DNA of 64,000 nucleotides from NCBI GenBank assembly GCA_037443785.1, contig JBBINR010000013.1, positions 9,525 through 73,524 on the forward strand, read 5' to 3'. Numbering within the stretch: position 1 is the stretch's first letter; the number at the start of each line of letters is the position of its first letter. The notes under the pieces were generated by a model that saw nothing but the letters and a program-made list of their open reading frames with translations, did no database searches and was not told the DNA's origin. This DNA comes from Ignavibacteriales bacterium (lineage in GTDB: Bacteria > Bacteroidota > Ignavibacteria > UBA10030 > UBA8401). A program made the position numbers and the translations under genes. Positions 1 to 64,000 of this stretch are shown here, one piece after another.

Positions 1-1
1 A

Positions 2-835
2 GGAATCTCGCAAACGCTGGCAACTTCAGGTATCGAAGTTGTCGCCGTGGAAAAGTCAGAAAAAAGACTCGAACATCAATTACGAATGTTAGATGAATCG
101 CTTGAAAACGAAATTCATCGTTGGACTATGACCAAAAGCGAAAAACGGGCGATTCTTGCTCGAGTAAAAGGAACCACAACTCTCTCTTCTGTGGCATCCG
201 TACCGGTTGTCATTGAAGCGGTTGATGAAAGTTTTGAATTAAAGAAAAAGCTATTCCAAGAATTGGATTCGATTTGTGATCCGAACGTTATTATCGTTTC
301 TAACACTTCTACATTGAATCTTTCAAAACTTGCTGCCGCAACAAAACGGGCAGACAAAGTAATTGGAATGCATTTTCTCAATCCCGTACCCAAAGTTCCA
401 CTCGTAGAACTTGTTCGTGGTATGAAAACATCTGATGAGACATTCAGGCTAATAAAAAAACTGGCTGGCAAATTAGGGAAAACTCCTATTGAAGTTTTTG
501 AATATCCTGGATTCGTGACAACAAGGGTCATTATTCCCCTGCTCAACGAATCGATGTATATTCTTATGGAAGGAGTTGCGACCGCAGAAAGCATTGACAC
601 GGCAATGCGGTTAGGATATGAATTCCGTTATGGTCCTTTAGAACTTGCCGACATGATGGGATTGGATGAAGTTCTCGCGTGGATGGAATCTTTATTCCAT
701 GAACTTGGCGAAGCAAAATATCGTCCATGCCCGTTGCTAAGACAAATGGTCCGTAAAGGCAAATTGGGGAAAAAAGTTGGCGAGGGCTTTTTTAAATATA
801 ATGAACAGGGTAAAAGAATATTAGAAACGTTATAA
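2..835 (+). CDS. hbd: 3-hydroxyacyl-CoA (3-hydroxybutyryl-CoA) dehydrogenase, C-terminal part; the 5' end is cut off by the window start
   Basis: The reading frame is open from nt 2 (GISQTLATSGIEVV...), upstream of the ORF-track start at 47. The product has Hbd C-terminal dimerisation-domain motifs (GFVTTRVIIPLLNE, YGPLELADMMGLD). The N-terminal NAD-binding GxGxxG region must lie upstream of the window. Confidence 0.8.
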   Translation, partial: GISQTLATSGIEVVAVEKSEKRLEHQLRMLDESLENEIHRWTMTKSEKRAILARVKGTTTLSSVASVPVVIEAVDESFELKKKLFQELDSICDPNVIIVSNTSTLNLSKLAAATKRADKVIGMHFLNPVPKVPLVELVRGMKTSDETFRLIKKLAGKLGKTPIEVFEYPGFVTTRVIIPLLNESMYILMEGVATAESIDTAMRLGYEFRYGPLELADMMGLDEVLAWMESLFHELGEAKYRPCPLLRQMVRKGKLGKKVGEGFFKYNEQGKRILETL

Positions 836-859
836 CTCTCGAAATGGAAATTTAAGGAA

Positions 860-2068
860 ATGAATATATTAGTTTTAAATTGCGGCAGTTCATCGGTAAA
901 ATATCAACTTATCGATGTTGATAAAAAAACATTCCTCGCGAAAGGAATTGTTGATCGCGTCGGCATGAGCGGTGCGGTTCTTACCAACACTCGCTCAGAT
1001 GGCGACGAAATCAAAATTAGCGGTGATATTCTCGATCATACAATAGCAATTGAATACATCCTTGCAGTTCTTCTCAGCAAAAATCACGGCGTCATCGCAT
1101 CCAAAGATGAGATTCATGCCGTCGGTCACCGCGTCGTGCACGGCGGAGAGACATTCACAACTTCGGTATTGATCGATGATGATGTGATCAAAGGAATCAG
1201 AGATAATTTTGAAATTGCGCCGCTTCATAATCCGCACAACCTCCGCGGAATAAATGCCTGTCAGGCACATTTACCAAATATTCCTCAAGTGGGTGTCTTC
1301 GACACGGCATTTCATCACGAAATTCCTGCGCATGCGTACGTCTACGGACTTCCATATTCATTTTATTCTCAACACAAAATCCGGCGATATGGATTTCATG
1401 GAACAAGTCATGAATTTGTGGCACAACGCGCCTCTGAACTCGTACGAAAAGATATTAAGAAATTAAAAATTATCACCTGCCATCTCGGAAATGGATGCAG
1501 TATGGCTGCCATCGATAAAGGAATTTCTATTGATACATCAATGGGCTTTACCCCTCTGGAAGGCTTGCTGATGGGAACACGCAGCGGCGATGTTGATCCA
1601 TCGGTAATTCTTTACATTATGGCAAAAGAAGGGTTAAATTATTCCGAAGCGAACACGCTTCTCAACAAACACAGCGGGTTGCAGGGAATCTCCGGCGTCA
1701 GCAGCGACATGCGCGAAATTGTTTCCGAAATGAACCAGGGAAATAAAAAAGCAAAGTTAGCGTTCGATGTCTTTTGCTACAGAATAAAAAAATACGTCGG
1801 ATCGTATATTGCCGCCCTTGGAGGATTGGATGTGCTGGTCTTTACGGGAGGAATTGGCGAAAACAGCCCCGATGTCCGCAAAGCAGTATGTGAAAACATG
1901 GAATATCTCGGTATTGATATCGAAAAAACTCCGAACACTTCAAAGGACAAAGAAAAACTTGTCAGTTCATCTAAAGCGACGGTTGCGGTGTACGTTATTC
2001 CAACCAATGAAGAATTGATGATTGCAATGGAAACAAAGGAAGTGTGTAAAAGCGCTAAGAAAAAATAA
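860..2068 (+). CDS. ackA: acetate kinase
   Basis: 402 aa. The N-terminus MNILVLNCGSSSVKYQL and the internal TAFHHEIP and HLGNGCS motifs are classic acetate/propionate kinase signatures. Confidence 0.9.
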   Translation: MNILVLNCGSSSVKYQLIDVDKKTFLAKGIVDRVGMSGAVLTNTRSDGDEIKISGDILDHTIAIEYILAVLLSKNHGVIASKDEIHAVGHRVVHGGETFTTSVLIDDDVIKGIRDNFEIAPLHNPHNLRGINACQAHLPNIPQVGVFDTAFHHEIPAHAYVYGLPYSFYSQHKIRRYGFHGTSHEFVAQRASELVRKDIKKLKIITCHLGNGCSMAAIDKGISIDTSMGFTPLEGLLMGTRSGDVDPSVILYIMAKEGLNYSEANTLLNKHSGLQGISGVSSDMREIVSEMNQGNKKAKLAFDVFCYRIKKYVGSYIAALGGLDVLVFTGGIGENSPDVRKAVCENMEYLGIDIEKTPNTSKDKEKLVSSSKATVAVYVIPTNEELMIAMETKEVCKSAKKK

Positions 2069-2090
2069 TTTTTTTTACAGAATGAATTTC

Positions 2091-2124
2091 AAAGGGCGAT
2101 TTAATATCGCCCTTTTTGTTTTAA
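2091..2124. terminator. bidirectional rho-independent terminator between ackA (+) and the TauE-like gene (-)
   Basis: Hairpin aaagggcgat-ttaat-atcgcccttt flanked by an A-run on the 5' side and a T-run on the 3' side. Confidence 0.7.
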
Positions 2125-2888
2125 AGATGTTTCCCAATGAGTCGGATCGCAACAAAAATTATCGCAATCATCAATCCCCGCAACAGCCATTTTGTACGGA
2201 TTTTATGTGAGAGCTTTCCTCCTATTTGTGCTCCGAAAATTGCACCCACTCCGAGATACGGAACAAAATTCCATGCAACTTCGCCGATGAGTCCATGACT
2301 GACTGCCGCAAAGGTAGCAGAGATCGCGAGGATAAAATGAGACGTCGGGATTGCTATAAAAGGAGTGAATTTTAACACGTAAATCATCGCCGGAACATGG
2401 ACAACTCCTCCTCCAATTCCTGCCATACTCGCAAAAAAACCGACAAAGAAACTTATCACGATTCCAAGGCTCATTGAATATTGATGTGGTTGATGTAACG
2501 CTGATTTTGATGATGTCGTATCACCGTTCTCTTTTTTCGTTAACATGTAAACTGCAATTCCGATAAGACATAAACCAAAACCAATATCAAAAACTGTTTG
2601 CGAAACCATTTGAAGCAAATACGCTCCGATGAACGATCCCGGAATTGTTGCAAGCGAAAACGAAATTCCCGCGCGATAATCGATCCGTTTTTGTTTTATG
2701 TAGACAGAAGTTCCGGAAAGAGCATTGAGCGCAACGATGCACAAAGAAGTTCCCACGGCAAGCTGGGCAGATTGATGGTATACTAAGGCTAATAATGGAA
2801 CAACGATGAATCCGCCGCCGACACCAACAAGGGTTCCAAAAAAACCGACAACCGTACCGACAAAAAAAAGAAAAAATTCCTGGAACAT
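2121..2888 (-). CDS. sulfite exporter TauE/SafE family membrane protein
   Basis: 255 aa, polytopic membrane protein with Gly-rich TM helices (GTLVGVGGGFIVVPLL); duplicated 4-TM architecture typical of TauE/SafE (DUF81). Confidence 0.7.
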   Translation of the reverse strand: MFQEFFLFFVGTVVGFFGTLVGVGGGFIVVPLLALVYHQSAQLAVGTSLCIVALNALSGTSVYIKQKRIDYRAGISFSLATIPGSFIGAYLLQMVSQTVFDIGFGLCLIGIAVYMLTKKENGDTTSSKSALHQPHQYSMSLGIVISFFVGFFASMAGIGGGVVHVPAMIYVLKFTPFIAIPTSHFILAISATFAAVSHGLIGEVAWNFVPYLGVGAIFGAQIGGKLSHKIRTKWLLRGLMIAIIFVAIRLIGKHL

Positions 2889-2889
2889 A

Positions 2890-3522
2890 TTAAATCACTA
2901 TCACTTTCATTTCTCCCAGATCAACAATTGCTCTTCCCTTTGTTGTATTCGTTATTGACGTAATGACTGAATCCATTTGAGACGGCTTTACAAGAAGCGC
3001 AGCAATCGTTTCTTCCGGAGTGTACGTTGTGCGGGAAATTTTTATTTGAGTTTTATTTACCAGATTCATAATAGCGTTCGTATCGTTGAAAGAAAATCGG
3101 ACATTCAGTTCTCTCATCAATACCTTCGTAATGATTGTACATCCAAGCAGTCCATTTTGTGCAGAGTCAAAATATGCCCGGCCTAATCCTCCAACTCCTA
3201 ATTTTGTCCCGCCAAAATATCTCGTAATAACAACTATGATATCTGAAAGATTTTTGGATTGAATTGCAGAAAGGATTTTTACTCCCGCGGTTCCCGATGG
3301 CTCGCCGTCATCCGAATAGCGAACGTGCTCTCTTCCCATTCCTACCGCATAGGCAAAGCAGTGGTGGGTTGCGTCAAAATATTTTTCTTTAACCTTTTGC
3401 AGATATCCCTCTGCTTCTTCAACCGAAGTCGCAGGAAAAATATCGGCAAGAAATTTTGAACCTTCAACTTTTATTTGTGAATGAGTAATTCCTAAAATTG
3501 AACGATAGCTCTCATCCATCAT
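2890..3522 (-). CDS. yigZ: IMPACT/YigZ family protein
   Basis: 210 aa; GSKF.A...P, HHC.AY..G and YSDDGEPSGTAG motifs characteristic of UPF0029/YigZ. Confidence 0.75.
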   Translation of the reverse strand: MMDESYRSILGITHSQIKVEGSKFLADIFPATSVEEAEGYLQKVKEKYFDATHHCFAYAVGMGREHVRYSDDGEPSGTAGVKILSAIQSKNLSDIIVVITRYFGGTKLGVGGLGRAYFDSAQNGLLGCTIITKVLMRELNVRFSFNDTNAIMNLVNKTQIKISRTTYTPEETIAALLVKPSQMDSVITSITNTTKGRAIVDLGEMKVIVI

Positions 3523-4577
3523 TTGAAACTTGGGAAATAAACCGCAGCGGTAAGTCTCGCCGTAATATAATCAGCCTTTACCGTTGTTGTTCCTTTTTTG
3601 AGTTGTTTTGTATATTCGACATTGGGAATAAGATGAACTTCGGGCACGGGCATATAATCGATCCCTGCATTCACATATAGCTCCCTAAATCCAATATTTG
3701 CCTGATTAAGATCGTTGTCAAATCCATCAACCCGAAGAATCCCATGAAGAGATTTTATCATTTCAAATTTTGCATAAAGCGAGCCGCCCACGGGGACAAT
3801 ATCCTTTTTAACTCCACTGATCGTTGTATCGCTACGATTCAAACGATAAAACCCTTCTATTCCAAAGGTAAATTTGGGTATCACTACTCCGTAAAAAATT
3901 TTGGCAGTAATTCTGCTTTTACCGGAACCGATGTTTTCATAATCGGCGTATATTTCAACGATTGAAGATTTATTAAACCAATTTCCAATCGATAAAGTCA
4001 TTTTTTTTAATTTATTGGAATCAACAACGGCACCGTTTCCATTAAAAACACCGAGCCTTGCATACATTGTTCCTTGATTATTCGATTTTCCGGTAAATGT
4101 AATTCCAGCGTCAAACTCATTTGTCAGCGACAAGCGGTCAAGAACTGTTTGACCAAGAGAACGGTAATTCCAGATTTTTTCGACAGTCTCTGAAGATGGG
4201 TTTTGCATCATTCCCATCGTCACATCCAAATACGGCACAAGATTTTTTACTTCAACATTGCCCTCTTGAAATGCATTTTTACTTGCATCATACATTATAC
4301 GGGCAGAAACATTGCTATTGAACGAATATTCATATCCGATGCTTCCCCGACGAAAGCCAAACGAATTTTTCCCGGATGTTGTCTTTGTTTTATTGACAAC
4401 CTGCGGTTCCTGAATTACGTAAGAATAATCGCTGAAAATAATTCCAAAGATTCTTCCATCCGAAACAACTGCTGATGATGACTGTTTTTGTGATGATTCT
4501 TTCGAGGCAACTTTTTGCTGAGCACTTGTTGTTATAGAGATGGAGAAAAGAAGAACAAGCAAAAGAGATTGTTTCAT
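3519..4577 (-). CDS. hypothetical outer-membrane beta-barrel protein with signal peptide
   Basis: The ORF track extends to 4640, but a signal peptide (MKQSLLLVLLFSISITTSAQQ) begins at the ATG at 4577. The mature part shows an alternating beta-strand pattern. No family was recognised. Confidence 0.55.
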   Translation of the reverse strand: MKQSLLLVLLFSISITTSAQQKVASKESSQKQSSSAVVSDGRIFGIIFSDYSYVIQEPQVVNKTKTTSGKNSFGFRRGSIGYEYSFNSNVSARIMYDASKNAFQEGNVEVKNLVPYLDVTMGMMQNPSSETVEKIWNYRSLGQTVLDRLSLTNEFDAGITFTGKSNNQGTMYARLGVFNGNGAVVDSNKLKKMTLSIGNWFNKSSIVEIYADYENIGSGKSRITAKIFYGVVIPKFTFGIEGFYRLNRSDTTISGVKKDIVPVGGSLYAKFEMIKSLHGILRVDGFDNDLNQANIGFRELYVNAGIDYMPVPEVHLIPNVEYTKQLKKGTTTVKADYITARLTAAVYFPSFK

Positions 4578-4807
4578 ATCCCACCTTTTCAAGTAATTGT
4601 GAAGTTGTGAAAAAGTAATCCTTTTTAGCATGGTTATCAAGTGAAAGGTAATTACGCGAATGATGTGCCATAAAATAAAAAATCAAGCGCATCGTCAATG
4701 AGATACGGAAAAACATTCCATTTACATTTGTTTTCATAACAAAAACAGATGCGTTTGTATCTTCTTCCATATAATTGTATGTTTATTAAAAAAATCAAGG
4801 AAACTGA

Positions 4808-5944
4808 ATGAAAATCGGTATTACCTGTTATCCTACGTATGGCGGAAGCGGTGTTGTGGCTACAGAACTTGGCGTCGAACTAGCAAAACGAGGACATCAA
4901 ATTCATTTCATCAGCTACGCTCTGCCAATGCGATTAAATGGGGGGTACGAAGACAATATCTTTTATCACGAAGTCGAAATGTCTTCGTATCCATTATTTG
5001 AATTCCCGTTGTATACTCCGGCACTCGCCAGCAAAATGGTTGAAGTTATAAATTTTGAGCAATTAGATCTTCTTCATGTCCATTACGCAATTCCCCACGC
5101 TACCAGCGGCTACATCGCAAAAAAAATTGTCGAAAACAAAGACTTTCGCCTTATCACAACCTTGCATGGAACGGACATTACCTTGGTGGGATTAGAACCG
5201 AGTTTTCTTCCGGTCATGAAATTCAGTATTGAAAAAAGCGACGGCGTTACTGCCGTATCAAAATATCTAAAAGAAAAAACTTTGACGAATTATCACATCG
5301 AAAAAGATATCAGAGTCATCAACAATTTTGTCGATACAAATGAATACAAACGGAAACAGAATGCTTGTTTGAAACAAAAACTTTCCTCTGCCGAAAAGAA
5401 AATGCTCGTTCATATTTCGAATTTTAGGGCTGTCAAGCGAGTAACGGATGTGATAAAGATTTTTGATATCGTAAATAAAAAAATTCCTTCCATTCTCGTG
5501 CTCGTCGGTGATGGGCCTGAACGATCAAATTGTGAATTACTTGTTCGTGAACTTGGGTTGCAAAACTCGGTAAAGTTTCTCGGAAAGCAGCAAGAGCTGA
5601 TAGAAATTTTATCATCGGCTGATTTGTTTCTCATTCCGAGCCAATCTGAAAGTTTTGGACTTTCTGCACTCGAAGCAATGGCATGCGGTGTACCTGTCAT
5701 TTCATCCAGCGTTGGCGGATTGCCTGAAGTAGTGTTACATAATCAGACAGGATACATTGCCGAAATTGGTGATGTTGAACGGATGGCGAAATACGCAATT
5801 GATCTTCTGACCAATGAAACCAAGCACCGATTATTTGCTGCCGCAGGAAGAAAACGGGCGGAAGAATTATTCAATGTGAATAAAATTGTCGATGAATACG
5901 AACATTACTATGAGCACGTACTAAATTCGCCAAGAGTAGAATAA
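4808..5944 (+). CDS. bshA: N-acetyl-alpha-D-glucosaminyl L-malate synthase (GT4 glycosyltransferase, bacillithiol biosynthesis)
   Basis: 378 aa. The N-terminus MKIGITCYPTYGGSGVVATELG..RGH.IHFI is a near-canonical BshA signature, and the C-terminal GT4 motif ESFGLSALEAMACGVPVI is present. Confidence 0.85.
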   Translation: MKIGITCYPTYGGSGVVATELGVELAKRGHQIHFISYALPMRLNGGYEDNIFYHEVEMSSYPLFEFPLYTPALASKMVEVINFEQLDLLHVHYAIPHATSGYIAKKIVENKDFRLITTLHGTDITLVGLEPSFLPVMKFSIEKSDGVTAVSKYLKEKTLTNYHIEKDIRVINNFVDTNEYKRKQNACLKQKLSSAEKKMLVHISNFRAVKRVTDVIKIFDIVNKKIPSILVLVGDGPERSNCELLVRELGLQNSVKFLGKQQELIEILSSADLFLIPSQSESFGLSALEAMACGVPVISSSVGGLPEVVLHNQTGYIAEIGDVERMAKYAIDLLTNETKHRLFAAAGRKRAEELFNVNKIVDEYEHYYEHVLNSPRVE

Positions 5945-5947
5945 GGA

Positions 5948-6661
5948 TTACGAAGGGAATTTGAGAATGGCGACAACAATGGGTAATCCATAAAAAAATG
6001 CTTGGCCAAGCATTGAAGTAATTAAACTTCCTGTCTTCCAATACACAATACCACTGTACAATCCCACAGAAAAAGTGAGGATGATCGAAAATATCCCAAG
6101 TCCAGAGATCTGAACTGATGTAGCAAAAAATGTATAAATGACCGTCGATAGGACAATGGAAACCGGAAGTGTAAATATTTTGATCGATGAATCAACATAC
6201 TTCAACAGCACGGTCTGTCCAAACCCAAAAAAAAGAATTGTATTTGCGATCGGTGCGGACATCCAATAAATAAGGATAATGAGAAGGGAGTTTTTAATGT
6301 TTCTCTGAGCCATCTCGCTAGAAATGGCGCCATAATCCGTTCCCGCAAATTGGAATATAATTACTTCAACTATAGTGAAAAGATAAAGCCATAAAAGGAA
6401 CTTCATCGAAATTTTAAGATTTTTTGAATTAATTCCATAGCTCCACAAATGTCCTCTGGAAAGCAATACAATGGCTACAAATCCATAAACAAATTGCCAA
6501 AAATTATGCTCAAACACTTTGAACAACGAAGTGGATAATCCGTGCGGCAAAAAATCGATAAGAACATCAATGGAGGAAAATTTAACGGCACAAATAGAAA
6601 AAACAATAACCGCACACAGCGATAAAATTTTTTTAAATAATGACAAATTATTTTGTTCCAT
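5948..6661 (-). CDS. hypothetical integral membrane protein
   Basis: 237 aa, about 7 predicted TM helices, no clear catalytic motif. CPBP protease was considered, but no EExxxR motif was seen. Confidence 0.5.
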   Translation of the reverse strand: MEQNNLSLFKKILSLCAVIVFSICAVKFSSIDVLIDFLPHGLSTSLFKVFEHNFWQFVYGFVAIVLLSRGHLWSYGINSKNLKISMKFLLWLYLFTIVEVIIFQFAGTDYGAISSEMAQRNIKNSLLIILIYWMSAPIANTILFFGFGQTVLLKYVDSSIKIFTLPVSIVLSTVIYTFFATSVQISGLGIFSIILTFSVGLYSGIVYWKTGSLITSMLGQAFFYGLPIVVAILKFPS

Positions 6662-8902
6662 TTAACCCAGCACCCGCAATCGGGCGAATTTCAGCATTAA
6701 ATTTTTCAACCCTACACTTTGGAATTGCACCACCGCTTTTGATGATTCACCTTTTCCGCTCAGCTGTGTTACCTTCCCTTTTCCAAATACCTCATGTTCT
6801 ACATACGCACCAACTTTTAAGTGAATACCTTCCTGTGATTCATTCTCGTAATCCACCTCATGATCGGGAGTAAAATCAACTGATTTAGATGGAGAATATT
6901 TTTTAATCGCATTATTGTATCGCTGTCTCGCATGTTGAAGCGATGCAACGTGATTGACCGTTGCCGCAGATTTTCGTGCACTTTCCTTCTCAATCAATCG
7001 TGCATCAATTTCTGAAACGAAACGAGATAGGACCGGGTATGTCACGTCCCCGAATCGATATCTGATTCTTGTATACGTCATAAAAAGTTTTTTCATTGCA
7101 CGGGTAATGCCGACGTAACACAGCCGCCGCTCTTCTTCAAGCTCATTCGTATCCGGCGCCACTTGATACAATGGGAACAATCCTTCTTCCAATCCAGCAA
7201 TAAAGACAACAGGAAACTCTAATCCTTTTGCCGCGTGAAGTGTCATCATCGTCACTGAATTACGATCGTCAACCGTTTGATCTATCGCCGAGACAAGTGA
7301 AACCTCTTCTAAAAAGTTTTCGAGCGTTCCGAGCTCTTTCTTATCGGCAACAAATTCCGTGATAGCCGAGAGTAATTCTTGAACGTTTTCCCATCGTCCG
7401 AGGGCTTCCGGTGTTCCTTCATCCTTAAACATCCGAAGAATTCCCAGTTCGTCAACCACTGATCTGGCAATTTCGCTTGCCGACATCTGCGTTTTCATCT
7501 CGATATATTTTTGAATGAGGGTTGCGAATTGAGAAACAGCATTTTTTGTCCGATCGCTCAACGTTTCAATTGACGAAACATTCTTGACGACGTCGAACAC
7601 TGATGCATTCGTTTTTGTCGAACTCTCGATCAGTTTATCGACTGTCGTCTGTCCGATTCCTCGTGCCGGAAAATTAATGATGCGTAAAAGCGATTCTTCA
7701 TCTTTCGGATTGACAATAAGACGAAGGTACGCGAGCATATCTTTGATTTCTTTTCTTTTATAAAATTCGACACCACCAACAATAACGTACGGAATACCGG
7801 AACGGCGAAGCGCATCTTCGATCGACCGCGATTGGGCGTTGGTCCGATATAAAACCGCAAAATCTTTCAGATTCAATTTTTCTTTTGTGATCAGATCTTG
7901 AATCCGATGAGCAATCTGCATCCCCTCGGCTTTATCATCATCGGCTTCAACAAGAGTAACTTTTTCTCCTTGAGGGTTTTCCGTCCACAAAGTTTTTGAA
8001 ATCTGCGAGCGGTTATTTTTAATTACTGAATCTGCAGCGGCAAGAATTGTTTTGGTGGAGCGGTAATTCTGCTCTAACCGAAATACTTTTGCGTCAGGGT
8101 AATCGCGTTCGAAATCCAAAATATTTCTGATATCCGCTCCGCGAAACGCATAAATGCTCTGGGCATCATCTCCTACAACGCAAATATTTTTAAATTTCGA
8201 AGCCAGCATGTTGATCAAAACATATTGCGCGCGGTTCGTATCCTGATATTCATCAACCAATAAATACTTAAAACGATATTGAAATTTCTCCAGCACGCGA
8301 GGATGTTTTTTGAATAATTCAATCGGCTTTAACAGCAAATCGTCAAAATCCATCGCATTATTTTTATACAGCTTTCCCGCATATTCTTCATAGATTTTGG
8401 CAACGTTTTGTTCGAAAAAATCGCTGGCAATTTCATCATACTCGCGGGGTGACATCATTTGATTTTTTGCGCCGCTGATTCGCGACTGCACGGCACGCGG
8501 ATTAAATTGCTGCTGCGATAAATTCAAACTTGTCATGATATTTTTTATAACGCTCTGCGAGTCATCGGAATCATAGATTGTAAATGACCGCTGATAGCCG
8601 ATTGCCTCTGCTTCCTGACGAAGAATGCGTGCAAAGGTAGAATGAAACGTTCCTGCCCAAAGACTTTGGGCATGCGAACCGATCAAGCGTTCGATTCGCT
8701 CTTTCATTTCTTTGGCTGCTTTATTGGTAAATGTTAATGCAAGAATTTCATACGGAGGAATTCCGGATTCCAACAAATGGGCGATGCGATATGTTAAGAC
8801 ACGGGTTTTACCGCTTCCTGCACCGGCAACAATCATCACGGGACCTTCAACAACTGATGACGCCTGACGCTGAACAGGATTTAATTGATCTAATAGAGCC
8901 AC
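6662..8902 (-). CDS. pcrA: ATP-dependent DNA helicase PcrA/UvrD (SF1)
   Basis: 746 aa; Walker A GAGSGKT, motifs TFTNKAA, LLVDEYQDTN, VGDDAQSIYAFRGA, and a C-terminal Tudor-like tail. Confidence 0.92.
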   Translation of the reverse strand: MALLDQLNPVQRQASSVVEGPVMIVAGAGSGKTRVLTYRIAHLLESGIPPYEILALTFTNKAAKEMKERIERLIGSHAQSLWAGTFHSTFARILRQEAEAIGYQRSFTIYDSDDSQSVIKNIMTSLNLSQQQFNPRAVQSRISGAKNQMMSPREYDEIASDFFEQNVAKIYEEYAGKLYKNNAMDFDDLLLKPIELFKKHPRVLEKFQYRFKYLLVDEYQDTNRAQYVLINMLASKFKNICVVGDDAQSIYAFRGADIRNILDFERDYPDAKVFRLEQNYRSTKTILAAADSVIKNNRSQISKTLWTENPQGEKVTLVEADDDKAEGMQIAHRIQDLITKEKLNLKDFAVLYRTNAQSRSIEDALRRSGIPYVIVGGVEFYKRKEIKDMLAYLRLIVNPKDEESLLRIINFPARGIGQTTVDKLIESSTKTNASVFDVVKNVSSIETLSDRTKNAVSQFATLIQKYIEMKTQMSASEIARSVVDELGILRMFKDEGTPEALGRWENVQELLSAITEFVADKKELGTLENFLEEVSLVSAIDQTVDDRNSVTMMTLHAAKGLEFPVVFIAGLEEGLFPLYQVAPDTNELEEERRLCYVGITRAMKKLFMTYTRIRYRFGDVTYPVLSRFVSEIDARLIEKESARKSAATVNHVASLQHARQRYNNAIKKYSPSKSVDFTPDHEVDYENESQEGIHLKVGAYVEHEVFGKGKVTQLSGKGESSKAVVQFQSVGLKNLMLKFARLRVLG

Positions 8903-9069
8903 AAATACATTTCTGATTAAGGTGAAAAAGAATTGAAGAATTGATGCCGCAACAAAATACGGAAATTGCGAAGGATTAACAACACATCCATCAACCCATT
9001 TTTCTGTTGAAGCGAAATGAAAAGATTTTCGTTACATGTCTTCGTGAATACGCAAAGAGAAGATTTGCC

Positions 9070-9579
9070 TTACACCAGTAACGCACCTTCAGCGCGGAGA
9101 AGAAATTCTTTTGTTTTTATCCCTGCCGCATAACCGGTAAGAGAGCCGTCGGTACCGATCACACGATGACATGGAATAATAATGGGAATCGGATTATTTC
9201 CGTTTGCATTTCCAACGGCTTGAAATCCGCGTGGAACACCGACACGGCGTGCAAGTTGTTTATACGAAATCGTAGAACCATACGGAATATTTTTTAATTC
9301 CTTCCATACGCGTAATTGAAATGAGGTCCCGCGCAGATCCAACGGGGTAGAAAATCTTGCAAGCTTGCCGTTAAAGTAACGGATTAACTGATCGATGACT
9401 TCTTTATTGCGGCTTTTGTTCTCAACGACATCTTCCTCGTTGAAATGCGTCATGAGCCACGCAAAAAAATCTTTTTTGGTTTCTTTTGGAATGCACACCT
9501 TGCATATACCTCTGTCTGTCGAGGCAACGTAAATCGTCCCGATCTTAGAATCGAATGATGTGCAATATACTTTAGGCAT
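9070..9579 (-). CDS. ogt: methylated-DNA--protein-cysteine S-methyltransferase
   Basis: 169 aa; active-site IPCHRVIG motif and the YAAG..K motif. Confidence 0.88.
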   Translation of the reverse strand: MPKVYCTSFDSKIGTIYVASTDRGICKVCIPKETKKDFFAWLMTHFNEEDVVENKSRNKEVIDQLIRYFNGKLARFSTPLDLRGTSFQLRVWKELKNIPYGSTISYKQLARRVGVPRGFQAVGNANGNNPIPIIIPCHRVIGTDGSLTGYAAGIKTKEFLLRAEGALLV

Positions 9580-9723
9580 GATTTGAGAAACGAATTATAG
9601 TGGCTGAAAATATAGTAAAGATAGGGATTGAGGTCAAGATATTTAAAAACGAAAAAACGGAATATCATTGTAGAACATTCTGTTTGAGTCTGAAATCAGT
9701 ACAAGAATACGCTACAATGGCAG

Positions 9724-9762
9724 GGACAAAAAACCTTCCATCCTTTTAAGAATGGAAGGTTT
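9724..9762 (-). terminator. rho-independent terminator of the S9 peptidase gene
   Basis: Hairpin aaccttccatcc-ttttaa-gaatggaaggtt. In the minus orientation it is followed by a T-run (A-run 9727-9733 on the plus strand). Confidence 0.65.
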
Positions 9763-9777
9763 GAAAGGTCTCATCAC

Positions 9778-11967
9778 TTACAAATTTTCAAAAATAAAGT
9801 TTGTGATAAGCGTAAAGAGATGGAGCCGAGTCGTGCCGCCATAAATTCCGTGATTTTTATTCGGATAATACATTGTGGAAAATTGCTTGTTCGCATTTTC
9901 CAGTGCATTGACAAAGTTCACCGAATTCTGAAAATGGACATTATCATCCCCTGTTCCATGAATCAATAAGAATTTCCCTTTTAATTTTCCGGCATGATTC
10001 ATCGGTGCACTAGCAGCATATCCTTCCGGATTATTCAAGGGTGTTCCCATATAACGTTCTGTATAGATGTTATCATAGAATTTCCAATTCGTTACCGGTG
10101 CAACGGCAACGGCAGTCTTAAAATAATCTGCACCAAGTAAGATTGTCATACTTGCCATATAACCGCCGTAACTCCATCCCCAAATCCCAATTCTATTTTT
10201 ATCGACATACGAAAGAGAAGCAAGATATTTTGCCCCTTCAATTTGATCGTTCACTTCCCACGTACCAAGATTCTTATAGGTGATTGTTTTGAACTTCGTA
10301 CCGCGTGCACCGGTCCCACGATTATCGACCATAAAAATCAAATACCCTTTCTGCACAAGCATCGAATACCACAAATAATTTGCACCACCCCATGAATTTC
10401 TTACGACTTGGGACCCCGGGCCTCCGTACGTGTAGACCAACACGGGATATTTTTTTGTAGAATCGAAATTTTGAGGCTTAATGAGACTTGCGTACAGTGT
10501 AACACTGTCAGTTGTCGTGAATGTAAAAAATGACGTTTGTGGAAGAGTGTACTCTTTCAAGGCACCATTTTCATTTGCCTCAACGACATATAATTCCTTT
10601 CCATCGTTCCTTACCATTCTTATTTGTGTCGGTGTTGAGTTATTGGAATAATATTCAAGAAAAGTTTCATAGGAAGGAGAAAAATTTGCTGAATGAGTTC
10701 CGGCGGTTCTCGTCAACTGTTTCTTTTTGCTTCCATCAAGTTTGCAGGAATACATCTGACGATCCATCGGCGATAATTCTGATGATGTAAAGTATACAAG
10801 GCCATTTTTCTCATCAACGCCATAGAACGCATCGACATCCCATTCCCCTTTTGTCACCTGATTGATCAGCGTTCCATCATTCTTATAACGATAGATATGC
10901 CGATAACCATCTCGTTCTGATGCCCACGTAAAAGTTCCATTCTTCAAAAAATGAAGATCGTCATGCACTTCAACCCACGTATCACTTTTTTCCGACACAA
11001 TTAACTTTTGCTGCCCAGATGTTGTATTGTAGAAAAACAATTCGATAAAATTCTGTTCCCGATTCAGACGCTGAACCGAAAGAATATTTTTTTCTCTCGT
11101 CCATTGTATCCTTGGAATATAAATATCGTTGTTCGATCCAAGGTCAAGCCACGTCATACTCCCATTTGCGAAATTATAGACGCCAATTTTAACAATTGAA
11201 TTCGGATCGCCAGCTTTCGGATATCGCATCGTCGTCAAACTCGGATGAGTAGAATCCCATTCCGTCAATGTGTATTCGGGAACACGGTTTTCGTCCAGCC
11301 GCCAAAAGGCAATCGCCGATCCATCCGGAGACCATTGCCATCCGTCGGAAATTCCGAATTCTTCTTCATAGACCCAATCAAATTTTCCATTGATGATATG
11401 TTCAGCACCATCGGACGTAATCTGAGTTTCTTTCGCCGTTGCAATATCATATACATAAATATTATTTCCTCGAACATAACCAATTTTCTTTCCATCAGGA
11501 GAAAACTTTTGATTGTATTGGGGAACATCGACGTTGGATAACCGTGTAAATGATTTTGTTCCGATCTCGTATAAAAAGAAATTCCCCGCAGGAGTTAATC
11601 GCGATAAATACTGCTTCTCGGGCGGAGCAGAAACAAATAAAATTTTCTTTTCATCCGGAGACCATTGATACGTTGTAAATTTAAATGTCGGATCATCGGA
11701 ATTTAATTTCAGCTGCGAGCCATTCACAATCAATTTTTTCGATTGATCTTTGACGAAAAATTGCATGACCGCCGTCGATTTTGAAATCGTATCGTTTTCC
11801 AAATACGTATACGATTTTCCATCGCTCATCCATTGAATTCCTCGAACGCTTTTCCCTGAAAATTTTCCTCCGCTCCAAATATCTTTCAACGTCCATTCCT
11901 TTTCTCCGGCTAACAGAACGGCACATGACAACACGAAGATTGCAAAAATCAATTTTATATTTTTCAT
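9778..11967 (-). CDS. S9 family peptidase, dipeptidyl-peptidase IV-like
   Basis: The ORF track extends to 12222, but that N-terminal extension is non-protein-like and overlaps the upstream gene. The real start is the ATG at 11967 (MKNIKLIFAIFVLSCAVLLA signal peptide). The product has a beta-propeller N-domain, the GWSYGG nucleophile motif, and D..VHF in the catalytic domain. Confidence 0.88.
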   Translation of the reverse strand: MKNIKLIFAIFVLSCAVLLAGEKEWTLKDIWSGGKFSGKSVRGIQWMSDGKSYTYLENDTISKSTAVMQFFVKDQSKKLIVNGSQLKLNSDDPTFKFTTYQWSPDEKKILFVSAPPEKQYLSRLTPAGNFFLYEIGTKSFTRLSNVDVPQYNQKFSPDGKKIGYVRGNNIYVYDIATAKETQITSDGAEHIINGKFDWVYEEEFGISDGWQWSPDGSAIAFWRLDENRVPEYTLTEWDSTHPSLTTMRYPKAGDPNSIVKIGVYNFANGSMTWLDLGSNNDIYIPRIQWTREKNILSVQRLNREQNFIELFFYNTTSGQQKLIVSEKSDTWVEVHDDLHFLKNGTFTWASERDGYRHIYRYKNDGTLINQVTKGEWDVDAFYGVDEKNGLVYFTSSELSPMDRQMYSCKLDGSKKKQLTRTAGTHSANFSPSYETFLEYYSNNSTPTQIRMVRNDGKELYVVEANENGALKEYTLPQTSFFTFTTTDSVTLYASLIKPQNFDSTKKYPVLVYTYGGPGSQVVRNSWGGANYLWYSMLVQKGYLIFMVDNRGTGARGTKFKTITYKNLGTWEVNDQIEGAKYLASLSYVDKNRIGIWGWSYGGYMASMTILLGADYFKTAVAVAPVTNWKFYDNIYTERYMGTPLNNPEGYAASAPMNHAGKLKGKFLLIHGTGDDNVHFQNSVNFVNALENANKQFSTMYYPNKNHGIYGGTTRLHLFTLITNFIFENL

Positions 11968-12055
11968 ATAACTCCTCTCAATATTTTCTCGCTCAAAGTA
12001 AGAAAGATAATTTCTGTGAACAAGGAAAAATTCAATAATGCTATATCCAAATAGA

Positions 12056-12092
12056 ATAAAAAACCTTGATAGTCGTAAAGACCTATCAAGGC
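12056..12092 (-). terminator. rho-independent terminator of the frameshifted OMP gene
   Basis: Hairpin ccttgatag-tcgtaaagac-ctatcaagg followed (minus orientation) by a T-run. Confidence 0.6.
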
Positions 12093-12127
12093 AAAATGAT
12101 TGATATTCCCATGACTTTCTAACTGCC

Positions 12128-13451
12128 CTACAAGCTGAACGATATTCCCATTGTGAAAGCAATACTATTCGCAGCAAACGGATATGGTGCGCCGCCAAAC
12201 TGTGGCTTGGATGGATCGCCATTGCCTATCTCAACATAATCTTTATTTTCTTCATACTCAGTAATTTTATACCGTACCGGCATGGACTTCAATTGATCGA
12301 TGCCATCAATGGTGTATTTGGTTATTTCCGTTCGTGTAATATAAAATGACGCAAGGGTCGCTTTCGCCTGCACAAAAAATGCTGCTCTTGGATTTATTGG
12401 GATATTGAATCCAATATATCCTTCATAGGCAAACGGAATTTTATTCGTGAGTTTCATTTCTTGTTCAAGTGTAGACGTATTTTGCGAAGAACCGGTATAT
12501 ATTTGTTTCATCCCAATTTTTAGATCGTTCTGTACTATTACTCCAACACCAGCACCACCATACGGCTGTAGATTCCCAATATTCGTTTTGAAATGCAATC
12601 CCGCCATAAGTGGAATACTGCTGTAGTTTATTGTCCGATCAACATTATAAGTATACGAACTAGGAGGGTTTGGCGAATTTGTTGATGTACTTGTATAATT
12701 ATATTTTGTCGTTGTGCTTCCGGAGGAATATCCTACCTGCAGGAAAAGGCCCGCTTGATCTTTAAAATAATAAATAATGTCTGCCTCAAACCTGATCCCT
12801 TCTCCGGCAGTTACATAAGTATCTTTTACATTATTATGTGAATAGGAATTAGTTCCAGTTCCACTATTATATGATGAAACGTAATCTTCGCTCGTGACCG
12901 GATTCCCCCCCCTGAGCAAACCCGTATCCACCGGAAACACGGACTTCGAATGATGGAATATTTTCTGAAGTATCCATCTTTGATGAAGATGTTATTGGCA
13001 ACGATGAACCTTCTTGAGCAAGATGTAATTCTTTTGGTCTTGGCGGTGGCGGGGTCCAACCGACTTCAGGGCCACCAACAATTTGAATTTTTGCCGGATC
13101 CTGCCCCATCACATAATTACCCGCAACGAGATCTTTATAATGATTAATTTTTTCAGCAAGCATAAAAAGCGACACTTCAGAGTAATCTACTTTTATCAGA
13201 GATTGCTGACCTTTGTCGTCAATAATTTCAACCTGTGCAAAATAGGTACTATCTGGCGCCCTATAGAACGCCGCACTGACAAAATTTTTAACTGACGGCA
13301 GAAGATGATAGTGTTCTTTTTCGGTCTGATCAATTGTTTCTCCGACAGCGTTGCTAATAATGATCACTCGAGCACTATCTTGTGCTTTCAGAAAAACGAC
13401 AGAGAGAATAATTACAAAGGAGAGAATGGAAGTAAAACGAAACTTTTTCAT
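12128..13451 (-). pseudogene. outer-membrane protein gene (signal peptide plus beta-barrel-like C-terminal half) interrupted by a frameshift in a G8 homopolymer
   Basis: Two overlapping minus-strand ORFs (12867..13451 with signal peptide MKKFRFTSILSFVIILSVVFLKAQ, and 12128..12940) lie in different frames. Together they span 1324 nt, which is not a multiple of 3. The frames switch at ccccccccc (12905..12912). Adding or removing one G joins ...VSGGYGFAQGG to NPVTSEDYVSS.... Confidence 0.7.
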
Positions 13452-13715
13452 AACAACCTTTCTGGCGTGTGAACAGATCAGTGGTTTGTTGTTTCGTTTG
13501 AATAGATGTTCCCACCAACATCACTCTTATGTCTAGGTCTTTCTCGCCGGAACCAATTCAAACTTTTTTTGAGCGCGAGTAATGTAATGGTTTAAAGTTT
13601 GTATGGCAATCTAAATCATGACAAAAATCATTCCGTTGCTTCAAAATAATTTTGTATTTTGTGTGTGAAATAATCTTGATGTCTCCACATCTTTTGCACT
13701 CGTTTACAAGATATT

Positions 13716-15599
13716 ATGTCAAAACAAATCAGTCCTGTTCTTATCGCGGCACAAGAGATTTCAATCCGATTTGGAGAACAGATCGTTTTGAACAATACAT
13801 CAATTAACATTCACCAAACCGACCGGATCGGACTTATTGGAACGAATGGTTCAGGAAAATCGACATTGATAAAAGTTATTGCAGGAATCATCGAACCGGA
13901 TTCCGGAACGATCTCTCGCAAGCGAGAACTTGTCACAGGATATCTTTCACAGGATTTCACACTCGATCATTCAAAATCTGTTTACGAAAATATTATGGAC
14001 GGTGCGCACGACGTTCTGGATATTTTGCGTGAATACGAATCGCTTTCATATGATTCCGACCGTCGGCACGTTCTTGAAGAGCATATTCATCAGTTGGATG
14101 GCTGGAACCTTCAGAACAGAATTGAAACGGCAATGCACTCGCTCAACGTTCCGGATAAAAATCGTGATATCTCGACTTTGTCCGGAGGAGAAAAAAGACG
14201 CGTTGCATTATGTAAGGCAATCATCTCGCGGCCCGACCTTTTGATTCTTGATGAACCGACAAACCATCTCGACACGGAATCTATAGAATGGATGGAAGAA
14301 TTTTTAGAAAAATATTCCGGTGCATGTTTGTTTGTAACGCACGACCGGTATTTTTTGGATTCGATTGCCAATCGAATCATCGAACTTTCCGGCGGAATCT
14401 GTTATCCCCATAACGGTAATTACACCGATTTTTTAATTGACAAAGCCGAACGACAAGCACAATTGGAAAGCGAAGAACGGAAACGAAATAATTTTCTTCG
14501 TCGTGAACTGGAGTGGGTTCGCCGCGGAGCGCGTGCCCGAACGACTAAATCAAAAAGCCGGTTAAAAAATTACTTCGAAATTGCAGACAAAGAAGGTTTC
14601 CATTCTGAAGCAAACGTGGAGTTGGTCATTCCCCCGCCTTCTCCCCTTGGGTCAAAAATTCTGAATTTAAAACATGTCGGAATGGAGCTTGGCGGAAGTG
14701 AATTATTTTCTGATATCGATCTGTTGTTTGATAAGAAAAGAAAATTGGGGATCATCGGCCGCAATGGCGTTGGAAAAACAACGCTTCTTAAAATTATTCT
14801 TGAAGAATTGAAGCCGACGGAAGGGTTCGTTGAACGCGGAGATCGCACCGAGATAAATTACATTGACCAATCGCGCATTGCCCTGAATGACGAAAATACC
14901 GTCATAAAAGAAATCGGCGAAGGGAATGATTGGATCATGTTCGGCGAGGAGCGTTTAACAATCTGGAAATATCTCCGCAAATTTTTATTTACCGATGACC
15001 GTATCAATACAAAAGTGGAAAAACTTTCGGGCGGCGAACGAAGCCGTTTACTTCTTGCAAAGATTTTAAAGAACGGAGGAAATTTTCTCATTCTCGATGA
15101 ACCAACAAACGATCTCGATCTTCCTACTCTTCGCGTATTAGAGGAAGCGCTGGTGGAATTTGACGGATGTGTCATTGCCGTAAGCCATGACCGATATTTT
15201 CTTAATCGAGTATGCAACGGCCTTCTTGCATTCGAAGGAGCCGGAAAAGTTCATTTTAGCGAAGGAAACTACGATTACTACCTCGAAAAGCGAAACGCTC
15301 GTCAAGCAGAACAAATCGAGATTTCCAACGACGAGAAGAAAAAGAATAATCGGAATAGGTCTGAGGTAAAGAAAATGAAATGGAAAGAAGCAAAGGAACT
15401 TGAGACAATTGAAACCGATATCATGCACGCTGAAGAAAATGTCCATCGCATCGAATCTCTTTTTGCTGCAAATGATTTTTATGAAAAATACGGCGAAAAG
15501 ACCGCTGAATTGACCGACGAGCTCAATACAGCAAGAGAAAAAGTTGAGCACTTGTACTCGCGGTGGCACGCATTGGAAGAGTTAAAGAAAGAATTATAA
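13716..15599 (+). CDS. ABC-F family ATPase (Uup/YheS-like), no transmembrane domain
   Basis: 627 aa; two ABC cassettes (GTNGSGKST / GRNGVGKTT Walker A, two LSGGE signatures) and a C-terminal coiled-coil tail. Confidence 0.88.
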   Translation: MSKQISPVLIAAQEISIRFGEQIVLNNTSINIHQTDRIGLIGTNGSGKSTLIKVIAGIIEPDSGTISRKRELVTGYLSQDFTLDHSKSVYENIMDGAHDVLDILREYESLSYDSDRRHVLEEHIHQLDGWNLQNRIETAMHSLNVPDKNRDISTLSGGEKRRVALCKAIISRPDLLILDEPTNHLDTESIEWMEEFLEKYSGACLFVTHDRYFLDSIANRIIELSGGICYPHNGNYTDFLIDKAERQAQLESEERKRNNFLRRELEWVRRGARARTTKSKSRLKNYFEIADKEGFHSEANVELVIPPPSPLGSKILNLKHVGMELGGSELFSDIDLLFDKKRKLGIIGRNGVGKTTLLKIILEELKPTEGFVERGDRTEINYIDQSRIALNDENTVIKEIGEGNDWIMFGEERLTIWKYLRKFLFTDDRINTKVEKLSGGERSRLLLAKILKNGGNFLILDEPTNDLDLPTLRVLEEALVEFDGCVIAVSHDRYFLNRVCNGLLAFEGAGKVHFSEGNYDYYLEKRNARQAEQIEISNDEKKKNNRNRSEVKKMKWKEAKELETIETDIMHAEENVHRIESLFAANDFYEKYGEKTAELTDELNTAREKVEHLYSRWHALEELKKEL

Positions 15600-15606
15600 T
15601 TGAATA

Positions 15607-15654
15607 TAAAAAACGCCGCTGTACCTCCCCAGGTCAGCGGCGTTCGGTTTTTTG
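15607..15654. terminator. bidirectional terminator; copy 1 of a repeated GC-rich hairpin with CCCC loop
   Basis: aacgccgctg-t-acct-cccc-aggt-cagcggcgtt sits between an A-run and a T-run, between the convergent ABC-F (+) and BNR (-) genes. Confidence 0.75.
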
Positions 15655-15684
15655 CTCCAATGCCTTCGAGAACTGAAGCAAATA

Positions 15685-17814
15685 TTATTTAAGCAGCATC
15701 ATACATCGTGTTTCAATATTGTTTCCTGAACGCAATTGATACAAATACATTCCGCTCGAAAGTCCTTTTCCATCAAACGAAGCTTTGTATGATCCTGAAT
15801 TCATCTGTTCATTAACAAGCGTTGCGACTTCTCTCCCAAGAATATCGAACACTTTCAATGAAACAAATCCGTTACGTGAGACTGCGAAATTTATATTCGT
15901 CGTCGGATTAAACGGATTCGGATAGTTTTGCGACAGTTCAAATTTTTCAGGGAGCATATTGGGACTATTCTCTTTAACCTCCGTCGGTCGCGTCGTTTTA
16001 AAAATTCCGTTGAGCGTTCCGGCATAGATTGAAGAAGAAGACATTGTTAAAACTTTTACGTGCTTATCACTCATTCCCGTGCTTACATCAATCCAGTTTG
16101 TTCCACCGCTGGTTGTTTTGAAAACCCCTTTTGAAGATGATGATGCATAAACAGTTCCCGGCATTGGAATAGCGTACGACGTAATATCCCAATCGCTTAA
16201 TCCATCGTTCACTGCAGTCCACGTATTGGCGCTATCGGTCGATTTATAAATTCCCTTCACTAAAGAGGTCTTCATCGTCGCATACATAACGCCGGGACTT
16301 TCAATGGCAACGCGAATTGGAAAACCAAGTTCAACACCAATTGAAATGAACGAGCGGTTTGCCCACGTTACTCCGCCGTCAACACTTTTATTTATCAATG
16401 GGGTTCGCGAATACAGCACACCAGGACTTTCCATGAGTAAATCGTAAACGGTTGTTGTCGTATTTAGCAATCGGCTCCACGTTGCTCCGCCATCAGTTGT
16501 TTTAGAAATTCCTCCATAGGTCATTCCTGCAAGAACAGTGCCCGGTGAAAGTATCAGCAATGTATTCACTTCCATTGTCATCGAAGTGACACTCACATCG
16601 CTCCATGTCGAACCATCGTCAGTCGTTTTGTATACGGTGCCGTTTGTCCCACCAACGTACAATGTTCCGGGACTTTCGATTGCGATTGCATTGATAGATT
16701 TATTTGAAAAATTTTTGCTCAATTCAGTCCACGTTGTTCCATTGTCGTTTGTTTTAAAAACACCATTCTCCCGACTAACGACATACAGTGTTGATTTAGA
16801 TTCATTCCATGCCATATTGGTGATCACGTGCTTGTTAGGACTTACGGGTTGCCATAATGTTCCACCGTTAGTTGTTTTAAAAACTCCCCCAGTGGAGTAT
16901 TCATTCAATCCTATATAAACAATTCCAACATCATCTAATGCAATAGAATTAACTGTTCCTGCAGTTAAACCTGCAATAATCCAACTCCAATTTGCACCGC
17001 CGTCCGTTGTCTTGTAAACGCCATTACCATATGTTCCGGCATATACAATCCCCGAAGCCTCAAATGCAAGACCTGAGATAATAGGTATTTTTGAAAATCC
17101 ATTATTGATTGCAAACCAGTTTGCACCTCCGTCGGTAGTCTTAAACATTCCTTTGGCTGTACCGGCATACATGATAGAGGACGATTCCATCACTATTGAT
17201 GTCGCCATTGTATCTGTCAGACCGTTGTTCATTTGCAGCCATGTTGCTCCGCCGTCAGTGGATTTAAAAACTCCATACGCGCTGTTCGCAACGAACAACG
17301 TATTCGGTGCAACATATAAAAGAGCATTATTTCCCTGATAATTGAATGACAGCGCATTCCAATTGACACCACCATTAGTGGATTTATAAATACTGCCAAA
17401 CGATCCGGCATACATTGTCGTTGCATTTTCAATTGCGATCGACCGGCCGCCAACAGAACTTGCTGAGTGTTTGTTCCATGTAACACCCTTGTTTGTACTT
17501 TTGTACAAATACCCACCCATTGCATATGTTGCGCCGTCAGGTCCCGCCGCAAAGCAATCAAGGGCAAATGTTTTTGTGCTATCCATAATCACTGGATTCC
17601 ATGAAGCTCCTCCATCCGTACTTCTGAATGCGCCCTTTTCTGTTACACCATCAGAATTCACATCGGCATAAATAGTATGCGGCGCAGTAGATTTATCAAT
17701 AAATAATGAACGAATACTGCCGCCTCCGCCTGGTCCGCCAATGGAAGTCCATTGGGCAAATGAAACTGCGGTGATTGTGATAAACAGAAATGCTGTACCA
17801 ATTATTTTGTTCAT
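15685..17814 (-). CDS. secreted BNR/Asp-box repeat beta-propeller protein (Ycf48/GH74/sortilin-like fold) with T9SS C-terminal sorting domain
   Basis: 709 aa. It has a signal peptide (MNKIIGTAFLFITITAVSFA) and more than 10 S/T-x-D-G-G-x-T-W repeats. The C-terminal ~80 aa (ELSQNYPNPFNPTTNINF...LYQLRSGNNIETRCMMLLK) match the Por/T9SS sorting domain. Confidence 0.8.
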   Translation of the reverse strand: MNKIIGTAFLFITITAVSFAQWTSIGGPGGGGSIRSLFIDKSTAPHTIYADVNSDGVTEKGAFRSTDGGASWNPVIMDSTKTFALDCFAAGPDGATYAMGGYLYKSTNKGVTWNKHSASSVGGRSIAIENATTMYAGSFGSIYKSTNGGVNWNALSFNYQGNNALLYVAPNTLFVANSAYGVFKSTDGGATWLQMNNGLTDTMATSIVMESSSIMYAGTAKGMFKTTDGGANWFAINNGFSKIPIISGLAFEASGIVYAGTYGNGVYKTTDGGANWSWIIAGLTAGTVNSIALDDVGIVYIGLNEYSTGGVFKTTNGGTLWQPVSPNKHVITNMAWNESKSTLYVVSRENGVFKTNDNGTTWTELSKNFSNKSINAIAIESPGTLYVGGTNGTVYKTTDDGSTWSDVSVTSMTMEVNTLLILSPGTVLAGMTYGGISKTTDGGATWSRLLNTTTTVYDLLMESPGVLYSRTPLINKSVDGGVTWANRSFISIGVELGFPIRVAIESPGVMYATMKTSLVKGIYKSTDSANTWTAVNDGLSDWDITSYAIPMPGTVYASSSSKGVFKTTSGGTNWIDVSTGMSDKHVKVLTMSSSSIYAGTLNGIFKTTRPTEVKENSPNMLPEKFELSQNYPNPFNPTTNINFAVSRNGFVSLKVFDILGREVATLVNEQMNSGSYKASFDGKGLSSGMYLYQLRSGNNIETRCMMLLK

Positions 17815-17870
17815 TGGTTTCCCCTTTTGTATGATAAATAAATCGATGGATGCTTAGTTCAAGTTATTAA

Positions 17871-17914
17871 CAGGGATAAGTACACTCAATAACGCATATG
17901 CGTCATTTTAAAAT
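17871..17914 (-). promoter_or_regulatory. conserved upstream element with palindrome ACGCATATGCGT, 67-100 bp upstream of the BNR gene start
   Basis: cagggataagtacactcaataacgcatatgcgtcattttaaaat is about 85% identical to the element at 20121..20160, at the same distance from the paralogous start codon. Confidence 0.45.
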
Positions 17915-17918
17915 AAGA

Positions 17919-17952
17919 ACACCTCACAAGGCTGTCCCATATGTGAGGTGTT
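17919..17952 (-). terminator. rho-independent terminator of the upstream BNR paralog
   Basis: Hairpin aacacctcaca-aggctgtcccata-tgtgaggtgtt followed (minus orientation) by a T-rich run. Confidence 0.6.
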
Positions 17953-17968
17953 AGCAAAGCCCAAAAAA

Positions 17969-20062
17969 TTATTTCACCAATATCATCCGTTTTGTTTCCA
18001 CAAAATTTTCAGCTCGAAGTTGATAGAAATATATTCCGCTCGAAAGCCCTATTCCATCAAACGAAACATTGTAGGATCCGGAATTGATATGTTCATTAAC
18101 AAGTGTCGCCACTTCTCTTCCAAGAATATCATACACTTTGAGTGTCACGAATCCATTATGTAACACAGCAAAATTAATATTTGTTGCCGGGTTAAACGGA
18201 TTAGGATAGTTTTGAGAAAGAGAAAATTCCTGCGGAATTATTGAAGGTGAATAATTTTTCACTTCCGTTAATCCACCGCCATTATTTGTTCTTGCAATAA
18301 GCCCTGAAGCACCGACGATGTACCCTATCGAAGATGATGCAAAATAGAGAGCATTCACATCACCAGGCACCGTTGCTTTTGTCCAGCTTGTTCCTCCATC
18401 CGTTGTGCGATACAGCGTTTTATTATTTGTGCATGCAAAACCAATATTCAAATTGACAAAATTAACATCGCGCAATTGTTCAAACCCAATTGATTTTTGC
18501 ACCCACGTATTCCCACCATCAGTTGTTTTGTATGCAACCGGACTGCTTAACGTAACCCAGCCGTTATTTGCATCGATCATGAAAAGTGATGAACTGCTTG
18601 TTGCAAAAGGAGCTATTTTATTCACCCATGTTTTTCCGCCATCGGTAGTTTTATAAATTCCTCCTTTGTCGTCTGTTACAATTCCGTTGGAAGCATCCAT
18701 CATCCAAATTTTTGTGATAGGTCTGGCTGTGCCTACCAAATTTTTCGCCCACGTTGTTCCTCCATCAGTCGTTGCTAAAACATATCCACTGTCAGCGGCA
18801 ATCCAGATTTTGGTAGCATTAACAATTGAAACCGCATAGTTTGTTTTATTTAATCCGGTTGTCATGATATCCCAGCTTAAACCTCCATTCGTTGTCTTCC
18901 ATGCTGAATTAAAACCACTTCCTACTGTCCAACCGTTTTGGCTGTCAATAAATCTAAAATCATACGCCGAAAAACCGACAAACGATGTTAACTTCTTCCA
19001 CACATTTCCGCCGTTGGTTGTTTTTAAAAATTCATTATTCGTGACGATCCAGCCGGTATCTGCATTAAAGAACTGCACGTCCAAACAAGAACCGGTGGTA
19101 ACCGTTCTGTCTTTATTTGTCCATGTCGTTCCGCCATCGGTTGTTGTTGCAATGGTATTATATCCCAAACCCCATCCAAGAGTTGTGGAAAGAAAATATC
19201 CTGTTGATAAAGAGCCAGTCAAAGGTTTTCCAATCGGTGTCCACGTTGTTCCGCCATTCGTTGTTTTGAAATTACTGCCGCCAAATAACCAGCCATTATT
19301 TGCATCAAGAAATTTAAACGTTCCATTGGAAGAGCCGGTAAGAGATTTTGGAGCCCACGTTGCGCCACCATCGGTTGTTGAATATAATCCCAACTCCGAT
19401 GTTAAGAATCCATTCAACGAATCTTTAAAGAATAGATTTGATCCTTGAGTTCCTGCACCGGTTATCGTCATTGTCCAAGAAGTACCGCCATCCGTTGTTT
19501 TCCATATTTTACCACCGCTTCGTTGACCGATCCAAATTTTTTTGGAATTAAGCGCAAACATTGATCCTATATACTGATCAGTTGTAAGAAAGCTAGTTGT
19601 ATCCCACGTTGTACCGCCGTTTATTGTTTTCAGAAAAATATATTTTTTTGTTACAGCATCCGCTGCAGCAATAAATCCTGTGTCAGTCCCGAAAAATTTT
19701 ACTGAATAATTATAGATGTATGGTCCTGTAATTCCTGTGTTAATTTTTGTCCAGGAATCTCCACCGTCGGTCGTTTTAAGCACATCATCGCCAACAACCC
19801 ACCCGGTGGTGGAGTTTACAAATTGAGCAGAAAACATCATACCATCACGCGTTGCCTTTACTGTATCTTTGTTTATCCACGTCGCACCGCCATCCGTTGT
19901 TTTCAGGATAGTTCCAGCTGAGCCAAATACGATTGCAGAATTTTGGTCAAATGCATGAACAACTGAAAGATTTGCACTTGTTGGATACGGATTCTGTGTT
20001 TGCCAGCTTGATTGAGCAAACAAAAAAGAAAACATAAAGCCGAGAATAATCAACTTTTTCAT
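17969..20062 (-). CDS. secreted BNR/Asp-box repeat beta-propeller protein with T9SS C-terminal sorting domain (paralog of 15685..17814)
   Basis: 697 aa. It has a signal peptide and many TTDGGxTW repeats. Its T9SS C-terminal domain (FSLSQNYPNPFNPATNINF...FYQLRAENFVETKRMILVK) is about 70% identical to that of the neighbouring gene. Confidence 0.8.
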   Translation of the reverse strand: MKKLIILGFMFSFLFAQSSWQTQNPYPTSANLSVVHAFDQNSAIVFGSAGTILKTTDGGATWINKDTVKATRDGMMFSAQFVNSTTGWVVGDDVLKTTDGGDSWTKINTGITGPYIYNYSVKFFGTDTGFIAAADAVTKKYIFLKTINGGTTWDTTSFLTTDQYIGSMFALNSKKIWIGQRSGGKIWKTTDGGTSWTMTITGAGTQGSNLFFKDSLNGFLTSELGLYSTTDGGATWAPKSLTGSSNGTFKFLDANNGWLFGGSNFKTTNGGTTWTPIGKPLTGSLSTGYFLSTTLGWGLGYNTIATTTDGGTTWTNKDRTVTTGSCLDVQFFNADTGWIVTNNEFLKTTNGGNVWKKLTSFVGFSAYDFRFIDSQNGWTVGSGFNSAWKTTNGGLSWDIMTTGLNKTNYAVSIVNATKIWIAADSGYVLATTDGGTTWAKNLVGTARPITKIWMMDASNGIVTDDKGGIYKTTDGGKTWVNKIAPFATSSSSLFMIDANNGWVTLSSPVAYKTTDGGNTWVQKSIGFEQLRDVNFVNLNIGFACTNNKTLYRTTDGGTSWTKATVPGDVNALYFASSSIGYIVGASGLIARTNNGGGLTEVKNYSPSIIPQEFSLSQNYPNPFNPATNINFAVLHNGFVTLKVYDILGREVATLVNEHINSGSYNVSFDGIGLSSGIYFYQLRAENFVETKRMILVK

Positions 20063-20120
20063 AAGTCCCCTTTAAGAAGTAATAATGATTTTTTTTAGAG
20101 CTGCATGAAAAATAGAACGA

Positions 20121-20160
20121 CAGGGCAACACTCTCAATAACACATCTGCGTCATTTTAAG
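20121..20160 (-). promoter_or_regulatory. second copy of the conserved upstream element (imperfect palindrome ACACATCTGCGT)
   Basis: agggcaacactctcaataacacatctgcgtcattttaagg lies 66-98 bp upstream of the BNR paralog start. Confidence 0.45.
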
Positions 20161-20185
20161 GGAAGAAAATTGAACGTGGAAAAAA

Positions 20186-20836
20186 TTATTTCAGAAGACC
20201 TTGCTTGATCGCTTTTGCGACTGCTTCGCTGCGGGAATGGACGTGGAGCTTTTCATAAATGTTGCGGATATGATTACGAACTGTTTCCGGTGAGATGAAA
20301 ATTTTCTCTGCAATCTGCTTATAGTTTAATCCTTGCACAAGAAGTCCCAAAACTTCCTGCTCACGCAGCGAAAGAATTTCCGATTCGGAATCTTTTTGTT
20401 CTGCGCGAGTTTTAAATGCTTCCAACACACGGCGCGCTACAAACGGCGTCATGGAGGTACCGCCATTGAGCGTTTCTTCGACCGCTTCTAAGATTTTCTG
20501 CCCCGAAGTTTGCTTTAACAGATATCCATCAGCCCCGGCAAAAATTGCCTGCATAATCTTTTCATCGTCGGTAAAATTCGTCAACATGATGATTCGAGGT
20601 GGAGTTGACCGTTTCTTCAATTCACGTACGCCGTCAATTCCTGAACCGTCGGGCAGTCCTATATCCATCAATACAACATCCGTCGATGTCATATTCTTCA
20701 GAACATCAGAGACCGTCTCATATACTCCGGCAAGTTCAAACCCTTTGGCAGATTGAACGACCTCGCTGACAATCTCACGGTAAGACGGATGATCTTCAAC
20801 GATGACTACACGAATATTTTTTCTTTTCGGTGGCAT
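20186..20836 (-). CDS. two-component response regulator, NarL/FixJ (LuxR-type HTH) family
   Basis: 216 aa; receiver domain (VVIVEDHP...D58-like MDIGLPDGSG) and a C-terminal LuxR HTH (LSLREQEVLGLLVQGLNYKQIAEKIFISPETVRNHIRNIYEKL). Confidence 0.9.
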   Translation of the reverse strand: MPPKRKNIRVVIVEDHPSYREIVSEVVQSAKGFELAGVYETVSDVLKNMTSTDVVLMDIGLPDGSGIDGVRELKKRSTPPRIIMLTNFTDDEKIMQAIFAGADGYLLKQTSGQKILEAVEETLNGGTSMTPFVARRVLEAFKTRAEQKDSESEILSLREQEVLGLLVQGLNYKQIAEKIFISPETVRNHIRNIYEKLHVHSRSEAVAKAIKQGLLK

Positions 20837-20875
20837 AGAGTGTCTATAGCAATCTTAGAGTAATTGGTTTTAGAA

Positions 20876-23800
20876 TCAATGACGCAATTGCGCCATTTTA
20901 ACTTGCACTGAAATTGATGTCCCTTTATTTTTCATTGAATCAATATGGATGACAGCACCAATTTTTTCAGCACGCGCATTCATATTTTTCAATCCGTGTC
21001 CTCCTATCGTCCTTGTCCTGGCGCCGGATCGCTCTATCCCCTTTCCATCGTCGCGAATGGTAAGATAAAAAACATCATCCTCGAACCATGAAAGGAGTTC
21101 GACCGACGATGCATCCGAATGTTTGATAATATTGTTTATTGCTTCCTTAAAAATGAGATAAATATTTTTCCGAACTTCCTCCGCTATCATAATTTCCGGA
21201 GGAATGATGCAAAATGCTAAATGGCATTCCAGTGAATGGTCATGACACCATTGAACCGAAAGATCGCCAATCCTGTCGACAAGATTTTTTAATGAATCAT
21301 GGCTCGGCGAAAGCGACCATACAACTTCTTCCATCGATTGTTTCGCATCGGATGACATCGCCGATAATTTATTTATTGCGTTTTCTAAATCGTTTCGACG
21401 TTGATTTGAACGATGCTGTATGGTTTCAGCATACAATGAAATACTATTCAGTGTCGAAGCAACGTCATCATGCAGATCGCGCGCGATTTTTTCCCGGACA
21501 CGCTGCCGCTCATCTGTCAATGCGCGTTCATGTTCAAGTTCTACGATCCGTTTTTTTAGTTTTCGGCGCGACACATACCAGGAGCCTGTAAAAATACCGC
21601 TAATAAAACCAAAGGCAGAAAATAATTTAAACCAGACCGTTGCCCACCACGGCGGTGAGATGATGATTTTAATTGATGTGCCTTGTTCATTCCAAATGCC
21701 GTCGTTGTTCGATCCTTTGACGTGAAAAACATATTCGCCGGGATCAATATTTGTATACCGCACAAACCGCTTGCTGCCCGCTTGCACCCATTCTTTATCG
21801 AGTCCTTTCAACATATACGCAAAACAATTGTTGCCGGGCGCAACGAGAGATAACGAAGAAAGTTCAAATGAGAAAAAGTTTTGATTGTAGGAAAGGACAA
21901 TGACCGAGTCGCGAAGCAGGGGTGAATAATCTTCATCGAAAATTTTAAATTGCGTAATGGCAATCGGCGGGATAAATTTGCTGTCCTGAATGCTGTCAGG
22001 AAAGAATTCCATCATTCCGTTATGAGCGCCAAAATAAAATTTACCGCTTCTTCCGCGATGGTACGCATTCTGATTAAATTCATTATTGATCGTGCCATCG
22101 TTTCGAAGATACGTGCGGAATGTTTTCTCCCGTGGAGAAAATTTCGACAAACCTTTTGCCGTACTCAGCCATAAATTATGTTTTTTGTCTTCAAGTATTC
22201 CGTATATCATATCCGTTTTCAAACCATCGGATTCCTTATAAGGAATAAAATGAAGGGAATCACCATCCTGCACTACTTTGTCGATCCCTCCGGCAAACGT
22301 TCCAACCCACAACGTGTTATCATGAGACTGATAAATACAGGAAACGACATTGTTGCTTATCGCATTTTTATCCGACGCGCTGCCTTGATATACTTTATAA
22401 GAATTATTTTTCGTGTCAAACCGGATGAGACCGCCGCCGTTCGTTCCAATCCAAAGATATCCGTCATTCGTTTTACACATCGACATTACCGTCTCTAAAT
22501 TTCTTTGGATGAAATTTGAATCGCTAAAAAATCGTTCAATTCGCCGTGATCCGTAGTTGTACTTCGCTAATCCAATTGATGTTCCCCACCAGATATTTCT
22601 TCGATCGTCAGGCAGCAACGAGTAAATGAAATTTCCTCCGAAAACATTTCCGGCCGACGAATCAAATATTAATTTCAGATTGTTCCCCGTACCCCTTGAA
22701 TAATAAAGTCCGTTCCGCGTCCCTATCCACAATGTGCCGCTGCTATCTTCCGACAAACACACCGGCCGCACAGCAGATATTTTCCGAAAACCTGAACGTT
22801 CATTTTCTCTCCGATATAGACCTGTATGCGTTCCAACCCAAAGCCGCCCGAGACGATCTTCCAGCATCGTCCACACGCTTCCATCTCCCAATGAATGGGG
22901 ATCGCTTGCATCATAGTGAGAGGTAATAAATTTTTTATTGTTTGGAATTACTTTGTTCAACCCGTCTGTGGTTCCAATCCATAAAATACTTTCGTCATCT
23001 TCGTAAATCGAAAGAATATTGTTATTACTAATGCTTGCAGGATTTAACGGATCATGAGCGTATTGTACCGCATCATAAATTTGCGGGCTACCATCGCGGG
23101 AATAATGTATCGTAAGCCGGAACACACCGATATCGCTTCCCATCCATGCATTTCCTTTTGAATCGAAAAAGACTATTCTTGACAGCCCTTTTTTTAGAAT
23201 CCGACGGGCGCGTTGTGACGTAGAAACCGCCCTTAGTTTTTTATCTTTGGAATCGTAGTAACACAACCCTAAACGTTCGTCCCCCAACCAAATGACGTTG
23301 TGCGGGTCTTTGCAAAGCCATGTTATAACGTGGTGTTGGATTTTTTTTTGTAATCGGGATTCAAATTTTATTTCTGTAAAGAATCCGGTCTCCGGGTTTA
23401 CTGTGAAAACTTTTTTTGTTGTCGTTACCCAAATGAGCGTATCATACTCTGTGCACACATCCATTATTTGGTCTTCACCATGGACTCCGCCGGGGATAAA
23501 ATATTGGTGATGTGTTTTGGTAATCGGAGAATATTTGACAAGGCTTCCGGTAAAGCTAACGAAGAGATTCCCCTTACTATCTTCACAGAATCCGCGGGCA
23601 TTCCCAAGGGCCGGCAATGGTATTTGTGCCAAGTTTGAAAAATGTTCAACGCGAAAATCTTGAGGATCGACGATATCAAGATCACTTGTTTGATACCGGA
23701 CGATGATTTTCCCTCCTTTTGAACAACTCAATTGCCAGACATTATTGGCGGATAACGATAATGAATCGCCTGTCCGATGTTTCAAAGTTTGAAAAGTTTT

Positions 23801-23983
23801 TCCGTCATATCTATTCAAACCATCGAGCGTTCCAACCCACAGGAAACCATGTTGGTCGCGGGTGATATCAAATGCAGAATTTTGAGAAAGTCCGTCTTCA
23901 ATCGTCAAATGTTCAAAACGTACTTCCTGCGCAAAGAGGAAGAATTGAAATCCAAAAAGAAATAAGACAAATAAGAATCGCAT
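20876..23983 (-). CDS. sensor histidine kinase with periplasmic two-component-regulator beta-propeller and Y_Y_Y domains, HisKA_3 and HATPase_c
   Basis: The ORF track extends to 24136; the real start is the ATG at 23983 (signal/TM MRFLFVLFLFGFQFFLFAQE). Propeller repeats (WVGT/WIGT) are followed by the Y_Y_Y region (YVFHVKGSNNDGIWNE), one TM helix, the H-box RDLHDDVASTLNSISL and a C-terminal ATPase. It lies 40 bp upstream of the NarL-type regulator. Confidence 0.88.
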   Translation of the reverse strand: MRFLFVLFLFGFQFFLFAQEVRFEHLTIEDGLSQNSAFDITRDQHGFLWVGTLDGLNRYDGKTFQTLKHRTGDSLSLSANNVWQLSCSKGGKIIVRYQTSDLDIVDPQDFRVEHFSNLAQIPLPALGNARGFCEDSKGNLFVSFTGSLVKYSPITKTHHQYFIPGGVHGEDQIMDVCTEYDTLIWVTTTKKVFTVNPETGFFTEIKFESRLQKKIQHHVITWLCKDPHNVIWLGDERLGLCYYDSKDKKLRAVSTSQRARRILKKGLSRIVFFDSKGNAWMGSDIGVFRLTIHYSRDGSPQIYDAVQYAHDPLNPASISNNNILSIYEDDESILWIGTTDGLNKVIPNNKKFITSHYDASDPHSLGDGSVWTMLEDRLGRLWVGTHTGLYRRENERSGFRKISAVRPVCLSEDSSGTLWIGTRNGLYYSRGTGNNLKLIFDSSAGNVFGGNFIYSLLPDDRRNIWWGTSIGLAKYNYGSRRIERFFSDSNFIQRNLETVMSMCKTNDGYLWIGTNGGGLIRFDTKNNSYKVYQGSASDKNAISNNVVSCIYQSHDNTLWVGTFAGGIDKVVQDGDSLHFIPYKESDGLKTDMIYGILEDKKHNLWLSTAKGLSKFSPREKTFRTYLRNDGTINNEFNQNAYHRGRSGKFYFGAHNGMMEFFPDSIQDSKFIPPIAITQFKIFDEDYSPLLRDSVIVLSYNQNFFSFELSSLSLVAPGNNCFAYMLKGLDKEWVQAGSKRFVRYTNIDPGEYVFHVKGSNNDGIWNEQGTSIKIIISPPWWATVWFKLFSAFGFISGIFTGSWYVSRRKLKKRIVELEHERALTDERQRVREKIARDLHDDVASTLNSISLYAETIQHRSNQRRNDLENAINKLSAMSSDAKQSMEEVVWSLSPSHDSLKNLVDRIGDLSVQWCHDHSLECHLAFCIIPPEIMIAEEVRKNIYLIFKEAINNIIKHSDASSVELLSWFEDDVFYLTIRDDGKGIERSGARTRTIGGHGLKNMNARAEKIGAVIHIDSMKNKGTSISVQVKMAQLRH

Positions 23984-24040
23984 TTGAGAAAATACAACAG
24001 GAAGAAAGGAGAAGCAAGAATGGAATGTGAAGTACGTTTC

Positions 24041-24078
24041 AAATAAAACGCCGTTGAACCTCCCCAGGTCAACGGCGC
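24041..24078. repeat. copy 2 of the GC-rich CCCC-loop hairpin (terminator-like in the minus orientation), 65 bp upstream of the sensor-kinase start
   Basis: aacgccgttg-a-acct-cccc-aggt-caacggcg differs from copy 1 by a compensatory C-G to T-A pair in the stem. Confidence 0.6.
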
Positions 24079-24396
24079 TTGTAGCTATTGTTTCAACCGC
24101 CTTCAAGTTGAAACAAAGTGGTACGTTACACTTCAAAATCTCATCGTGCCAAGTTATCTTATCAATAACTCGTTCGGGTCATTTTCATTTGAAGAACGTA
24201 TAAGCTCTTCTTCGGTGTGGTAATCTGCAAAAACTCTCCGAACAATTCCACTCCGCTAAAAATTATTTTTTTCTAATGACAAACCGCTGAATTCCTGGAA
24301 TGATGACAAATTTCTTGCATAAATCGGTCAGGTTCTGTAATATCTTCAACGATCCCAGCATATTAACTAACGTTATATATTTAAGGAGTTGTATCC

Positions 24397-26310
24397 ATGA
24401 AGGAAAAAACTACTGTTCAAAATCCTGCACAGGATGAAATTTATCAACCGCAGCCGGACGTTATTGCACAAGCCAATGTGAAAGATCCGGAAGCACTTCG
24501 AACTGAAGCAGCAAAAGATATCCGTGCCTATTGGGCAAAACGTGCAGAAGAGCTTGAGTGGTATCAAAAATGGGATACGGTTCTTGATGATTCGAACAAA
24601 CCGTTTTACAAATGGTTCGTCGGGGGAAAAACGAATATTGTTTTAAATGCGTTGGACCGGCATGTGAGGACTTGGCGGCGAAACAAACTTGCGTTGATTT
24701 GGGAAAGCGAAAAAGGAGAATTGCGGACATATTCATATCACGCACTTAATCGAGAGGTGTGCAAGTTTGCCAACGTTCTTAAAAGCATGGGCGTCAGCAA
24801 AGGAGACCGCGTAACGATCTACATGCCGCGAATTCCGGAAACTGTCATTGCAATGCTTGCCACCGCAAAAGTCGGTGCCATCCATTCGGTTGTGTACGGT
24901 GGATTTTCTGTTGAAGCCTTGCACGGACGAATTGAAGATAGCGAATCAAAAGTGATTATCACCGCAGACGGCGGGAACATGAACGGCAAAAAAGTTGAAC
25001 TGAAAAAAATTGTCGATGAAGCATTACAGCGAAGCGGACAACCGGAACATGTTGTTGTCGTACGACATCTCGGCATTGATGTCACGATGGAAGCAGGACG
25101 TGACTATTGGTACCATGAATTAATGAGCCTTCCTCTCACACGCGACAGTATGAAATGCGAAACCGAAGTGATGGACGCTGAGGACCCCCTCTTCATTTTG
25201 TATACTTCGGGAACCACAGGAAAACCCAAAGCCATTCTGCATACCCACGGCGGATATTCTGTGGGTGTGTACACAACACTAAAAGATGTTTTTGATATCA
25301 AAGAAGACGACCGTTGGTGGTGCACGGCCGATCCAGGCTGGATCACGGGACATTCGTATATCGTCTACGCACCATTAATCGCCGGTGCAACATCCTTCAT
25401 GTATGAAGGAGCACCGACATATCCGTATCCTGATCGCTGGTGGAGAATGATTGAAAAATATGGAATCAATGTCTTCTACTCTACGCCGACCGCCATTCGC
25501 GGGCTGATGCGATTTGGAGAATCGTGGCCAAACCGCCACGACCTTTCTTCCCTGCGTTTATTGGGAAGCGTTGGTGAACCGATAAATCCGGAAGCGTGGC
25601 GCTGGTTCTTCAAAAAAATTGGAAAAGAAAAATGTCCGATTATGGATACATGGTGGCAGACAGAAACAGGAATGTTTATGATGGCACCGATGCCCGCAAT
25701 GCCATTAAAACCAGGTTCTGCAACAAAACCGCTTCCCGGAATATCAGCAGAAGTCGTTAATGAAGAAGGAAAACCTGTTGCTGACGGCGAAGAAGGATTT
25801 TTAGTTTTGAAAAATCCTTGGCCCGCCATGATGCGAACAATCTTCAAAGACCCTGATCGTTATGTACAGACTTATTGGAGCAAATTCAAAGATTTTTATT
25901 TTGTTGGAGATTCCGCACGGCGTGATAAAGATGGCTACTTTTGGATCATCGGCCGCGTTGATGATGTAATCAAGGTAAGCGGATATCGTCTCGGTACTGC
26001 TGAACTTGAGTCGGCATTCATTACACACCATGCAGTCGCTGAAGCCGCCGTCATCGGTTTGCCCCATGAAATAAAAGGAGTTGCAATCCATGCATATTTA
26101 ATTTTGAAAGCAGGCAATGAAGCCAGTGATGAATTGGCGGAGGAAATCCGAAAACATATAGCGCACGAAATGGGACCAATTGCAAAACCGGAAAAAATTG
26201 AATTTGTAAAATCACTACCGAAAACACGGAGCGGCAAAATAATGCGCCGTGTTTTAAAAGCTCGGGCAATGGGGATGAGCGAAGGAGATATTTCGACACT
26301 CGAAGAGTAA
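24397..26310 (+). CDS. acs: acetyl-CoA synthetase (AMP-forming)
   Basis: 637 aa; YTSGTTGKPKAILHTHGGY AMP-binding motif and the ACS-specific N-terminal domain. Confidence 0.92.
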   Translation: MKEKTTVQNPAQDEIYQPQPDVIAQANVKDPEALRTEAAKDIRAYWAKRAEELEWYQKWDTVLDDSNKPFYKWFVGGKTNIVLNALDRHVRTWRRNKLALIWESEKGELRTYSYHALNREVCKFANVLKSMGVSKGDRVTIYMPRIPETVIAMLATAKVGAIHSVVYGGFSVEALHGRIEDSESKVIITADGGNMNGKKVELKKIVDEALQRSGQPEHVVVVRHLGIDVTMEAGRDYWYHELMSLPLTRDSMKCETEVMDAEDPLFILYTSGTTGKPKAILHTHGGYSVGVYTTLKDVFDIKEDDRWWCTADPGWITGHSYIVYAPLIAGATSFMYEGAPTYPYPDRWWRMIEKYGINVFYSTPTAIRGLMRFGESWPNRHDLSSLRLLGSVGEPINPEAWRWFFKKIGKEKCPIMDTWWQTETGMFMMAPMPAMPLKPGSATKPLPGISAEVVNEEGKPVADGEEGFLVLKNPWPAMMRTIFKDPDRYVQTYWSKFKDFYFVGDSARRDKDGYFWIIGRVDDVIKVSGYRLGTAELESAFITHHAVAEAAVIGLPHEIKGVAIHAYLILKAGNEASDELAEEIRKHIAHEMGPIAKPEKIEFVKSLPKTRSGKIMRRVLKARAMGMSEGDISTLEE

Positions 26311-26342
26311 TTGCAAAAGTATTTTTCCATTGCATCGTTACG

Positions 26343-26380
26343 AAACGGTTCATTGATGATGAACCGTTTTTTATTTATTT
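26343..26380 (+). terminator. rho-independent terminator of acs
   Basis: Hairpin aaacggttcattgat-gat-gaaccgttt followed by ttttatttatttt. Confidence 0.7.
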
Positions 26381-26521
26381 TGCAAGGGATCGCTATCATT
26401 TAATACACAATTAAACTTTTAGTCCGGTTTGTGACCTCCGCCACTGCTCATCACATCTCCGGTTTGTATTCTATCGGTGGCATCACCAAAAATCAATCAT
26501 CAACATTTTTGAAAGGACAGT

Positions 26522-27328
26522 ATGAAAAAAACAAAATTTTTTGCAATGGTCGTGCTTGTGGGGCTTTTTGCAATCGTGAACGGATGCAAAAAATCTGATA
26601 ACCCTGTTACGTCAGAAACATCAGGTACCGGAACTAATCTGGCGATAGGTTTTTCGAAAGTAAGTTCACATTCTGCTTTTGGAAAAGTCGCTGCCGTAGA
26701 TTCTCTCCGGATTGACAGCGTTATCGCAGTCCTTCAAAGAATAAAATTCGAAGTGAATATTGATACGGTAAAAGTTGATACCACCGGAAAAGATTCGGGA
26801 GATAGTGATCGAGATTCGAGCATTATATTTAGAGGCCCATTCATCATTCACGTTCGAGATTCAAACGCAGTAAATTTTGCGAACCAAGTTCTTCCGGCAG
26901 GAAATTACAGCGGTATTAAATTCAAAATTCATCGAATACTAAAAGGTGAAAAATATGAAGACAGCGATGAACACAACCATCATTCGACTGTCGCGAACAA
27001 CGATTCAATCATCGGATACAGCGTCGGTGTATGGGGCGCCATAAAGAAAAATGGCGTGTGGGTTCCGTTTGAATTTAAAACCAACATGGAATTGGAATTC
27101 AAAATAAAAGGAAACTTTACGATTACGACTTCGACGAGTACACTAAACATCGCTCTTCGATTCAACACAGGTGATTGGTTTAGAGATCTTAAGACTGGAT
27201 TTCTTTTAGATCCAACAGATGCAACTCAAAAAAATCAGGAGTTTATTAGAGAAGCAATTAAGAAGTCCTTCGAACAAGGCAGAGGCGGTCACGATAAAGA
27301 TCACGATGGACATCCTGACAACGATTAA
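26522..27328 (+). CDS. hypothetical lipoprotein with His/Asp-rich C-terminal tail
   Basis: 268 aa; signal peptide with lipobox (AIVNGC); C-terminus GRGGHDKDHDGHPDND. No family was recognised. Confidence 0.6.
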   Translation: MKKTKFFAMVVLVGLFAIVNGCKKSDNPVTSETSGTGTNLAIGFSKVSSHSAFGKVAAVDSLRIDSVIAVLQRIKFEVNIDTVKVDTTGKDSGDSDRDSSIIFRGPFIIHVRDSNAVNFANQVLPAGNYSGIKFKIHRILKGEKYEDSDEHNHHSTVANNDSIIGYSVGVWGAIKKNGVWVPFEFKTNMELEFKIKGNFTITTSTSTLNIALRFNTGDWFRDLKTGFLLDPTDATQKNQEFIREAIKKSFEQGRGGHDKDHDGHPDND

Positions 27329-27352
27329 GCAAACACTGAAATACGATAAAAC

Positions 27353-27388
27353 AAAAAATCCTGCTGAGAAGCAGGATTTTTTGTTTTA
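27353..27388. terminator. bidirectional terminator
   Basis: Hairpin aaaaaatcctgct-gaga-agcaggatttttt between convergent genes. Confidence 0.7.
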
Positions 27389-27394
27389 AATATT

Positions 27395-28030
27395 TTATTT
27401 CAATAGCAGTTCTTTGAACAAATTCCAACCGAGAACAAATGAGATAAGCACCATGAGCAAACCAAAAAACCGTGTAATGTTTTTTAGTGTTTTTGGTTCA
27501 AACTTCATTTTGTGCTTTTCAACTAGGGCGACTAATGTGACAAACCAGATTGAAACTCCGGCTCCCGTGCCAAGGGCAAATAAACCATTATCATACGGTT
27601 TGGGTTCAATCAAATGATATCCATGCACGATACCGCCGATCGTCACCCAATATGCAAGAAATGACGGATTAGAAAAGTACATTGCCATGCCGATAAGAAA
27701 ATATCGTTTAAAACCCGGAGCATCGTCCTCTTTTTCCTGCATGTGAGGTTCGGGAACTTTGAAGAATGCCGTTCTCATGCCGAAGAAAAAGAAAATCGCA
27801 AACGTCATAATGCGAAACAGGAGTTCGAGTGACGGATGAGAAATTAATGTTGAAATTCCAAATAATGCTGCCGCACAATAAATAACATCCATCAGCGCTG
27901 ACCCTGTGCCGATCATTAGCGCCTGACCGGTGCGATTGTGCAGTGCTTTCATCATCACCGCTAAATTGATAGGACCAACCGGAATTGTTGTGAGATAACC
28001 GATAATAAAACCGACAACGAAGGCAATCAT
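27395..28030 (-). CDS. LysE/RhtB family amino-acid exporter
   Basis: 211 aa, about 6 TM helices; N-terminal IPVGPINLAVM motif typical of LysE-type translocators. Confidence 0.6.
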   Translation of the reverse strand: MIAFVVGFIIGYLTTIPVGPINLAVMMKALHNRTGQALMIGTGSALMDVIYCAAALFGISTLISHPSLELLFRIMTFAIFFFFGMRTAFFKVPEPHMQEKEDDAPGFKRYFLIGMAMYFSNPSFLAYWVTIGGIVHGYHLIEPKPYDNGLFALGTGAGVSIWFVTLVALVEKHKMKFEPKTLKNITRFFGLLMVLISFVLGWNLFKELLLK

Positions 28031-28132
28031 GAATTACCGCTCATTATGAATTGAACACTATTAAGTAACAAACAAATTGTAAAGATTCAAGAATTTTTTC
28101 CCGGCAGGTAAAAATTATGATGAATTATCGGC

Positions 28133-29131
28133 TTAAGCAGACTGCATTTCAAACAAGGATTCTTCAATGCCACCATGTTCTTTTACACGCAACAAAAGTT
28201 CGATGATCGGATTTGCTTCGGTGTAAATCATCAAATGCTGACGAAACTTTGCTGCATTCGCAACACCTTTTAAAAATCCCGAGTAAAATTTTCGCATCTC
28301 ACTGACTCCTCTTCGCTCTCCCTTAAACTCGGCAGAATTTTTCAACAATTGAATGCACACATCAATACGGTCCGAAAGTGTTCGAAGGTGCGGTGATTCC
28401 CCTGTTGCAAAAAATTGTTTTGTGTCAGAAAAAATCCACGGATTATCAATCGCACCTCGTCCGATCATCACTCCATCACATCCCGTTTCATCAAATACTT
28501 CTTTGATCTGCTTCGGCTCAACCAAACTTCCATTGACAATAATTGGAATTGAAACGGCTTGCTTTACTTTTGCAATCCAATTGAAATCTGGATCGCCGCT
28601 GTGTCCCTGGGATCGGGTGCGACAATGGATTGTCAATCCCTGCACTCCGATTCCTTCGAGCATCTTTGCAACTTCAACAATCTTAATGGAAGACTCATCC
28701 CAGCCAAGTCTTGTCTTTACTGTTACCGGAAGTTTTGTTGATTTGAGAACATTGACGACGACACGTTCCATTTGATCCAAATCTTTTAACAAACCCGCTC
28801 CTGCTCCTCGGCCGGCAACTTTTTTCACCCAGCAACCGGCGTTGATATCAATCAAATCAGGATTAAGCGAATCCGCCATTTTTGCAGCACCTTCCATCGC
28901 ATTTTCATCACCGCCGTAAATCTGAATTCCAAACGGACGCTCTTCTTCAGAGAAAAGCATTTTTTTAAATGTCTTTTTGGAGTTACGCACTAAACCATCG
29001 GAGTTGACAAATTCCGTGTACATCAAATCTGCACCCAGTTGTTTGCAGAGCAGACGAAACGGCTGATCGGTGACGTCTTCCATCGGAGCAAGAATGAGGG
29101 GCTTCTGTATTTCGATATTTCCGATTTTCAT
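28133..29131 (-). CDS. dusB: tRNA-dihydrouridine synthase
   Basis: 332 aa; ILAPMEDVTDQPFR, TIHCRTR and other Dus TIM-barrel motifs. Confidence 0.88.
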   Translation of the reverse strand: MKIGNIEIQKPLILAPMEDVTDQPFRLLCKQLGADLMYTEFVNSDGLVRNSKKTFKKMLFSEEERPFGIQIYGGDENAMEGAAKMADSLNPDLIDINAGCWVKKVAGRGAGAGLLKDLDQMERVVVNVLKSTKLPVTVKTRLGWDESSIKIVEVAKMLEGIGVQGLTIHCRTRSQGHSGDPDFNWIAKVKQAVSIPIIVNGSLVEPKQIKEVFDETGCDGVMIGRGAIDNPWIFSDTKQFFATGESPHLRTLSDRIDVCIQLLKNSAEFKGERRGVSEMRKFYSGFLKGVANAAKFRQHLMIYTEANPIIELLLRVKEHGGIEESLFEMQSA

Positions 29132-30162
29132 TTAAAAAATATTCGATTTGACTTTATGTGCTGCACAATGAATTCAGCGAATTGCTTCGTTCCAACTTTT
29201 GAATTAGGATTTAAATCTCTTGTCACTTCACTTGGATTTTTCAAAGTTTCTCGAATAGCTTTGTAAATTTTTTCAGCGGCTGCTGTTTCTCCAAGGTGAT
29301 TGAGCATCATTGCGGAAGCAAGGATAATGGCCGATGGATTGGCAAGATTTTTTCCTGCAATATCCGGCGCACTACCGTGCACTGCTTCGAAGATTGCAGC
29401 GCTTGTTCCAATATTTGCGCCTGGCGCAAGTCCAAGTCCGCCGACTAATCCAGAACAAAGATCGGAAAGAATATCTCCGAATAAATTTGTCGTCACAATC
29501 ACGTCGTATTGATTTGGATTCAGCACAAGCTGCATCGCCATGTTGTCAATAATAACATCGTTACATTGAATATCCGGGAATTCACTTGCAACCTGCTTGC
29601 CAACTTCCAAAAACAATCCTCCGGTATATTTCATAATGTTCGCTTTATGAACAATGGTTACTTTTTTTCGATTGTATTTTCGAGCGTATTCAAATGCCGC
29701 ACGAACAATTCGTTCAGAGCCATATCGCGTGATAATACCGATTGTTTCCGCCGCACTTTTTTGCGCATCAATATAATGTTCAATACCAGAATAAAATTCC
29801 TCAATATTTTCTCGGAACATCACCAGATCGACATTTTCATAACGAGATTGAACGCCGGTAAACGATTTTGCCGGGCGAAGATTGATATAGAGGTCAAATT
29901 CTTTTCGAAGTGCAACATTAATGCTCCGAAATCCTTTTCCCAATTGTGTAGTCAATGGACCCTTTAAGGCAACTTTATTACGGCGTATCGAATCAATTGT
30001 CTCTTCCGGAATTGGATCTTTATGTTTCTCAATCCCAGCCATACCGGCATACACTTCTTCCCACTTTATGTCAACTCCTGTGGCCTCAATAACATGCACC
30101 GCCGCTTCTGTAATATCAGGGCCGATTCCATCTCCAGGTACAAGTGTAACAGTATACATCAA
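29128..30162 (-). CDS. isocitrate/isopropylmalate dehydrogenase family enzyme (probably NAD-dependent isocitrate dehydrogenase)
   Basis: 344 aa; N-terminus LVPGDGIGPDIT; NLFGDILSD and GSAPDIAGKNLANPSA motifs of the beta-decarboxylating dehydrogenase family. It overlaps dusB by 4 nt, consistent with an operon. Confidence 0.75.
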   Translation of the reverse strand: MMYTVTLVPGDGIGPDITEAAVHVIEATGVDIKWEEVYAGMAGIEKHKDPIPEETIDSIRRNKVALKGPLTTQLGKGFRSINVALRKEFDLYINLRPAKSFTGVQSRYENVDLVMFRENIEEFYSGIEHYIDAQKSAAETIGIITRYGSERIVRAAFEYARKYNRKKVTIVHKANIMKYTGGLFLEVGKQVASEFPDIQCNDVIIDNMAMQLVLNPNQYDVIVTTNLFGDILSDLCSGLVGGLGLAPGANIGTSAAIFEAVHGSAPDIAGKNLANPSAIILASAMMLNHLGETAAAEKIYKAIRETLKNPSEVTRDLNPNSKVGTKQFAEFIVQHIKSNRIFFK

Positions 30163-30344
30163 TCAATTCCTATAATTTATTGTATTAATTTACAAAAAAG
30201 TGAGGGCAGTTCAAAACAGATCAATCAATTATCCGTAACAACAAAGGTAATTGCTTCCCCTCTCTTTTTTCGGTACATTTATAAAAAGATGTCCGGCTCT
30301 TTTATAGAACCGGACTTTGTGTTTTAGAATTATGTGGACCCCGT

Positions 30345-31169
30345 TTGAAAAAATATCTCAACTTCATTAAGATCGAACATACTCTGTTCTCACTCCCAAT
30401 GATTTACAGTGGCGTATTTCTTGCGTCGCATGAAGCACCGTCGATTCGTTTATTGTTACTCGTTCTTGCCGCTGCAATCGGTGCACGGCTGGTTGCCATG
30501 ACATTAAATAGAATTGTTGATCGTGAAATCGACAAACACAACCCGCGAACGTTGAACCGCGAATTGCCAAGTGGAAAAATGAAATTGATTGAAAGCTATG
30601 CTGTTCTCATTTTGGGGTTATTGATGTACGTCGGTTCAGCAAAAATGATTTCCGATTTCTGTTTTTATCTTTCCCCAATTCCATTGATCGTATTCGTCGT
30701 GTATCCGTATCTAAAACGCTTTACGCCCCTTGCTCATTTCGGGGTCGGAATGGGATTGGCAATGGGTCCGCTGGGAGGTTTTTTTGCAGTTATTGGATCG
30801 ATGAATCGATTTGGAGAGGCATTGTTGCTTCCATTCTTTAATCTTTTTTGGGCAACTGGATTTGATATCATTTATTCGACGCTTGACGAAGAATTTGATA
30901 AAAAAGCGGGATTGTTTTCGTTTCCATCACGGTTCGGAAAAAAAAGAGCCCTGCAAATTTCCGGAGCGCTTCACATTCTTTCGTTCGTCACGCTGATTGC
31001 ATTAGTCATCATTTCATTGAAAGCGTTGATTGCACTACCATTCCTTCTTCTCAGCGGATTTTTGTTGTGGCTGGAACAGCACAAAGCTGAAGATGTTGAA
31101 CTGGCATTTTTTAAAATTAATATTGTTGTGGGATTTAGCATTTTGGTTATGATTTTAGTAAGTATTTAA
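30345..31169 (+). CDS. UbiA-family aromatic prenyltransferase (probably the menaquinone-pathway MqnP-like enzyme)
   Basis: 274 aa; NRIVDREIDKHNPRT (NDxxDxxxD) and a second Asp-rich motif; polytopic membrane protein. Confidence 0.8.
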   Translation: MKKYLNFIKIEHTLFSLPMIYSGVFLASHEAPSIRLLLLVLAAAIGARLVAMTLNRIVDREIDKHNPRTLNRELPSGKMKLIESYAVLILGLLMYVGSAKMISDFCFYLSPIPLIVFVVYPYLKRFTPLAHFGVGMGLAMGPLGGFFAVIGSMNRFGEALLLPFFNLFWATGFDIIYSTLDEEFDKKAGLFSFPSRFGKKRALQISGALHILSFVTLIALVIISLKALIALPFLLLSGFLLWLEQHKAEDVELAFFKINIVVGFSILVMILVSI

Positions 31170-31171
31170 AA

Positions 31172-31723
31172 ATGAAAATAGTCGTCGGCATAACAGGGAG
31201 TTCAGGTGCACTTTACGCGCTCGACTTTCTAAAAAAATCTCAATCAGAAAAATTTCTCGTTGTCAGCAAATGGGGAAAAGTTTTGCTGAAAGATGAATTG
31301 GGAAAATCGGAAGAAGATTTGCATCCGTACATCAAGCGCCAGTTTGATGACAAGGATCTTTCTGCACCGATCGCTTCCGGTTCAAACCACATCGATGCGT
31401 TTGTGATTCTTCCTTGCTCCACATCGACACTCGGAAAAATTGCTTCCGGCATTGGCGATTCGTTGATTACACGAACAGCGCAAGTATGCATGAAAGAACG
31501 ATATAAACTTATTTTGTGTGTCCGTGAAACACCGCTTTCAACCCTTGCTCTTGAACAATGTGCAAAACTTTCAAGTTATGGAGCGATTATTATGCCGATT
31601 TCCCCGCCAATGTACTTTGTTCCAAAATCTGTTGAAGAATTTGTCGGATCATTCACCGATAAATTGCTTGGAATTCTTGGAGAAAGAAATGCAAAAGGCT
31701 GGCGTGGTGAGGAACTGGAATAA
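31172..31723 (+). CDS. ubiX: UbiX-family flavin prenyltransferase
   Basis: 183 aa; MKIVVGITGSSGALYA N-terminal flavoprotein fold. Confidence 0.85.
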   Translation: MKIVVGITGSSGALYALDFLKKSQSEKFLVVSKWGKVLLKDELGKSEEDLHPYIKRQFDDKDLSAPIASGSNHIDAFVILPCSTSTLGKIASGIGDSLITRTAQVCMKERYKLILCVRETPLSTLALEQCAKLSSYGAIIMPISPPMYFVPKSVEEFVGSFTDKLLGILGERNAKGWRGEELE

Positions 31724-31738
31724 GATCGGAAGAGCATA

Positions 31739-33505
31739 ATGTTTGATAACTTACAAGATTTTGTAAAACATCTCGAAAAAAATGGCGAGCTTCATCGTGT
31801 AGAAGTCGAAGTTGATCCCGTATTGGAAATCACCGAGATCGCAACTCGCGCATTGAAGTTGGATAAACCCGCTCTTTTGTTTGAACGCGTAAAGGGTGCA
31901 AAATATCCACTGCTCATCAATCAACTTGCCAGTGACCGGCGGATTGAGCTTGCACTCGGTAAACATCCAGACGAACTTGGCGAAGAACTCATTTCATTCG
32001 CAGAAAAAATTTTACCTCCGTCTCCCAGAATTTTGTTTGAAGAATCTTCGATGATTCGCCGCTTGATCAATGCGCGTCCAAAAGAAGTTCGCATCGCTCG
32101 TTCGCAAGCGATTATTGAAAAACCAATGCTTTCGGATCTTCCAATTCTTAAAACATGGCCTCATGATGGCGGACGTTTTGTAACACTGCCTCAGGTTATT
32201 ACATACGATCCGATTACGCACAAAAGGAATATCGGAATGTACCGCATTCATGTGTTTGACGATCAAACGACAGGAATGCATTGGCAAATCCAGAAAGGCG
32301 GCGGCTTCCATTATTACCAAGCGGAAAAAATGAATCAACCGCTAGAAGTTGCGTTAGCAATCGGAACTGATCCCGCGCTTCTTCTTGCCACAGTAGCAGC
32401 GCTCCCGGAAGGAATTGATGAAGCAATGTTTGCAGCGTTCTTGCGCGGCAAGCCGACTGAATTTGTGAACGGTAGGACAATCAACATCAGCGTTCCGGCA
32501 AATGCAGAATTTATTTTTGAAGGAATTGTAAAACCAAAAGAGCGAAGAACGGAAGGCCCGTTTGGAGATCACTTCGGACATTATTCCAACGCGGCAGAAT
32601 TTCCGGTGTTTCATATTCAAACGATGACACACAGAAAAGATCCGATTTATCCCGCAACCATTGTCGGAATTCCCCCGATGGAAGATAAATTCATCGGCGA
32701 TGCCACTCAGCAAATTCTTGCTCCCCTGACGCGTTTGATACACCATGAGGTAAAAAATGTATGGGCGTATTACGAAGCAGGATTTCACAATCTTCTTGTC
32801 GTTTCAATTGAACAGCGCTATCAAAAAGAAGCGATGAAAGCGGCTCTTGGTTTGCTCGGCACCGGTCAATTGTCATTGACAAAATGTTTGATTGCCGTTT
32901 CTGAAAATGTCGACGTCCGGAATTTTAACGAAGTAATGAAAGCAGTGCGTGATAATTTTGACCCACATTTCGATTTTATCATGATTCCCAAAGTTCCTCT
33001 TGACACATTGGACTTTACCTCCTTCACGATGAATCTCGGCAGCAAGATGATTATCGACGCAACCGAAAAGAAAAAACCGAAGCGCAAAGTGAATATAAAA
33101 AAATTGAATGAAGTGGTAAAAAGTTTATCATCATTCGATAGAAGAATTATCGATGCGCGACTTATCGAAGGGGCGCTATTATTGCTCAAAGTGAAAAAAG
33201 AAGGCGATGCAGTCATCAAAAAAATTGTGAAGCATCCGGAACTCGAGGGCATTTCCATGGCGGCAACGGTGAGCTTCGACGTAGATATTAACGAACAAGA
33301 AAGTTATATTTGGGGTGTCTTTACCCGCTTTGATTGTGAACGGGATGTTCTTTTTACAGAACAAAAAATGATTGGTATTTCTCCTATCTACAACGGAATT
33401 CTCGGCATCGATGCGACATGGAAGAATGGATATCCTGACCCTCTCGTTATGGACGATGAGATTATAAAGAAGGTCGACGAACGCTGGGATAGTTACTGGC
33501 GGTAG
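31739..33505 (+). CDS. UbiD-family decarboxylase (menaquinone-pathway MqnL-like)
   Basis: 588 aa; UbiD core (GGRFVTLPQVITYDP, GMYR) with a longer C-terminus than classical UbiD. Confidence 0.78.
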   Translation: MFDNLQDFVKHLEKNGELHRVEVEVDPVLEITEIATRALKLDKPALLFERVKGAKYPLLINQLASDRRIELALGKHPDELGEELISFAEKILPPSPRILFEESSMIRRLINARPKEVRIARSQAIIEKPMLSDLPILKTWPHDGGRFVTLPQVITYDPITHKRNIGMYRIHVFDDQTTGMHWQIQKGGGFHYYQAEKMNQPLEVALAIGTDPALLLATVAALPEGIDEAMFAAFLRGKPTEFVNGRTINISVPANAEFIFEGIVKPKERRTEGPFGDHFGHYSNAAEFPVFHIQTMTHRKDPIYPATIVGIPPMEDKFIGDATQQILAPLTRLIHHEVKNVWAYYEAGFHNLLVVSIEQRYQKEAMKAALGLLGTGQLSLTKCLIAVSENVDVRNFNEVMKAVRDNFDPHFDFIMIPKVPLDTLDFTSFTMNLGSKMIIDATEKKKPKRKVNIKKLNEVVKSLSSFDRRIIDARLIEGALLLLKVKKEGDAVIKKIVKHPELEGISMAATVSFDVDINEQESYIWGVFTRFDCERDVLFTEQKMIGISPIYNGILGIDATWKNGYPDPLVMDDEIIKKVDERWDSYWR

Positions 33506-33550
33506 TGAAAAAGATCCTGATTTAAAAATTACATTTGTGGCATAAAAATT

Positions 33551-35413
33551 ATGAATTCAACAATATTTTTTAGAGATAAAAATTTACATCCTATATGGGA
33601 TAAAATTCAAAACGGCAAACGCCTCTCGCTCGCTGACGGCGTTACAATGTTCCAATCCAATGATGTGATTTCAATTGGAAAAATGGCAAGCATTGTTCAA
33701 CAGAAAAAAAGCGGAGACGCTGTCTATTACGTCCTCAATCAAAAAATTGAACCGACCAATGTGTGCGTTCTTTCCTGCAAATTTTGTGACTTCGCTGCAA
33801 AGCAAGGAACTGAACGTGCGTACGAGATGACGATCGAAGAAATTCTTTCGAAACTCACGCCTGACATTCATGAAGTGCACATCACGGGCGGCTTGCATCC
33901 GGATTGGGAATGGAAATATTACCTCAATATGGTTCGTGAAATAAAAAAGAATTTTCCGAACACCGACGTAAAAGCATTCACTGCTGTTGAAATAGATTTC
34001 TTTCACAAAAAATTTAAACTGCCTATTGAAGAAGTGCTCCGGCAATTATATGATGCCGGCCTTCGAACAATGCCGGGCGGAGGCGCAGAAGTTTTTTCGG
34101 AACGCGTTCGCAAACTTCTCTTTAATCAAAAGATCGGCGCGAAGACGTGGTTTGAAGTTCATAAGACCGCTCACAAACTTGGAATCCCGACAAATTCTAC
34201 GCTTCTGTATGGTCACATCGAAACATATGAAGAGCGGACAAATCATTTTATAAAATTGCGTGAAGCACAGGATGAAACCGGCGGATTCCTTACATTTATT
34301 CCGCTTGCATTTCAGCCAGGCGACACAGGAATAAAACCGAAGAACGAATTTACTTCTGCAATTGAAGATCTCAAAACGATTGCCATTTCTCGTTTGATGC
34401 TCGACAATTTCAACCACATCAAAGCATATTGGGTGATGTTAACAGAAGAAGTTGCATCCATTGCATTGAATTTTGGCGCAGATGATATGGATGGAACCGT
34501 GGGTGGGGAAAAAATTGCTCACGATGCCGGTGCGACATCGCCAATGACAATGGCAAAAGATCAATTGATAAAAATTATTAAAGATGCAGGAAAAATTCCG
34601 GTCGAGCGCGATGTCTATTACAATCCGTTAAATGTCTCTACTGAAAATGTTATTGGAAAGATTCCGTATCTCAATTCCGTCCCCTTCTACGAATTTTTTG
34701 AACAGCGACAATTCAAAATACTCCCCGTTGCACCGCGGCGCATGGGCGTTCTTTCAAAACAAAATCAGCTTGATGCGGGATTGTTCTCACTTATGGATTA
34801 CTTTGCGCAGCAAGAGAACCTTGAGTTGATGAATTTTTGCATTTCGTCGCGCGATCAGGTAAAAAGTGTGATGCTCTTTTCGAAAGAAGGCTGGCAAGGA
34901 CTTCAGGGAAAAAATATCGGCATCATTGATGATACTGCAACGTCCGTTCGCTTGCTCCAAGTATTATTGGAAAAGAAATACAAAGTGAAGGCAAATTTTA
35001 TGCGGATGCATGCCGGCATCAATGATTATTCACGATTTGACGCGGTTTTATTAATCGGAGATGAAGCATTAAAAGCATACAAAGCCGGATTGCCAAATTT
35101 TGAACTCGTATACGACCTGGCAAAAGAATGGTATGACTGGCAAAAACTTCCCTTCGTATTCGCCGTGTGGGCACACAAGCGTTTGATGACGGAAGATAAA
35201 AAAACAGATTTACATGAAATTATTCAACACGGTTTGGAACGCGGTGAGGCCCAACTGGATAAAATTGGTTTTCTCCACGGGAAAAAAATCGACTTTTCGC
35301 CGAAAGAAACAACGGAATATTTGGAAGGATTTAATTACCGCCTGGGCGAACGTGAGAGAGAAGCGATGAAGGCATTCAAAAAATTCGTTGAACAAGTTGA
35401 AGTAAGTTTGTAA
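33551..35413 (+). CDS. fusion protein: radical-SAM MqnE/MqnC-type enzyme (probably aminofutalosine synthase) at the N-terminus and a MqnA-like (chorismate dehydratase, VitK2_biosynth family) domain at the C-terminus
   Basis: 620 aa in one continuous frame. Residues 1 to about 360 carry NVCVLSCKFCDFA (CxxxCxxC radical-SAM cluster) and end with the family-typical ...PVERDVYYN. Residues from about 365 onward begin IGKIPYLNSVPFYEFF, the signature N-terminus of MqnA/MqnD-fold proteins. Confidence 0.7.
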   Translation: MNSTIFFRDKNLHPIWDKIQNGKRLSLADGVTMFQSNDVISIGKMASIVQQKKSGDAVYYVLNQKIEPTNVCVLSCKFCDFAAKQGTERAYEMTIEEILSKLTPDIHEVHITGGLHPDWEWKYYLNMVREIKKNFPNTDVKAFTAVEIDFFHKKFKLPIEEVLRQLYDAGLRTMPGGGAEVFSERVRKLLFNQKIGAKTWFEVHKTAHKLGIPTNSTLLYGHIETYEERTNHFIKLREAQDETGGFLTFIPLAFQPGDTGIKPKNEFTSAIEDLKTIAISRLMLDNFNHIKAYWVMLTEEVASIALNFGADDMDGTVGGEKIAHDAGATSPMTMAKDQLIKIIKDAGKIPVERDVYYNPLNVSTENVIGKIPYLNSVPFYEFFEQRQFKILPVAPRRMGVLSKQNQLDAGLFSLMDYFAQQENLELMNFCISSRDQVKSVMLFSKEGWQGLQGKNIGIIDDTATSVRLLQVLLEKKYKVKANFMRMHAGINDYSRFDAVLLIGDEALKAYKAGLPNFELVYDLAKEWYDWQKLPFVFAVWAHKRLMTEDKKTDLHEIIQHGLERGEAQLDKIGFLHGKKIDFSPKETTEYLEGFNYRLGEREREAMKAFKKFVEQVEVSL

Positions 35414-35448
35414 ATTAACTAACAGTAATTTTTCAATAGTGCGATATA

Positions 35449-36318
35449 ATGGATCAACAACTTCTACACAAAATTCAAGAACTTGTCGGACAAGGCGAGA
35501 AATTAATTCCTGAAGGCGGGTTGGAATTTTCCGGCTATAATGCAAAGATGCAAAGCCAATATTTATTATGGCGGAAAAACTGTCTTGATACCCTTTCAAA
35601 AGCAGGTGAAAAAATTACTCCGTTGCGCGAGAAAGTAACGAAAGATGAAAACGGAGCGTATTTCTATCAGAATTCAGCGCAATTAATCGTCGACGTGTTG
35701 AAGCAATCCTTACCATTGGTAGAAGCGGAAGTAAAGAAAAACTCAAAACCCGTCGGTGCAAATCTAAAACCTTCATTTGAAGCAGCAAAGGAACCAGCTA
35801 TGGAACCCGCAAAAGCTCAACCGAAGCCCGCACCACAACCGAAAGTTGATCCCACTCCTGCACCTGAACCAAAAGTTCAACCGGCATCTGCTCCAGTTCA
35901 AAAACAACCGGCAGCATCGCCATCGGCAAGCAGTAAAGAAGTTTTTGTGTTATCATCGTCCGAATCTGAGCTGCAAAACCAGTTAACCTCTTTTCTGAAG
36001 GAAATTGGAATTGAATCGATTGCATTCCAGCGCGGCACCGCGATTGATGCGATCGTTTCTTTCCTTGATAAACATCCAAATATCAAATACGCGTACTACC
36101 TCTTCAACGCTGAAGATATGAACAACGCGATGTTTGAACTCGGCTATCTCGCCGGAAAAATCGGGACAGGAAGAATTTGCTGCGTCCATAAAAAAGAAGA
36201 TGCTCCGCCAAAAGGCATTCCTGGAATTACTTATAAAGAGATCGTTGTGAAGTTGGAAGAGATCAGTTTTGGACTTATTAAGGACCTGAAAGCGGCGGGA
36301 TATACTGTAACGATCTGA
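35449..36318 (+). CDS. TIR-like domain protein (COG4271/PF10137-type) with an unknown N-terminal domain and a Pro/Ala-rich linker
   Basis: 289 aa. The C-terminal ~125 aa read VFVLSSSESELQNQLTSFL...AYYLFNAEDM...FELGYLAGKIGTGRICCV..PKGIPGITYKE, matching the TIR-like predicted nucleotide-binding domain pattern. The linker is EPAKAQPKPAPQPKVDPTPAPEPKVQPASAP. It sits 35 and 33 bp from the flanking mqn genes. Confidence 0.7.
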   Translation: MDQQLLHKIQELVGQGEKLIPEGGLEFSGYNAKMQSQYLLWRKNCLDTLSKAGEKITPLREKVTKDENGAYFYQNSAQLIVDVLKQSLPLVEAEVKKNSKPVGANLKPSFEAAKEPAMEPAKAQPKPAPQPKVDPTPAPEPKVQPASAPVQKQPAASPSASSKEVFVLSSSESELQNQLTSFLKEIGIESIAFQRGTAIDAIVSFLDKHPNIKYAYYLFNAEDMNNAMFELGYLAGKIGTGRICCVHKKEDAPPKGIPGITYKEIVVKLEEISFGLIKDLKAAGYTVTI

Positions 36319-36351
36319 CATCCTCCTAAATTTTAATAACTTTTTTTATTA

Positions 36352-37449
36352 ATGATGAATCTTGCCGATTTATATTCCAAAATCCGTAGCGGGCAGCGTA
36401 TCGACCGCGAAGAAGGATTGTTTGTTTTCCGCAATGCACAATTGCTTGATCTTGGCGACCTTGCCAACGAAATTCGATTCAAGAAAAATCCTCTCCCGCA
36501 AGTAACATTCGTGCTCGACTCAAATCCAAATTATACCAATGTGTGCACAATCGATTGCATCTTTTGCGCATTCTACCGTCATCCCGGTGAAGAAGGCGTT
36601 TATACGCACACGGTCGATGAGATGATTCAAAATTTCAAGCAGTCGGCGGCAAAAGGAATTACGACCATTCTGCTTCAAGGCGGTGTCAATCCTGAATTAC
36701 CGTTTGACTATTATCTTGAAATGGTATCACGCACGATCAAAGAAGTTCCGCAAATTCACCCACACTTCTTCTCGACGTCAGAAATTTTGGAGATGTCGCG
36801 CGTTTCTGGTTTGTCTCTTATCGATACATTAAAAAAATTGTGGGACGCCGGATTGCGCTCCATACCCGGCGGCGGTGCGGAAATTCTTTCGGACCGCGTA
36901 AAGAAAAAAATCAGCAGCAAAAAAGGAACGTCGGCAGATTGGTTGAATGTCATGCGTGAAGCGCATAAGCTCGGATACAAAACGACCGCAACGATGATGT
37001 ACGGACATCTTGAAAAAGATGAAGACATTATCGAGCATCTCGAAGTCATTCGACAGCTTCAAGACGAATATCACGGATTTACTGCATTTGTTCCGTGGAG
37101 TTTTAAACCTGGAAATACTCCTCTTGAAAAAATAATCCCTACATATGCAACCCCCAAACGGTATCTTGAAATGATAGCATTCTCAAGAATCTACCTCGAT
37201 AATTTTGATCACGTTCAAGCCTCATGGTTTAGCGAAGGAAAAAAGACAGGACAGATTGCGCTTCATTTTGGTGCAGATGATTTTGGTGGAACACTGCTCG
37301 AGGAGAATGTCCATGCGGCGGCAAATTTTGTGAACAAGACAAATACCGAAGAATGTATCTCTCTCATTCACGAATCAGGTTTTGATGCAGCCCAACGAGG
37401 GACGCTGTATGAGATCAAAAAAGTTATTTCGAAAACAAAAGCGGCTTAA
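36352..37449 (+). CDS. mqnC: radical-SAM menaquinone biosynthesis enzyme, MqnC/MqnE family (probably cyclic dehydroxyfutalosine synthase)
   Basis: 365 aa; NYTNVCTIDCIFCAFYR motif and the family-typical C-terminal half. The MqnC versus MqnE assignment is uncertain. Confidence 0.75.
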   Translation: MMNLADLYSKIRSGQRIDREEGLFVFRNAQLLDLGDLANEIRFKKNPLPQVTFVLDSNPNYTNVCTIDCIFCAFYRHPGEEGVYTHTVDEMIQNFKQSAAKGITTILLQGGVNPELPFDYYLEMVSRTIKEVPQIHPHFFSTSEILEMSRVSGLSLIDTLKKLWDAGLRSIPGGGAEILSDRVKKKISSKKGTSADWLNVMREAHKLGYKTTATMMYGHLEKDEDIIEHLEVIRQLQDEYHGFTAFVPWSFKPGNTPLEKIIPTYATPKRYLEMIAFSRIYLDNFDHVQASWFSEGKKTGQIALHFGADDFGGTLLEENVHAAANFVNKTNTEECISLIHESGFDAAQRGTLYEIKKVISKTKAA

Positions 37450-38882
37450 ATATCGATAAGTCGCTTTCCTTCTTCCAACAGTCTTTTCATCTCAGATTCG
37501 TTTTGCCCTTCGGCATAGATTCGCACAAGCGGTTCCGTTTGTGACGCTCTGATAAAAAGCCATCGGCAATCGCCGCAAATATATTTTACACCGCTCACTT
37601 CTCCGTCGTCCGAAAACACTTCTTTGTCTTGGATCGGAAACTTCATTAACAAATCGATCGGGCTTTGAAACAGCTTTGAGAAGATATGTCCTCTGTCTTT
37701 TTTGTGGACGTGAATATCAATCCTGCCAAAGTGAAATTTTCCGACAATCAATTCTATTTCATCGAGTATCTGGTAGAGAGATTTTTCTGTCTGAGCTATC
37801 ATTTCACAGAACATCAAACCGGAAAGAATTCCATCCCGATCCGGTACATGATTTTTAAATCCAAATCCTCCGCTCTCTTCAGCACCGAACATGAAATCTT
37901 CTTTCAGCATCACTTCGGTAACACTGCTGAATCCAACGTTGACATCATAAACTTTTGAGCGCCATTGTTCTGCAAGCAATCGAACCTTATCGGTTACCGA
38001 CGCTGATTTAATAATCGCTCCGTTCCATTTTTTATTCTCGTGGAGGTGCCATAGCAGCGTCAGAATATTTTCTTGAGCGGTCATCCATTTCCCGTCTTCA
38101 AAGACAATGCTGCAACGATCGGCGTCGCCGTCTGTCGCAATTCCAAAAATTGCATCGGTAACGCTTGTGTTATACTTCAATGGCTCAAGATTTTTTTCAA
38201 TCGGTTCCGGCAGACGATCATAGAAATTCGGCTCGGCAGATCCAAAAATGGTTTGCGCGCGCCAGCCTGCATCAACCAAAATTTCTTCCAGAATTGTCTG
38301 GCCGGCTCCACCCATCGAATCAATCATGACACTTGGGTTATTTGCAGGATTCAGCGCGAATTTTCGAAGAACGTCAAAATCTACAAGAGTCTGTATATGC
38401 CGAGTATATTCCGGCAGAAAGTTTTTTATCTCAATTCGGTCGCTCGATTGTTTGTTATCAACACTCTCTCTGAGAAATTCAAAAACCTTCTTTGTTTCTG
38501 TTCTTAAAAATGGCCCGCCAAAACTTCCTTTAAACTTTATGCCGTTGTACTGTGCAGAATTATGGCTTGCCGTAATCATAATTCCCGCGGCACATGAATA
38601 TTTTTTTAGTGTAAACGACAGTACCGGGGTTGGAATAATTTTTTCGGAAAGAAGAACAGAAAATCCTTGTGCAGACAAAATACGGGCAAACAGCGTTGCA
38701 AAATCTTTTGAATATTTTCTGCCGTCAAATCCTATTGCTACGGTTGTATCGGATTGTTTCTCTGCTATGAGATATCGAGCAAATGCTTCTGCAACGCGTA
38801 TAAGATTCCGTTCATTAAAGACATCATCAAGAATTCCACGCCAGCCGTTCGCGCCAAATTTGATAGGAGGATTCATTGTCAT
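37446..38882 (-). CDS. alpha-D-phosphohexomutase (phosphoglucomutase/phosphomannomutase) family
   Basis: 478 aa; active-site ITASHNSAQYNGIKF, metal loop DGDADR, sugar-binding GEESGG. Confidence 0.85.
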   Translation of the reverse strand: MTMNPPIKFGANGWRGILDDVFNERNLIRVAEAFARYLIAEKQSDTTVAIGFDGRKYSKDFATLFARILSAQGFSVLLSEKIIPTPVLSFTLKKYSCAAGIMITASHNSAQYNGIKFKGSFGGPFLRTETKKVFEFLRESVDNKQSSDRIEIKNFLPEYTRHIQTLVDFDVLRKFALNPANNPSVMIDSMGGAGQTILEEILVDAGWRAQTIFGSAEPNFYDRLPEPIEKNLEPLKYNTSVTDAIFGIATDGDADRCSIVFEDGKWMTAQENILTLLWHLHENKKWNGAIIKSASVTDKVRLLAEQWRSKVYDVNVGFSSVTEVMLKEDFMFGAEESGGFGFKNHVPDRDGILSGLMFCEMIAQTEKSLYQILDEIELIVGKFHFGRIDIHVHKKDRGHIFSKLFQSPIDLLMKFPIQDKEVFSDDGEVSGVKYICGDCRWLFIRASQTEPLVRIYAEGQNESEMKRLLEEGKRLIDI

Positions 38883-39781
38883 TAAAAGTTGACCGTAAAC
38901 TGAAGGGCAGGTTGTTCGTGAATTAGGCTAAGTGAAAGTTGAGTATTAACATCGCCGGGAGAAATGGTTTCATTGCTGTGCCGGGCAATTTGTTTACCAC
39001 ACACATATCCAAGCACACCGCCCACAAAAACATCAGACGCCCAATGAGCGTGCTCGATCAATCGGGTTAAACCGATCCCCGAAGCAATCGTGTATGCAAT
39101 CGGCGGGACAAGCGCATAATCACTATACTCTTCACTGATAACCGAAGCAATTGCAAATGCGGTTGTGGTATGTCCCGATGGAAATGCATCGAATTGCGCA
39201 GGGGTTTCAAAACCCTGCTTAAAAAATCCGGTCACCCAATGCCATTGACCTCCCGATTGATGTGAAAAGTGATATGCAGCGCTCGGCCGTTCACGGCTAA
39301 AAATAATTTTCCCAACTCTTGCCCAAACTCCAGATGTTATAAGCGCTTCGGTAATTAAAAGCGTTGTATGCTGTGCATGTGTGTCATTCCAAATAATGCT
39401 GTAGGCTCCAAAAACTCCTGTCGCAACAATTCCACGAAAGCCGCCAAAGTCTGTAAGCTGCGGACTGGTCCGATGGACAAATCGATAATGGCTGTCTAAT
39501 GGACTAAAAATATTATCAATCTTTTGATCCAGAGCAATAAGTGAAACGGTAACGACAACACCTCCTCCAAGCAACAATGCTTGGTCATTTGAAAGCTTGA
39601 ATGGCGCTTTGGCTTGCTCAATAAAACTACTACCCAAGTCCGTAAAGAAATTATATTCTTGAACTTGCAGTGGCTGTTCGTTTGCCGTTTTTAATATTTT
39701 AATAGTATCATTTTGAATATTTTGTGAAAAACATCCGGACGAAACTAGAATGAGCGCTATGACAACGGAGGCGAACTTCAT
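38882..39781 (-). CDS. PAP2 (type 2 phosphatidic acid phosphatase) family membrane phosphatase
   Basis: The ORF track extends to 39898; the probable real start is at 39781 (signal peptide MKFASVVIALILVSSGCFS). PAP2 motifs KIIFSRERP, PSGHTT and HWASD are present. Confidence 0.8.
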   Translation of the reverse strand: MKFASVVIALILVSSGCFSQNIQNDTIKILKTANEQPLQVQEYNFFTDLGSSFIEQAKAPFKLSNDQALLLGGGVVVTVSLIALDQKIDNIFSPLDSHYRFVHRTSPQLTDFGGFRGIVATGVFGAYSIIWNDTHAQHTTLLITEALITSGVWARVGKIIFSRERPSAAYHFSHQSGGQWHWVTGFFKQGFETPAQFDAFPSGHTTTAFAIASVISEEYSDYALVPPIAYTIASGIGLTRLIEHAHWASDVFVGGVLGYVCGKQIARHSNETISPGDVNTQLSLSLIHEQPALQFTVNF

Positions 39782-39782
39782 A

Positions 39783-40781
39783 TTACAAAAGCCACTCCAA
39801 AGAAATTCCCGGGGTGTAACCATGCAAGAGCGTAAGATGTGCGTCCGGATGAAAGACTGAATTTGAGGAACCAAAGTGCTCTTGCTTTTGTCGCTCATTA
39901 ATCACCTTTGCAAATGAATAACCGATGGCAATTCCCAATGGATAATCGCTCATCCAATGAATTCCCTGACCGAGCATGGCAATACCGATACAACCAATGG
40001 CAGAATATCCGACATAAGGAATCCACGTTGCTTCCGGGTAATTATCCATGATAACAGTAAGCGTTGCTGTTGCCGTAGCCAGATGTCCTGTTGGAAATGC
40101 ATCATACTTCGGGACGTGTTTCACGTAATCAATCTGATTGGGAAATAATCTCCACTTTCCGCTCCACGATGTAGCCAGTATCGGCGTTTCTCTGCCCGTA
40201 AGATGTTTGAGAAGTTGAATGACCGCACCGCAAGTTAAAATAACTTCAACTGTTTGTGATGCGGTTTGCAATGATTTATTGTTATCCGCTGCAAATCCGT
40301 GGATAGCAAAAGCACCGGCGATCCCAAATTGAAACCATCCTTGCCCCATAAATTCTGCCCGATCAGAAAGTTTTCGGAATGTATAATTCTGTTCGTAGAG
40401 TTTTCGTGCCGGTACATACATTTCGTGATCGTAGATAACAAGAAGTGTTGTCAATGCTGTTATTCCTGCATACAAAGGAAGCCGCTCTGCTCGAAATTCT
40501 CGCTGATACCATCCGGCCCATGTTCCCGGCATATTGGTAAAAGGATCTTTCCAACTCAGCGCAGTTTCCAACTGAAAAGAGCGTTGAAAGATTTGTGCTG
40601 AGGAGTCTTGGTTCCCCGCCAAAAAAGCAAAAGGCAATCCTGATGTATTTCCAAAATCCTTATTTTGGGAAAACACAACGGAGGAAAACAAAAAATATAT
40701 GGTCGATATTTTTAGGAAGGTATTCACATCCAAGATTGTTAAAATATTATTCCAACATCTCTGACTCCGAAAAATTCTCAT
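39783..40781 (-). CDS. PAP2 family membrane phosphatase (paralog)
   Basis: 332 aa; LTGRETP, PTGHLATA and HWMSDYPLG motifs. It lies directly upstream of the other PAP2 gene. Confidence 0.8.
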   Translation of the reverse strand: MRIFRSQRCWNNILTILDVNTFLKISTIYFLFSSVVFSQNKDFGNTSGLPFAFLAGNQDSSAQIFQRSFQLETALSWKDPFTNMPGTWAGWYQREFRAERLPLYAGITALTTLLVIYDHEMYVPARKLYEQNYTFRKLSDRAEFMGQGWFQFGIAGAFAIHGFAADNNKSLQTASQTVEVILTCGAVIQLLKHLTGRETPILATSWSGKWRLFPNQIDYVKHVPKYDAFPTGHLATATATLTVIMDNYPEATWIPYVGYSAIGCIGIAMLGQGIHWMSDYPLGIAIGYSFAKVINERQKQEHFGSSNSVFHPDAHLTLLHGYTPGISLEWLL

Positions 40782-41328
40782 TCACTATTTTAACTGCTTC
40801 GAGGTAGCGGTTTGAAGGAACGAAAATTTTAATCGGATATTTGAAGATCGTTCGGCCAAGCGCATTGTCGATGAATCCATCGGCAATTGTAGCGATATTA
40901 CCGGTATTTCTTCTGTTGGTAGTAATACCGGCACTTTCCAATTTTCCACGAATAATTTCCGCTTCCATATAGTCGGAAGATTTCACCACAAGTGCCCAGC
41001 CCTCGGAGACTTCCACGGAGGCATGAGCAGTACAAAGAAATCTGTTGTTCTTTTCCGTCAAGCATTGATCGCAAAATAATTGATGGCAAATAACACAAAC
41101 GCCAGTAGCGATTCCTGTCGGATGATTAGTACAGGAGTATTGATCTTCGGCAAATAATGTTCCGCACTGCGGGCAGTAATCGGAATCCAGATCAACTTCA
41201 CCACCGCAATGATCGCATTCATCCATCGGCCTCGATTCCGGCAGCGTATTCGCCAAAAGCACGTTACAATCGGCACAGAAGACCGCATCATCGGTATATT
41301 CAGTTTTACATTCCGGACAGTATTTCAT
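40747..41328 (-). CDS. double zinc-ribbon protein with C-terminal DUF2007-like (PII-like, putative signal-transducing) domain
   Basis: 193 aa. There are four CxxC pairs (CPECKT, CADCN, CDHCGG, CPQCGT) and a further run CTNHP...CVIC...CDQC. The C-terminal ALVVKSSDYMEAEIIRGKLESAGI resembles DUF2007. Confidence 0.6.
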   Translation of the reverse strand: MKYCPECKTEYTDDAVFCADCNVLLANTLPESRPMDECDHCGGEVDLDSDYCPQCGTLFAEDQYSCTNHPTGIATGVCVICHQLFCDQCLTEKNNRFLCTAHASVEVSEGWALVVKSSDYMEAEIIRGKLESAGITTNRRNTGNIATIADGFIDNALGRTIFKYPIKIFVPSNRYLEAVKIVNENFSESEMLE

Positions 41329-41387
41329 TACCGCCTCCTTTTTCCGCTTCGATAAAAAAAAAGTGATGATATCTGTGCGGTGATTTA

Positions 41388-42482
41388 TTAGACGTTAAAT
41401 CTAAAGTGACAAATATCCCCGTCATGCATTATGTATTCACGCCCTTCGACATGAAGCAAACCAGCTTCTTTTACCGCAGCTTCGGTTTTTAATCGAAACA
41501 AATCTTCACACTTCATAATTTCAGCCCGGATGAAGCCTTTTTCAAAATCTGTGTGGATTACACCTGCAGCTTCCGGAGCCATTGCACCTTTGCGGAGTGT
41601 CCAAGCATGAACTTCCTTCGGTCCCGCAGTAAAGAATGTTATCAAGTGCAACAAGTCCATTCCTTCACGGATAACTTTTTGCAAACCCGATTCCTTCAAT
41701 CCAAGTCCCTCTAAAAAGCCCGCTCGATCTTCTTGCGGAAGTTCGGCAACTTCGGCTTCAACTGCCGCGCTTACGACAACAACTTTTGCACCTTCCTTTG
41801 CGGCAATTTCTTTCACTTGTTCTACATATTGATTTCCCGAAGAGATTTCTTTTTCATGAACATTGCATACGTACATCACCGGTTTATTGGTGAGAAGGTG
41901 CATGTCACGAAGCCATAATTTTTCTTCTTCATTGTGCGCTTCTACATATCGAGCCAAACGACCGGTCAGCAAATGATTTTTTAATTTCAAACAAAAATCA
42001 GCCTCAGGTTTTACCTTTTTATCATTCTTTGCGCGATGCTCGGAATCCCGTACTTTCTTTTCTACCGTGTCGAGATCTTTCAGTATCAATTCTGTTTCAA
42101 TAACTTCAATATCTCGCTTCGGATTAACACTGCCGTCAACATGTACAACATTCGGGTCATCAAAGCACCGGACAACATGGGCAATGGCGTCAACATCACG
42201 AATGTGGGACAAGAACTGATTACCGAGCCCTTCTCCTTTACTTGCCCCTTTCACAAGTCCGGCAATATCAACAAACTCAATTGAAGAAGGAAGAATCTTT
42301 TGTGAACCATAAATTTGTACAAGTTTATCAATTCGATCATCTGCAACAAAAACAACACCGACATTCGGCTCAATCGTACAAAAAGGATAGTTTGCAGCTT
42401 CGGCACCTGCCGCAGTGATTGCATTAAAGAGCGTTGATTTACCTACATTTGGAAGTCCTACAATACCGACATTAAAACCCAT
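41388..42482 (-). CDS. ychF: ribosome-binding ATPase YchF (Obg-family GTPase)
   Basis: 364 aa; [17 protein letters not shown]1 motif and TGS C-terminal domain. Confidence 0.92.
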
Positions 42483-42721
42483 TTTTCAATTACCAATTAA
42501 CTCCGCCAGAAGCGGATGCACCTTGCGTGCAAATGAACAATTACCAAATTTCATTTTGGAGTGAATTACACTTGAAGATACGGAAAATTGCTTTGATGAC
42601 CAAAAAAGTAACCGTGATTTTTCACATTGCCGAAATGGTTTTTTCAATCTATATTAACCACATCTATGCCGCCACTCCCCATTATTAATTTGGCTGCATA
42701 ACAACAAATACAGGAGCTTTC

Positions 42722-44098
42722 ATGAAAAAACATTTTGTCGTTATTCTTTTACTTGCCGCAACGGTGCTTACAGCGCAAGAAAAAGTTCAAGCTATCCATG
42801 GGGGAACAGCTCGGACTGCAGCACTCGGCGGCGGGCCAAATAATCCGTACATAAAAGATTATACGGATGTGTTTACCAATCCGGCATACGCCTTAACCTA
42901 CAGCGATTTTTTATACAGTGATATCGGATATGCATTTGCAGCGTATTCAGCGTCCGGTCAATATATTGGCTATACATTGGGCCTCAATAATCTTGCAGTT
43001 GGAATTGCCATCGGCAAAAGAGAGGGACCCATGTTTGCAGAACAATCTTTGCTCCCAGGCTCATTTTATGGCTCTTCCGATAATATGACAGCAGATGCAC
43101 AAGCGAATACATTGCCAGGAAGTATAATTCGCGAACCTCGTTCACCGATTCAATTGTATGGTGCGTTTAAACTCGGCGCAATGACAATCGGAGCTTCGAT
43201 CTATCGTTCCGGCTGGAGCCAAGTAAATGATGGAACCGGCTTAGGTCTTACAACAAAACAAAAGTTAGATGCCGGACAAGGACAAACTGGTATAAAAGCG
43301 GGTGTGTTAATAGAATTAAGCCAGCAAATTACTATCGACGGCGCAGTGATGTTCAGAAATAATTCTTCAACAATTGAACTTACTGACTCAGACACTGCCG
43401 CACACACCATCGCAAACCCAAGTTCACAAAAATATGATGCATCCGGAAGTGAATTTGCAGTCAATGCAAGAGCGATAGTGAAGTTGAGTGATAAACTTGA
43501 AGTCGTACCGCAAGCCCGTTTTGCTACATTCGGCTATCAACCTGAATTTTCCCAAAACCCTTCCGTCCCTGCTCCCGCAAACACCAAACCGAATGATTAC
43601 GGAAGAAGTGAATTTGAAGTTGGTGTTGGTATTAATTCAAAATTTACCGGCGGGATGGTAACGTTCGGATTGAGTATTCAAAGCATTTCATTGAAAAACG
43701 ATGTCACTACTCTTTCCGGTACAACATTCCAGACAACAAAAAATACCGCTTCGTGGCTCGATCTTCCAAAAATTAATGTTGGAGCGGAATATCAAGTTGC
43801 CAGTTGGTTGACCGGCCGCCTTGGCTATTTTAATCGTCTATCGTCCATGTCAACGAAAACTGAACCGCCATCTCCAGCAACAACAACCGAAGTAACAATC
43901 GGTCAAGAAAATGGTTATACGCCGAACTTTGGATTGAACTCTGCGAGCCAGCAGCTTTCGCTCGGTCTGGGCATTTCAATTGATCGAGTTGCAATCGACG
44001 GATATATGGGTGAAAGATTTTTAGCCGCAGGTCCATACATTCTGAGTGGAAATGGTCAGGACATGTTTTGTATCATGTCCATGAGTGTTAAATTTTAA
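42722..44098 (+). CDS. hypothetical outer-membrane beta-barrel protein (FadL/PorV-like topology)
   Basis: 458 aa; signal peptide, abundant amphipathic beta-strands, terminal residue F. Confidence 0.55.
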   Translation: MKKHFVVILLLAATVLTAQEKVQAIHGGTARTAALGGGPNNPYIKDYTDVFTNPAYALTYSDFLYSDIGYAFAAYSASGQYIGYTLGLNNLAVGIAIGKREGPMFAEQSLLPGSFYGSSDNMTADAQANTLPGSIIREPRSPIQLYGAFKLGAMTIGASIYRSGWSQVNDGTGLGLTTKQKLDAGQGQTGIKAGVLIELSQQITIDGAVMFRNNSSTIELTDSDTAAHTIANPSSQKYDASGSEFAVNARAIVKLSDKLEVVPQARFATFGYQPEFSQNPSVPAPANTKPNDYGRSEFEVGVGINSKFTGGMVTFGLSIQSISLKNDVTTLSGTTFQTTKNTASWLDLPKINVGAEYQVASWLTGRLGYFNRLSSMSTKTEPPSPATTTEVTIGQENGYTPNFGLNSASQQLSLGLGISIDRVAIDGYMGERFLAAGPYILSGNGQDMFCIMSMSVKF

Positions 44099-44111
44099 GA
44101 ATACAACGATT

Positions 44112-44144
44112 AACGGCGCTCAGATTTGAGCGCCGTTTTTTTTT
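44112..44144 (+). terminator. rho-independent terminator
   Basis: aacggcgctc-agattt-gagcgccgtt followed by a T9 run. Confidence 0.75.
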
Positions 44145-44289
44145 GAATGGACAGAGAAGGCTGCTCTAAATTGTTTAATGCGGAGACCGATAGAGCGGCA
44201 GAGGTACAATTATCAAAAACAAAAATACTGGTTCAGTATTTCAGATCGTTGGCTTCAACAAGCCATACAAAGACAGAAAAGGATTTTCG

Positions 44290-44919
44290 ATGAAAAAAGT
44301 TTTTGGAGTTATATACAACGCGTTATTTTTCAACTCAACCCGGTATTGGAAGATCCGATATAAGAAAGGGGGAGATTCCGGCGCAGGTTCGTACGGAAGA
44401 ATGGCACAATTTAAGGCTGATGTCATTAATGAACTTGTAGAGAAGAACAATATAAAAACAATCGTTGAACTTGGATGCGGAGATGGAAGCCAGCTTACGC
44501 ATGCCCGTTATCCATCATACGTAGGGTACGATATTTCTCCGGTTGTCGTCGAAAAGTGTAGAAATATTTTTTCCAATGATCAATCAAAAACATTTACAAA
44601 CCACGTTCCGCAGCAAACGTTCGATTTATCGATGTCGATCGATGTCATCTATCACCTGACCGAAGACAAAATCTTTGACCGATACATGACTGATTTATTT
44701 AATCTATCGCAGCACTATATCCTTATCTTTTCAACAAATTACACTATCAAAAGTTTTGCGAAGCACTTGAAGCATAGAAAATTTACCGATTGGGTTGAGC
44801 ACAATAGGCCTGAATGGAAATTAGTTCAAACTGTATTGAATAAATATCCTTATAACCCAAATGATTTGGATACGACTTCTGATGCAAACTTTTATTTATA
44901 TGAAAAAAAATCTGCGTAG
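44290..44919 (+). CDS. class I SAM-dependent methyltransferase
   Basis: 209 aa; motif I VELGCGDGSQ. It lies at the edge of the AT-rich island. Confidence 0.7.
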   Translation: MKKVFGVIYNALFFNSTRYWKIRYKKGGDSGAGSYGRMAQFKADVINELVEKNNIKTIVELGCGDGSQLTHARYPSYVGYDISPVVVEKCRNIFSNDQSKTFTNHVPQQTFDLSMSIDVIYHLTEDKIFDRYMTDLFNLSQHYILIFSTNYTIKSFAKHLKHRKFTDWVEHNRPEWKLVQTVLNKYPYNPNDLDTTSDANFYLYEKKSA

Positions 44920-45177
44920 AGACTGGATTTTTATTCTTCCTCACAGGATAATCTTTAATATATAATAGCTCTCAAAAAAATATTTTGATATGGGCCAATA
45001 ATTTGGTGATTATATAGTTTACAAACCGTTGAAACTTACCTAAAACTGACCTACCTTTAGCAAAAGCACACCGCCTTAGATGTGCAACGCAAAGAATTTA
45101 ATCCTTCTCGTTCCCTGCAATGACAGGGAGGGTGAACGCATGTTCATTCTAAGGCACGGGAAGGATTTTTTATTCCT

Positions 45178-45882
45178 ATGGACAAATTACAACAAACAGC
45201 AGATCAATTTAAGTCTAAATTACTAAGTGGGGGTCAGAGAAAGGGTTTTGCCACAATTATAAGGGGTGCAAAATCTCGCAAAGAAAGAGAAAAGCATATT
45301 GAAATGTTAAAAACTTGGAACGGTGCAGTTGAATATGAACGGCAAAAGTTAGAAAAGAAAATTTTATCCAGTAAAAATCCTGCCGTTTTAGATCTTCAAA
45401 AATCCAGCTTAAACAACATTTCGTCTTCATTGACAACTCTTGTAAATGGTGACCGCGAATTAAACTATTTAAATATTATTAGTTTAGAAATATTGTTTTA
45501 TAACATAAATAGATTGGTAAGTTATTGTGAGCACGCGAGCAGGATGAAAGGTTCTAATGACATGTACGCTTCGCTTATCGGTGTTATTGAAACACTAAAT
45601 CAGAAGTCAAAGATTAGCATTCAAGAACTTCAAGAAAAACTTAAAAAATTTGATAAAACAAAATATGATAAAGATGTTTTTAAAAGGGCTACCGCAAGAT
45701 ATAATAATGCCAGAGGATACGACAAACACTATGGAAGATGTCTTCTTACCGAGCTTAAATATAGTCGGGTTGATTTATCGAAAAATTTTGAAGAAAGCGA
45801 AGAGTTCATGGACTGGAATAATGCCTATAAAAAATATCGAAGCTCGCAATATCGGGTGAAATCGAATTCACCTAAGAAGTGA
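45178..45882 (+). CDS. hypothetical basic (Lys/Arg-rich) protein, no recognised domain
   Basis: 234 aa, visibly AT-rich coding sequence, predicted coiled-coil segments, no TM helix. Convergent with the DUF3800 gene. Confidence 0.5.
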   Translation: MDKLQQTADQFKSKLLSGGQRKGFATIIRGAKSRKEREKHIEMLKTWNGAVEYERQKLEKKILSSKNPAVLDLQKSSLNNISSSLTTLVNGDRELNYLNIISLEILFYNINRLVSYCEHASRMKGSNDMYASLIGVIETLNQKSKISIQELQEKLKKFDKTKYDKDVFKRATARYNNARGYDKHYGRCLLTELKYSRVDLSKNFEESEEFMDWNNAYKKYRSSQYRVKSNSPKK

Positions 45883-45896
45883 AATCGAATTCACTT
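45856..45896. repeat. two tandem copies of a 16-bp near-palindromic motif gtgaaatcgaattcac, 9 bp apart
   Basis: gggtgaaatcgaattcacctaagaagtgaaatcgaattcactttccc. The first copy overlaps the last codons and stop codon of the hypothetical gene. Confidence 0.6.
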
Positions 45897-46181
45897 TCCC
45901 AATGAGTTCGAGATTACCTTTAAAGAGAAATCGTTAGCTACTTTTTTACCCACCTTCTTTCTTTATTTTTGTATCAAGAGTTTAAAACAAAAAAACCCGC
46001 TCACGGTTTAATGGGTCGGGTTCAATTTGCTTCTAACCATGTGAAGGTAGCACTTCACAGCATGAGAAAGGAGTAATGATGTTTACCGCTTTCGCTGGTT
46101 TTTGTCACAAAGCCAGAGACTCATCATAAAATCTCCCGCTACGCGCGGGAGTCATATAAAAAATTTCTGAAAGAATAAAAA

Positions 46182-47117
46182 TTATCTTGAGTTCGCATGT
46201 GTTGAGACCGATGTCGTAGATGCTTTATGTGAAGCACATATCTTGCAAGGGCACGAGGAAGATGTGAAATGACGAACTCCGACAACTTTCCCATCTTTTT
46301 TATCGGCGATTTTAAATATTTCATTGAATAGATAGTCTTCATCATTATCTAAATATCTTCGTAAAGAATAACTACATACGTCAGCAATTTGAACCATACT
46401 TGTTAATTGAGAATCAACAAACAATGGTGTCTCAATAATATTTTGAATATCAGTCCATAGTGTACCTTTACGATGGAATGATTTCATTAATTCGGTGTGT
46501 TTTTTACATATTGTTTCATTATTGTCGTGTATTAATAATCCATATTGCTTGACATTTGTATTTTTGGTGAAGATTTTTAAATATTGTTCAAATCGAGACA
46601 CTAATTGTTCAAATGCTTGAACGTCAATTGTTGATGTTGCAATGGTAGGATTGAAATGTATTTTGTCAATACATTCGGCGAATAAACGACTAAAACCACC
46701 CCAAGAACCTATTAATTTTGCAATGTCTAAAATTAATTGTTTTCTCTCTTTATAAGAGAGATGAATATACGATTGTGTTTTTCGGTAATTCTTTTTTGTT
46801 TTATAATAAAGTTTTTGATTTTTCGACCCTTGTAATCGAAGCAATTCATTGTTCCGATACTTTTCAACCTCACGTCGCCGTGTTGCATAATCTAATTGAT
46901 CAAAATTATTAATTTTATTCTGCTCTAAATAAGCACGAATTATTTCACCCGTATGAATTTCTTCGGTTTGAAGATTGTATTTTTGCTTAATTGAATATAT
47001 ATCGTTTTCACATTGTTTCCATTTAGAGATTGGTATTGCAATACCAGCTAATACGAAATGTTTTGAATTTCCTGGGATTGAAGATGTGCCTGATTCGTCG
47101 ATATAGCAGAATATCAT
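46182..47117 (-). CDS. DUF3800 family protein
   Basis: 311 aa. The N-terminus MIFCYIDESGTSS...HFVLAGIAI, the HTGE motif and the C-terminal QIADVCSYSLRRY are the conserved DUF3800 signatures. Confidence 0.7.
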   Translation of the reverse strand: MIFCYIDESGTSSIPGNSKHFVLAGIAIPISKWKQCENDIYSIKQKYNLQTEEIHTGEIIRAYLEQNKINNFDQLDYATRRREVEKYRNNELLRLQGSKNQKLYYKTKKNYRKTQSYIHLSYKERKQLILDIAKLIGSWGGFSRLFAECIDKIHFNPTIATSTIDVQAFEQLVSRFEQYLKIFTKNTNVKQYGLLIHDNNETICKKHTELMKSFHRKGTLWTDIQNIIETPLFVDSQLTSMVQIADVCSYSLRRYLDNDEDYLFNEIFKIADKKDGKVVGVRHFTSSSCPCKICASHKASTTSVSTHANSR

Positions 47118-47439
47118 ATAGCCCCTATAAAAAAAAAGCGACTGGTTTTAGGGATTTAATCCCATAATTGAGACGCTTAGCGACTCTTACCAGACGCAAT
47201 TCAATTTTATTAAAAAATTGGTGCTATGTCAAGTGAAAATAGAACAATTTTTATATAAAATCTTACGGAATTTGATTGTTATTGGTTGCGATGTTTTTCC
47301 GCATGTTTTGATTCAGGCTTTTAAAAACACTTACTGTAAAAATTTACAGTTTTGTTCATTTCTTCTTCTTTGAAGGTACCTGCATTATTTTTCTCAACGC
47401 TTCTTTAACATCGTATGGAAATAAGGATATTGGTTTTTC

Positions 47440-48500
47440 ATTCGTTCTTTTTTTCTCTCCGTCTTCCTTTTGTAAGCGTTGAGTTTTATGAGTCCGCGTA
47501 TTTGAGTCTTTTACCTTCAAAGCCTGCCAATGCCTTTAATGTTCGTTCGTGATCGTCAATCTTCCTATTGTTGTATCTGAAATCAAATTCAGCAAGGTAT
47601 CTGTGTAAGTGTTCTTTGGAAACATGATGATACACACCGTTGATACCCCTTTTAAATATACTAAAAAATCCCTCAACGGTGTTAGTATAAACATTTCCGC
47701 GAACGTATTCATAGTGGCTATGTATTACCGTTTTATGAGAAGCAAAATCTTTTCCAATGTCTTTATACAAATGCAATTCATCGGTCATTAAGTTAGCCGT
47801 TGGATGAATGTTCTTTGTTAAGACTTCTCGCAAGTTTGTAGCGGAAACAGTAGGAACAACGAAAGAACGGACTTTACCGTCACGCTGAACCAAAGAAACA
47901 ACCGGGACTTTATTTTCTAATCCTGTAGCATTTCCCATTCTTCTACGTCGTCCGCCAACATAAGTCTCGTCAGCTTCTACCGTTCCTTTGAGTTTTCCGA
48001 AATGACCTTGCTCCATTGCATAGCGGACTCTGTGAGCCATGAACCACGCGGTCTTATAGGTTATACCTAATTGCCTATGCAGTTGATGTGCAGACATCCC
48101 TTTTTTAGAGGAACATAAAAGAGTAATCGCTTGTAACCATTGAGAAAGCGGAATGTGAGAATCTTCAAAGATAGTCCCAACTGTTACCGTGAATTGATTG
48201 CTTGTTTTATTCTTTCTGCAATCCTTACAACGGTATAAACCTTTACGGATTTTCTTTTCAGGATTAGCTTCTACCTTCACAACTTCGGTACTGCCACAAC
48301 GCGGGCAACATACATCGTCAGCCCAACGAATGCTTTCTAAAAGCTCTCTGGCTTGATCTTCTTTCCCAAAGTCTTTTGCAAGTCCTTTTAGGGTAAGAAC
48401 CTTTTCGTCTGTTGTTTTCTTCTTCATGGCATTATTCCTTTTTTAACTCACTTCAATATACAATTTTTCGAGTGGTTTGTCAAGTATATAATTGCCAATA
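47440..48500. mobile_element. IS1595-family insertion sequence (boundaries approximate)
   Basis: It contains a single IS1595-type transposase gene. The terminal inverted repeats could not be defined by eye. Confidence 0.55.
47486..48427 (-). CDS. IS1595 family transposase
   Basis: 313 aa; N-terminal zinc ribbon (CPRCGS...CKDCRK) followed by a DDE domain of the ISXO2/IS1595 type. Confidence 0.85.
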   Translation of the reverse strand: MKKKTTDEKVLTLKGLAKDFGKEDQARELLESIRWADDVCCPRCGSTEVVKVEANPEKKIRKGLYRCKDCRKNKTSNQFTVTVGTIFEDSHIPLSQWLQAITLLCSSKKGMSAHQLHRQLGITYKTAWFMAHRVRYAMEQGHFGKLKGTVEADETYVGGRRRRMGNATGLENKVPVVSLVQRDGKVRSFVVPTVSATNLREVLTKNIHPTANLMTDELHLYKDIGKDFASHKTVIHSHYEYVRGNVYTNTVEGFFSIFKRGINGVYHHVSKEHLHRYLAEFDFRYNNRKIDDHERTLKALAGFEGKRLKYADS

Positions 48501-48543
48501 ATTTCTCTTGCATAAATATTCATTGTCTTGTATATTTATGCAT

Positions 48544-49569
48544 ATGAAAAAAAATATTTCTATCATTGGCGCATCAGGATATTCGGGGGCTGAGCTGCTT
48601 GGAATTCTGTTACGCCATCCAAACGTCAATGTCACAAAAGTTTTTGCGCATTCTTCTGCAGGTAAGAGAGTTGATGAACTCTATCCCAAATTCAGAGCCA
48701 CCTATATCGGGAAATTACCCTATGAAGAATATTCAATCGAGAAAGTTCTCAACGACGATCTTATCTTTATAGCTCTCCCTTCCGGCGAAGCGATGAATTA
48801 CGTTCCAGCTTTGGTTGATGCAGGTAAAAAAGTAATTGATCTTGGCGGGGATTTTCGATTACAAGATACTTCTCTCTATCAAAAATATTATAAACACGAA
48901 CATAAAGCTGGCTCTTATTTACCCAAAGCTGTGTATGGACTGCCTGAATGGAATAAAGAAAAAATTTCGTCTGCCCAGCTGATTGCAAACCCGGGGTGTT
49001 ACGTTACCAGCGCTTTGCTTCCTCTTCTTCCTCTTGTTAAAGAAAACATAATCCATGCAACAGGCATCACCATCAGCTCGCTCTCTGGGGTGTCGGGAGC
49101 AGGAAGAAGTTCTTCCATTGATCTATCATTTTCCGAAGCAAATGAATCAGTAAAAGCATACAAGGTCGGTGTACATCAGCATACACCCGAGATCGAAACT
49201 CTTCTCTCATTATTTGGGAAAAAACAAGCGGTGGTAACATTTGTCCCGCATCTTATACCAATTATTCGCGGAATTTATTCATCGATTTATGTGACACCAA
49301 ATGGAAACTTGACGCACGAACAGATCGAGTCTGTTTATAAAAAATATTATTCTGATGCACCGTTTGTTCGATTGATTGGTAATGCTGTTCCGGAAATTAA
49401 GCATGTACAATATTCCAATTACATCGACATCGGTTGGAAACTCTACGAACGTAATAATCAACTCATTGTCTTTTCAGTAATTGATAATTTGGTAAAAGGC
49501 GCAGCCGGACAAGCGGTACAAAATATGAATCTCATTTTTGGACTAAACGAAACAGAAGGTCTCTTATAA
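48544..49569 (+). CDS. argC: N-acetyl-gamma-glutamyl-phosphate reductase
   Basis: The ORF track starts at 48508; the real start is probably at 48544 (MKKNISIIGASGYSGAELL). The active site ANPGCYVTS is present. Confidence 0.9.
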   Translation: MKKNISIIGASGYSGAELLGILLRHPNVNVTKVFAHSSAGKRVDELYPKFRATYIGKLPYEEYSIEKVLNDDLIFIALPSGEAMNYVPALVDAGKKVIDLGGDFRLQDTSLYQKYYKHEHKAGSYLPKAVYGLPEWNKEKISSAQLIANPGCYVTSALLPLLPLVKENIIHATGITISSLSGVSGAGRSSSIDLSFSEANESVKAYKVGVHQHTPEIETLLSLFGKKQAVVTFVPHLIPIIRGIYSSIYVTPNGNLTHEQIESVYKKYYSDAPFVRLIGNAVPEIKHVQYSNYIDIGWKLYERNNQLIVFSVIDNLVKGAAGQAVQNMNLIFGLNETEGLL

Positions 49570-49570
49570 G

Positions 49571-50788
49571 ATGAAACATTTAAAAATAAAAACTGTGTTT
49601 GGAGGAGTGTGCGCTCCCCAGGGATTTATTGCTTCTGGAGTACGCGCCGGAATCAAAAAATCAAAAAAAGATATTGCTTTGATCTATTCTGAGGTGCCGG
49701 CATTTGCGACAGGTGTATTCACCAAAAGCGCCACTGTTGCCGCATGTGTCACACTCAATCAAAAGCAACTCAAGCGATCAAAAACCGCGCGTGGAATTCT
49801 TATTAACAGCGGTAATGCAAACGCATGCACCGGTGAACGCGGCATGATGAATGCAAAACAATCCGTTTCAACTACAGCATCGGCCTTGAGCATCAAAGAA
49901 TCTCAAGTTCTTGTCGCTTCAACCGGTGTGATCGGACAGTTCCTTCCTATGGATAAAATGACACATGGAATTTATGACGCGGCAAAGATTTTGAGTAAAG
50001 ATGGAAATGATGACGCTGCTGAAGGAATTTGCACGACCGATACGTTTCCAAAAGAATTTGCCGTTGAATTTGAAATCGGAGGTGTTCCGGTAAGAATCGG
50101 CGGAATTGCCAAAGGTTCCGGAATGATTGCACCTAACATGGCAACGATGCTTGCTTTTATTACTACGGATGCAAAAATATCGTACTCCCTGCTGCGAAAA
50201 TCATTCAAACAAGCGGTCGATAAATCGTTCAATCGAATTACTGTCGACGGCGACACCAGTACGAACGACATGGCGCTTATTCTTGCCAATGGAAAAGCTG
50301 AGAATAAAGATATTAAAGAAGGAACATCGGAATATAAACTCTTCTATTCAGCGTTGGAGCATGTATTGATTGTCCTTTCGAAGTTGATTGTGAAAGACGG
50401 CGAAGGTGCAACGAAATTTGTCGAGATCACCGTTACCGGCGCAAAAAGCACGGCTGATGCGGAAGTCGCATGCCGCACAATTTGCAACTCTCCTCTTGTG
50501 AAGACGGCAATTCATGGTGAGGATGCAAACTGGGGAAGAATTCTTGCCGCCGTCGGACGTTCGGGAATAAAATTCAATCCCGCTATCACAGAAATATTTT
50601 TTGATGAATTGAAAATCCTTGGAAAAAATTACGATATAAGTTTTTCAGAAGAAAAGGCAAAAACAATTTTGGAGAAAAAAGAAGTAACCATCACGGTTGA
50701 TCTGAATAACGGAAAACATTCAGCGACATTTTGGACGTGCGATCTTTCGGCAGAATATGTCAGAATTAATGCATCCTATAGATCATAA
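49571..50788 (+). CDS. argJ: bifunctional glutamate N-acetyltransferase / amino-acid acetyltransferase
   Basis: 405 aa; the ATMLAFITTDA self-cleavage site region. Confidence 0.9.
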   Translation: MKHLKIKTVFGGVCAPQGFIASGVRAGIKKSKKDIALIYSEVPAFATGVFTKSATVAACVTLNQKQLKRSKTARGILINSGNANACTGERGMMNAKQSVSTTASALSIKESQVLVASTGVIGQFLPMDKMTHGIYDAAKILSKDGNDDAAEGICTTDTFPKEFAVEFEIGGVPVRIGGIAKGSGMIAPNMATMLAFITTDAKISYSLLRKSFKQAVDKSFNRITVDGDTSTNDMALILANGKAENKDIKEGTSEYKLFYSALEHVLIVLSKLIVKDGEGATKFVEITVTGAKSTADAEVACRTICNSPLVKTAIHGEDANWGRILAAVGRSGIKFNPAITEIFFDELKILGKNYDISFSEEKAKTILEKKEVTITVDLNNGKHSATFWTCDLSAEYVRINASYRS

Positions 50789-50793
50789 AATTT

Positions 50794-51636
50794 ATGGCAC
50801 AAGCAAAAGAAGAAATATTGATTGAAGCTCTTCCCTACATTCAAAAGTACGAGGGAAAAACATTTGTCGTAAAATATGGCGGTGCGGCTCAAACTGAAAC
50901 GGAATTGAAACGTCAATTTGCAAAAGATGTTACCATTCTCAAAAAGATCGGCATCAACATCGTGATTGTGCATGGCGGCGGAAAAGAAATTACCGATGTC
51001 GCCTACAAACTTGGAATTGAGACACAATTTGTGAACGGACACCGATTCACCGATCAGAAAATGGTTGATGTTGTCCAAATGGTGCTCGCCGGAAAGATCA
51101 ACAAAGAAATCGTCAATTTAATAAACTTGAACGATGGAGAATCGGTTGGCATCAGCGGTGTTGACAATACACTCCTCACTGCTGAAAAATATTTCGAAGA
51201 TGGTGAAGATATCGGATTGGTCGGCAAAATCGTTACCGTGAATATTCCGTTCCTCCAGATGTTACTCACCAACAAATTGATGCCGGTGATTGCTCCATTC
51301 GGTGTGGGAGTTGACGGCACGATTTATAATGTCAATGCAGATCTTGCGGCTGCCGCTGTTGCGTCGGCATTGAAAGCGGAAAAGCTTGTTTATTTGAGCG
51401 ACGTCGAAGGTGTGATCGCAAACAAACAACTCGTTTCCACGTTGACCGAACAATATGCACGCGAATTATTCAGTGATGGCATCATCAGCGGCGGAATGAT
51501 CCCGAAAATTAAATCCGCTTTTTCAACACTTCATTCCGGTGTAAAAAAAGTTCATATGATTGACGGGCGAAAAAAACATTCGCTGCTGCTTGAAATTTTT
51601 ACTGATGAAGGAATTGGAACGGAATTAGTCCTTTAA
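50794..51636 (+). CDS. argB: acetylglutamate kinase
   Basis: 280 aa; VVKYGG, VIVHGGG motifs. Confidence 0.9.
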   Translation: MAQAKEEILIEALPYIQKYEGKTFVVKYGGAAQTETELKRQFAKDVTILKKIGINIVIVHGGGKEITDVAYKLGIETQFVNGHRFTDQKMVDVVQMVLAGKINKEIVNLINLNDGESVGISGVDNTLLTAEKYFEDGEDIGLVGKIVTVNIPFLQMLLTNKLMPVIAPFGVGVDGTIYNVNADLAAAAVASALKAEKLVYLSDVEGVIANKQLVSTLTEQYARELFSDGIISGGMIPKIKSAFSTLHSGVKKVHMIDGRKKHSLLLEIFTDEGIGTELVL

Positions 51637-51649
51637 TGAAAAGTCAACT

Positions 51650-52555
51650 ATGAAAAAAGATTTCCTCTCAATCGCAGATTTATCAAAGGAAGAAGTTTTT
51701 GAGCTTCTTGACCTGGCTGATTCTTTGAAAATAAAGAAAGAATTGAAGCCGCTGGCAGGAAAAACAGTCGCAACAATTTTCCAAAAACCTTCTTTGCGAA
51801 CACGTGTTTCATTTGAAGTCGGTATTATTCAGTTAGGCGGACATGCCATTTTTCTGACAGATGATGGCGTAGGACTCGGCAAACGTGAGTCTGCGTTAGA
51901 TGTTGCGCATGTTCTTTCGCGATTCAACGACGGAATTGTTGCGCGCGTATTCGATCATCAATTATTGCTCGACCTTGCGAAGCATGCAACCGTTCCGGTC
52001 ATCAACGCCCTTTCCGATCTCTCGCACCCGTGTCAAATTCTTGCCGATCTTTACACGATACGGCAGCACAAAAAATTGCGTGATCATGTCAAAATCGCGT
52101 ACGTCGGAGATGGAAACAACATCGTCAATTCGTGGCTTGAGCTGTCCTCAATCATTCCGCTTCATTTGACTTTGGCGATTCCGCACGGGTATGAACCGGA
52201 CAAAACGATTTATGATAAGGCACAGAATTCCCGTGTCAGTAAGATCGAAATAATTCGTGACCCCAAAAATGCCGTGAATAAAGCCGATGTTGTCTATACC
52301 GACACATGGACGAGCATGGGGCAGGAAAGTGAAAGAACGAAACGTATTTACGACTTCTGGGAATATCAAGTGAATACACCGTTGACCCGCCATGCAAAGG
52401 AGGATGTCCTTGTAATGCACTGTCTTCCTGCACACCGCGGCGAAGAAATTACGAGCGAAGCCCTGGACGGAAAACAATCCGTTGTAAATGATCAAGCGGA
52501 AAATCGTCTTCATATCCAAAAAGCGATCATGGCAAAGTTGATAGGAATAGTATGA
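51650..52555 (+). CDS. argF: ornithine (or N-acylornithine) carbamoyltransferase
   Basis: 301 aa; SLRTRVSFE (STRTR carbamoyl-phosphate motif) and HCLP. The plain versus acyl-ornithine substrate is not resolved. Confidence 0.8.
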   Translation: MKKDFLSIADLSKEEVFELLDLADSLKIKKELKPLAGKTVATIFQKPSLRTRVSFEVGIIQLGGHAIFLTDDGVGLGKRESALDVAHVLSRFNDGIVARVFDHQLLLDLAKHATVPVINALSDLSHPCQILADLYTIRQHKKLRDHVKIAYVGDGNNIVNSWLELSSIIPLHLTLAIPHGYEPDKTIYDKAQNSRVSKIEIIRDPKNAVNKADVVYTDTWTSMGQESERTKRIYDFWEYQVNTPLTRHAKEDVLVMHCLPAHRGEEITSEALDGKQSVVNDQAENRLHIQKAIMAKLIGIV

Positions 52556-53001
52556 TGAATAAACCACAACGTCTTTTCGTCATCAAAGAGATCATACAAT
52601 CTCAACCGGTCGCGAACCAGGAGGAGCTTGCCGGTCTCTTAAAGAAAAGAGGTTTTGAAGTTACGCAGGCGACATTATCTCGTGATCTTGCCGAACTTGG
52701 AGTGGCACGCATTCACACCCCTGACGGTGTCCGTTATTCCTTAACTCCGGTTTCAGAAGAACAAAAAGTCACTCCCCTCGTACTCAGAGAAGTAACCAGC
52801 ATCGATCACAACGAAGTGATGGTTGTTATTAAAACGCTTCCGGGACGAGCATCCGGGGTGGCTTCGTATCTCGACTCACTGAAAAATCCACAAATCATCG
52901 GCACCGTTGCCGGTGATGACACTGTGTTTATTACACCATCTTCCGTAAAGAAAATTGTTCCATTAGAAAAATTAATTAAAGAACTTTTATTGACTCAGTA
53001 A
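52552..53001 (+). CDS. argR: arginine repressor
   Basis: 149 aa; winged-helix N-domain (QEELAGLLKKRGFEVTQATLSRDL) and C-terminal oligomerisation domain (GTVAGDDTVFI). Confidence 0.88.
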   Translation: MMNKPQRLFVIKEIIQSQPVANQEELAGLLKKRGFEVTQATLSRDLAELGVARIHTPDGVRYSLTPVSEEQKVTPLVLREVTSIDHNEVMVVIKTLPGRASGVASYLDSLKNPQIIGTVAGDDTVFITPSSVKKIVPLEKLIKELLLTQ

Positions 53002-53028
53002 ATAACCATCCAAAGAAAAGAGGCACTC

Positions 53029-54267
53029 GTGAAAAAACAAAAAATAGCAGTTGCATATTCAGGCGGACTTGATACTTCCGTCATCGTAAAATGGCTTCAA
53101 GAAAAATATGATGCCGACGTCATCACGGTAACAGGAAATCTCGGACAGAAAAAAGAATTGGTCGGCGTTCCGGAAAAGGCGTACAAATCCGGTGCAAAAA
53201 AAGTCTTCATGCAAAATCTTGAAAAAGAATTTGTTTATGATTACATCTTCCCCGCTTTAAAAGCAGGCGCATTGTACGAACACAGTTATCCGATGGCAAC
53301 ATCGATCGGACGTCCACTGCTTGCCAAAGCACTTGTTGAAGTTGCAAAAAGAGAAAAATGTACCGCTGTTGCCCATGGCTGCACAGGAAAAGGCAACGAT
53401 CAGGTTCGTTTTGAAGTTTCGGTTATGGCACTCGCACCCGAATTAAAAGTTATCGCTCCATTGCGTGAGTGGGAATTCAAATCTCGCGAAGAAGAAATGG
53501 AATACTGCCATAAGCATGGTATTCCCGTTGCAGCGACAAAGAAAAGTCCGTATTCAATCGATGAAAATATCTGGGGAACAAGTATTGAGTGCGGGATTCT
53601 CGAGGATCCTATGGAGGTTGCACCGGAAGATGCATACACACGCACCGTCTCTCCAGAAAATGCTCCAAATAAACCAACCTACGTAACAATCGAGTTCAAA
53701 CAAGGAGTACCGGTTGGATTAAACGGAAAAAAAATGGACGGCGTTTCTCTTATTCATAAATTAAATGAGATTGCCGGTGCAAACGGTGTCGGGCGTCTCG
53801 ACCTCGTTGAAAATCGCCTCGTTGGAATTAAATCGCGCGAAGTGTACGAAGCGCCAGCTGCCGTAACACTTCACTTTGCCCATCGTGAATTAGAACGCTT
53901 AACTCTCGACAAAGAAGTGATGCATTACAAAGCAAAACTTTCCAACGATTATGCCGATATCATTTACAGCGGAACATGGTTCTCCCCTATTCGGAAAGCA
54001 CTCGATGCATTTATTAATGAAACACAAAAAAATGTCACGGGAATTGTAAAAGTAAAACTGTATAAAGGCAATGTTGAAATTGCCGGACGGACTTCGCCGT
54101 TTTCACTGTATGATATGAAATTAGCTACATACACTGTTGCGGATACATATGACCACACAGCAGCAGAAGGCTTCATTAAAATTTACGGCTTGCCGTTAAA
54201 GACATACAATCAGGTGAACAAAGAAAAATTTGCAAAAGTAAAGAAAGCATTAAGAAGAAAGAAATAA
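53029..54267 (+). CDS. argG: argininosuccinate synthase
   Basis: 412 aa; [11 protein letters not shown]-loop. Confidence 0.92.
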
Positions 54268-54284
54268 TAGGTTTAAGGAGAAGT

Positions 54285-54320
54285 AAAAAAAACCCGCTTA
54301 CAGAGCGGGTTTTTTATTTT
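54285..54320 (+). terminator. rho-independent terminator of the arg operon
   Basis: aaaaaacccgct-tacaga-gcgggtttttt. Confidence 0.75.
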
Positions 54321-54423
54321 ACAAAATACTCTAAACGCGAACCAAAATAAATTTCGATTCACTCTCTTGAATTTAAGACATAATTGTATTATTTAATGGT
54401 GAAATTTCCTTCACCATCAGGGG

Positions 54424-55884
54424 GTGGTCATGTTTCGTAATCTCAGCATTTCTGTAAAGCTCTTCATTACATTCGTTCCAATCTTTATACTTGGAATCGT
54501 TCTCAGCGTTTACTTGAACAATCAAAATCAGGAACGCCAAATGCAGGATCAAGCACTCGAATCTGCAAGTCAAAAGGCTCACATCGTGCGAGAATCACTT
54601 GTCAACATGATGGTCGAAAGTCAAATGGTCAACGATGCCTATCTCGAAAAAATCAAACAGGTTGCAAATCTCAACGAACTCTACATAAGGATTGATACGA
54701 CGCGGCTTCATCTCGCGGAAGATTATATGGATGCACAACGATCCATCCGTTTGGGAGATCGGATGCGCCATGCACAACGAAAAGATGACTACGATAATTC
54801 GTACGGCAATGAAGTCCTTTTGACCGGACAGCAAAAATGGATCAGGGTCGGCGATAACTTCCGTGCAATGATTCCCTTTAAAGCCGAAAAAAAATGCCAG
54901 CGCTGCCATGACGTTCAAATCGGAGATGTGCTTGGCGTTGCCCACATTGAATTTCCTTTAACAAAAATTATTGAAACGAACCGGCAAAACTCTTTGCATG
55001 CGGCAGAAATTTCAGGCGGTGTTGCATTAATGGTCATTATCATTGGTTTTATTTTTTTTCGGTCACTTGTTCAAACTCCTTTAAAGAAGCTGGAAACTGC
55101 CGCAAAAGAAATCGGCAAAGGGAACATGACGGACGATCTAAAACTTCGCACATCCAATGATGAAGTCGGAAAGCTCGCACAGTCCTTTGTACAAATGCGA
55201 ACCGCATTAAAGCAAAGTCAGGATTCGATGCGGATTTCCACTGTCGGACAAATTGCCGCATCATTGGTTCAAGATTTCAGAGCACCGATCAAAAAAATTG
55301 AAACAGCAATCGACGAATTGAAGAACCCGCACCTTGAAGAACCAAAGAAAAATGAACTTCTCGCAGACGCAAAAGAAGGGGCAAATCTTGTCAACGAAAT
55401 GACGCAGGATCTTCTTGATTTTACATCCGGCGATATGAAAGTTGAAAAGAAATTGTCAAGCGTTGGTAAATTGCTTCGGACGGTAACCTCAATCGTAAAA
55501 CCCGATCTCGACAAACAAAATATCACACTGAATATCGTCACACTGTACGATGGCACCGCAGTTTTTGATGCTGATCGAACTGCTCGCGCGCTTGATAATA
55601 TAATAACGTACGCAGCAAATTATATCCCCACCGGAGGATCAATTAAATTAGAGTCAGATTCAATGGATAAAAATCTTCTTATACGAATCATTGATAACGG
55701 AAGCGGGATTCCGAAACAATTCCAAGAAAAAATTTTCGAACCATTTGTCAAAATTGTCCGCGGAGAAGGCGTTGGTCTTGACCTTGCATTGGCAAAACAA
55801 ATCATCGAACGGCAAGGGGGGAAAATTATTTTAGAATCGGAAGAACATAAAGGAACAACGTATACCATTTCTCTTCCGCTGTAA
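54424..55884 (+). CDS. orphan sensor histidine-kinase-like protein with periplasmic CxxCH (c-type heme) motif, HAMP, DHp and HATPase_c; Gln at the expected phospho-acceptor His position
   Basis: 486 aa. TM1 (FITFVPIFILGIVLSVYL), a periplasmic region of about 160 aa containing KKCQRCHD (codons at about 54898..54912), then TM2. The DHp sequence ISTVGQIAASLVQDFRAPI has Q at the position normally occupied by the phospho-acceptor His (caa at 55270..55272). The N box (IDNGSGIP) and G box (GVGLDLA) are intact. Confidence 0.8.
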   Translation: MVMFRNLSISVKLFITFVPIFILGIVLSVYLNNQNQERQMQDQALESASQKAHIVRESLVNMMVESQMVNDAYLEKIKQVANLNELYIRIDTTRLHLAEDYMDAQRSIRLGDRMRHAQRKDDYDNSYGNEVLLTGQQKWIRVGDNFRAMIPFKAEKKCQRCHDVQIGDVLGVAHIEFPLTKIIETNRQNSLHAAEISGGVALMVIIIGFIFFRSLVQTPLKKLETAAKEIGKGNMTDDLKLRTSNDEVGKLAQSFVQMRTALKQSQDSMRISTVGQIAASLVQDFRAPIKKIETAIDELKNPHLEEPKKNELLADAKEGANLVNEMTQDLLDFTSGDMKVEKKLSSVGKLLRTVTSIVKPDLDKQNITLNIVTLYDGTAVFDADRTARALDNIITYAANYIPTGGSIKLESDSMDKNLLIRIIDNGSGIPKQFQEKIFEPFVKIVRGEGVGLDLALAKQIIERQGGKIILESEEHKGTTYTISLPL

Positions 55885-56069
55885 TCACTTATTCTTTCTT
55901 ATAACAAAGGGGAGCAATTTTGGCTCCCCTTTTTCATTTTACTGCATCTCACTATTATCGGTAACATTCTTCAATCCAAAATTGTTATACAATGCAGACA
56001 GTTTTCACGTCTATGAATACCTTGAAACTGGCGAGCAAAACATCTACATTTTAGGAAAAAGGACATTTA

Positions 56070-56798
56070 ATGGAAAATATTAACATACTCACTGCGTTTG
56101 TTTTTGGTCTTCTTTCTTTCGTTTCACCGTGCGTTTTGCCAATTATTCCGGGCTACATCTCTTTTATTTCCGGACATACACTCGATGATTTAACAGGAAA
56201 CAATCGATCTGCAGCACGAGCAGTTTTCATCAATTCTCTCGTCTTCATCCTTGGCTTTACTCTCGTCTTTGTTTTAATGGGCGCCGCTGCAACATCAATC
56301 GGAAAACTTTTGAATGACAATTTGAATCTGATCAGCAAAGTTGCCGGAGCAATAATAATTATTTTCGGGCTTCACATGATTGGGATTTTTAAGATAGGCT
56401 TTCTCAATTATGAAAAAAGATTCCATCTTCAAGAGAAAAAACTCGGAATATTGGGCTCTTTTACAGTTGGCGCGGCTTTTGCATTTGGATGGACACCGTG
56501 TATAGGTCCAGTGCTTGCTGGAATCTTGGCAATTGCAAGTCAACAAGAGACGATTTGGCAGGGAATTCTTTTATTGTTCGTCTATTCATTGGGATTAGGA
56601 ATCCCATTTTTATTGACGGCAATAAGTATCAATAAATTTTTCAACGTCTTCAATCGAATCAAAAGACATTTTCATACAATCGAAGTCGTTGGTGGTATGA
56701 TGCTGGTCGGAGTTGGAATTTTAATGATGACAAATTATTTAACCATCATTGCAAGTTATCTTTCTCGGTGGCTTCCATTTTTGTCAACAATCGGCTGA
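56070..56798 (+). CDS. ccdA: cytochrome c biogenesis thiol-disulfide transporter CcdA (DsbD-family)
   Basis: 242 aa; SFVSPCVLPIIPGYISF and GWTPCIGPVL paired-Cys motifs; 6 TM helices. Confidence 0.85.
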   Translation: MENINILTAFVFGLLSFVSPCVLPIIPGYISFISGHTLDDLTGNNRSAARAVFINSLVFILGFTLVFVLMGAAATSIGKLLNDNLNLISKVAGAIIIIFGLHMIGIFKIGFLNYEKRFHLQEKKLGILGSFTVGAAFAFGWTPCIGPVLAGILAIASQQETIWQGILLLFVYSLGLGIPFLLTAISINKFFNVFNRIKRHFHTIEVVGGMMLVGVGILMMTNYLTIIASYLSRWLPFLSTIG

Positions 56799-56890
56799 GC
56801 ATCTTTCATAAGGAATAAGTTGTAGTCATTATTTCTATCAAACATTAATTCCGTTTCACTCGGAATAAACATTAAAAGAGGTTCAATACA

Positions 56891-58729
56891 ATGGGAAGAG
56901 AAACTCGAGTCCTGGAAGAAGTAACAATCCGCTTTGCCGGAGATTCAGGCGACGGCATGCAGTTGACGGGCGGACAATTCACGAATACATCGGCAGCAAT
57001 GGGTAACGATCTCAGCACATTACCGGATTATCCTGCGGAAATTCGCGCACCGAAAGATACGACATACGGCGTCAGCGGATTTCAAATTCATTTTGGTTCA
57101 ACAGAAATCAATACGCCGGGCGATCACTGCGATGTGCTTGTTGCAATGAATGCCGCTTCGCTCAAAGTAAATTTGCGCAGTTTAACGGATGGCGGAATCA
57201 TTATTGTCAATACAGATGGTTTTGCAGATAAGAATTTAAAACTCGCCGGTTACACACAGAGTCCGTTGGCCGATGATTCATTGTCGAAGTATCAAGTCTT
57301 TCAAGTTGACATTACGAAGCTGACAAATCTTGCTCTGCAAGATATGAATCTAACGCAAAAAGTTGTCGACAAGACAAAAAACTTTTTTGCACTCGGAATG
57401 ATGTACTGGATGTTCAACAGAACTCTCGATAACACGACCAACTGGTTAATGGACAAATTCAAAACCAAGCCGGAAATGATTGAAGCCAATACGCGCGTGA
57501 TGAAAGCCGGTTGGAATTTTGCCGAGACAACAGATATTTTTGCAGTAAAGTACGATGTAAAACCTGCGCCGTTGAAACCCGGCAAGTATCGAAACATCAG
57601 CGGAAACCAGGCAGCAGCGCTCGGAATGGTTGCAGCATCGGAAAAATCAAATCTTCCGCTCTTCTTGGGTTCGTATCCGATCACACCGGCAAGCGACATC
57701 TTGCACGAGCTTTCATACTTCAAAAATTTCGGAGTCAAAACATTTCAAGCTGAAGACGAGATCGCTGGAATTACAAGTGCGATCGGTGCAGCATTCGGCG
57801 GCTCACTTGCACTCACTACTACTAGCGGACCCGGTGTCGCATTAAAAACCGAAGCGATTGGTCTCGCAATTATGGTTGAACTTCCGCTTGTCATCATTAA
57901 CGTGCAGCGCGGCGGACCAAGCACAGGACTTCCGACAAAAACTGAGCAAGCTGATCTGTTGCAAGCAGTGTACGGAAGAAATGGCGAAGCTCCACTTCCA
58001 GTTATTGCTGCATCAACACCAAGCGATTGTTTTGATACAGTGTTCGAAGCATCGCGCATTGCTTTAAAATATATGACGCCGGTGATGGTATTGACAGACG
58101 GATACATTGCAAACGGTTCTGAGCCATGGCTGATTCCTGAGGCAAACAAGCTTCCCGATATTTCCGTTAAGTTCAGAAAAGATCCAAACAACTATCTTCC
58201 CTATCTTCGCGATGATGTGACCTTGTCGCGAGAGTGGGCAATTCCGGGAACGCCTGGCCTCGAGCATCGAATAGGCGGCTTGGAAAAACAAGATGGTTCA
58301 GGAAATATTAATTATGAACCTGAGAATCATGACAAGATGGTAAAGTTGCGTGCAGAAAAAGTTGAACGCATTGCCAATGATATTCCGCTTGCAAAAGTTG
58401 AAGGGGATGAAAAAGGCGATCTTCTTGTTGTTGGCTGGGGCGGCACATACGGAACGATTAAAACGGCGGTCGAAAAGGCACGGAAGCAAGGAAAATCCGT
58501 TTCTCATCTTCATTTGAAACATATTTTTCCGATGCCAAAAAATGTTGGAGAAATTCTCTACAACTTCAAAACTGTTTTGGTTCCCGAAATTAATTTAGGA
58601 CAATTGATTAAAATTCTTCGTTCAAAATTCCTTGTGCCTGCAATTGGATTAAATAAAATTCAAGGATTGCCCTTCCGCTCAATTGAAATTGAAGAGAAGA
58701 TCGATGAAATCTTAGGAGGAAAAAAATAA
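56891..58729 (+). CDS. korA: 2-oxoacid (2-oxoglutarate):ferredoxin oxidoreductase, alpha subunit
   Basis: 612 aa; typical KorA N-terminal gamma-like and alpha domains. Confidence 0.88.
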
Positions 58730-59778
58730 TGAATTCGTTAATTGAAGAAGTGGTAAACCCTGCTCAAACCGCATCGGTGAAATATACCGCAAAAGATTTT
58801 TCATCGGATCAAGATGTGCGATGGTGTCCGGGCTGCGGTGACTATTCGATTCTTGCACAAGTTCAACGTGTTATGCCGGACTTAAACATTCCAAAAGAAA
58901 AAATTGTATTCATCTCCGGTATCGGCTGTTCGAGTCGCTTCCCGTATTACATGAGCACGTATGGATTTCACAGTATTCACGGACGCGCGACGGCAATTGC
59001 ATCTGGATTAAAGATTGCAAGGCCTGAACTTTCAGTATGGGTAGCAACCGGTGACGGTGACGGGCTTTCAATCGGCGGCAATCATATGATTCATGTGCTT
59101 CGCCGAAATGTTGACATCAATATTCTGATGTTCAATAACCAAATTTATGGTTTAACAAAGGGACAATATTCACCGACCTCAGAGATGGGAAAGATTACAA
59201 AATCGACACCATTCGGTTCGGTTGATATGCCGTTCAACCCCGCATCGTTAGCACTTGGTGCAGGCGGAACATTTGTCGCTCGCTCATTAGATCGCGATCC
59301 GAAACATTTACAAACCGTCATCCGACGCGCTGCTGAACATAAAGGCACGTCATTTGTTGAAGTGTATCAAAATTGCAATGTGTTCAATGATGGCGCATTT
59401 TTCCAATTCACCGAAAAAGAGACGAAGCCGGATAACGTCGTATTTCTGGAACATGGAAAACCTCTCGTGTTCGGCAAAGACAATGACAAAGGGATTAAGC
59501 TCGACGGCTTCTCGCCTGTTGTCGTTTCGTTGAAAGACGGCGCCCATTCAATGAACGATCTTCTTGTTCACAACGAAAAAGATTCGACACTCGCATTCAT
59601 TTTGGCGAACATGACATATCAGCCGGAATTACCGAGACCGGTCGGAATTTTTCTTGCCAGCGACCGACCGCGATATGAAGTTGAAATCGAAAAACAAATC
59701 GATTCTGCGATTTCAAAACGTGGACGCGGACAATTGGAAAAATTGTTGAATAGCGGAGATACCTGGGTAATACAGTAA
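58729..59778 (+). CDS. korB: 2-oxoacid:ferredoxin oxidoreductase, beta subunit (TPP-binding)
   Basis: 349 aa; CPGCGD...[12 protein letters not shown] and the TPP motif GDGDG.SIGGNH; its start overlaps the korA stop. Confidence 0.88.
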
Positions 59779-59802
59779 CATTTCCACATTTTGTGTAAAC
59801 AT

Positions 59803-59840
59803 AAAGGCGTGGTTTCTTTTTGAAGCCACGCCTTTTTTTG
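59803..59840 (+). terminator. rho-independent terminator of korAB
   Basis: aaaggcgtggttt-ctttttg-aagccacgccttttttt. It overlaps the TTG-initiated N-terminal extension proposed by the ORF track for the next gene. Confidence 0.75.
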
Positions 59841-59852
59841 TTATTTTCTGTT

Positions 59853-60848
59853 ATGATTAATTACATCGAAAAATTCAAAGAGACGATTAATTCCAAACAC
59901 AATTTTGTCATCACAACACACGTTAATCCCGATGGTGATGCGATTGGCAGCGAGACTGCACTCGCTCGTTTTCTTGCAGACATTGGTAAGAACGTCACAA
60001 TTATCAATCAAAGCATAACTCCCGATCATCTTCAGTTCTTAGCAGAAATATTTCCTGTTCATACATATGATTCACATTTGAACAAAAAGATTACCGGATG
60101 TGACTGCTTTATTGTTGTCGATACAAATTCACCGAAACGGTTCAATGCGTTCGCCGACGTAGTTCACAATAGCCCTTCTTACAAAGTATGTATCGATCAT
60201 CATCTTGAACAAGAACCGTTTGCCGATCTTTATATCATTGATACAGATGTTCCGGCGACGTGTGAATTGTTATATAAAATTTTCCGCACCATCGATCCAC
60301 ATTCTATTACGAAACCAATTGCCGACGCATTATATGCAGGGATTATGACCGACACGGCGTCATTCAGGTTTCCAAAAACCGATTCAGAAACACACCAGAT
60401 TGTTGCCGAACTTATCGCAAAAGGAGTTAATCCATACTCAATCTATCAACAGGTTTTTGAGAATGGCGCACTCAATAAACTCTGGCTTCTCGGACGAGCA
60501 CTTGAATCAATTCAACTTCATTATGACGGACAAGTTGCAGCAATGCTTCTTCCCCGTTCGGTGTTTGAAGAGACCCAAACAACTGAGGCTGATGTGGATA
60601 ATTTTACGAGTTATGTACTTTCAGTAAAAAATGTGAAGATCGGTTTAGTGTTTGTAGAATTATCCGATGGAATTAAAGTGAGTTTTCGATCGAAAGGAAA
60701 TATCCCTGTCAACGAATTGGCAAAACAATTTAACGGCGGCGGGCACAAAAATGCTTCTGGAGCAAGATTAAAAAATGTTTCCATGCTTGATGCCATTTCA
60801 AGAGTTTTAAAAGCAGCACAACCATATATCCAACCAAAGGAACTGTAA
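59853..60848 (+). CDS. nrnA: DHH-family phosphoesterase NrnA (oligoribonuclease / pAp phosphatase)
   Basis: The start is placed at the ATG at 59853 (MINYIEKF). The ORF-track start at 59820 is a TTG inside the upstream terminator. Motifs HVNPDGDAIGSE (DHH) and GGGH (DHHA1) are present. Confidence 0.85.
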   Translation: MINYIEKFKETINSKHNFVITTHVNPDGDAIGSETALARFLADIGKNVTIINQSITPDHLQFLAEIFPVHTYDSHLNKKITGCDCFIVVDTNSPKRFNAFADVVHNSPSYKVCIDHHLEQEPFADLYIIDTDVPATCELLYKIFRTIDPHSITKPIADALYAGIMTDTASFRFPKTDSETHQIVAELIAKGVNPYSIYQQVFENGALNKLWLLGRALESIQLHYDGQVAAMLLPRSVFEETQTTEADVDNFTSYVLSVKNVKIGLVFVELSDGIKVSFRSKGNIPVNELAKQFNGGGHKNASGARLKNVSMLDAISRVLKAAQPYIQPKEL

Positions 60849-62320
60849 TGAACGTAACATCGCGTGTCGCTTCCCTTTCATCGTTATCAACTGATCTTAT
60901 CGCATTTTATGTTTTTCAAGATGAGAAATTATTCAAATCAACGATTTCGAATTCAGGAATCAAAGCTGTAAAAGATTTTTCAGGAAAAGAAGGTGAATCC
61001 GTTCTTTTGTACTCAGAAAAGAGCAATTCATCACGATATTATTTCGTCGGACTCGGAGAATCGAAAAAATTCACATTTGAAAAATTACGACGAGCATCAG
61101 CTTCGATTGCCAAAAAAGGCAAGTCGCTAAAGATTGGCTCGATAGCAATCCAGTACCCCGATCTTGAAAATATTTTATCTGCCTCAACAAGTGATATCGC
61201 AGTAGCGATCACCGAAGGATGTCTGCTTTCTGTTTATCAATTCGACAAATATTTCACGACGAAAAAAGAAAAGAATACCGTAAAATCAGTTTCTCTTTTT
61301 TTATCTGACAAAAGAATATTAAAAGAAGTTCAATCGGGAATTGAACGAGGAATTGCTTTATCGGATGGAACAATTCACGCCCGCGATCTCACGAACGCAC
61401 CAAGCAATGAAATTTATCCTGCAACGTTAGCAAAAGATGCACAACAACTTGCACGGAAATTGAAATTTTCCGCAACGGTATTTGATAAAAAGAAAATTCA
61501 ATCATTGGGAATGGGTGGAATTATCGGCGTCAGCAAAGGAAGTGCGTACGATCCGCGATTGATTGTTCTTGAATACGGAAAGCAATTTAAAAAATTTGGA
61601 ACTGTGGCACTCGTCGGGAAAGGTGTTACGTTCGATACTGGTGGCATTTCGATAAAGCCGTCTGCGGGAATGGCGGAAATGAAAATGGATATGGGAGGCG
61701 CGGCGGCAGTCATTGGCGCTTTCCATTCGATAGCTTCAATGAAATTACGTCGGCACGTCGTCGGAATTATCCCAAGCGTTGAAAATATGCCAAGCGGCTC
61801 TGCAATAAAACCAGGAGATGTCATTCGCCACTTCAACGGAAAAACTTCGGAAGTTGATAACACCGACGCTGAAGGACGCCTTATTCTTGCGGATGCGCTT
61901 TCTTACGCATCAAAATTCAATCCTGATGTTGTCATTGACCTTGCAACACTTACCGGTGCTTGCGTGGTTGCACTCGGCCATCATGCAACAGGAATGATGG
62001 GCAACGATCAAGCAACAATGGACTCTCTGAAACTTGCCGGAGAAAAAACATACGAGCGCGTGTGGCAGCTTCCTCTTTTTGAAGAGTATGAAAAACAAAT
62101 TAAAAGCGACATCGCCGATGTAAAGAATGTCGGCGGACGATGGGCCGGAGCGATCACTGCAGGATTATTCCTGAAAAATTTTATCGGTGATTACAAATGG
62201 GTTCACCTTGATATTGCCGGGACGGCAATTCTTGAAGAAAATCAGGATTATGCTCCTCGTGGAGGTTCGGGTGTTGGCGCGCGCCTATTGACTAATTTTT
62301 TAGAGAACTGGAAGAAATAA
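60848..62320 (+). CDS. pepA: leucyl aminopeptidase (M17)
   Basis: 490 aa; NTDAEGRL and VGKGVTFDTGG motifs. Confidence 0.9.
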   Translation: MNVTSRVASLSSLSTDLIAFYVFQDEKLFKSTISNSGIKAVKDFSGKEGESVLLYSEKSNSSRYYFVGLGESKKFTFEKLRRASASIAKKGKSLKIGSIAIQYPDLENILSASTSDIAVAITEGCLLSVYQFDKYFTTKKEKNTVKSVSLFLSDKRILKEVQSGIERGIALSDGTIHARDLTNAPSNEIYPATLAKDAQQLARKLKFSATVFDKKKIQSLGMGGIIGVSKGSAYDPRLIVLEYGKQFKKFGTVALVGKGVTFDTGGISIKPSAGMAEMKMDMGGAAAVIGAFHSIASMKLRRHVVGIIPSVENMPSGSAIKPGDVIRHFNGKTSEVDNTDAEGRLILADALSYASKFNPDVVIDLATLTGACVVALGHHATGMMGNDQATMDSLKLAGEKTYERVWQLPLFEEYEKQIKSDIADVKNVGGRWAGAITAGLFLKNFIGDYKWVHLDIAGTAILEENQDYAPRGGSGVGARLLTNFLENWKK

Positions 62321-62358
62321 TCTACAAATACTTCGCGCCTTTGCGGGAGAGAGCCTAA

Positions 62359-62769
62359 ATGCATTACTCAAAATTTGAATCCGAATTACTAATTCGTCCA
62401 GACGATATTGATATGAACAATCATGTTCATAATTCAAAATATTTTGATTATGTCCTTGCAGCGCGGTATGATCAAATGGAACGATGTTACGGAATGTCAA
62501 TGGAGGAATTTATCAAACGTGGATTCGGTTGGGTCGTCAGCGCTTGCACAATGCACTTTAAACGTCCAATGAAACTTGGAGATATCGCAATTGTAAAAAC
62601 TCAGATCCATGACGTACGAACTAATGGCGTAAACGTATTGTTTGAAATACTAAGAAAAGAAACAGGAAAAATCTGCGTCGACGGAATGTTTGAGTATACA
62701 ATGATTGACCTTGCCTCGCAACGCGCTGGAAAAATTCCTGATGATGTTATAAAAAAATACAGTATTTAG
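62359..62769 (+). CDS. hotdog-fold acyl-CoA thioesterase (YbgC/4HBT-like)
   Basis: 136 aa; RPDDIDMNNHVHNSKYFDY N-terminal motif. Confidence 0.75.
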   Translation: MHYSKFESELLIRPDDIDMNNHVHNSKYFDYVLAARYDQMERCYGMSMEEFIKRGFGWVVSACTMHFKRPMKLGDIAIVKTQIHDVRTNGVNVLFEILRKETGKICVDGMFEYTMIDLASQRAGKIPDDVIKKYSI

Positions 62770-62791
62770 CTATGTATAAGGAGGATCCACC

Positions 62792-63358
62792 ATGAATAAA
62801 CATCTTTTCATGATTGTGCTGTTCGCGCTAACTTCCCTTTCACTCGCTGCTACACCTGATAAAATCGAGAACTTTTCTTTAAATGATTTCAATGGCAAGA
62901 AAGTATCCCTTTCAGATTTCAAAGAATCAAAAGCAATTGTGTTAATGTTTATTGCAACTCAGTGTCCTGTTTCGAATGCATATAACGAACGGTACGTTAA
63001 ATTATACGCGGATTATAACGATAAAAGGATTTCATTTGTGGCAATTAATTCCAACAAAGCAGAATCTGTTGACGAAATTAAATCTCATGCCGTTGAACAC
63101 GGTTTTCAATTCCCAATTTTAAAAGATGTCGATAATATTATTGCCGATAAACTTGATGCAGAGCGGACACCAGAAATCTTTGTCATTAATCCGTCAACAA
63201 TGCAGGTTTTGTATCATGGAAGAATCGATGATTCACCCCGGGAATCAAAAATTACATCACGGAATTTGCGACGGGCACTCGATGAAATTTTGGATGGAAA
63301 AGATGTTTCGGTAAAAGAAACAAAAGCTTTTGGATGCACGATTAAACGGATAAATTAA
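62792..63358 (+). CDS. secreted thioredoxin-fold (redoxin/TlpA-like) protein with a CxxS motif
   Basis: 188 aa; signal peptide; ATQCPVSN active-site region (a single Cys). Confidence 0.65.
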   Translation: MNKHLFMIVLFALTSLSLAATPDKIENFSLNDFNGKKVSLSDFKESKAIVLMFIATQCPVSNAYNERYVKLYADYNDKRISFVAINSNKAESVDEIKSHAVEHGFQFPILKDVDNIIADKLDAERTPEIFVINPSTMQVLYHGRIDDSPRESKITSRNLRRALDEILDGKDVSVKETKAFGCTIKRIN

Positions 63359-63861
63359 TGCGTTCATATATTTTTATCTCCCTTTTGTGCTCCACTCTGA
63401 TGGCTCAAGAAAGCAAACTTAGTGTTCTGCCAATCAAACAGGAACAACTGGAAGAAATTATTTCTCACCGAAATGGAAACGTTCTTTTTCTCAACGTGTG
63501 GGCAACATGGTGCACGCCGTGCGTTGAAGAATTTCCTGATATCGTAAAACTTGCAGATGAATATCAGAGAAAAAACACCGCAGTTGAATTTATTGCCGTG
63601 AGCGCTGATTATCCTGATGAAATCGATTCTCTCATTCTTCCATTTCTCAAAAAATTTCCTAACATCTCCTTCAAAGTCTTTGTCGCCGATTTTAATTCGA
63701 TGGATGAATTTATTTCTTCTATCGATCAAGAATGGACTGGAGCAGTACCGGCAACCTTTCTTTTTTCTTCTGAGGGAAAAAGAACGAACTTGATGATTGG
63801 TCAGCATTCATATGATCAATTCAAAACTGAGATAGAAAAAATTTTACATTCCTCTAAATAA
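63358..63861 (+). CDS. TlpA/ResA-family thiol:disulfide oxidoreductase
   Basis: 167 aa; signal peptide; WATWCTPCVEEFP (WCxxC) thioredoxin active site. Confidence 0.8.
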   Translation: MRSYIFISLLCSTLMAQESKLSVLPIKQEQLEEIISHRNGNVLFLNVWATWCTPCVEEFPDIVKLADEYQRKNTAVEFIAVSADYPDEIDSLILPFLKKFPNISFKVFVADFNSMDEFISSIDQEWTGAVPATFLFSSEGKRTNLMIGQHSYDQFKTEIEKILHSSK

Positions 63862-64000
63862 TGATAACGTTCCTTCCTCTTGGCGGTGCAAATGATATCG
63901 GTGCGTCGTGTTATTACCTGAACATTGAAGGCACAGGGATTATTCTTGATTGCGGCACACACCCACGCAAAAAAGGAGCCGATTCTCTCCCTCAATTCAA
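63862..64000 (+). CDS. MBL-fold metallo-hydrolase (beta-CASP RNase-like), N-terminal fragment cut off by the window end
   Basis: An ATG immediately after the previous stop codon; MITFLPLGGANDIGASCYYLNIEGTGIILDCGTHP is the typical N-terminus of RNA-metabolising metallo-beta-lactamases. Confidence 0.6.

What the first reader, a model, noticed from the sequence alone, without database searches (positions are those of the whole stretch)
15685..23983. Propeller-sensor two-component system directly upstream of tandem paralogous BNR/Asp-box T9SS-secreted beta-propellers
All four genes are on the minus strand in series. First comes a histidine kinase with a large periplasmic two-component-regulator-propeller plus Y_Y_Y sensor (the sensor type that detects glycans in Bacteroidota hybrid systems) and its NarL-type regulator. 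These are followed by two duplicated secreted proteins of about 700 aa packed with S/TxDGGxTW Asp-box repeats, each ending in a T9SS sorting domain. No SusC/SusD or recognisable glycoside-hydrolase gene accompanies them, so this is not a canonical PUL. The BNR proteins could be GH74-like glycanases, lectin-like binders or Ycf48-like scaffolds. The arrangement looks like a self-contained sense-and-secrete module.
Basis: partly seen in the sequence, partly recalled or inferred. Interest (0 to 1): 0.55.

Follow-up and report, generated by a model that had tools for sequence, protein, structure and literature searches.

The report
Sensor-controlled pair of secreted propeller proteins
A membrane sensor of the kind gut bacteria use to detect sugar chains, its partner regulator, and two secreted propeller-shaped proteins form a self-contained unit wired together by a shared 20-base DNA switch; this gives a first handle on a very large protein family of unknown function.

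Summary
Four minus-strand genes at 15685-23983 encode a histidine kinase with a BT4663-type double-propeller plus Y_Y_Y sensor, a NarL/GerE regulator, and two ~700-aa Asp-box double propellers with T9SS type-A sorting domains. Housekeeping genes flank them; the window has no SusC/SusD or glycoside-hydrolase gene.

New evidence for a regulon: a 20-bp palindrome, AATGAC-N8-GT(C/T)ATT, lies upstream of both propeller genes, the regulator (inside the kinase's last codons) and the kinase. A -10-like hexamer starts 21 nt after it, 22 nt at one distant locus. It recurs in this position in eight related loci and almost nowhere else in 1.29 Mb.

Correction: the two propellers are not recent duplicates (24% identity; sorting domains 72%). 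One is a tandem Ycf48-like protein. The other has a GH74-like fold but lacks the GH74 catalytic Asp motif. Relatives swap cargo among Asp-box propeller subfamilies.

Extra: a covarying two-hairpin terminator element follows the last cargo gene. A second copy sits in the kinase leader, just downstream of an operator.

Verdict: a real, conserved sense-and-secrete unit and a new variant of known kinds. Signal and cargo function remain unknown; non-catalytic surface binding is my leading guess.

The parts
20876..23983 (-). Sensor histidine kinase, 1035 aa. It has an N-terminal signal/TM segment, a periplasmic double beta-propeller (Reg_prop repeats) plus Y_Y_Y domain, a second TM segment (WWATVWFKLFSAFGFISGIFTGSWYV), and a HisKA_3 (H-box ARDLHDD) plus HATPase_c core.
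   Evidence: Pfam. PDB by sequence: BT4663 sensor domain 4A2L E=1.4e-83, BT3049 3V9F 3.2e-66, kinase core DesK/VraS type. Orthologues are 59, 45, 40 and 31% identical.
20186..20836 (-). NarL/LuxR-type response regulator, 216 aa (receiver domain with the acceptor Asp in VVLMDIGLPDGSG, plus a GerE helix-turn-helix).
   Evidence: Pfam Response_reg 4.2e-21 and GerE 6.3e-20. NCBIfam NarL/MadR/MctR models hit but stay below their equivalog cut-offs. It lies 39 bp downstream of the kinase.
17969..20062 (-). Cargo 1 ('BNR2'), 697 aa: signal peptide (…LFA|QSS), two tandem Ycf48-like 7-bladed Asp-box propellers (13 Asp-boxes) and a T9SS type-A C-terminal sorting domain.
   Evidence: Pfam PSII_BNR 1.1e-42 and Por_Secre_tail 1.5e-09. 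Family profile against PDB: Ycf48 2e-41, GH74 1e-17. AlphaFold model pLDDT 87.8. Foldseek: Ycf48 TM(target) 0.72-0.75, rmsd 3.6 for each half.
15685..17814 (-). Cargo 2 ('BNR1'), 709 aa: signal peptide (…SFA|QW), a GH74-like double 7-bladed Asp-box propeller (13 Asp-boxes) and a T9SS type-A sorting domain.
   Evidence: Pfam and NCBIfam. Family profile against PDB: GH74 2.7e-50, Ycf48 7.5e-21. Model pLDDT 87.6. Foldseek: GH74 TM 0.60-0.66 and 16-19% identity, while unrelated tandem WD40 propellers reach only ~0.4.
20136..20155 (-). Operator O(BNR2), AATGACGCAGATGTGTTATT. Its centre is 83.5 bp upstream of the ATG. A -10-like TATTTT lies at 20109-20114, exactly 21 nt after the palindrome.
17888..17907 (-). 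Operator O(BNR1), AATGACGCATATGCGTTATT (9 of 10 palindromic). Its centre is 83.5 bp upstream of the ATG. A -10-like TAACTT lies at 17861-17866.
20878..20897 (-). Operator O(RR), AATGGCGCAATTGCGTCATT, embedded in the last codons of the kinase gene (…K-M-A-Q-L-R-H-stop). Its centre is 51.5 bp upstream of the regulator's ATG. A -10-like AAGATT lies at 20851-20856.
   Evidence: It is conserved in L001, L002, L005, L006 and L007. In L003 the half-sites are kept while the encoded peptide changes (MTQTGH), which points to a constraint on the DNA.
24164..24183 (-). Operator O(HK), AATGACCCGAACGAGTTATT, 190 bp upstream of the kinase ATG. A -10-like GAGATT lies at 24137-24142. This site was found only in this window; the orthologous loci checked lack it.
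17918..17952 (-). Intrinsic-terminator-like hairpin (11-bp stem AACACCUCACA/UGUGAGGUGUU) followed by CUUAUUUU, directly after cargo 1. It would separate the two cargo transcription units.
   Evidence: Sequence; RNAfold -19.5 kcal/mol for the 76-nt stretch 17900-17975.
15602..15684 (-). Copy A of a conserved two-hairpin 3' element. P1 has a variable, covarying stem with a GAAGGC(G/A) loop. P2 is CGCCG-N4-CCU-GGGG-AGG-U-N4-CGGCG followed by a U-run, and acts as the terminator of cargo 2.
   Evidence: Covariance model score 81.3 bits, E=1.2e-16. Covariation counts.
24037..24120 (-). Copy B of the same two-hairpin element. It sits in the kinase leader, starting about 10 nt after the predicted start site of the O(HK) promoter and ending 54 nt before the kinase ATG.
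   Evidence: Covariance model score 81.2 bits, E=1.2e-16; sequence; RNAfold of the leader.

Best explanation
This is an autoregulated two-component regulon whose only visible targets are its own genes and two T9SS-secreted propeller proteins.

Shown:
- The kinase has a periplasmic sensor homologous to the glycan-binding sensors of Bacteroides hybrid two-component systems, joined to a DesK/NarX-type (HisKA_3) kinase core.
- The partner is a NarL/GerE regulator.
- A 20-bp palindrome, AATGAC-N8-GT(C/T)ATT, lies upstream of each cargo gene, of the regulator and, in this genome, of the kinase. A -10-like hexamer starts 21 nt after it (22 nt at one distant locus).
- This arrangement is conserved across related loci.

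Inferred:
- The phosphorylated regulator dimer binds the palindrome centred at about -43, takes the place of a -35 element as LuxR-type class II activators do, and switches on the cargo genes and its own gene (positive feedback).
- The signal is an extracytoplasmic oligo- or polysaccharide.
- The cargo proteins are exported by Sec, then carried across the outer membrane by the T9SS and displayed on or released from the surface.
- One cargo is a tandem Ycf48-like propeller. The other has a GH74-like clamshell fold without the canonical catalytic Asp motif. I therefore favour non-catalytic binding of a polymer or surface over hydrolysis.
- Each cargo gene has its own operator and its own terminator, and relatives carry one or the other. 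The window thus combines two alternative cargo units.
For: - Domains.
- Both catalytic motifs of the phosphorelay are present in the sequence (H-box ARDLHDD, N/G boxes, acceptor Asp).
- Synteny kinase-regulator-propeller(T9SS) is kept in L001, L002, L003/L004, L005, L006 and L007, with cargo identity 79% down to 38%.
- Operator in the window: 3 exact matches, all on the gene strand and in the three upstream regions. A fourth lies at the kinase 3' end.
- Operator elsewhere: in 1.29 Mb of fetched DNA, the palindrome with at most 1 mismatch occurs at 15 module positions and at only one other place.
- The operator centre is 75.5-86.5 bp from the cargo ATG in 8 loci.
- A -10-like hexamer (TAnnn[T/A] before cargo genes, nAnATT before regulator genes) starts 21 nt after the palindrome at 15 of the 16 sites aligned and 22 nt after it at the L027 cargo site.
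- A distant module in L027 (kinase ~30% identical) has the same palindrome before its regulator and its Ycf48-like cargo.
- In L003 the half-sites inside the kinase's last codons are kept although the peptide changes.
- Among distant homologous kinases with an adjacent NarL-type regulator and enough contig, 11 of 30 are followed by a T9SS-sorted gene.
- Cargo folds.
- In both family alignments the invariant columns are only Asp-box Gly/Trp and sorting-domain residues.
Against: - There are no expression data, no mapped start sites and no binding assay.
- The generic sigma-70 scan did not pick these promoters and was not enriched over shuffles.
- The ligand is unknown. BT4663-type sensors are known for glycans, but homology does not fix specificity.
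- The operator upstream of the kinase is absent from the orthologous loci checked, so autoregulation of the kinase is not general.
- BNR1 keeps one Asp (D38, in SDGVT) in an insertion at the place of the GH74 N-terminal catalytic loop in its three closest relatives, so a divergent active site is not excluded.
- The C-terminal GH74 catalytic residue could not be aligned.
- T9SS machinery genes are not in the window.
Confidence: 0.6

Rival explanations
1. This is a minimal glycan-degrading unit. BNR1, and perhaps BNR2, is a true but divergent endo-glycanase of GH74 ancestry. Its oligosaccharide products are the ligand of the sensor, as in Bacteroides PULs but without SusC/SusD.
For: - The BNR1 family profile matches GH74 enzymes at 1e-41 to 2.7e-50, full length for 6P2M and 6P2L.
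- The model superposes on GH74 structures with TM 0.60-0.66, far better than on other tandem propellers.
- The sensor is of the BT4663 type.
- BNR1 blade 1 has an insertion with a conserved Asp, and blade 8 has charged residues where other blades have Gly/Thr/Ser.
Against: - The GH74 catalytic Asp (YAR[AT]DIGG, identified from 2CN2 against its D70A mutant 2CN3, and from 1SQJ) aligns to a non-acidic position in the family consensus (YAGTxxGG).
- Neither protein has a D-[IVL]-G-G motif.
- The acidic residue in blade 8 is Gly in the 73%-identical orthologue.
- No invariant acidic residue exists outside the Asp-boxes.
- The NCBIfam glycosylhydrolase model F510_1955 scores below its cut-off (149 against 175).
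- GH74 enzymes have 4+5 Asp-boxes, not 13 (PMC2716378).
- No transporter or downstream sugar-catabolic gene is nearby.
Confidence: 0.2
2. The unit has nothing to do with glycans. The propellers are protein-binding, adhesion or surface-coat components, comparable to Ycf48 binding D1, Sortilin binding peptides, or the Streptomyces dispase autolysis-inducing protein. The sensor responds to some other envelope or environmental cue.
For: - BNR2 is closest to Ycf48, a protein-binding scaffold.
- Both family profiles also hit the dispase autolysis-inducing protein 5FZP (1e-22 and 4e-10) and Sortilin.
- Cargo of related kinase-regulator units includes non-enzymatic CarboxypepD_reg/Ig-type T9SS proteins.
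- PorZ, a T9SS surface component, has the same overall build of two propellers plus a sorting domain (TM 0.59).
Against: - The sensor's closest solved relatives all belong to glycan-sensing hybrid systems.
- Most characterised Asp-box propellers are carbohydrate-active (PMC2716378).
- No direct evidence favours either reading.
Confidence: 0.2
3. The gene adjacency has no regulatory meaning. The palindrome is a generic repeat or terminator-like element, and the two-component system controls genes elsewhere.
For: - The shuffle control for the motif in the window alone is weak: mean 0.76 matches expected with at most 1 mismatch, and 3 of 100 shuffles reach 3.
- Only 64 kb of the genome can be inspected, so other targets cannot be excluded.
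Against: - All sites are on the gene strand, in upstream regions, at a conserved distance from the ATG, and followed by a -10-like hexamer at a fixed 21-nt spacing.
- The motif is conserved in eight further loci and is practically absent from 1.29 Mb of other DNA.
- The AT-rich palindrome does not fold as a G+C-rich terminator.
Confidence: 0.05

Closest known systems
Bacteroides hybrid two-component systems (BT4663, BT3049, BT4673)
   Same: The periplasmic sensor is a double beta-propeller (Reg_prop) plus Y_Y_Y domain between two TM segments. By sequence, 4A2L matches at E=1.4e-83 and 3V9F at 3.2e-66.
   Different: This system is not hybrid: the kinase polypeptide has no receiver and no AraC domain. 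Its kinase core is HisKA_3 (DesK/NarX type), and the output is a separate NarL/GerE regulator. There is no adjacent SusC/SusD or enzyme set. The ligand is unknown.
ReeS of Clostridium perfringens (PMC3762733)
   Same: ReeS is a BT4663-like kinase with RE/YYY sensor domains whose deletion changes expression of secreted sialidase genes, which are Asp-box propeller proteins.
   Different: ReeS is an orphan kinase in a Gram-positive organism. Its regulator and operator are unknown, its targets are unlinked GH33 enzymes, and there is no T9SS.
GH74 xyloglucanases (2CN2, 1SQJ, 5FKQ, 6P2M)
   Same: BNR1 shares the tandem 7+7-bladed Asp-box clamshell: profile E down to 2.7e-50 and TM 0.60-0.66.
   Different: The canonical N-terminal catalytic Asp motif is not present at the aligned position, and no DIGG motif exists. 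BNR1 has 13 Asp-boxes against 4+5 in GH74. It carries a T9SS sorting domain instead of CBMs.
Ycf48/HCF136 photosystem II assembly factor
   Same: Each half of BNR2 is a Ycf48-like 7-bladed propeller: Pfam PSII_BNR 146.8 bits, profile E=2e-41, TM 0.72-0.75.
   Different: BNR2 has two propellers in tandem, a Sec signal and a T9SS sorting domain, and no photosystem genes are in the window. The NCBIfam Ycf48 equivalog model scores below its cut-off (161 against 326).
LuxR/NarL-family class II activation and HisKA_3-NarL pairs (DesK-DesR, LiaS-LiaR); recalled from general knowledge, not tested here
   Same: A 20-bp inverted repeat with a GAC…GTC core sits where a -35 element would be, centred at about -43. 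The kinase is HisKA_3 and the regulator has a GerE output domain.
   Different: The operator sequence is specific to this clade. One site is embedded in the coding end of the kinase gene. The sensor domain is quite unlike those of DesK or LiaS.
PorZ (5M11), T9SS surface component
   Same: The overall build is two beta-propellers followed by a T9SS C-terminal domain; TM 0.59 to the BNR2 model.
   Different: PorZ propellers are of the Reg_prop type, not the Asp-box type. The NCBIfam PorZ model hits the kinase's sensor, not the cargo. There is no evidence that the cargo belongs to the secretion machinery.

Membership tests
Classical two-component system (HisKA_3 kinase + NarL/GerE regulator) | Kinase with H-box, N and G boxes; separate regulator with an acceptor Asp and a GerE HTH; adjacent genes | tested here: met
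   Pfam HisKA_3, HATPase_c, Response_reg and GerE are above cut-off. The motifs ARDLHDD, NNIIKH, DDGKG and LMDIGLPD are visible. The gap between the genes is 39 bp.
Bacteroides-type hybrid two-component system (HTCS) | Sensor, kinase, receiver and AraC-type DNA-binding domain fused in one polypeptide | tested here: not met
   The 1035-aa kinase has no Response_reg or AraC hit. Only the periplasmic sensor is homologous.
Polysaccharide utilisation locus (PUL) | An adjacent SusC/SusD-like pair, usually with glycoside hydrolases | tested here: not met
   The neighbours and the rest of the 64-kb window were scanned with Pfam, and none was found.
T9SS type-A cargo | N-terminal Sec signal peptide plus a C-terminal sorting domain (PF18962/TIGR04183) | tested here: met
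   Por_Secre_tail scores 40.8 and 38.4 bits (cut-off 27). TIGR04183 scores 42.5 and 45.9 bits (cut-off 23). Hydrophobic N-termini ending in A|Q are seen. The model shows a beta-sandwich at the C-terminus.
T9SS type-A cargo | T9SS machinery present in the same genome, and export dependent on it | not testable with these tools
   Only 64 kb of the genome is available, and no T9SS component gene lies in it.
GH74 | Two tandem 7-bladed Asp-box propellers forming a cleft | tested here: met
   For BNR1, Foldseek gives TM 0.60-0.66 to 15 or more GH74 entries, against ~0.4 to other tandem propellers. For BNR2 the match is not specific: 0.55 to GH74 and 0.6 to WD40 tandems.
GH74 | N-terminal catalytic Asp in the YAR(T/A)DIGG loop of blade 1 | tested here: not met
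   2CN2 (ADIGG) against its D70A mutant 2CN3 (AAIGG), together with 1SQJ (TDIGG), fixes the column. The family consensus there is YAGTxxGG. BNR1 has YADVNSDGVTEKG, with a 5-residue insertion.
GH74 | Second catalytic Asp in the C-terminal propeller | tested here: inconclusive
   No local alignment covered that region of 1SQJ/2EBS or 2CN2. Neither protein has a D-[IVL]-G-G motif. Blade 8 reads SRENG in BNR1, SRGIG in P0122 and SRDKG in P0123.
Ycf48/HCF136 | A single 7-bladed propeller reaching the curated equivalog score; a partner of photosystem II D1 | tested here: not met
   NCBIfam PRK13684 scores 161 and 85 bits against a cut-off of 326. The proteins have tandem propellers plus a T9SS sorting domain. 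The Pfam domain-level hit is met (146.8 bits), so the fold family fits but orthology does not.
F510_1955 family glycosylhydrolase (NCBIfam NF045728) | Whole-protein score of at least 175 bits | tested here: not met
   149.4 bits for BNR1, spread over 5 repeat stretches, and 67.7 bits for BNR2.
Rfam RNA families (for the two-hairpin 3' element) | A match reaching a family's gathering score | tested here: not met
   The only hit is ohsC_RNA, 27.9 bits against a gathering score of 50, E=0.66, on the opposite strand of the terminator.

The most novel reading that the evidence does not exclude
The conserved two-hairpin element is more than a terminator. It would be a new structured RNA tied to T9SS-secreted Asp-box propeller genes. 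It forms the 3' end of the cargo mRNA, and in this genome a second copy sits right behind a regulator-dependent promoter in the kinase leader. There it would give either a ~90-nt regulator-induced small RNA homologous to the cargo 3' UTR, or an attenuator that gates kinase expression. Either would add an RNA layer to the feedback loop. Together with the swappable cargo, this would define a portable 'operator - propeller cargo - RNA element' cassette used by a clade of Ignavibacteria/Bacteroidota-like bacteria.
Probability: 0.2. Interest if true: 0.65.

Novelty: new variant of a known kind. Interest (0 to 1): 0.42.

Why it matters
'YCF48-related' or 'photosystem II assembly factor-like' proteins with T9SS sorting domains are very numerous in non-photosynthetic Ignavibacteria, Bacteroidota, Calditrichia and their relatives. 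More than 5,600 and 6,600 database clusters matched the two proteins at E<=1e-10. I found no paper on their function.

Here two of them are placed under a dedicated sensor of a well-studied, ligand-binding type, with a defined operator. That turns 'what are these propellers for?' into concrete experiments: find the ligand of the sensor, then test binding of the same compound by the cargo.

The locus also shows that the glycan-type double-propeller sensor, best known from hybrid systems next to PULs, is reused in classical kinase-regulator pairs. In about a third of the informative distant loci, such a pair is followed by a T9SS-sorted gene.

Tried and rejected
The closest named genome is 'Bacteroidetes bacterium DBS2-5.bin33'.
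- A first genome scan with the kinase alone found nothing.
- The generic promoter/terminator scan was not enriched and missed the promoters proposed here.
- Rfam gave nothing for the region.
- Several literature searches returned nothing on this system: Ycf48+T9SS; Ycf48+BNR+Bacteroidetes; Y_Y_Y+HisKA_3; 'two-component regulator propeller'. Two GH74 papers gave no catalytic-residue numbering, and Arnal et al. 2019 is not held. I identified the N-terminal catalytic Asp instead from the wild-type and mutant PDB sequences.
- A repeat of the single-sequence PDB search at a loose threshold added nothing.
- I considered that leader copy B of the RNA element is a relic of a deleted third cargo gene. 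No coding remnant is visible between the operator and the hairpins, but this cannot be excluded.
- I considered a recent tandem duplication of the cargo and rejected it (24% identity, different subfamilies).
- I considered that the palindrome at the kinase 3' end is conserved only because of the peptide. L003 argues against this.

Full report
**1. What is there**

Four genes lie head to tail on the minus strand:
- a 1035-aa histidine kinase (20876-23983);
- a 216-aa response regulator (20186-20836);
- a 697-aa propeller protein (17969-20062, here BNR2);
- a 709-aa propeller protein (15685-17814, here BNR1).

The gaps between them are 39, 123 and 154 bp.

These are Reg_prop repeats, Y_Y_Y, HisKA_3 and HATPase_c in the kinase; a receiver and GerE in the regulator; and PSII_BNR, Sortilin-Vps10, BNR and the T9SS type-A sorting domain in both cargo proteins.

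The kinase's periplasmic part is clearly homologous to the solved sensor domains of the Bacteroides hybrid systems BT4663 (E=1.4e-83) and BT3049. Its cytoplasmic part is of the DesK/VraS type. It is not a hybrid kinase.

The unit is bounded by strand switches. An ABC-F ATPase converges on it, and acetyl-CoA synthetase diverges from it. The rest of the window is housekeeping: acetate kinase, UvrD, Ogt, DPP-IV, Dus, isocitrate/isopropylmalate dehydrogenase, menaquinone and arginine biosynthesis, and 2-oxoacid:ferredoxin oxidoreductase. There is no SusC/SusD and no glycoside hydrolase.

**2. The two cargo proteins are not duplicates**

BLASTP gives 32% identity, much of it from the repeats. The propeller parts align globally at 24%, while the 99-residue sorting domains are 72% identical.

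Their database neighbourhoods differ.
- BNR2's relatives are 'YCF48-related' T9SS proteins of Ignavibacteria, Kapabacteria, Marinimicrobia and Bacteroidota.
- BNR1's relatives carry Sortilin-Vps10/DUF6242_C signatures and extend to Acidobacteria and Deltaproteobacteria.

Family profiles against PDB sequences separate them cleanly.
- BNR2 matches Ycf48 at 2e-41 and GH74 at 1e-17.
- BNR1 matches GH74 at 2.7e-50 and Ycf48 at 7.5e-21.

The AlphaFold models are confident (pLDDT 87.8 and 87.6). Each shows 14 blades in two propellers plus a C-terminal beta-sandwich.
- The BNR1 model superposes on GH74 enzymes with TM 0.60-0.66 and 16-19% identity, but on unrelated tandem propellers with only ~0.4.
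- BNR2 matches GH74 (0.55) no better than WD40 tandems (~0.6) or PorZ (0.59). Each of its halves matches Ycf48 at TM 0.72-0.75 and rmsd 3.6 Å.

**3. Is BNR1 a GH74 enzyme?**

The N-terminal catalytic Asp of GH74 can be located without the literature. The PDB sequence of wild-type Xgh74A (2CN2) reads YARADIGG, its D70A mutant (2CN3) reads YARAAIGG, and OXG-RCBH (1SQJ) reads YARTDIGG.

In the profile alignment this Asp falls on a non-acidic position of the BNR1 family consensus, YAGTxxGG. BNR1 itself has a five-residue insertion there, YADVNSDGVTEKG. Only D38 of that insertion is kept in its three closest relatives.

The equivalent loop of the second propeller reads SRENG, SRGIG and SRDKG in the three orthologues, so no acid is conserved there. 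Neither protein contains a D-[IVL]-G-G motif.

The invariant columns of both family alignments are only Asp-box Gly/Trp and sorting-domain residues. GH74 enzymes have 4+5 Asp-boxes (PMC2716378), whereas these proteins have 13.

I therefore file BNR1 as GH74-like in fold but not as a GH74 member. A divergent active site is not excluded.

**4. Synteny**

Contigs encoding relatives of either cargo protein all show the order kinase, regulator, propeller with T9SS sorting domain:

| Locus | Cargo type | Identity to window protein |
|---|---|---|
| L005 | BNR2-like | 79% |
| L001 | BNR2-like | 58% |
| L002 | BNR2-like | 45% |
| L003/L004 | BNR2-like | 38% |
| L006 (= L008, 'Bacteroidetes bacterium DBS2-5.bin33') | BNR1-like | 73% |
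| L007 | BNR1-like | 52% |

The cargo position is variable. It holds BNR2-like alone (L003), BNR1-like alone (L007), or BNR2-like or BNR1-like followed by a third, shorter DUF6242/Sortilin-type propeller (L001, L006). The window carries BNR2 followed by BNR1. Acetyl-CoA synthetase is a conserved neighbour in four loci, which I take to be ordinary synteny.

In the species-representative genome collection only one close kinase orthologue exists (59% identity). The other 79 loci are 27-36% identical paralogue-level relatives, from Ignavibacteria, Calditrichia, Bacteroidota, Chloroflexota and others. Thirty of these kinases have an adjacent NarL-type regulator and at least 1.5 kb of contig beyond it. 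In 11 of those 30 the next gene carries a T9SS sorting domain, and 3 of the 11 are Asp-box propellers. The other cargo proteins are CarboxypepD_reg/Ig-type or have no recognised domain. So 'propeller sensor, NarL regulator, T9SS cargo' is a recurrent arrangement.

**5. The operator (new)**

The upstream regions of BNR2 and BNR1 share AAAATGACGCA-ATG-GTTATTGAG. The pattern AATGAC-N8-GTTATT has three exact matches in the window. All are on the gene strand, and they lie upstream of BNR1, BNR2 and the kinase.

Read as the palindrome AATGAC-N8-GTCATT with at most one mismatch, a fourth site appears in the last codons of the kinase gene, 51.5 bp before the regulator's ATG.

Across 1.29 Mb of fetched DNA the motif occurs:
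- upstream of the cargo gene in L001, L002, L003, L005, L006 and L007;
- at the kinase end or before the regulator in L003 and L043;
- before both the regulator and the Ycf48-like cargo of a distant module in L027;
- at one unrelated place.

With two mismatches, the site at the kinase end is present in all close orthologues as AATAGCGCAGTTGCGTCATT, which encodes …MAQLRH-stop. In L003 the peptide is MTQTGH-stop but the half-sites are intact. This argues that the DNA, not only the peptide, is constrained.

The centre of the palindrome is 75.5-86.5 bp from the cargo ATG in eight loci. At 15 of the 16 sites aligned a -10-like hexamer begins exactly 21 nt after the palindrome; at the L027 cargo site it begins 22 nt after. 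The hexamer is TAnnn(T/A) before cargo genes and nAnATT before regulator genes.

This geometry puts the palindrome centre at about -43. That is where LuxR/NarL-type class II activators replace a -35 element (general knowledge, not tested here). There is no mapped start site.

**6. Transcription units**

BNR2 is followed by a strong hairpin plus a U-run (17918-17952). BNR1 then has its own operator and promoter. The two cargo genes therefore look like separate, equally wired units. This fits the view that the window joins two alternative cargo units seen singly in relatives.

**7. A conserved structured 3' element (new, partly followed up)**

The terminator after BNR1 has the apical sequence GACCTGGGGAGGT, and this recurs exactly once more in the window, between the O(HK) operator and the kinase ATG.

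The same hairpin follows the cargo gene in L002, L003 and L007. A pattern scan of the metagenome collection found eleven matches. Six are true hairpins, and every one lies 50-100 nt downstream of an Asp-box/T9SS-sorted gene. The other five are coding coincidences in GC-rich DNA.

The element has two hairpins.
- P1 has a variable sequence with a loop that is usually GAAGGCG.
- P2 has an invariant lower stem CGCCG/CGGCG, a covarying middle, a bulged U, the CCU/AGG pairs, a GGGG loop, and then a U-run.

On eight distinct sequences, 94% of cells pair, against 42-56% when the partners are slid. Nine pairs show compensatory changes.

A covariance model finds only these copies in 1.28 Mb, and Rfam has no such family.

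Copy B in the kinase leader would start about 10 nt after the start site predicted from the O(HK) promoter and end 54 nt before the kinase ATG. It could be a regulator-induced ~90-nt RNA, an attenuator of kinase expression, or a relic of a lost cargo unit. The orthologous loci have neither this copy nor the O(HK) site.

**8. Mechanism, with status of each step**

Shown:
- domain make-up;
- intact phosphorelay motifs;
- conserved linkage;
- the conserved operator with fixed promoter geometry at cargo and regulator genes;
- Sec signals and T9SS sorting domains;
- the folds.

Inferred:
- the phosphorylated regulator activates the cargo genes and its own gene;
- the signal is an extracytoplasmic glycan, by analogy with BT4663-type sensors and with ReeS of C. 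perfringens, a BT4663-like kinase that controls sialidase genes (PMC3762733);
- the cargo is exported by the T9SS and acts at the cell surface.

The weakest step is what the cargo does. I favour non-catalytic binding (about 50%) over a divergent glycanase (about 20%) or a glycan-unrelated binding or coat role (about 20-30%).

**9. Novelty and verdict**

Every component belongs to a known kind. The new points are:
- the combination of an HTCS-type sensor in a classical HisKA_3/NarL pair that drives T9SS propeller cargo;
- the defined operator, one copy of which overlaps the kinase's last codons;
- the swappable cargo;
- the associated RNA element.

I found no paper on the function of the T9SS 'YCF48-related' proteins. 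The finding is real and conserved, but it is not a surprise in kind: a new variant of a known kind, of moderate interest.

Noticed in passing
window 15602-15684 (-) and 24037-24120 (-); L002 5697-5762, L003 3073-3153, L007 9702-9783, L088-L091, L096: A conserved, covarying two-hairpin RNA element ending in an intrinsic terminator always follows an Asp-box/T9SS-sorted gene. In the window a second copy lies in the kinase leader, right after an operator. Rfam has no matching family.
   Followed up: partly
window 20878-20897 (kinase codons …KMAQLRH-stop): The operator before the regulator gene is encoded within the last seven codons of the kinase. In L003 the half-sites persist while the peptide changes.
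   Followed up: yes
window 23984-24136: The ORF list extends the kinase to a TTG at 24136. That extension runs through the terminator hairpin of copy B and has no counterpart in orthologues, so the ATG at 23983 is the likely start. There is no Shine-Dalgarno sequence before it, unlike the strong AGGGGA before both cargo genes. A TTGCTT-17-TATTTT pair ends 5 nt before the ATG, which hints at a leaderless or near-leaderless kinase mRNA.
   Followed up: no
L001 11220-12344; L006 12179-13478: In relatives, the gene after the first cargo is a third kind of Asp-box propeller (DUF6242/Sortilin-type, about 350-450 aa). In L006 its sorting domain is in a different frame, which may be a frameshift or an assembly error.
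   Followed up: partly
L003 3178-7206; L007 9803-13856: In two relatives the unit is followed by a small HMA (heavy-metal-associated) gene on the other strand. After that comes a ~1190-aa protein combining a PSII_BNR-like stretch, FG-GAP repeats and a Ser/Thr protein kinase domain.
   Followed up: no
window 35449-36318 (+): A 289-aa protein with a CAP12/Pycsar-type TIR effector domain sits between two menaquinone (futalosine-pathway) radical-SAM genes. It may be a solitary defence-related gene.
   Followed up: no
window 44000-48500: A low-GC island (0.34-0.36, against ~0.41 elsewhere) holds an IS1595-family transposase (47486-48427), a DUF3800 protein (46182-47117), a methyltransferase (44290-44919) and two ORFs without Pfam hits. 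It is probably a mobile insertion.
   Followed up: no
window 15581-15649 (+): A weak Rfam hit to ohsC_RNA (27.9 bits against a gathering score of 50, E=0.66) lies on the opposite strand of the BNR1 terminator hairpin. I take it to be chance.
   Followed up: yes
window 15685-17814 and 17969-20062, N-termini: Both cargo signal peptides end in A|Q (SFA|QW, LFA|QSS). This is the pattern described as the Bacteroidetes 'Q-rule' for signal peptidase I substrates (title and abstract of PMC5837995, as listed).
   Followed up: no
window 54424-55884 (+): A second, unrelated histidine kinase (HAMP + HATPase_c) lies elsewhere in the window. No operator-like palindrome is near it.
   Followed up: no

What the first reader, a model, noticed from the sequence alone, without database searches (positions are those of the whole stretch)
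44290..48500. AT-rich accessory island (methyltransferase, basic hypothetical, DUF3800, IS1595) inserted immediately upstream of the arg operon
By eye the coding sequence from about 44.9 to 48.5 kb is markedly AT-richer (roughly one-third GC) than the flanking housekeeping genes (about 40-45% GC). Its genes are poorly conserved types: a small-molecule methyltransferase, a 234-aa basic protein with no recognisable domain, a DUF3800 protein, and an IS1595-family transposase abutting argC. This looks like horizontally acquired material of the sort that carries defence or abortive-infection cargo.
Basis: partly seen in the sequence, partly recalled or inferred. Interest (0 to 1): 0.55.

Follow-up and report, generated by a model that had tools for sequence, protein, structure and literature searches.

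The report
Cargo-carrying IS1595 transposon beside arg operon
The AT-rich stretch is real foreign DNA: mostly a 3.5-kb cargo-carrying IS1595-family jumping gene, and one cargo gene, a DUF3800 nuclease, is preceded by a conserved small structured RNA that matched none of the curated RNA families searched.

Summary
The GC dip is real. The element has GC 0.351, against 0.414 ± 0.012 (minimum 0.379) for equal-sized windows elsewhere. Three independent Ignavibacteria-type relatives have only 105-127 bp between the OMP gene and argC; the window has 4,442 bp.

The insert has two parts.
- A small class-I methyltransferase gene (44290-44919) has no mobility signature. It lies outside the transposon ends.
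- A 3,492-bp IS1595-family "transporter IS" (tIS) spans 45005-48496. It has 23-nt inverted repeats and a perfect 8-bp target duplication (AATAATTT). It carries the transposase, a DUF3800 RNase-H-like protein and a rare basic 234-aa protein.

Ninety related elements share the same repeat consensus, and most have 8-bp duplications. All carry 0.6-3.6 kb of varied cargo, with many toxin-antitoxin and defence-type genes; DUF3800 is the most frequent Pfam family.

It is present upstream of every held homologue of this DUF3800 subfamily that has upstream DNA, covariation supports its structure, and it has no Rfam match.

Verdict: a new member of a known kind. A defence or addiction role is inferred, not shown.

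The parts
44101..44148 (+). Intrinsic terminator of the OMP gene. This is the native left flank of the insertion site.
   Evidence: It is a hairpin followed by a T-run. Equivalent terminators follow the OMP gene in L004, L006 and L008.
44290..44919 (+). A 209-aa class-I SAM methyltransferase of the small-molecule type. It is extra DNA but lies outside the transposon.
   Evidence: Pfam gives Methyltransf_23 at 1.1e-07. NCBIfam Pse_Me-ase scores 36 bits against a cutoff of 112. It also matches PHROG methyltransferase families. GC is 0.368. The gene is absent from the OMP-argC gap of relatives, and it lies left of the left target duplication.
44997..45004 (.). Left copy of the 8-bp target-site duplication, AATAATTT.
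   Evidence: It is identical to 48497-48504.
45005..48496 (.). The complete IS1595-family transporter IS (tIS), 3,492 bp.
   Evidence: It has IRs and a target duplication. Ninety related elements have the same IR consensus, and about 55 of them have perfect 8-bp duplications. GC is 0.351, against 0.414 ± 0.012 elsewhere.
45005..45027 (+). Left inverted repeat, GGTGATTATATAGTTTACAAACC.
   Evidence: It matches the reverse complement of 48474-48496 at 19 of 23 positions. These are the only two matches to the IR core in the whole window.
45094..45175 (+). A strongly folding three-way stem-loop followed by a U-run, ending 3 nt before the orf234 start codon. Its function is unknown.
   Evidence: MFE is -34.4 kcal/mol, with a z-score of -4.9 against shuffles. 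It has no Rfam hit. Conservation could not be tested.
45178..45882 (+). Cargo gene orf234: a basic (pI 9.7), all-helical protein from a rare family.
   Evidence: It has 19 distant homologues among 1.84 billion representatives, with a conserved C-terminal 90 aa. AF2 gives pLDDT 86-97 for the C-terminal domain. No fold or family matches were found.
46133..46151 (-). Terminator-like hairpin downstream of the DUF3800 gene.
46182..47117 (-). Cargo gene encoding a DUF3800 (RNase-H-like) protein of 311 aa with a C-terminal Cys/His cluster.
   Evidence: It matches PF12686 at 6.4e-21 and phrog_38260 at 4.5e-118. It has more than 2,500 homologues, and the top 120 are 59-70% identical across phyla. All invariant residues are present.
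47129..47197 (-). Conserved structured RNA consisting of a three-helix junction and then a U-run. It is the 5' leader of the DUF3800 gene.
   Evidence: It is conserved upstream of every held homologue that has upstream DNA. Covariation: 98% of cells are paired, against 84% in shuffles and 38-45% in slid controls. RNAalifold gives the same structure. The fold z-score is -4.2. It has no Rfam hit.
47204..47232 (-). Promoter of the RNA/DUF3800 unit, TTGACA-N17-TAAAAT.
   Evidence: It matches 11 of 12 consensus positions. The -10 box ends 6 nt before the first G of the RNA. All homologues have a lineage-appropriate promoter in the same position.
47486..48427 (-). IS1595-family DDE transposase of 313 aa, with an N-terminal zinc ribbon.
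   Evidence: It matches PF12762 at 1.4e-40 and PF12760 at 9e-13, and NF033547 at 217 bits against a cutoff of 75.
48455..48483 (-). Transposase promoter, TTGACA-N17-TATATT, with its -35 box inside the right IR.
   Evidence: It matches 11 of 12 consensus positions.
48474..48496 (-). Right inverted repeat, GGCAATTATATACTTGACAAACC (read inward).
   Evidence: It fits the clade consensus GGCRATTATATACTTGACAAACCCA.
48497..48504 (.). Right copy of the 8-bp target-site duplication, AATAATTT.
48508..48549 (+). Two ARG-box-like palindromes overlapping the argC start. This is the native right flank and it is intact.
   Evidence: The inverted repeat is 48502-48522 / 48529-48549. The same paired boxes lie directly before argC in L004, L006 and L008. 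Calling them ArgR operators is an inference.

Best explanation
SHOWN. The extra 4.4 kb between the OMP terminator and the arg operator is two separate acquisitions.

(1) A transporter IS of the IS1595 family occupies 45005-48496.
- It has a DDE transposase with an N-terminal zinc ribbon.
- It has 23-nt terminal inverted repeats, and the transposase promoter's -35 box lies inside the right repeat.
- A perfect 8-bp duplication of the target AATAATTT flanks it, so the whole 3,492 bp moved as one unit into a site 3 nt upstream of the first ARG box.
- No gene was disrupted, and the arg operator and core promoter are intact.

(2) A methyltransferase gene with about 850 bp of surrounding DNA was already between the OMP terminator and that target site. 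It has no recognisable mobility signature.

The transposon cargo is:
- a self-contained unit made of promoter, roughly 60-nt three-helix RNA, U-run and then the DUF3800 gene. Homologues 43-70% identical at the protein level keep the same RNA and layout, both as solitary genes among housekeeping genes in several phyla and in IMG/VR viral contigs;
- orf234, a rare basic helical protein.

INFERRED. The RNA is the transcribed 5' leader of the DUF3800 mRNA. In most lineages its closing helix plus the U-run acts as an intrinsic terminator, so most transcripts end as a short RNA and only read-through makes the nuclease.

I think the RNase-H-like DUF3800 protein most likely binds this RNA. The two nearly identical helices (GCGUCU / AGUCGC, each with an invariant U·U mismatch) look like a twofold protein-binding site. 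The RNA would then restrain or regulate the protein, as in a type III toxin-antitoxin or abortive-infection pair. Such a module would also help the transposon persist.
For: Insertion. The order YchF-OMP-argCJBF-argR, with a 105-127 bp OMP-argC gap, holds in L004, L006/L007 and L008/L009. The window has 4,442 bp there.

Transposon.
- IR and 8/8 target duplication.
- Transposase family assignment.
- In 90 of 154 related loci the same IR consensus lies 10-70 bp before the transposase start and again 0.6-3.6 kb beyond its stop. About 55 of these have perfect 8-bp duplications.
- The cargo ORFs fall into 78 sequence clusters.
- tIS is a described class in the IS1595 family (bioRxiv 10.1101/2021.05.26.445724).

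Foreignness. GC and GC3 values.

RNA.
- It is conserved upstream of every subfamily member held with upstream DNA, 14 distinct sequences in all.
- Covariation counts and slid controls support the structure, and RNAalifold agrees independently.
- A promoter abuts the RNA's 5' end in every lineage, and the start codon follows 15-45 nt after the RNA.

DUF3800.
- The catalytic-type motifs DE and QxxD and a Cys cluster are intact.
- The literature reports an RNase-H fold and links to retron type VII, to Cas12a2/Cas12a3 (type V-A2) and type VI-F CRISPR loci, and to 11 other RNA motifs (PMC7736814, PMC10910872, PMC12669027, PMC5737381).

Cargo theme. Among sister elements, cargo proteins match DUF3800 (8), SocA_Panacea (8), PIN (8), DUF433 (3), Beta_protein, CapP, PD-Lambda-2, HEC-09 and others.
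Against: - Only one copy of the element is known. The only other occurrence found is a Logan assembly contig (run SRR11582159) with the identical arrangement, so activity is unproven.
- No protein in the island gives a convincing PADLOC hit.
- The U-run is missing in 4 of 14 RNA variants (L182-184, L188), so termination is not universal.
- The RNA is single-copy, not a tandem array as in known type III systems.
- Nothing shows that DUF3800 is toxic or that it binds the RNA.
- orf234 has no functional clue, and it is absent from all other DUF3800 loci examined.
- The relatives used for the empty site are distant (OMP 53-57% identical), so the timing of the methyltransferase gain is not resolved.
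Confidence: 0.8

Rival explanations
1. A simple 1.1-kb IS1595 element landed next to pre-existing accessory genes. On this reading the left repeat at 45005 is a stray or chance match, and orf234 and DUF3800 are not cargo.
For: Many IS1595 members are simple insertion sequences of 0.7-1.3 kb (table in PMC7371123). The transposase GC (0.40) resembles the host, while the cargo GC (0.32-0.33) does not.
Against: There is no IR-like sequence between the transposase stop (47486) and 45027; only two matches exist in the whole window. The 8-bp duplication is perfect at the outer ends, 45005 and 48496. All 90 related elements with detectable IRs are 1.6-4.6 kb long and carry cargo in the same place.
Confidence: 0.04
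2. The whole 4.4 kb, methyltransferase included, is one island acquired in a single event and works together. For example, the methyltransferase could be the modification partner of the DUF3800 nuclease.
For: All of it is absent from relatives, and all of it is below the window's mean GC. The methyltransferase has a weak PADLOC mad2 hit at 1.8e-4.
Against: The target duplication puts the methyltransferase outside the mobile unit. It matches only generic small-molecule methyltransferase models, and no DNA-methyltransferase family model matched. No methyltransferase accompanies DUF3800 in the homologous loci held here.
Confidence: 0.06
3. The RNA is simply a cis-regulatory leader: an attenuator, or an autoregulatory binding site like a ribosomal-protein leader. 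On this reading DUF3800 is not a toxin or defence gene but a housekeeping-like nucleic-acid enzyme that spreads by horizontal transfer.
For: The RNA is always on the same strand, directly between promoter and start codon. Close homologues sit singly among housekeeping genes with no defence neighbours. There is no PADLOC match.
Against: The family is 60-70% identical across phyla, has low GC relative to its host and occurs in viral contigs and transposons, which fits a mobile accessory gene. The literature links DUF3800 to retrons and CRISPR loci. This rival overlaps the best explanation on the RNA and differs only in the protein's biological role.
Confidence: 0.3
4. The RNA is a guide or scaffold for an RNA-directed nuclease, analogous to IscB/TnpB omega-RNAs. 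DUF3800 would then be a mobile RNA-guided enzyme.
For: The protein has an RNase-H-like fold and a tightly linked structured RNA. DUF3800 genes pair with at least 11 other unrelated RNA motifs (PMC5737381).
Against: The promoter abuts helix P1 and the U-run follows it, so there is no room for a variable guide segment. The only variable part is the short hairpin P3, which covaries as a stem.
Confidence: 0.05

Closest known systems
Transporter IS (tIS) of the IS1595 family (ISfinder/TnCentral concept)
   Same: It has a DDE_Tnp_IS1595 transposase with an N-terminal zinc ribbon, short terminal IRs and an 8-bp target duplication. Passenger genes lie inside the IRs, downstream of the transposase.
   Different: This cargo combination was seen in no other element. 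The subgroup and the ISfinder name could not be assigned here because no ISfinder access was available. The closest relative has a transposase only 75% identical and different cargo (L010).
DUF3800-associated RNA motifs (DUF3800-I to -XI; Weinberg et al. 2017, PMC5737381)
   Same: It is a conserved structured RNA tightly linked to a DUF3800 gene, often followed by an intrinsic terminator, and UAA triplets are prominent (the P2 loop and the junction).
   Different: Nothing in Rfam 15 matches it, even at E <= 10 on 171 nt. Rfam 15 includes at least DUF3800-I and -IX. This RNA is always on the same strand, immediately 5' of the gene and starting at the transcription start, whereas DUF3800-I was reported on either side and in either orientation. 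I could not see the published diagrams of motifs II-XI, so identity with one that is absent from Rfam is not excluded.
Type III toxin-antitoxin / abortive-infection systems (ToxIN, CptIN, TenpIN)
   Same: The order is promoter, small structured RNA, intrinsic terminator, then a nuclease gene with no promoter of its own. It occurs on mobile elements and prophages.
   Different: The RNA is single-copy, not a tandem array. The protein is an RNase-H-like DUF3800, not a ToxN/AbiQ-fold endoribonuclease. Neither toxicity nor RNA processing has been shown. This is a likeness in layout only.
Retron type VII and CRISPR type V-A2 / VI-F accessory DUF3800 proteins
   Same: They share the Pfam family (PF12686) and the N-terminal DE motif. 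The C-terminal QxxD motif is present here.
   Different: The island has no reverse transcriptase, msr/msd, cas gene or CRISPR array. The protein is stand-alone, without a TPR domain.

Membership tests
IS1595 family insertion sequence / tIS | DDE transposase of the IS1595 type with an N-terminal zinc ribbon | tested here: met
   PF12762 at 1.4e-40 matches the full-length profile, and PF12760 matches at 9e-13. NF033547 scores 217 bits against a cutoff of 75.
IS1595 family insertion sequence / tIS | Terminal inverted repeats at both ends | tested here: met
   The 23-nt IRs match at 19 of 23 positions. The consensus is shared with 90 related elements.
IS1595 family insertion sequence / tIS | 8-bp direct target-site duplication | tested here: met
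   AATAATTT flanks both ends, 8 of 8 identical. About 55 relatives have perfect 8-bp duplications.
IS1595 family insertion sequence / tIS | Passenger genes located inside the IRs (this distinguishes a tIS from a plain IS) | tested here: met
   orf234, the RNA and DUF3800 lie between 45027 and 47486, inside the IRs and target duplication.
IS1595 family insertion sequence / tIS | Demonstrated mobility (multiple copies or a polymorphic site) | not testable with these tools
   Outside this genome's own record, only one other occurrence was found: a Logan assembly contig (run SRR11582159) with the identical arrangement.
DUF3800 (PF12686) | Pfam model match above the gathering score | tested here: met
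   76.1 bits against a cutoff of 21, covering profile positions 1-149 of 149.
DUF3800 (PF12686) | N-terminal DE motif and C-terminal QxxD motif | tested here: met
   YIDESG at residues 5-10 and QIAD at 243-246. Both are invariant in 41 homologues. The motifs are defined in PMC7736814.
DUF3800 (PF12686) | RNase-H-like fold | not tested
The fold is taken from PMC10910872, PMC7736814 and PMC12669027. No PDB relative was found by sequence.
Rfam DUF3800-I ... -XI RNA motifs | A covariance-model match to one of the curated families | tested here: not met
   No DUF3800-named hit was found at E <= 1 on 5.5 kb, at E <= 10 on 171 nt, or in homologous loci.
Rfam DUF3800-I ... -XI RNA motifs | A conserved, covarying structure genomically linked to DUF3800 genes | tested here: met
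Type III toxin-antitoxin (ToxIN-like) | Tandem array of antitoxin RNA repeats upstream of the toxin gene | tested here: not met
   TRF and the repeat search find no array at 47118-47485. The RNA is single-copy.
Type III toxin-antitoxin (ToxIN-like) | Terminator between the RNA and the toxin gene, which has no promoter of its own | tested here: met
   A U-run follows P1 in 10 of 14 variants, and 15-45 nt separate it from the start codon.
Type III toxin-antitoxin (ToxIN-like) | Toxin of the ToxN/AbiQ endoribonuclease family that is neutralised by the RNA | tested here: not met
   The protein is a DUF3800 and has no ToxN/AbiQ family hit. Neutralisation is not testable here.
Known anti-phage defence systems (PADLOC-DB v2) | A significant match of any island protein to a system component | tested here: not met
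   Only marginal partial hits were found: mad2 1.8e-4, PDC-M04A 5.4e-5 over 50 aa, and PDC-M26B 9e-5.
Retron type VII | Reverse transcriptase plus msr/msd next to DUF3800 | tested here: not met
   The island has no reverse-transcriptase ORF and no retron RNA.
DNA methyltransferase / restriction-modification | A match to a DNA methyltransferase family model, and a partner nuclease | tested here: not met
   Only generic Methyltransf_11/12/23/25/31 models match. The best named model, Pse_Me-ase, scores 36 bits against a cutoff of 112.

The most novel reading that the evidence does not exclude
The roughly 60-nt three-helix RNA and the DUF3800 RNase-H-like protein form a previously unrecognised two-part RNA-protein toxin-antitoxin or abortive-infection module. 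The RNA, made in excess by termination at its own closing helix, would bind and restrain the nuclease until infection or loss of the element upsets the balance. The module spreads across phyla as a 1.1-kb unit and is picked up repeatedly by IS1595 transporter ISs. If so, this would give a working hypothesis for all the orphan DUF3800-associated RNA motifs.
Probability: 0.25. Interest if true: 0.7.

Novelty: new member of a known kind. Interest (0 to 1): 0.4.

Why it matters
As a genome feature it is ordinary: one cargo-carrying insertion sequence that landed in a harmless spot upstream of the arg operator.

Two by-products are more useful.
- A whole clade of IS1595 elements (90 examples delimited here) always carries 0.6-3.6 kb of highly variable cargo, with many toxin-antitoxin and defence-type genes. 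This makes the clade a cheap place to look for new small defence or addiction modules.
- The DUF3800 gene comes with a compact, promoter-proximal, covarying RNA that Rfam does not recognise. DUF3800-linked RNAs have had no functional hypothesis since 2017. This module is only about 1.1 kb, has its own sigma-70 promoter, and could be tested directly in E. coli for toxicity, RNA binding and phage protection.

Tried and rejected
- **OMP protein scan of genome contigs.** Nothing was found. The species and its close kin are not among the GTDB representatives, at least by exact peptide words.
- **Exact-sequence look-ups** of the transposase, OMP and argC gave only a Logan assembly contig (run SRR11582159) with the identical arrangement. 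No strain-level empty site could be obtained.
- **Rfam** gave nothing for the DUF3800 leader, for the orf234 leader, or for the divergent DUF3800-carrying elements.
- **An exact 19-mer of the RNA** was absent from viral contigs.
- **The RNA next to the divergent DUF3800 genes** carried by other IS1595 elements was not found.
- **tRNA or integrase-type island.** There is no tRNA in the window and no integrase, so this was rejected.
- **Weak IR-like match at 44304-44316**, inside the methyltransferase gene (I11). It was judged to be chance because it lacks the conserved TTGACAAACC half.
- **Hybrid promoter toward argC** formed by the right IR. A 9/12 match exists at 48492-48520, but the native TTGCAT-N17-TATATT promoter inside the ARG boxes is intact, so no regulatory effect is claimed.

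Full report
**1.

The sliding GC profile shows that the 2-kb windows covering 44001-48000 are the lowest in the 64 kb, at 0.336-0.355. Every other 2-kb window lies between 0.381 and 0.446. The 500-bp minimum is 0.288, at 46500-46999.

- 44290-44919 (+): a 209-aa generic class-I SAM methyltransferase.
- 45178-45882 (+): a 234-aa basic protein (pI 9.7) with no family hit.
- 46182-47117 (-): a DUF3800 protein (76 bits; cutoff 21).
- 47486-48427 (-): an IS1595-family transposase with zinc ribbon (NF033547, 217 bits; cutoff 75).

The arg operon begins at 48538/48544 and runs argC, argJ, argB, argF, argR.

**2. It is an insertion**

The OMP protein has homologues only in Ignavibacteriales/Bacteroidota metagenome-assembled genomes. 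The best is 63% identical and most are 50-57%.

Three independent relatives with long contigs keep the gene order YchF(-) OMP(+) argC argJ argB argF argR argG, with only 105-127 bp between OMP and argC. These are GCA_040901865.1 (L004), Logan DRR046409/DRR046408 (L006/L007) and GCA_022180565.1 (L008/L009). The window has 4,442 bp in that gap.

In the relatives the gap holds the OMP terminator, a 13-38 nt spacer and two ARG-box-like palindromes that overlap the argC start. The window keeps both ends: the terminator at 44101-44148 and the boxes at 48508-48549. Everything between them is extra.

**3. Anatomy: two pieces, not one**

A 23-nt inverted repeat lies at 45005-45027 and 48474-48496. The left arm is GGTGATTATATAGTTTACAAACC, the right arm reads inward as GGCAATTATATACTTGACAAACC, and they match at 19 of 23 positions. 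These are the only two matches to the repeat core in the window; shuffles give 0.08.

A perfect 8-bp direct repeat, AATAATTT, flanks the repeats at 44997-45004 and 48497-48504.

So a 3,492-bp unit containing orf234, DUF3800 and the transposase transposed as one piece. It landed 3 nt upstream of the first ARG box. The methyltransferase lies to the left of the left duplication and is not part of that unit.

The element's GC is 0.351, against 0.414 ± 0.012 (minimum 0.379) for equal-sized windows elsewhere. The cargo (0.315-0.33; DUF3800 GC3 0.231) is much more deviant than the transposase (0.40).

**4. The element belongs to a cargo-carrying clade of IS1595**

Scans with the transposase returned 160 loci, 48-75% identical, from many phyla. 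A script looked for inverted repeats between the 150 bp before the transposase start and the 6.5 kb after its stop:
- 90 of 154 loci have a pair fitting the consensus GGCRATTATATACTTGACAAACCCA.
- About 55 of those have perfect 8-bp target duplications.
- Element lengths run from 1,640 to 4,643 bp (median about 2,450), so every one carries 0.6-3.6 kb beyond the transposase.

The 124 cargo ORFs of at least 140 aa fall into 78 sequence clusters.

Pfam hits among the cargo are led by DUF3800 (8 besides the window's), SocA_Panacea (8), PIN (8) and DUF433 (3). Others include Clp protease, Beta_protein, Peptidase_M78, N6_Mtase, PIN_10 and NYN. PADLOC recognises PDC-M24B, PDC-S13, HEC-09, PD-Lambda-2, cll/beta, CapP, RmrA and restriction-modification methyltransferases.

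None of the sister elements carries orf234, the methyltransferase, or a DUF3800 close to the window's. The nearest element is L010, with a transposase 75% identical and a length of 3,171 bp, and its cargo is different.

**5. Cargo 1: DUF3800 with a conserved leader RNA**

The DUF3800 protein belongs to a large, tightly conserved subfamily:
- It has more than 2,500 homologues, and the top 120 are 59-70% identical. They come from Bacteroidia, Marinimicrobia, Chloroflexi, Riflebacteria and Planctomycetes metagenome-assembled genomes.
- It matches phrog_38260 over its full length (4.5e-118).
- It occurs in 19 IMG/VR contigs.
- The invariant residues include D7, E8, H197-D198-N199-N200, Q243/D246 and a C-terminal Cys cluster. 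The window protein has all of them.

Close homologues sit alone among housekeeping genes and have lower GC than their surroundings.

Aligning the upstream regions revealed a nearly identical element of about 60 nt in the window, L170, L178 and L181. In the window it is 47129-47197 on the minus strand:
GCGUCUGGUAAGAGUCGCUAAGCGUCUCAAUUAUGGGAUUAAAUCCCUAAAACCAGUCGCUUUUUUUUU

It ends 11 nt before the DUF3800 start codon; the RNA core ends 20 nt before it.

A covariance model built from those four sequences finds the element directly upstream, on the same strand, of every subfamily member held with enough upstream DNA. That covers the window, L170-174, L178/180, L181, L182-L200 and L202-204, which is 14 distinct sequences. 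It is absent next to the divergent DUF3800 genes of other tISs.

The fold is a three-way junction:
- P1 is GCG·CUGG paired with CCAG·CGC.
- P2 is GAG·CGC, a UAA loop, then GCG·CUC. P1 and P2 each contain a conserved U·U mismatch.
- P3 is a variable hairpin.

On the 14 distinct sequences:
- 98% of cells form pairs, against 84% after shuffling and 38-45% when partners are slid by 1-3 columns.
- All five P3 pairs, two P1 pairs and one P2 pair show changes on both sides.

RNAalifold predicts the same helices independently. One caveat: the alignment was fitted to the model.

In every lineage a promoter ends 5-7 nt before the first G. It is TTGACA-N17-TAAAAT in the window (11/12) and a TAnnTTTG-type box in the Bacteroidota examples. 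The start codon follows 15-45 nt after P1. Ten of the 14 variants have a U-run after P1.

Rfam 15 gives no hit at all, even at E <= 10 on 171 nt. Weinberg et al. 2017 described eleven unrelated DUF3800-associated RNA motifs of unknown function (PMC5737381), and at least DUF3800-I and -IX are in Rfam. The present RNA is therefore either a twelfth motif or one of the published ones that never entered Rfam. I could not see their diagrams.

**6. Cargo 2: orf234**

The word-indexed search found only the protein itself and one fragment. The exhaustive search found 19 distant relatives among 1.84 billion representatives. They share a C-terminal block of about 90 aa:
KFDKTKYD..HYGRCLL.ELK.RGIA..GFE..EF..W.NAFK.YRS

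A subset also shares the N-terminal 160 aa.

AlphaFold with that alignment gives an all-helical protein with a confident C-terminal domain (pLDDT 86-97). There is no structural or family match.

The gene is preceded by a strongly folding three-way stem-loop and then a U-run (45094-45175, z = -4.9). No homologous DNA was available, so its conservation could not be tested.

**7. The methyltransferase**

It matches only generic small-molecule methyltransferase models. The best named model, the pseudaminic-acid-associated methylase, scores 36 bits against a cutoff of 112.

It is absent from the relatives' OMP-argC gap. Its GC of 0.368 is lower than 96% of equal-sized windows elsewhere. No repeats, IR or mobility gene bound it. 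It was in place before the tIS arrived, because the duplicated target lies to its right.

**8. Mechanism**

Shown:
- the insertion, the element's ends, and the cargo content;
- conservation and covariation of the RNA;
- the fixed layout of promoter, RNA and gene.

Inferred:
- The RNA is the 5' end of the DUF3800 transcript.
- In most lineages P1 plus the U-run terminates most transcripts.
- The duplicated GCGUCU/AGUCGC helices are a protein-binding site.
- The RNA restrains or autoregulates an RNase-H-like nuclease.

The fold, and the links to retron type VII and to Cas12a2/a3 (V-A2) and VI-F loci, are taken from the literature (PMC7736814, PMC10910872, PMC12669027).

The layout resembles type III toxin-antitoxin systems. 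Membership fails, because the RNA is single-copy and the protein is not ToxN-like.

A purely regulatory leader on a non-toxic enzyme remains a serious rival. No island protein gives a convincing PADLOC hit, so "defence" remains a hypothesis. It is supported only by family associations and by the toxin-antitoxin and defence flavour of sister-element cargo.

**9. Effect on the host**

No gene is interrupted. The ARG boxes and the TTGCAT-N17-TATATT promoter within them are intact. The transposase and DUF3800 are transcribed away from argC. No regulatory consequence is claimed.

**10. Verdict**

The feature is a new member of a known kind, an IS1595 tIS. It carries an interesting passenger: a DUF3800 gene with a covarying leader RNA that is not in Rfam.

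Noticed in passing
window 45094-45175 (+): A strongly structured three-way stem-loop (MFE -34.4 kcal/mol, z = -4.9) followed by a U-run, ending 3 nt before the orf234 start codon. Its layout mirrors the DUF3800 leader. It has no Rfam hit, and no homologous DNA was available to test conservation.
   Followed up: partly
window 45856-45901 (+): A tandem duplication of the 16-nt near-palindrome GTGAAATCGAATTCAC straddles the orf234 stop codon. The two copies can also pair with each other (z = -3.0). It could be a terminator or a recombination scar.
   Followed up: partly
window 48508-48549; L004 9454-9488; L006 9490-9527; L008 9452-9488: Paired ARG-box-like palindromes (TTGCATAWWTATKCA types) overlap a sigma-70-like promoter and the argC start codon in the window and all three relatives. 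This suggests a leaderless, ArgR-repressed arg operon in this Ignavibacteria-type lineage.
   Followed up: partly
L010-L169 (160 loci with related IS1595 transposases): Every one of the 90 elements with detectable ends carries variable cargo, in 78 sequence clusters. It includes many PIN/DUF433, SocA_Panacea, DUF3800, gop-beta-cll, CapP, PD-Lambda-2 and HEC-09-like genes. This clade could be mined for small toxin-antitoxin and defence modules.
   Followed up: partly
L170 4904-5879; L178 5925-6897; L181 5914-6906; L182-L200: The RNA plus DUF3800 unit occurs as a solitary low-GC gene wedged between housekeeping genes in several phyla, and in IMG/VR viral contigs, with no transposase nearby. How it moves in those cases is unexplained.
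   Followed up: partly
L074 3407-4758: A Myxococcota locus has a divergent DUF3800-like ORF (26% identical) immediately after a related IS1595 transposase, on the opposite strand. Its inverted-repeat score was below the cut-off used in the IR scan, and it was not looked at individually.
   Followed up: no
L002 3-947: The only fragment homologous to orf234 that has DNA held (P0002, 56% identical over the C-terminal third) is followed by an HTH_17 (excisionase/MerR-like) gene. This hints at a mobile-element context for that family as well.
   Followed up: no
window 54000-54499: A second, smaller GC dip (0.342 in one 500-bp window) lies downstream of the arg genes. It was not examined.
   Followed up: no
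window 40747-41328 (-): A 193-aa protein with double zinc-ribbon domains and a DUF2007 domain lies next to a PAP2 phosphatase gene, upstream of YchF. The relatives have M16 peptidase genes there instead, so the left flank beyond YchF is not syntenic either.
   Followed up: no

Follow-up and report, generated by a model that had tools for sequence, protein, structure and literature searches.

A conserved family of probable histidine pseudokinases with a putative periplasmic heme-c sensor in uncultured Bacteroidota/Ignavibacteria

Gene and locus organization

The window, i.e. the whole stretch of 64,000 nucleotides that was analysed from an Ignavibacteriales contig, carries between argG and ccdA a gene for a two-pass membrane protein with the domain order of a sensor histidine kinase (Table 1). 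The open reading frame on the forward strand covers 54424..55884 and corresponds to 486 amino acids. The initial annotation had taken the GTG at 54424 as the start codon, while the true start is likely the ATG at 54430, as the orthologs are 484 amino acids long and begin with MFRNL. The public gene call, comprising 447 amino acids, begins at M40 and would remove the first transmembrane helix. Over 4198 nt, the query region agrees in every position with a second, independently made Logan assembly (SRR11582159).

Table 1. Coordinates of the gene, its predicted domains and motifs, and the flanking features (positions in the window; aa, amino acids).
Feature	Coordinates	Strand	Basis
Terminator-like hairpin, between argG and the pseudokinase gene	54287..54315	.	
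Probable sCache_heme-HAMP histidine pseudokinase gene (stop codon included)	54430..55884	+	ORF call and ortholog starts
Transmembrane helix 1, aa ~10-30	54451..54513	+	Hydrophobic stretch KLFITFVPIFILGIVLSVYL; helical in AF2 model
Periplasmic sensor domain, aa 31-191, single Cache fold with heme-c insertion (sCache_heme-like)	54514..54996	+	AF2, Foldseek
CQRCH c-type heme attachment motif, C158/C161/H162 (aa 158-162)	54895..54909	+	Ortholog invariance
Transmembrane helix 2, aa ~192-213	54997..55062	+	Hydrophobic stretch
HAMP domain, aa 214-264	55063..55215	+	Pfam PF00672, 5.9e-13
DHp-like helical hairpin, aa ~265-345, degenerate H box SLVQDFRAP	55216..55458	+	HisKA 19.6 bits; alignments; model
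Codon 283, caa (Gln), aligned with the phospho-acceptor His	55270..55272	+	HMMER alignment
HATPase_c-like (CA) domain, aa 382-486, remodelled nucleotide pocket	55567..55881	+	Pfam PF02518, 5.2e-21
Codon 396, tac (Tyr), in place of the Mg-ATP-ligating Asn of the N box	55609..55611	+	Ortholog alignment
Terminator-like hairpin, directly 3' of the pseudokinase gene	55906..55932	+	
ccdA (DsbD_TM family thiol-disulfide transporter)	56070..56798	+	Pfam 3.4e-25; next gene

The gene is probably monocistronic, co-transcription with ccdA being improbable since terminator-like hairpins flank it on both sides. Of the redox genes that had been named as its immediate neighbours, ccdA is indeed the next gene, but the TlpA-like redoxins (62792-63861) are located six genes downstream, separated from ccdA by korAB and by genes for a DHH protein, pepA and a thioesterase. 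The functional tie drawn to these redox genes is likewise weak, as ccdA adjoins the gene in clades A and B only (15 loci) and is missing beside it in clade C, at L001 and at some loci of clade A. Accordingly, ccdA is a neighbour in one lineage and at best a faint candidate for membership of the pseudokinase system. No response regulator gene is adjacent, in agreement with the initial annotation, and an inspection of the gene neighbourhoods, which vary by clade, revealed neither a conserved response regulator nor any other conserved partner near the gene; a receiver-domain gene is found nearby in only two of about 45 loci.

The periplasmic sensor domain

The sensor domain is flanked by two hydrophobic helices, which places it outside the cytoplasm. 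In the first of these, K10, L11, T14, V16, P17 and F19 (numbering of alignment A3, counted from the Met at ATG 54430) vary little or not at all among family members, while the second is modelled by AF2 as a single unbroken helix running from the sensor into the HAMP domain. The domain itself is confidently modelled (pLDDT 87.5, pTM 0.80) as a single Cache fold with the layout of the sCache_heme proteins (DUF3365/Tll0287, GSU0582/0935). In the model, β3 and β4 are separated by a short helix that bears the CxxCH motif (strands 115-123 and 139-148, helix 126-130 with C128-H132, all in domain numbering). Foldseek matches of the model include the extracellular domain of WalK (1.4e-4) and GSU0935 (3b42, 9e-4), and further CitA, Tll0287 (5b82, 4e-3) and GSU0582 (3b47). 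The top-ranking folds are sCache domains, with 3b42, 5b82 and 3b47 among them. When a sensor profile of the family was compared to the PDB, the sole matches were 3b42 (E 0.07) and 3b47 (E 0.44). PF21563 matches 26 of 26 family members (best 3.6e-5) and PF11845 matches 14 of the 26 (best 7.8e-5), all below the gathering score, as are the matches of the query domain to the two models (E between 0.011 and 0.77).

The CxxCH motif first noticed in the periplasmic region was confirmed as CQRCH, and is invariant in all 103 orthologs as well as in every canonical sister protein. Its cysteines are the only two in the whole protein. The initial reading of the domain as a heme-c sensor is thus supported by the invariance of the motif together with the predicted fold, the heme site itself being putative. 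Judged from the sequence, heme would be covalently attached at this motif, with H162 as the proximal ligand. For the distal position the invariant M63 is a better candidate than H174, as the latter, while near-invariant within the family, is not retained in the canonical relatives. An axial Cys of the Tll0287 type is absent from the protein, both cysteines belonging to the CxxCH motif.

Degeneration of the H box and of the nucleotide pocket

The two DHp helices are found at 273-297 and 304-333 in the AF2 model, and the HisKA Pfam score of 19.6 bits is under the gathering score (26.9). The earlier placement of Gln283 at the phospho-acceptor position is upheld by HMMER, which aligns this residue to the His of KinB, VicK and 9p6i. 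An examination of the orthologs, proposed at the same time, shows that Gln is retained in part of the family: position 283 is occupied by Arg in 54 members, Gln in 44, His in five and Lys in one, and all 42 full-length members of clade A, the clade of the query, carry Gln. The codons found here in orthologs are CAG, CGG and CAC (caa in the query). The surrounding SL-x-x-DFR-x-P is near-invariant in the family. Across the family alignment, no other conserved His was found in the cytoplasmic part of the protein.

The histidine-kinase fold appears to be retained, both in the DHp hairpin and in the α/β sandwich of the CA domain (AF2, Foldseek and the HATPase_c match). The full-length AF2 model has a pLDDT of 78 and gives a Foldseek TM of up to 0.83, with an rmsd of 2.1 Å to HK853. 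The N and G boxes, described initially as intact, proved to be so only in G1 (DNGSG, for DxGxG): the N-box Asn is replaced by Tyr396, a substitution seen in 103 of 103 orthologs, and G2 reads GVGLDL as against GxGLGL (GVGL[D/S/G]L in the family as a whole). Only G1 and the invariant F box (FEPF) are canonical in the query. The Asp of G1 is kept in 93 of 103 members, with His, Asn or Gly in about 10% of them, and residues past the F box are altered (T443K, G445V). These two belong to a set of seven signature substitutions relative to the canonical sisters (N396Y, D/E399N, A400Y, I433F, T443K, G445V and H464Q), all fixed in the family and clustered in the nucleotide pocket. Both N399, located one helical turn past Y396, and Y400 are invariant. 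When 1.84 billion proteins were searched exhaustively with a profile, 143 of the 149 nearest representatives at 50% identity showed Asn at the N-box position, four a gap and two Tyr, the latter both being from the pseudokinase family. These substitutions suggest that the CA domain has lost ATP binding; yet some nucleotide binding may persist, since the G1 and F boxes are still present together with most of G2, and N399 is invariant.

Extent and origin of the family

About 100 orthologs (43-77% identity) were recovered, all from uncultured Bacteroidota/Ignavibacteria MAGs, with 39 GTDB species-representative genomes carrying the gene. These roughly 100 orthologs have uninterrupted reading frames, and 54 alignment columns are invariant. 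The CA domain is the most conserved segment, with 56% identity between the Gln and Arg clades compared to 47% for the sensor. Judged by these patterns, this is a conserved family under selection and not one in decay, since besides the invariant columns and the well preserved CA core the seven substitutions are fixed.

In the NJ tree, the only phylogeny on which the following rests, the family forms a monophyletic group whose sisters are sCache_heme-HAMP kinases in which the HDFRxPM and NIINNAEDA motifs are canonical, and the His-bearing members are basal in clade B. Parsimony on this tree gives an order of loss in which the Asn to Tyr change would have come first, followed by at least three independent losses of the His. 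The canonical sister kinases (P0121-P0137, L046, L047, L050 and L051) share the architecture, the AEKKCxxCH motif and a DFR-type H box with the family, but keep the His of SIIHDFRxPM, the Asn of NIINNAEDA, GTGLGLAI and the Thr/Gly that follow the F box. In a single MAG, JBAYIS01, one of these canonical kinases (L047) is present as a paralog alongside a pseudokinase ortholog (L010).

A proposed receptor with a silent kinase module

Taken together, the protein is probably a conserved sCache_heme-HAMP histidine pseudokinase that is catalytically dead and signals by means other than His autophosphorylation, given that both the phospho-acceptor His and the Mg-ATP Asn are lost. This supports one of the options offered in the initial annotation, a pseudo-kinase or scaffold comparable to DivL, in view of the loss of His, the Asn to Tyr change in all 103 orthologs and the conserved fold. 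The protein would act as a two-pass inner-membrane receptor whose periplasmic Cache fold holds one covalent c-type heme. Going by the sCache_heme receptors that have been characterised, the signal would most likely be the binding of NO at the heme, or else a change in redox state, and would be passed on through the second transmembrane helix and the HAMP domain to the DHp/CA module. This module would have kept the histidine-kinase fold while being dead in catalysis, with a pocket that is remodelled but strictly conserved. Its output, inferred by analogy to act through the binding of a partner, is most likely a conformation-dependent protein-protein interaction. Candidate partners are an orphan response regulator, as for DivL, or else a kinase of the canonical type, for instance the sCache_heme paralog that shares a MAG with one ortholog, in the manner of RetS-GacS or of the plant ethylene-receptor subfamilies.

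The sensor finds its counterparts among the sCache_heme proteins (PF11845, Tll0287-like; PF21563, GSU0582/GSU0935; and the P. azotoformans CHH receptor), with which it shares the extracytoplasmic Cache fold, the CxxCH helix between β3 and β4 and the two transmembrane helices followed by HAMP, while its sequence is very divergent, as seen from the sub-gathering Pfam matches. The signalling-linked sCache_heme class, which binds NO tightly but not O2 (PMC12889525), lacks the axial Cys of Tll0287, as does the pseudokinase family. The outputs described for these sensors are active kinases, MCPs, GGDEF/EAL domains or a bare HAMP (CHH), whereas here a dead kinase is attached. A Cache_heme-HAMP receptor devoid of enzymatic output is reported to signal through kinase binding (doi 10.64898/2026.05.25.727664), and the published survey of sCache_heme proteins makes no mention of pseudokinases or of Ignavibacteria/Bacteroidota.

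As to the kinase module, DivL of Caulobacter crescentus shares the class I HisKA/HATPase fold, and its structure (4q20) is among the best matches in both sequence and fold. DivL also has its His replaced (by Tyr), with the replacement conserved in orthologs, and is thus a silent module under selection, as is proposed here. It is inactive both as a kinase and as a phosphatase, has only weak affinity for ATP and serves as a sensor of DivK~P (PMC4211667). However, DivL is a cytoplasmic multi-PAS protein without a heme sensor and with known partners (DivK~P, CckA), and is not a close relative, as the pseudokinase family appears to have arisen separately from sCache_heme kinases; in the latter family, moreover, the N-box Asn is replaced as well. 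In PsmA, a hybrid histidine pseudokinase of Streptomyces, the residue at the His position is variable and the ATP motifs are degenerate, while later H-box residues are conserved and the phosphatase motif is absent, as here (PMC12963549). PsmA is cytoplasmic, resembles a hybrid kinase and has DivIVA as its binding partner; it is unrelated in sensor and lineage, and in contrast the pocket changes of the pseudokinase family are fixed and identical in all its members.

Alternative explanations

A more specific proposal, which is possible though distinctly less than probable, is that the protein forms one half of a paired-receptor system, in which the pseudokinase heteromerises with or gates a canonical sCache_heme paralog, or in which its pocket binds a ligand other than Mg-ATP. 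The pocket residues concerned in the alternative-ligand idea are Y396, N399, Y400, F433, K443, V445 and Q464. Such a system would be a bacterial counterpart of the pairs of canonical and degenerate ethylene receptors in plants, where subfamily 2 receptors with degenerate kinase domains exist alongside canonical subfamily 1. There, a cofactor-based gas sensor has been duplicated into canonical forms and forms lacking the His or the ATP motifs, and these act together by protein-protein contacts. The likeness is one of analogy only, the plant receptors being eukaryotic, copper-based and of unrelated lineage. If this proposal is true, the family would represent a natural series in which the ATP-site Asn was lost first, freeing the His for its three or more losses.

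An unlikely role is that of a phosphatase devoted to an orphan response regulator, with the state of the heme as the on/off switch. His-less HisKA proteins can retain phosphatase activity, the acidic residue right after the His position (D284) is retained in 100 of 105 members and the surface of DHp helix 1 is highly conserved. Position H+4 of the HisKA phosphatase motif (E/DxxT/N) carries Ser (16 members) or Thr (10 members) in about a quarter of the family, but Ala in 69 members and Asn never among the top six residue counts. The query reads D284-F-R-A287 and so lacks the E/D-x-x-T/N motif of phosphatase-competent HisKA transmitters, in which the Thr/Asn at H+4 is needed (motif cited in PMC12963549). 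The closest functional precedent, DivL, is itself devoid of phosphatase activity (PMC4211667), and the gene has no linked cognate regulator.

Similarly improbable is that the protein still works as a phosphotransferase, with an unusual acceptor or an unusual way of binding ATP, modifying Ser/Thr/Tyr as do GHKL proteins of the SpoIIAB or PDK type, or using N399 to hold Mg2+. This would agree with the conserved G1 and F boxes and a largely conserved G2, with the invariance of N399 and Y400, and with pocket substitutions that are fixed rather than drifting. However, the N-box Asn and its neighbours have been changed to Tyr, Asn and Tyr, whereas to our knowledge the GHKL protein kinases all retain this Asn, and about a tenth of members lack the adenine-reading Asp of G1. 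The further option raised initially, a kinase using another residue as acceptor, is unlikely, with no other conserved cytoplasmic His and with the Mg-ATP Asn lost as well.

There is little to recommend the idea that the heme domain serves redox chemistry or electron transfer rather than sensing, with the cytoplasmic part acting as an anchor or dimerisation scaffold. Stand-alone sCache_heme proteins do behave as redox proteins (PMC12889525), and one canonical relative (L051) is located among multiheme cytochromes, but an anchor would have no need of a HAMP domain that is intact or of a DHp/CA module that is strongly conserved, the axial Cys of the Tll0287 type is missing, and the signalling-linked class was found to bind NO (PMC12889525). 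It is very improbable that the gene is what remains, without function and in decay, of a duplicated sensor kinase, as the absent catalytic residues and the variable residue at the His position might suggest, given frames intact in about 100 orthologs at 43-77% identity, 54 invariant columns, a CA core that is the best-conserved segment and an occurrence in 39 GTDB species-representative genomes. Finally, a sequencing or assembly error that turned His (cat/cac) into Gln (caa) in an ordinary sensor kinase, a single nucleotide away and with five family members carrying His, can practically be dismissed, as the second assembly is identical, Gln is encoded by both CAA and CAG in the 42 full-length clade A members, another clade carries Arg (CGG) and the N-box Asn has independently become Tyr in every member.

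Implications

Only a handful of histidine pseudokinases are known in bacteria (DivL and PsmA), while the conserved family recognised here numbers about 100 sequences, occurs in 39 species-level genomes and has a clearly identifiable canonical sister group. Under the favoured reading as a catalytically dead receptor, the family would hold a stepwise record of catalytic loss, with Asn to Tyr fixed and His then repeatedly lost to Gln or Arg. It would also join a pseudokinase to the newly recognised class of periplasmic heme-c sensors of the NO type, and may thereby offer a tractable system for understanding how a dead kinase module relays a transmembrane signal. Candidates for the physiological output are respiration, nitrosative stress and extracellular electron transfer. 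For the annotation of such MAGs, this would mean that the automated label "sensor histidine kinase" overstates the function of these proteins.

The gene and the residue at position 283

The open reading frame described in the initial annotation, its heme motif and the glutamine at the phospho-acceptor position are all recovered on translation (see the table). The true start is likely to be ATG 54430, since the orthologs are 484 aa long and begin with MFRNL; a public gene call (P0001, 447 aa) begins at Met40 and loses TM helix 1 (window 54424-54543). A short hairpin, ACCATCAGGGGGTGGT (window 54411-54428), overlaps a G-rich ribosome-binding-like run just 5' of this ATG and might affect translation initiation. 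A Pfam scan identified HAMP (5.9e-13) and HATPase_c (5.2e-21), with HisKA at 19.6 bits, under the gathering score. In HMMER alignments Gln283 occupies precisely the place of the phospho-acceptor His in KinB (SISHEIRNPL), VicK (NVSHELRTPL) and 9p6i.

Features of the probable pseudokinase gene (residues numbered from GTG 54424)
Feature	Residues	Window position	Strand	Basis
Pseudokinase ORF	486 aa	54424..55884	+	translation
Periplasmic sensor domain	31-191		+	AF2 model
CQRCH heme motif	158-162	54895-54909	+	translation
Codon 283, caa (Gln)	283	55270-55272	+	translation

Searching 5.8 billion proteins yielded some 104 orthologs of full architecture, 43-77% identical to the query and all from uncultured Bacteroidota/Ignavibacteria MAGs. 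Among GTDB species representatives, 39 genomes encode a family-type protein (position 283/position 396: Gln/Tyr 19, Arg/Tyr 18, His/Tyr 2), none of them from a cultured species. CxxCH is kept in 103 of 103 aligned orthologs and S-L-x-[RQH]-D-F-R-x-P is nearly invariant around position 283, where the residue is Arg (54), Gln (44), His (5) or Lys (1, in P0104, a truncated and poorly aligned fragment). Clade A, that of the query (59-100% identity), has Gln throughout, clade B (54-55%) a mixture of His and Gln, and clade C (43-51%) Arg throughout. A sequencing error is practically negligible as an explanation, as the window and a Logan assembly of SRR11582159 agree at every position over 4198 nt, covering the entire gene, and the orthologs carry Gln, including by the synonymous codon CAG, or Arg (CGG), with CAC in His-bearing members. 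The alignment marks the non-His residue as a trait of the family and not an error.

A probable periplasmic heme sensor

The modelled sensor (pLDDT 87.5, pTM 0.80) has a long helix at the N terminus and a β-sheet into which helices are inserted; between strands β3 and β4, a short helix bears the CxxCH. Its best Foldseek matches in the PDB comprise single Cache domains, those of WalK and CitA, together with the three solved heme-c sensors, GSU0935 (9e-4), Tll0287 (4e-3) and GSU0582, while the family profile matches only GSU0935 and GSU0582, over the IPFxxExxCQxCH segment. PF21563 is touched by all scanned members and PF11845 by half, always under the gathering score. As modelled, the layout is that of sCache_heme as defined by Deshpande et al. 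(PMC12889525). Members of the signalling-linked class, in which the axial Cys seen in Tll0287 is missing, were shown to bind NO tightly without forming a stable O2 complex (PMC12889525); unlike in Tll0287, the only two cysteines of the query sit in its CxxCH. Candidate distal heme ligands are M63, invariant in the family and kept in most canonical relatives, and H174, near-invariant in the family and not kept in those relatives. Only one other ORF of at least 150 aa in the window has a CxxCH (TGVCVICHQLF), at 40750-41394 on the minus strand.

A remodelled kinase module

The N-box Asn coordinates Mg-ATP in histidine kinases. It aligns with Tyr396 of the query (against LSNLVMNAL, LLNVMKNAI and IDNILNNAI of solved kinases), and this Tyr is invariant in 103 of 103 orthologs, so that the initial annotation of intact N and G boxes does not hold. 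Comparison with 20 canonical sisters, which have the same architecture with His and the N-box Asn, defines fixed family-specific substitutions that cluster in the nucleotide pocket (N396Y, D/E399N, A400Y, I433F, T443K, G445V and H464Q). The G1 (DNGSG) and F boxes are still present, about 10% of members having another residue in place of the adenine-reading Asp of G1. Superposed on HK853, the full-length AF2 model (pLDDT 78) gives a TM score of 0.83 and an rmsd of 2.1 Å.

The pseudokinase or scaffold option of the initial annotation is the best supported, with position 283 non-His in nearly all members and Tyr fixed in the N box: the query is probably a heme-c sensor of NO or redox coupled via HAMP to a catalytically silent DHp/CA module. 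A protein retaining only phosphatase activity is unlikely, as the H+4 residue is Ala in most members and not the Thr/Asn required for HisKA phosphatase activity (motif cited in PMC12963549). An unconventional kinase, for which the retained G1 and F boxes speak, is slightly less likely still, given the Tyr in the N box and the lack of a conserved His at any position in the cytoplasmic half of the alignment. A redox protein with a cytoplasmic anchor is improbable, and a decaying remnant very much so: judged by conservation the module is not decaying, because 54 alignment columns are invariant and the CA core is the best-conserved segment (56% identity between the Gln and Arg clades vs 47% for the sensor).

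Origin and canonical sisters

In an exhaustive HMM search of the family profile against 1.84 billion cluster representatives, the family is represented by two sequences (804 and 764 bits), followed after a gap by matches at ≤477 bits of identical architecture (CxxCH, HAMP, DHp, CA) with canonical SIIHDFRxPM, NIINNAEDA and GTGLGLAI motifs. Within the 149 top-scoring representatives, the N-box Tyr is confined to the family's own two. A neighbour-joining tree places the family as monophyletic and sister to canonical sCache_heme kinases, with His-bearing members basal and Gln-bearing members nested in clade B. On this tree parsimony favours a switch from Asn to Tyr in the ancestor of the family and, after it, three or more independent losses of His.

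MAG JBAYIS01 (isolate SO_2016_GW1_36) carries, on two contigs, a Gln/Tyr pseudokinase ortholog (locus L010) and a canonical His/Asn paralog (L047), which share the heme motif AEKKCQRCHDV. In MAG JAMCQL01 (locus L051, 5010-13645) a canonical His/Asn relative is part of a gene cluster for multiheme cytochromes (Paired_CXXCH, MtrC/MtrF-like) and a protein with NHL repeats; about 5 kb upstream are genes for a sigma54-type regulator and for a single-domain receiver. This context hints at a role of the canonical sCache_heme kinases in controlling electron transfer, extracellular or respiratory.

Genomic context

Terminator-like hairpins flank the pseudokinase gene on both sides. Upstream is argCJBF-argR-argG, an arginine biosynthesis cluster (window 48508-54267, plus strand; argC-like, argJ, argB, argF, argG) with the repressor gene argR embedded between argF and argG, in identical order in clade A/B loci. 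Downstream follow ccdA, korAB, a DHH protein, pepA, a thioesterase and two TlpA/redoxin-like genes; of the next genes named initially, ccdA is directly adjacent and the TlpA-like genes lie only beyond the others. The arrangement recurs in clades A and B, ccdA adjoining the pseudokinase gene in 15 loci and missing from some clade A loci, and clade C differs, with peptidase M28 upstream.

As first noted, no response regulator adjoins the gene in the window. Only two loci of the family have receiver-domain genes in their vicinity, and the pseudokinase is an orphan throughout the family. In one clade C locus (L042, 6245-7765) the gene of a hybrid histidine kinase (HisKA-HATPase_c-REC) immediately precedes that of the pseudokinase, a single case that is not conserved. 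The window contains just one other two-component pair (20186-24136, minus strand), a 1086-aa Reg_prop/Y_Y_Y HisKA_3 kinase beside a NarL/GerE-type response regulator. Two large BNR/sortilin-like β-propeller proteins (15685-20062, minus strand) end in Por_Secre_tail domains for sorting by type IX secretion, in keeping with the window being of Bacteroidota/Ignavibacteria origin.

Proposed signalling through a silent module

The periplasmic heme-c domain would sense NO or a redox change, and the signal would travel through HAMP into the silent DHp/CA module, which may bind a partner, an orphan regulator or a canonical kinase, depending on conformation. DivL, without kinase or phosphatase activity and with weak ATP binding, senses DivK~P and is a precedent for signalling through a silent kinase module (PMC4211667). 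A second is PsmA, with degenerate ATP and phosphatase motifs, whose residue at the His position varies as in the present family (PMC12963549). A third, for partner-binding output, is the CHH receptor of a follow-up paper (doi 10.64898/2026.05.25.727664), a Cache_heme-HAMP protein that has no enzymatic output and relays its signal by associating with a Ser/Thr kinase. The sensor and pseudokinase halves are each already of a known kind. Their combination, of which no description was found in the literature searched, includes a fixed Asn to Tyr remodelling of the nucleotide pocket, an apparently repeated loss of the His and a canonical sister paralog.
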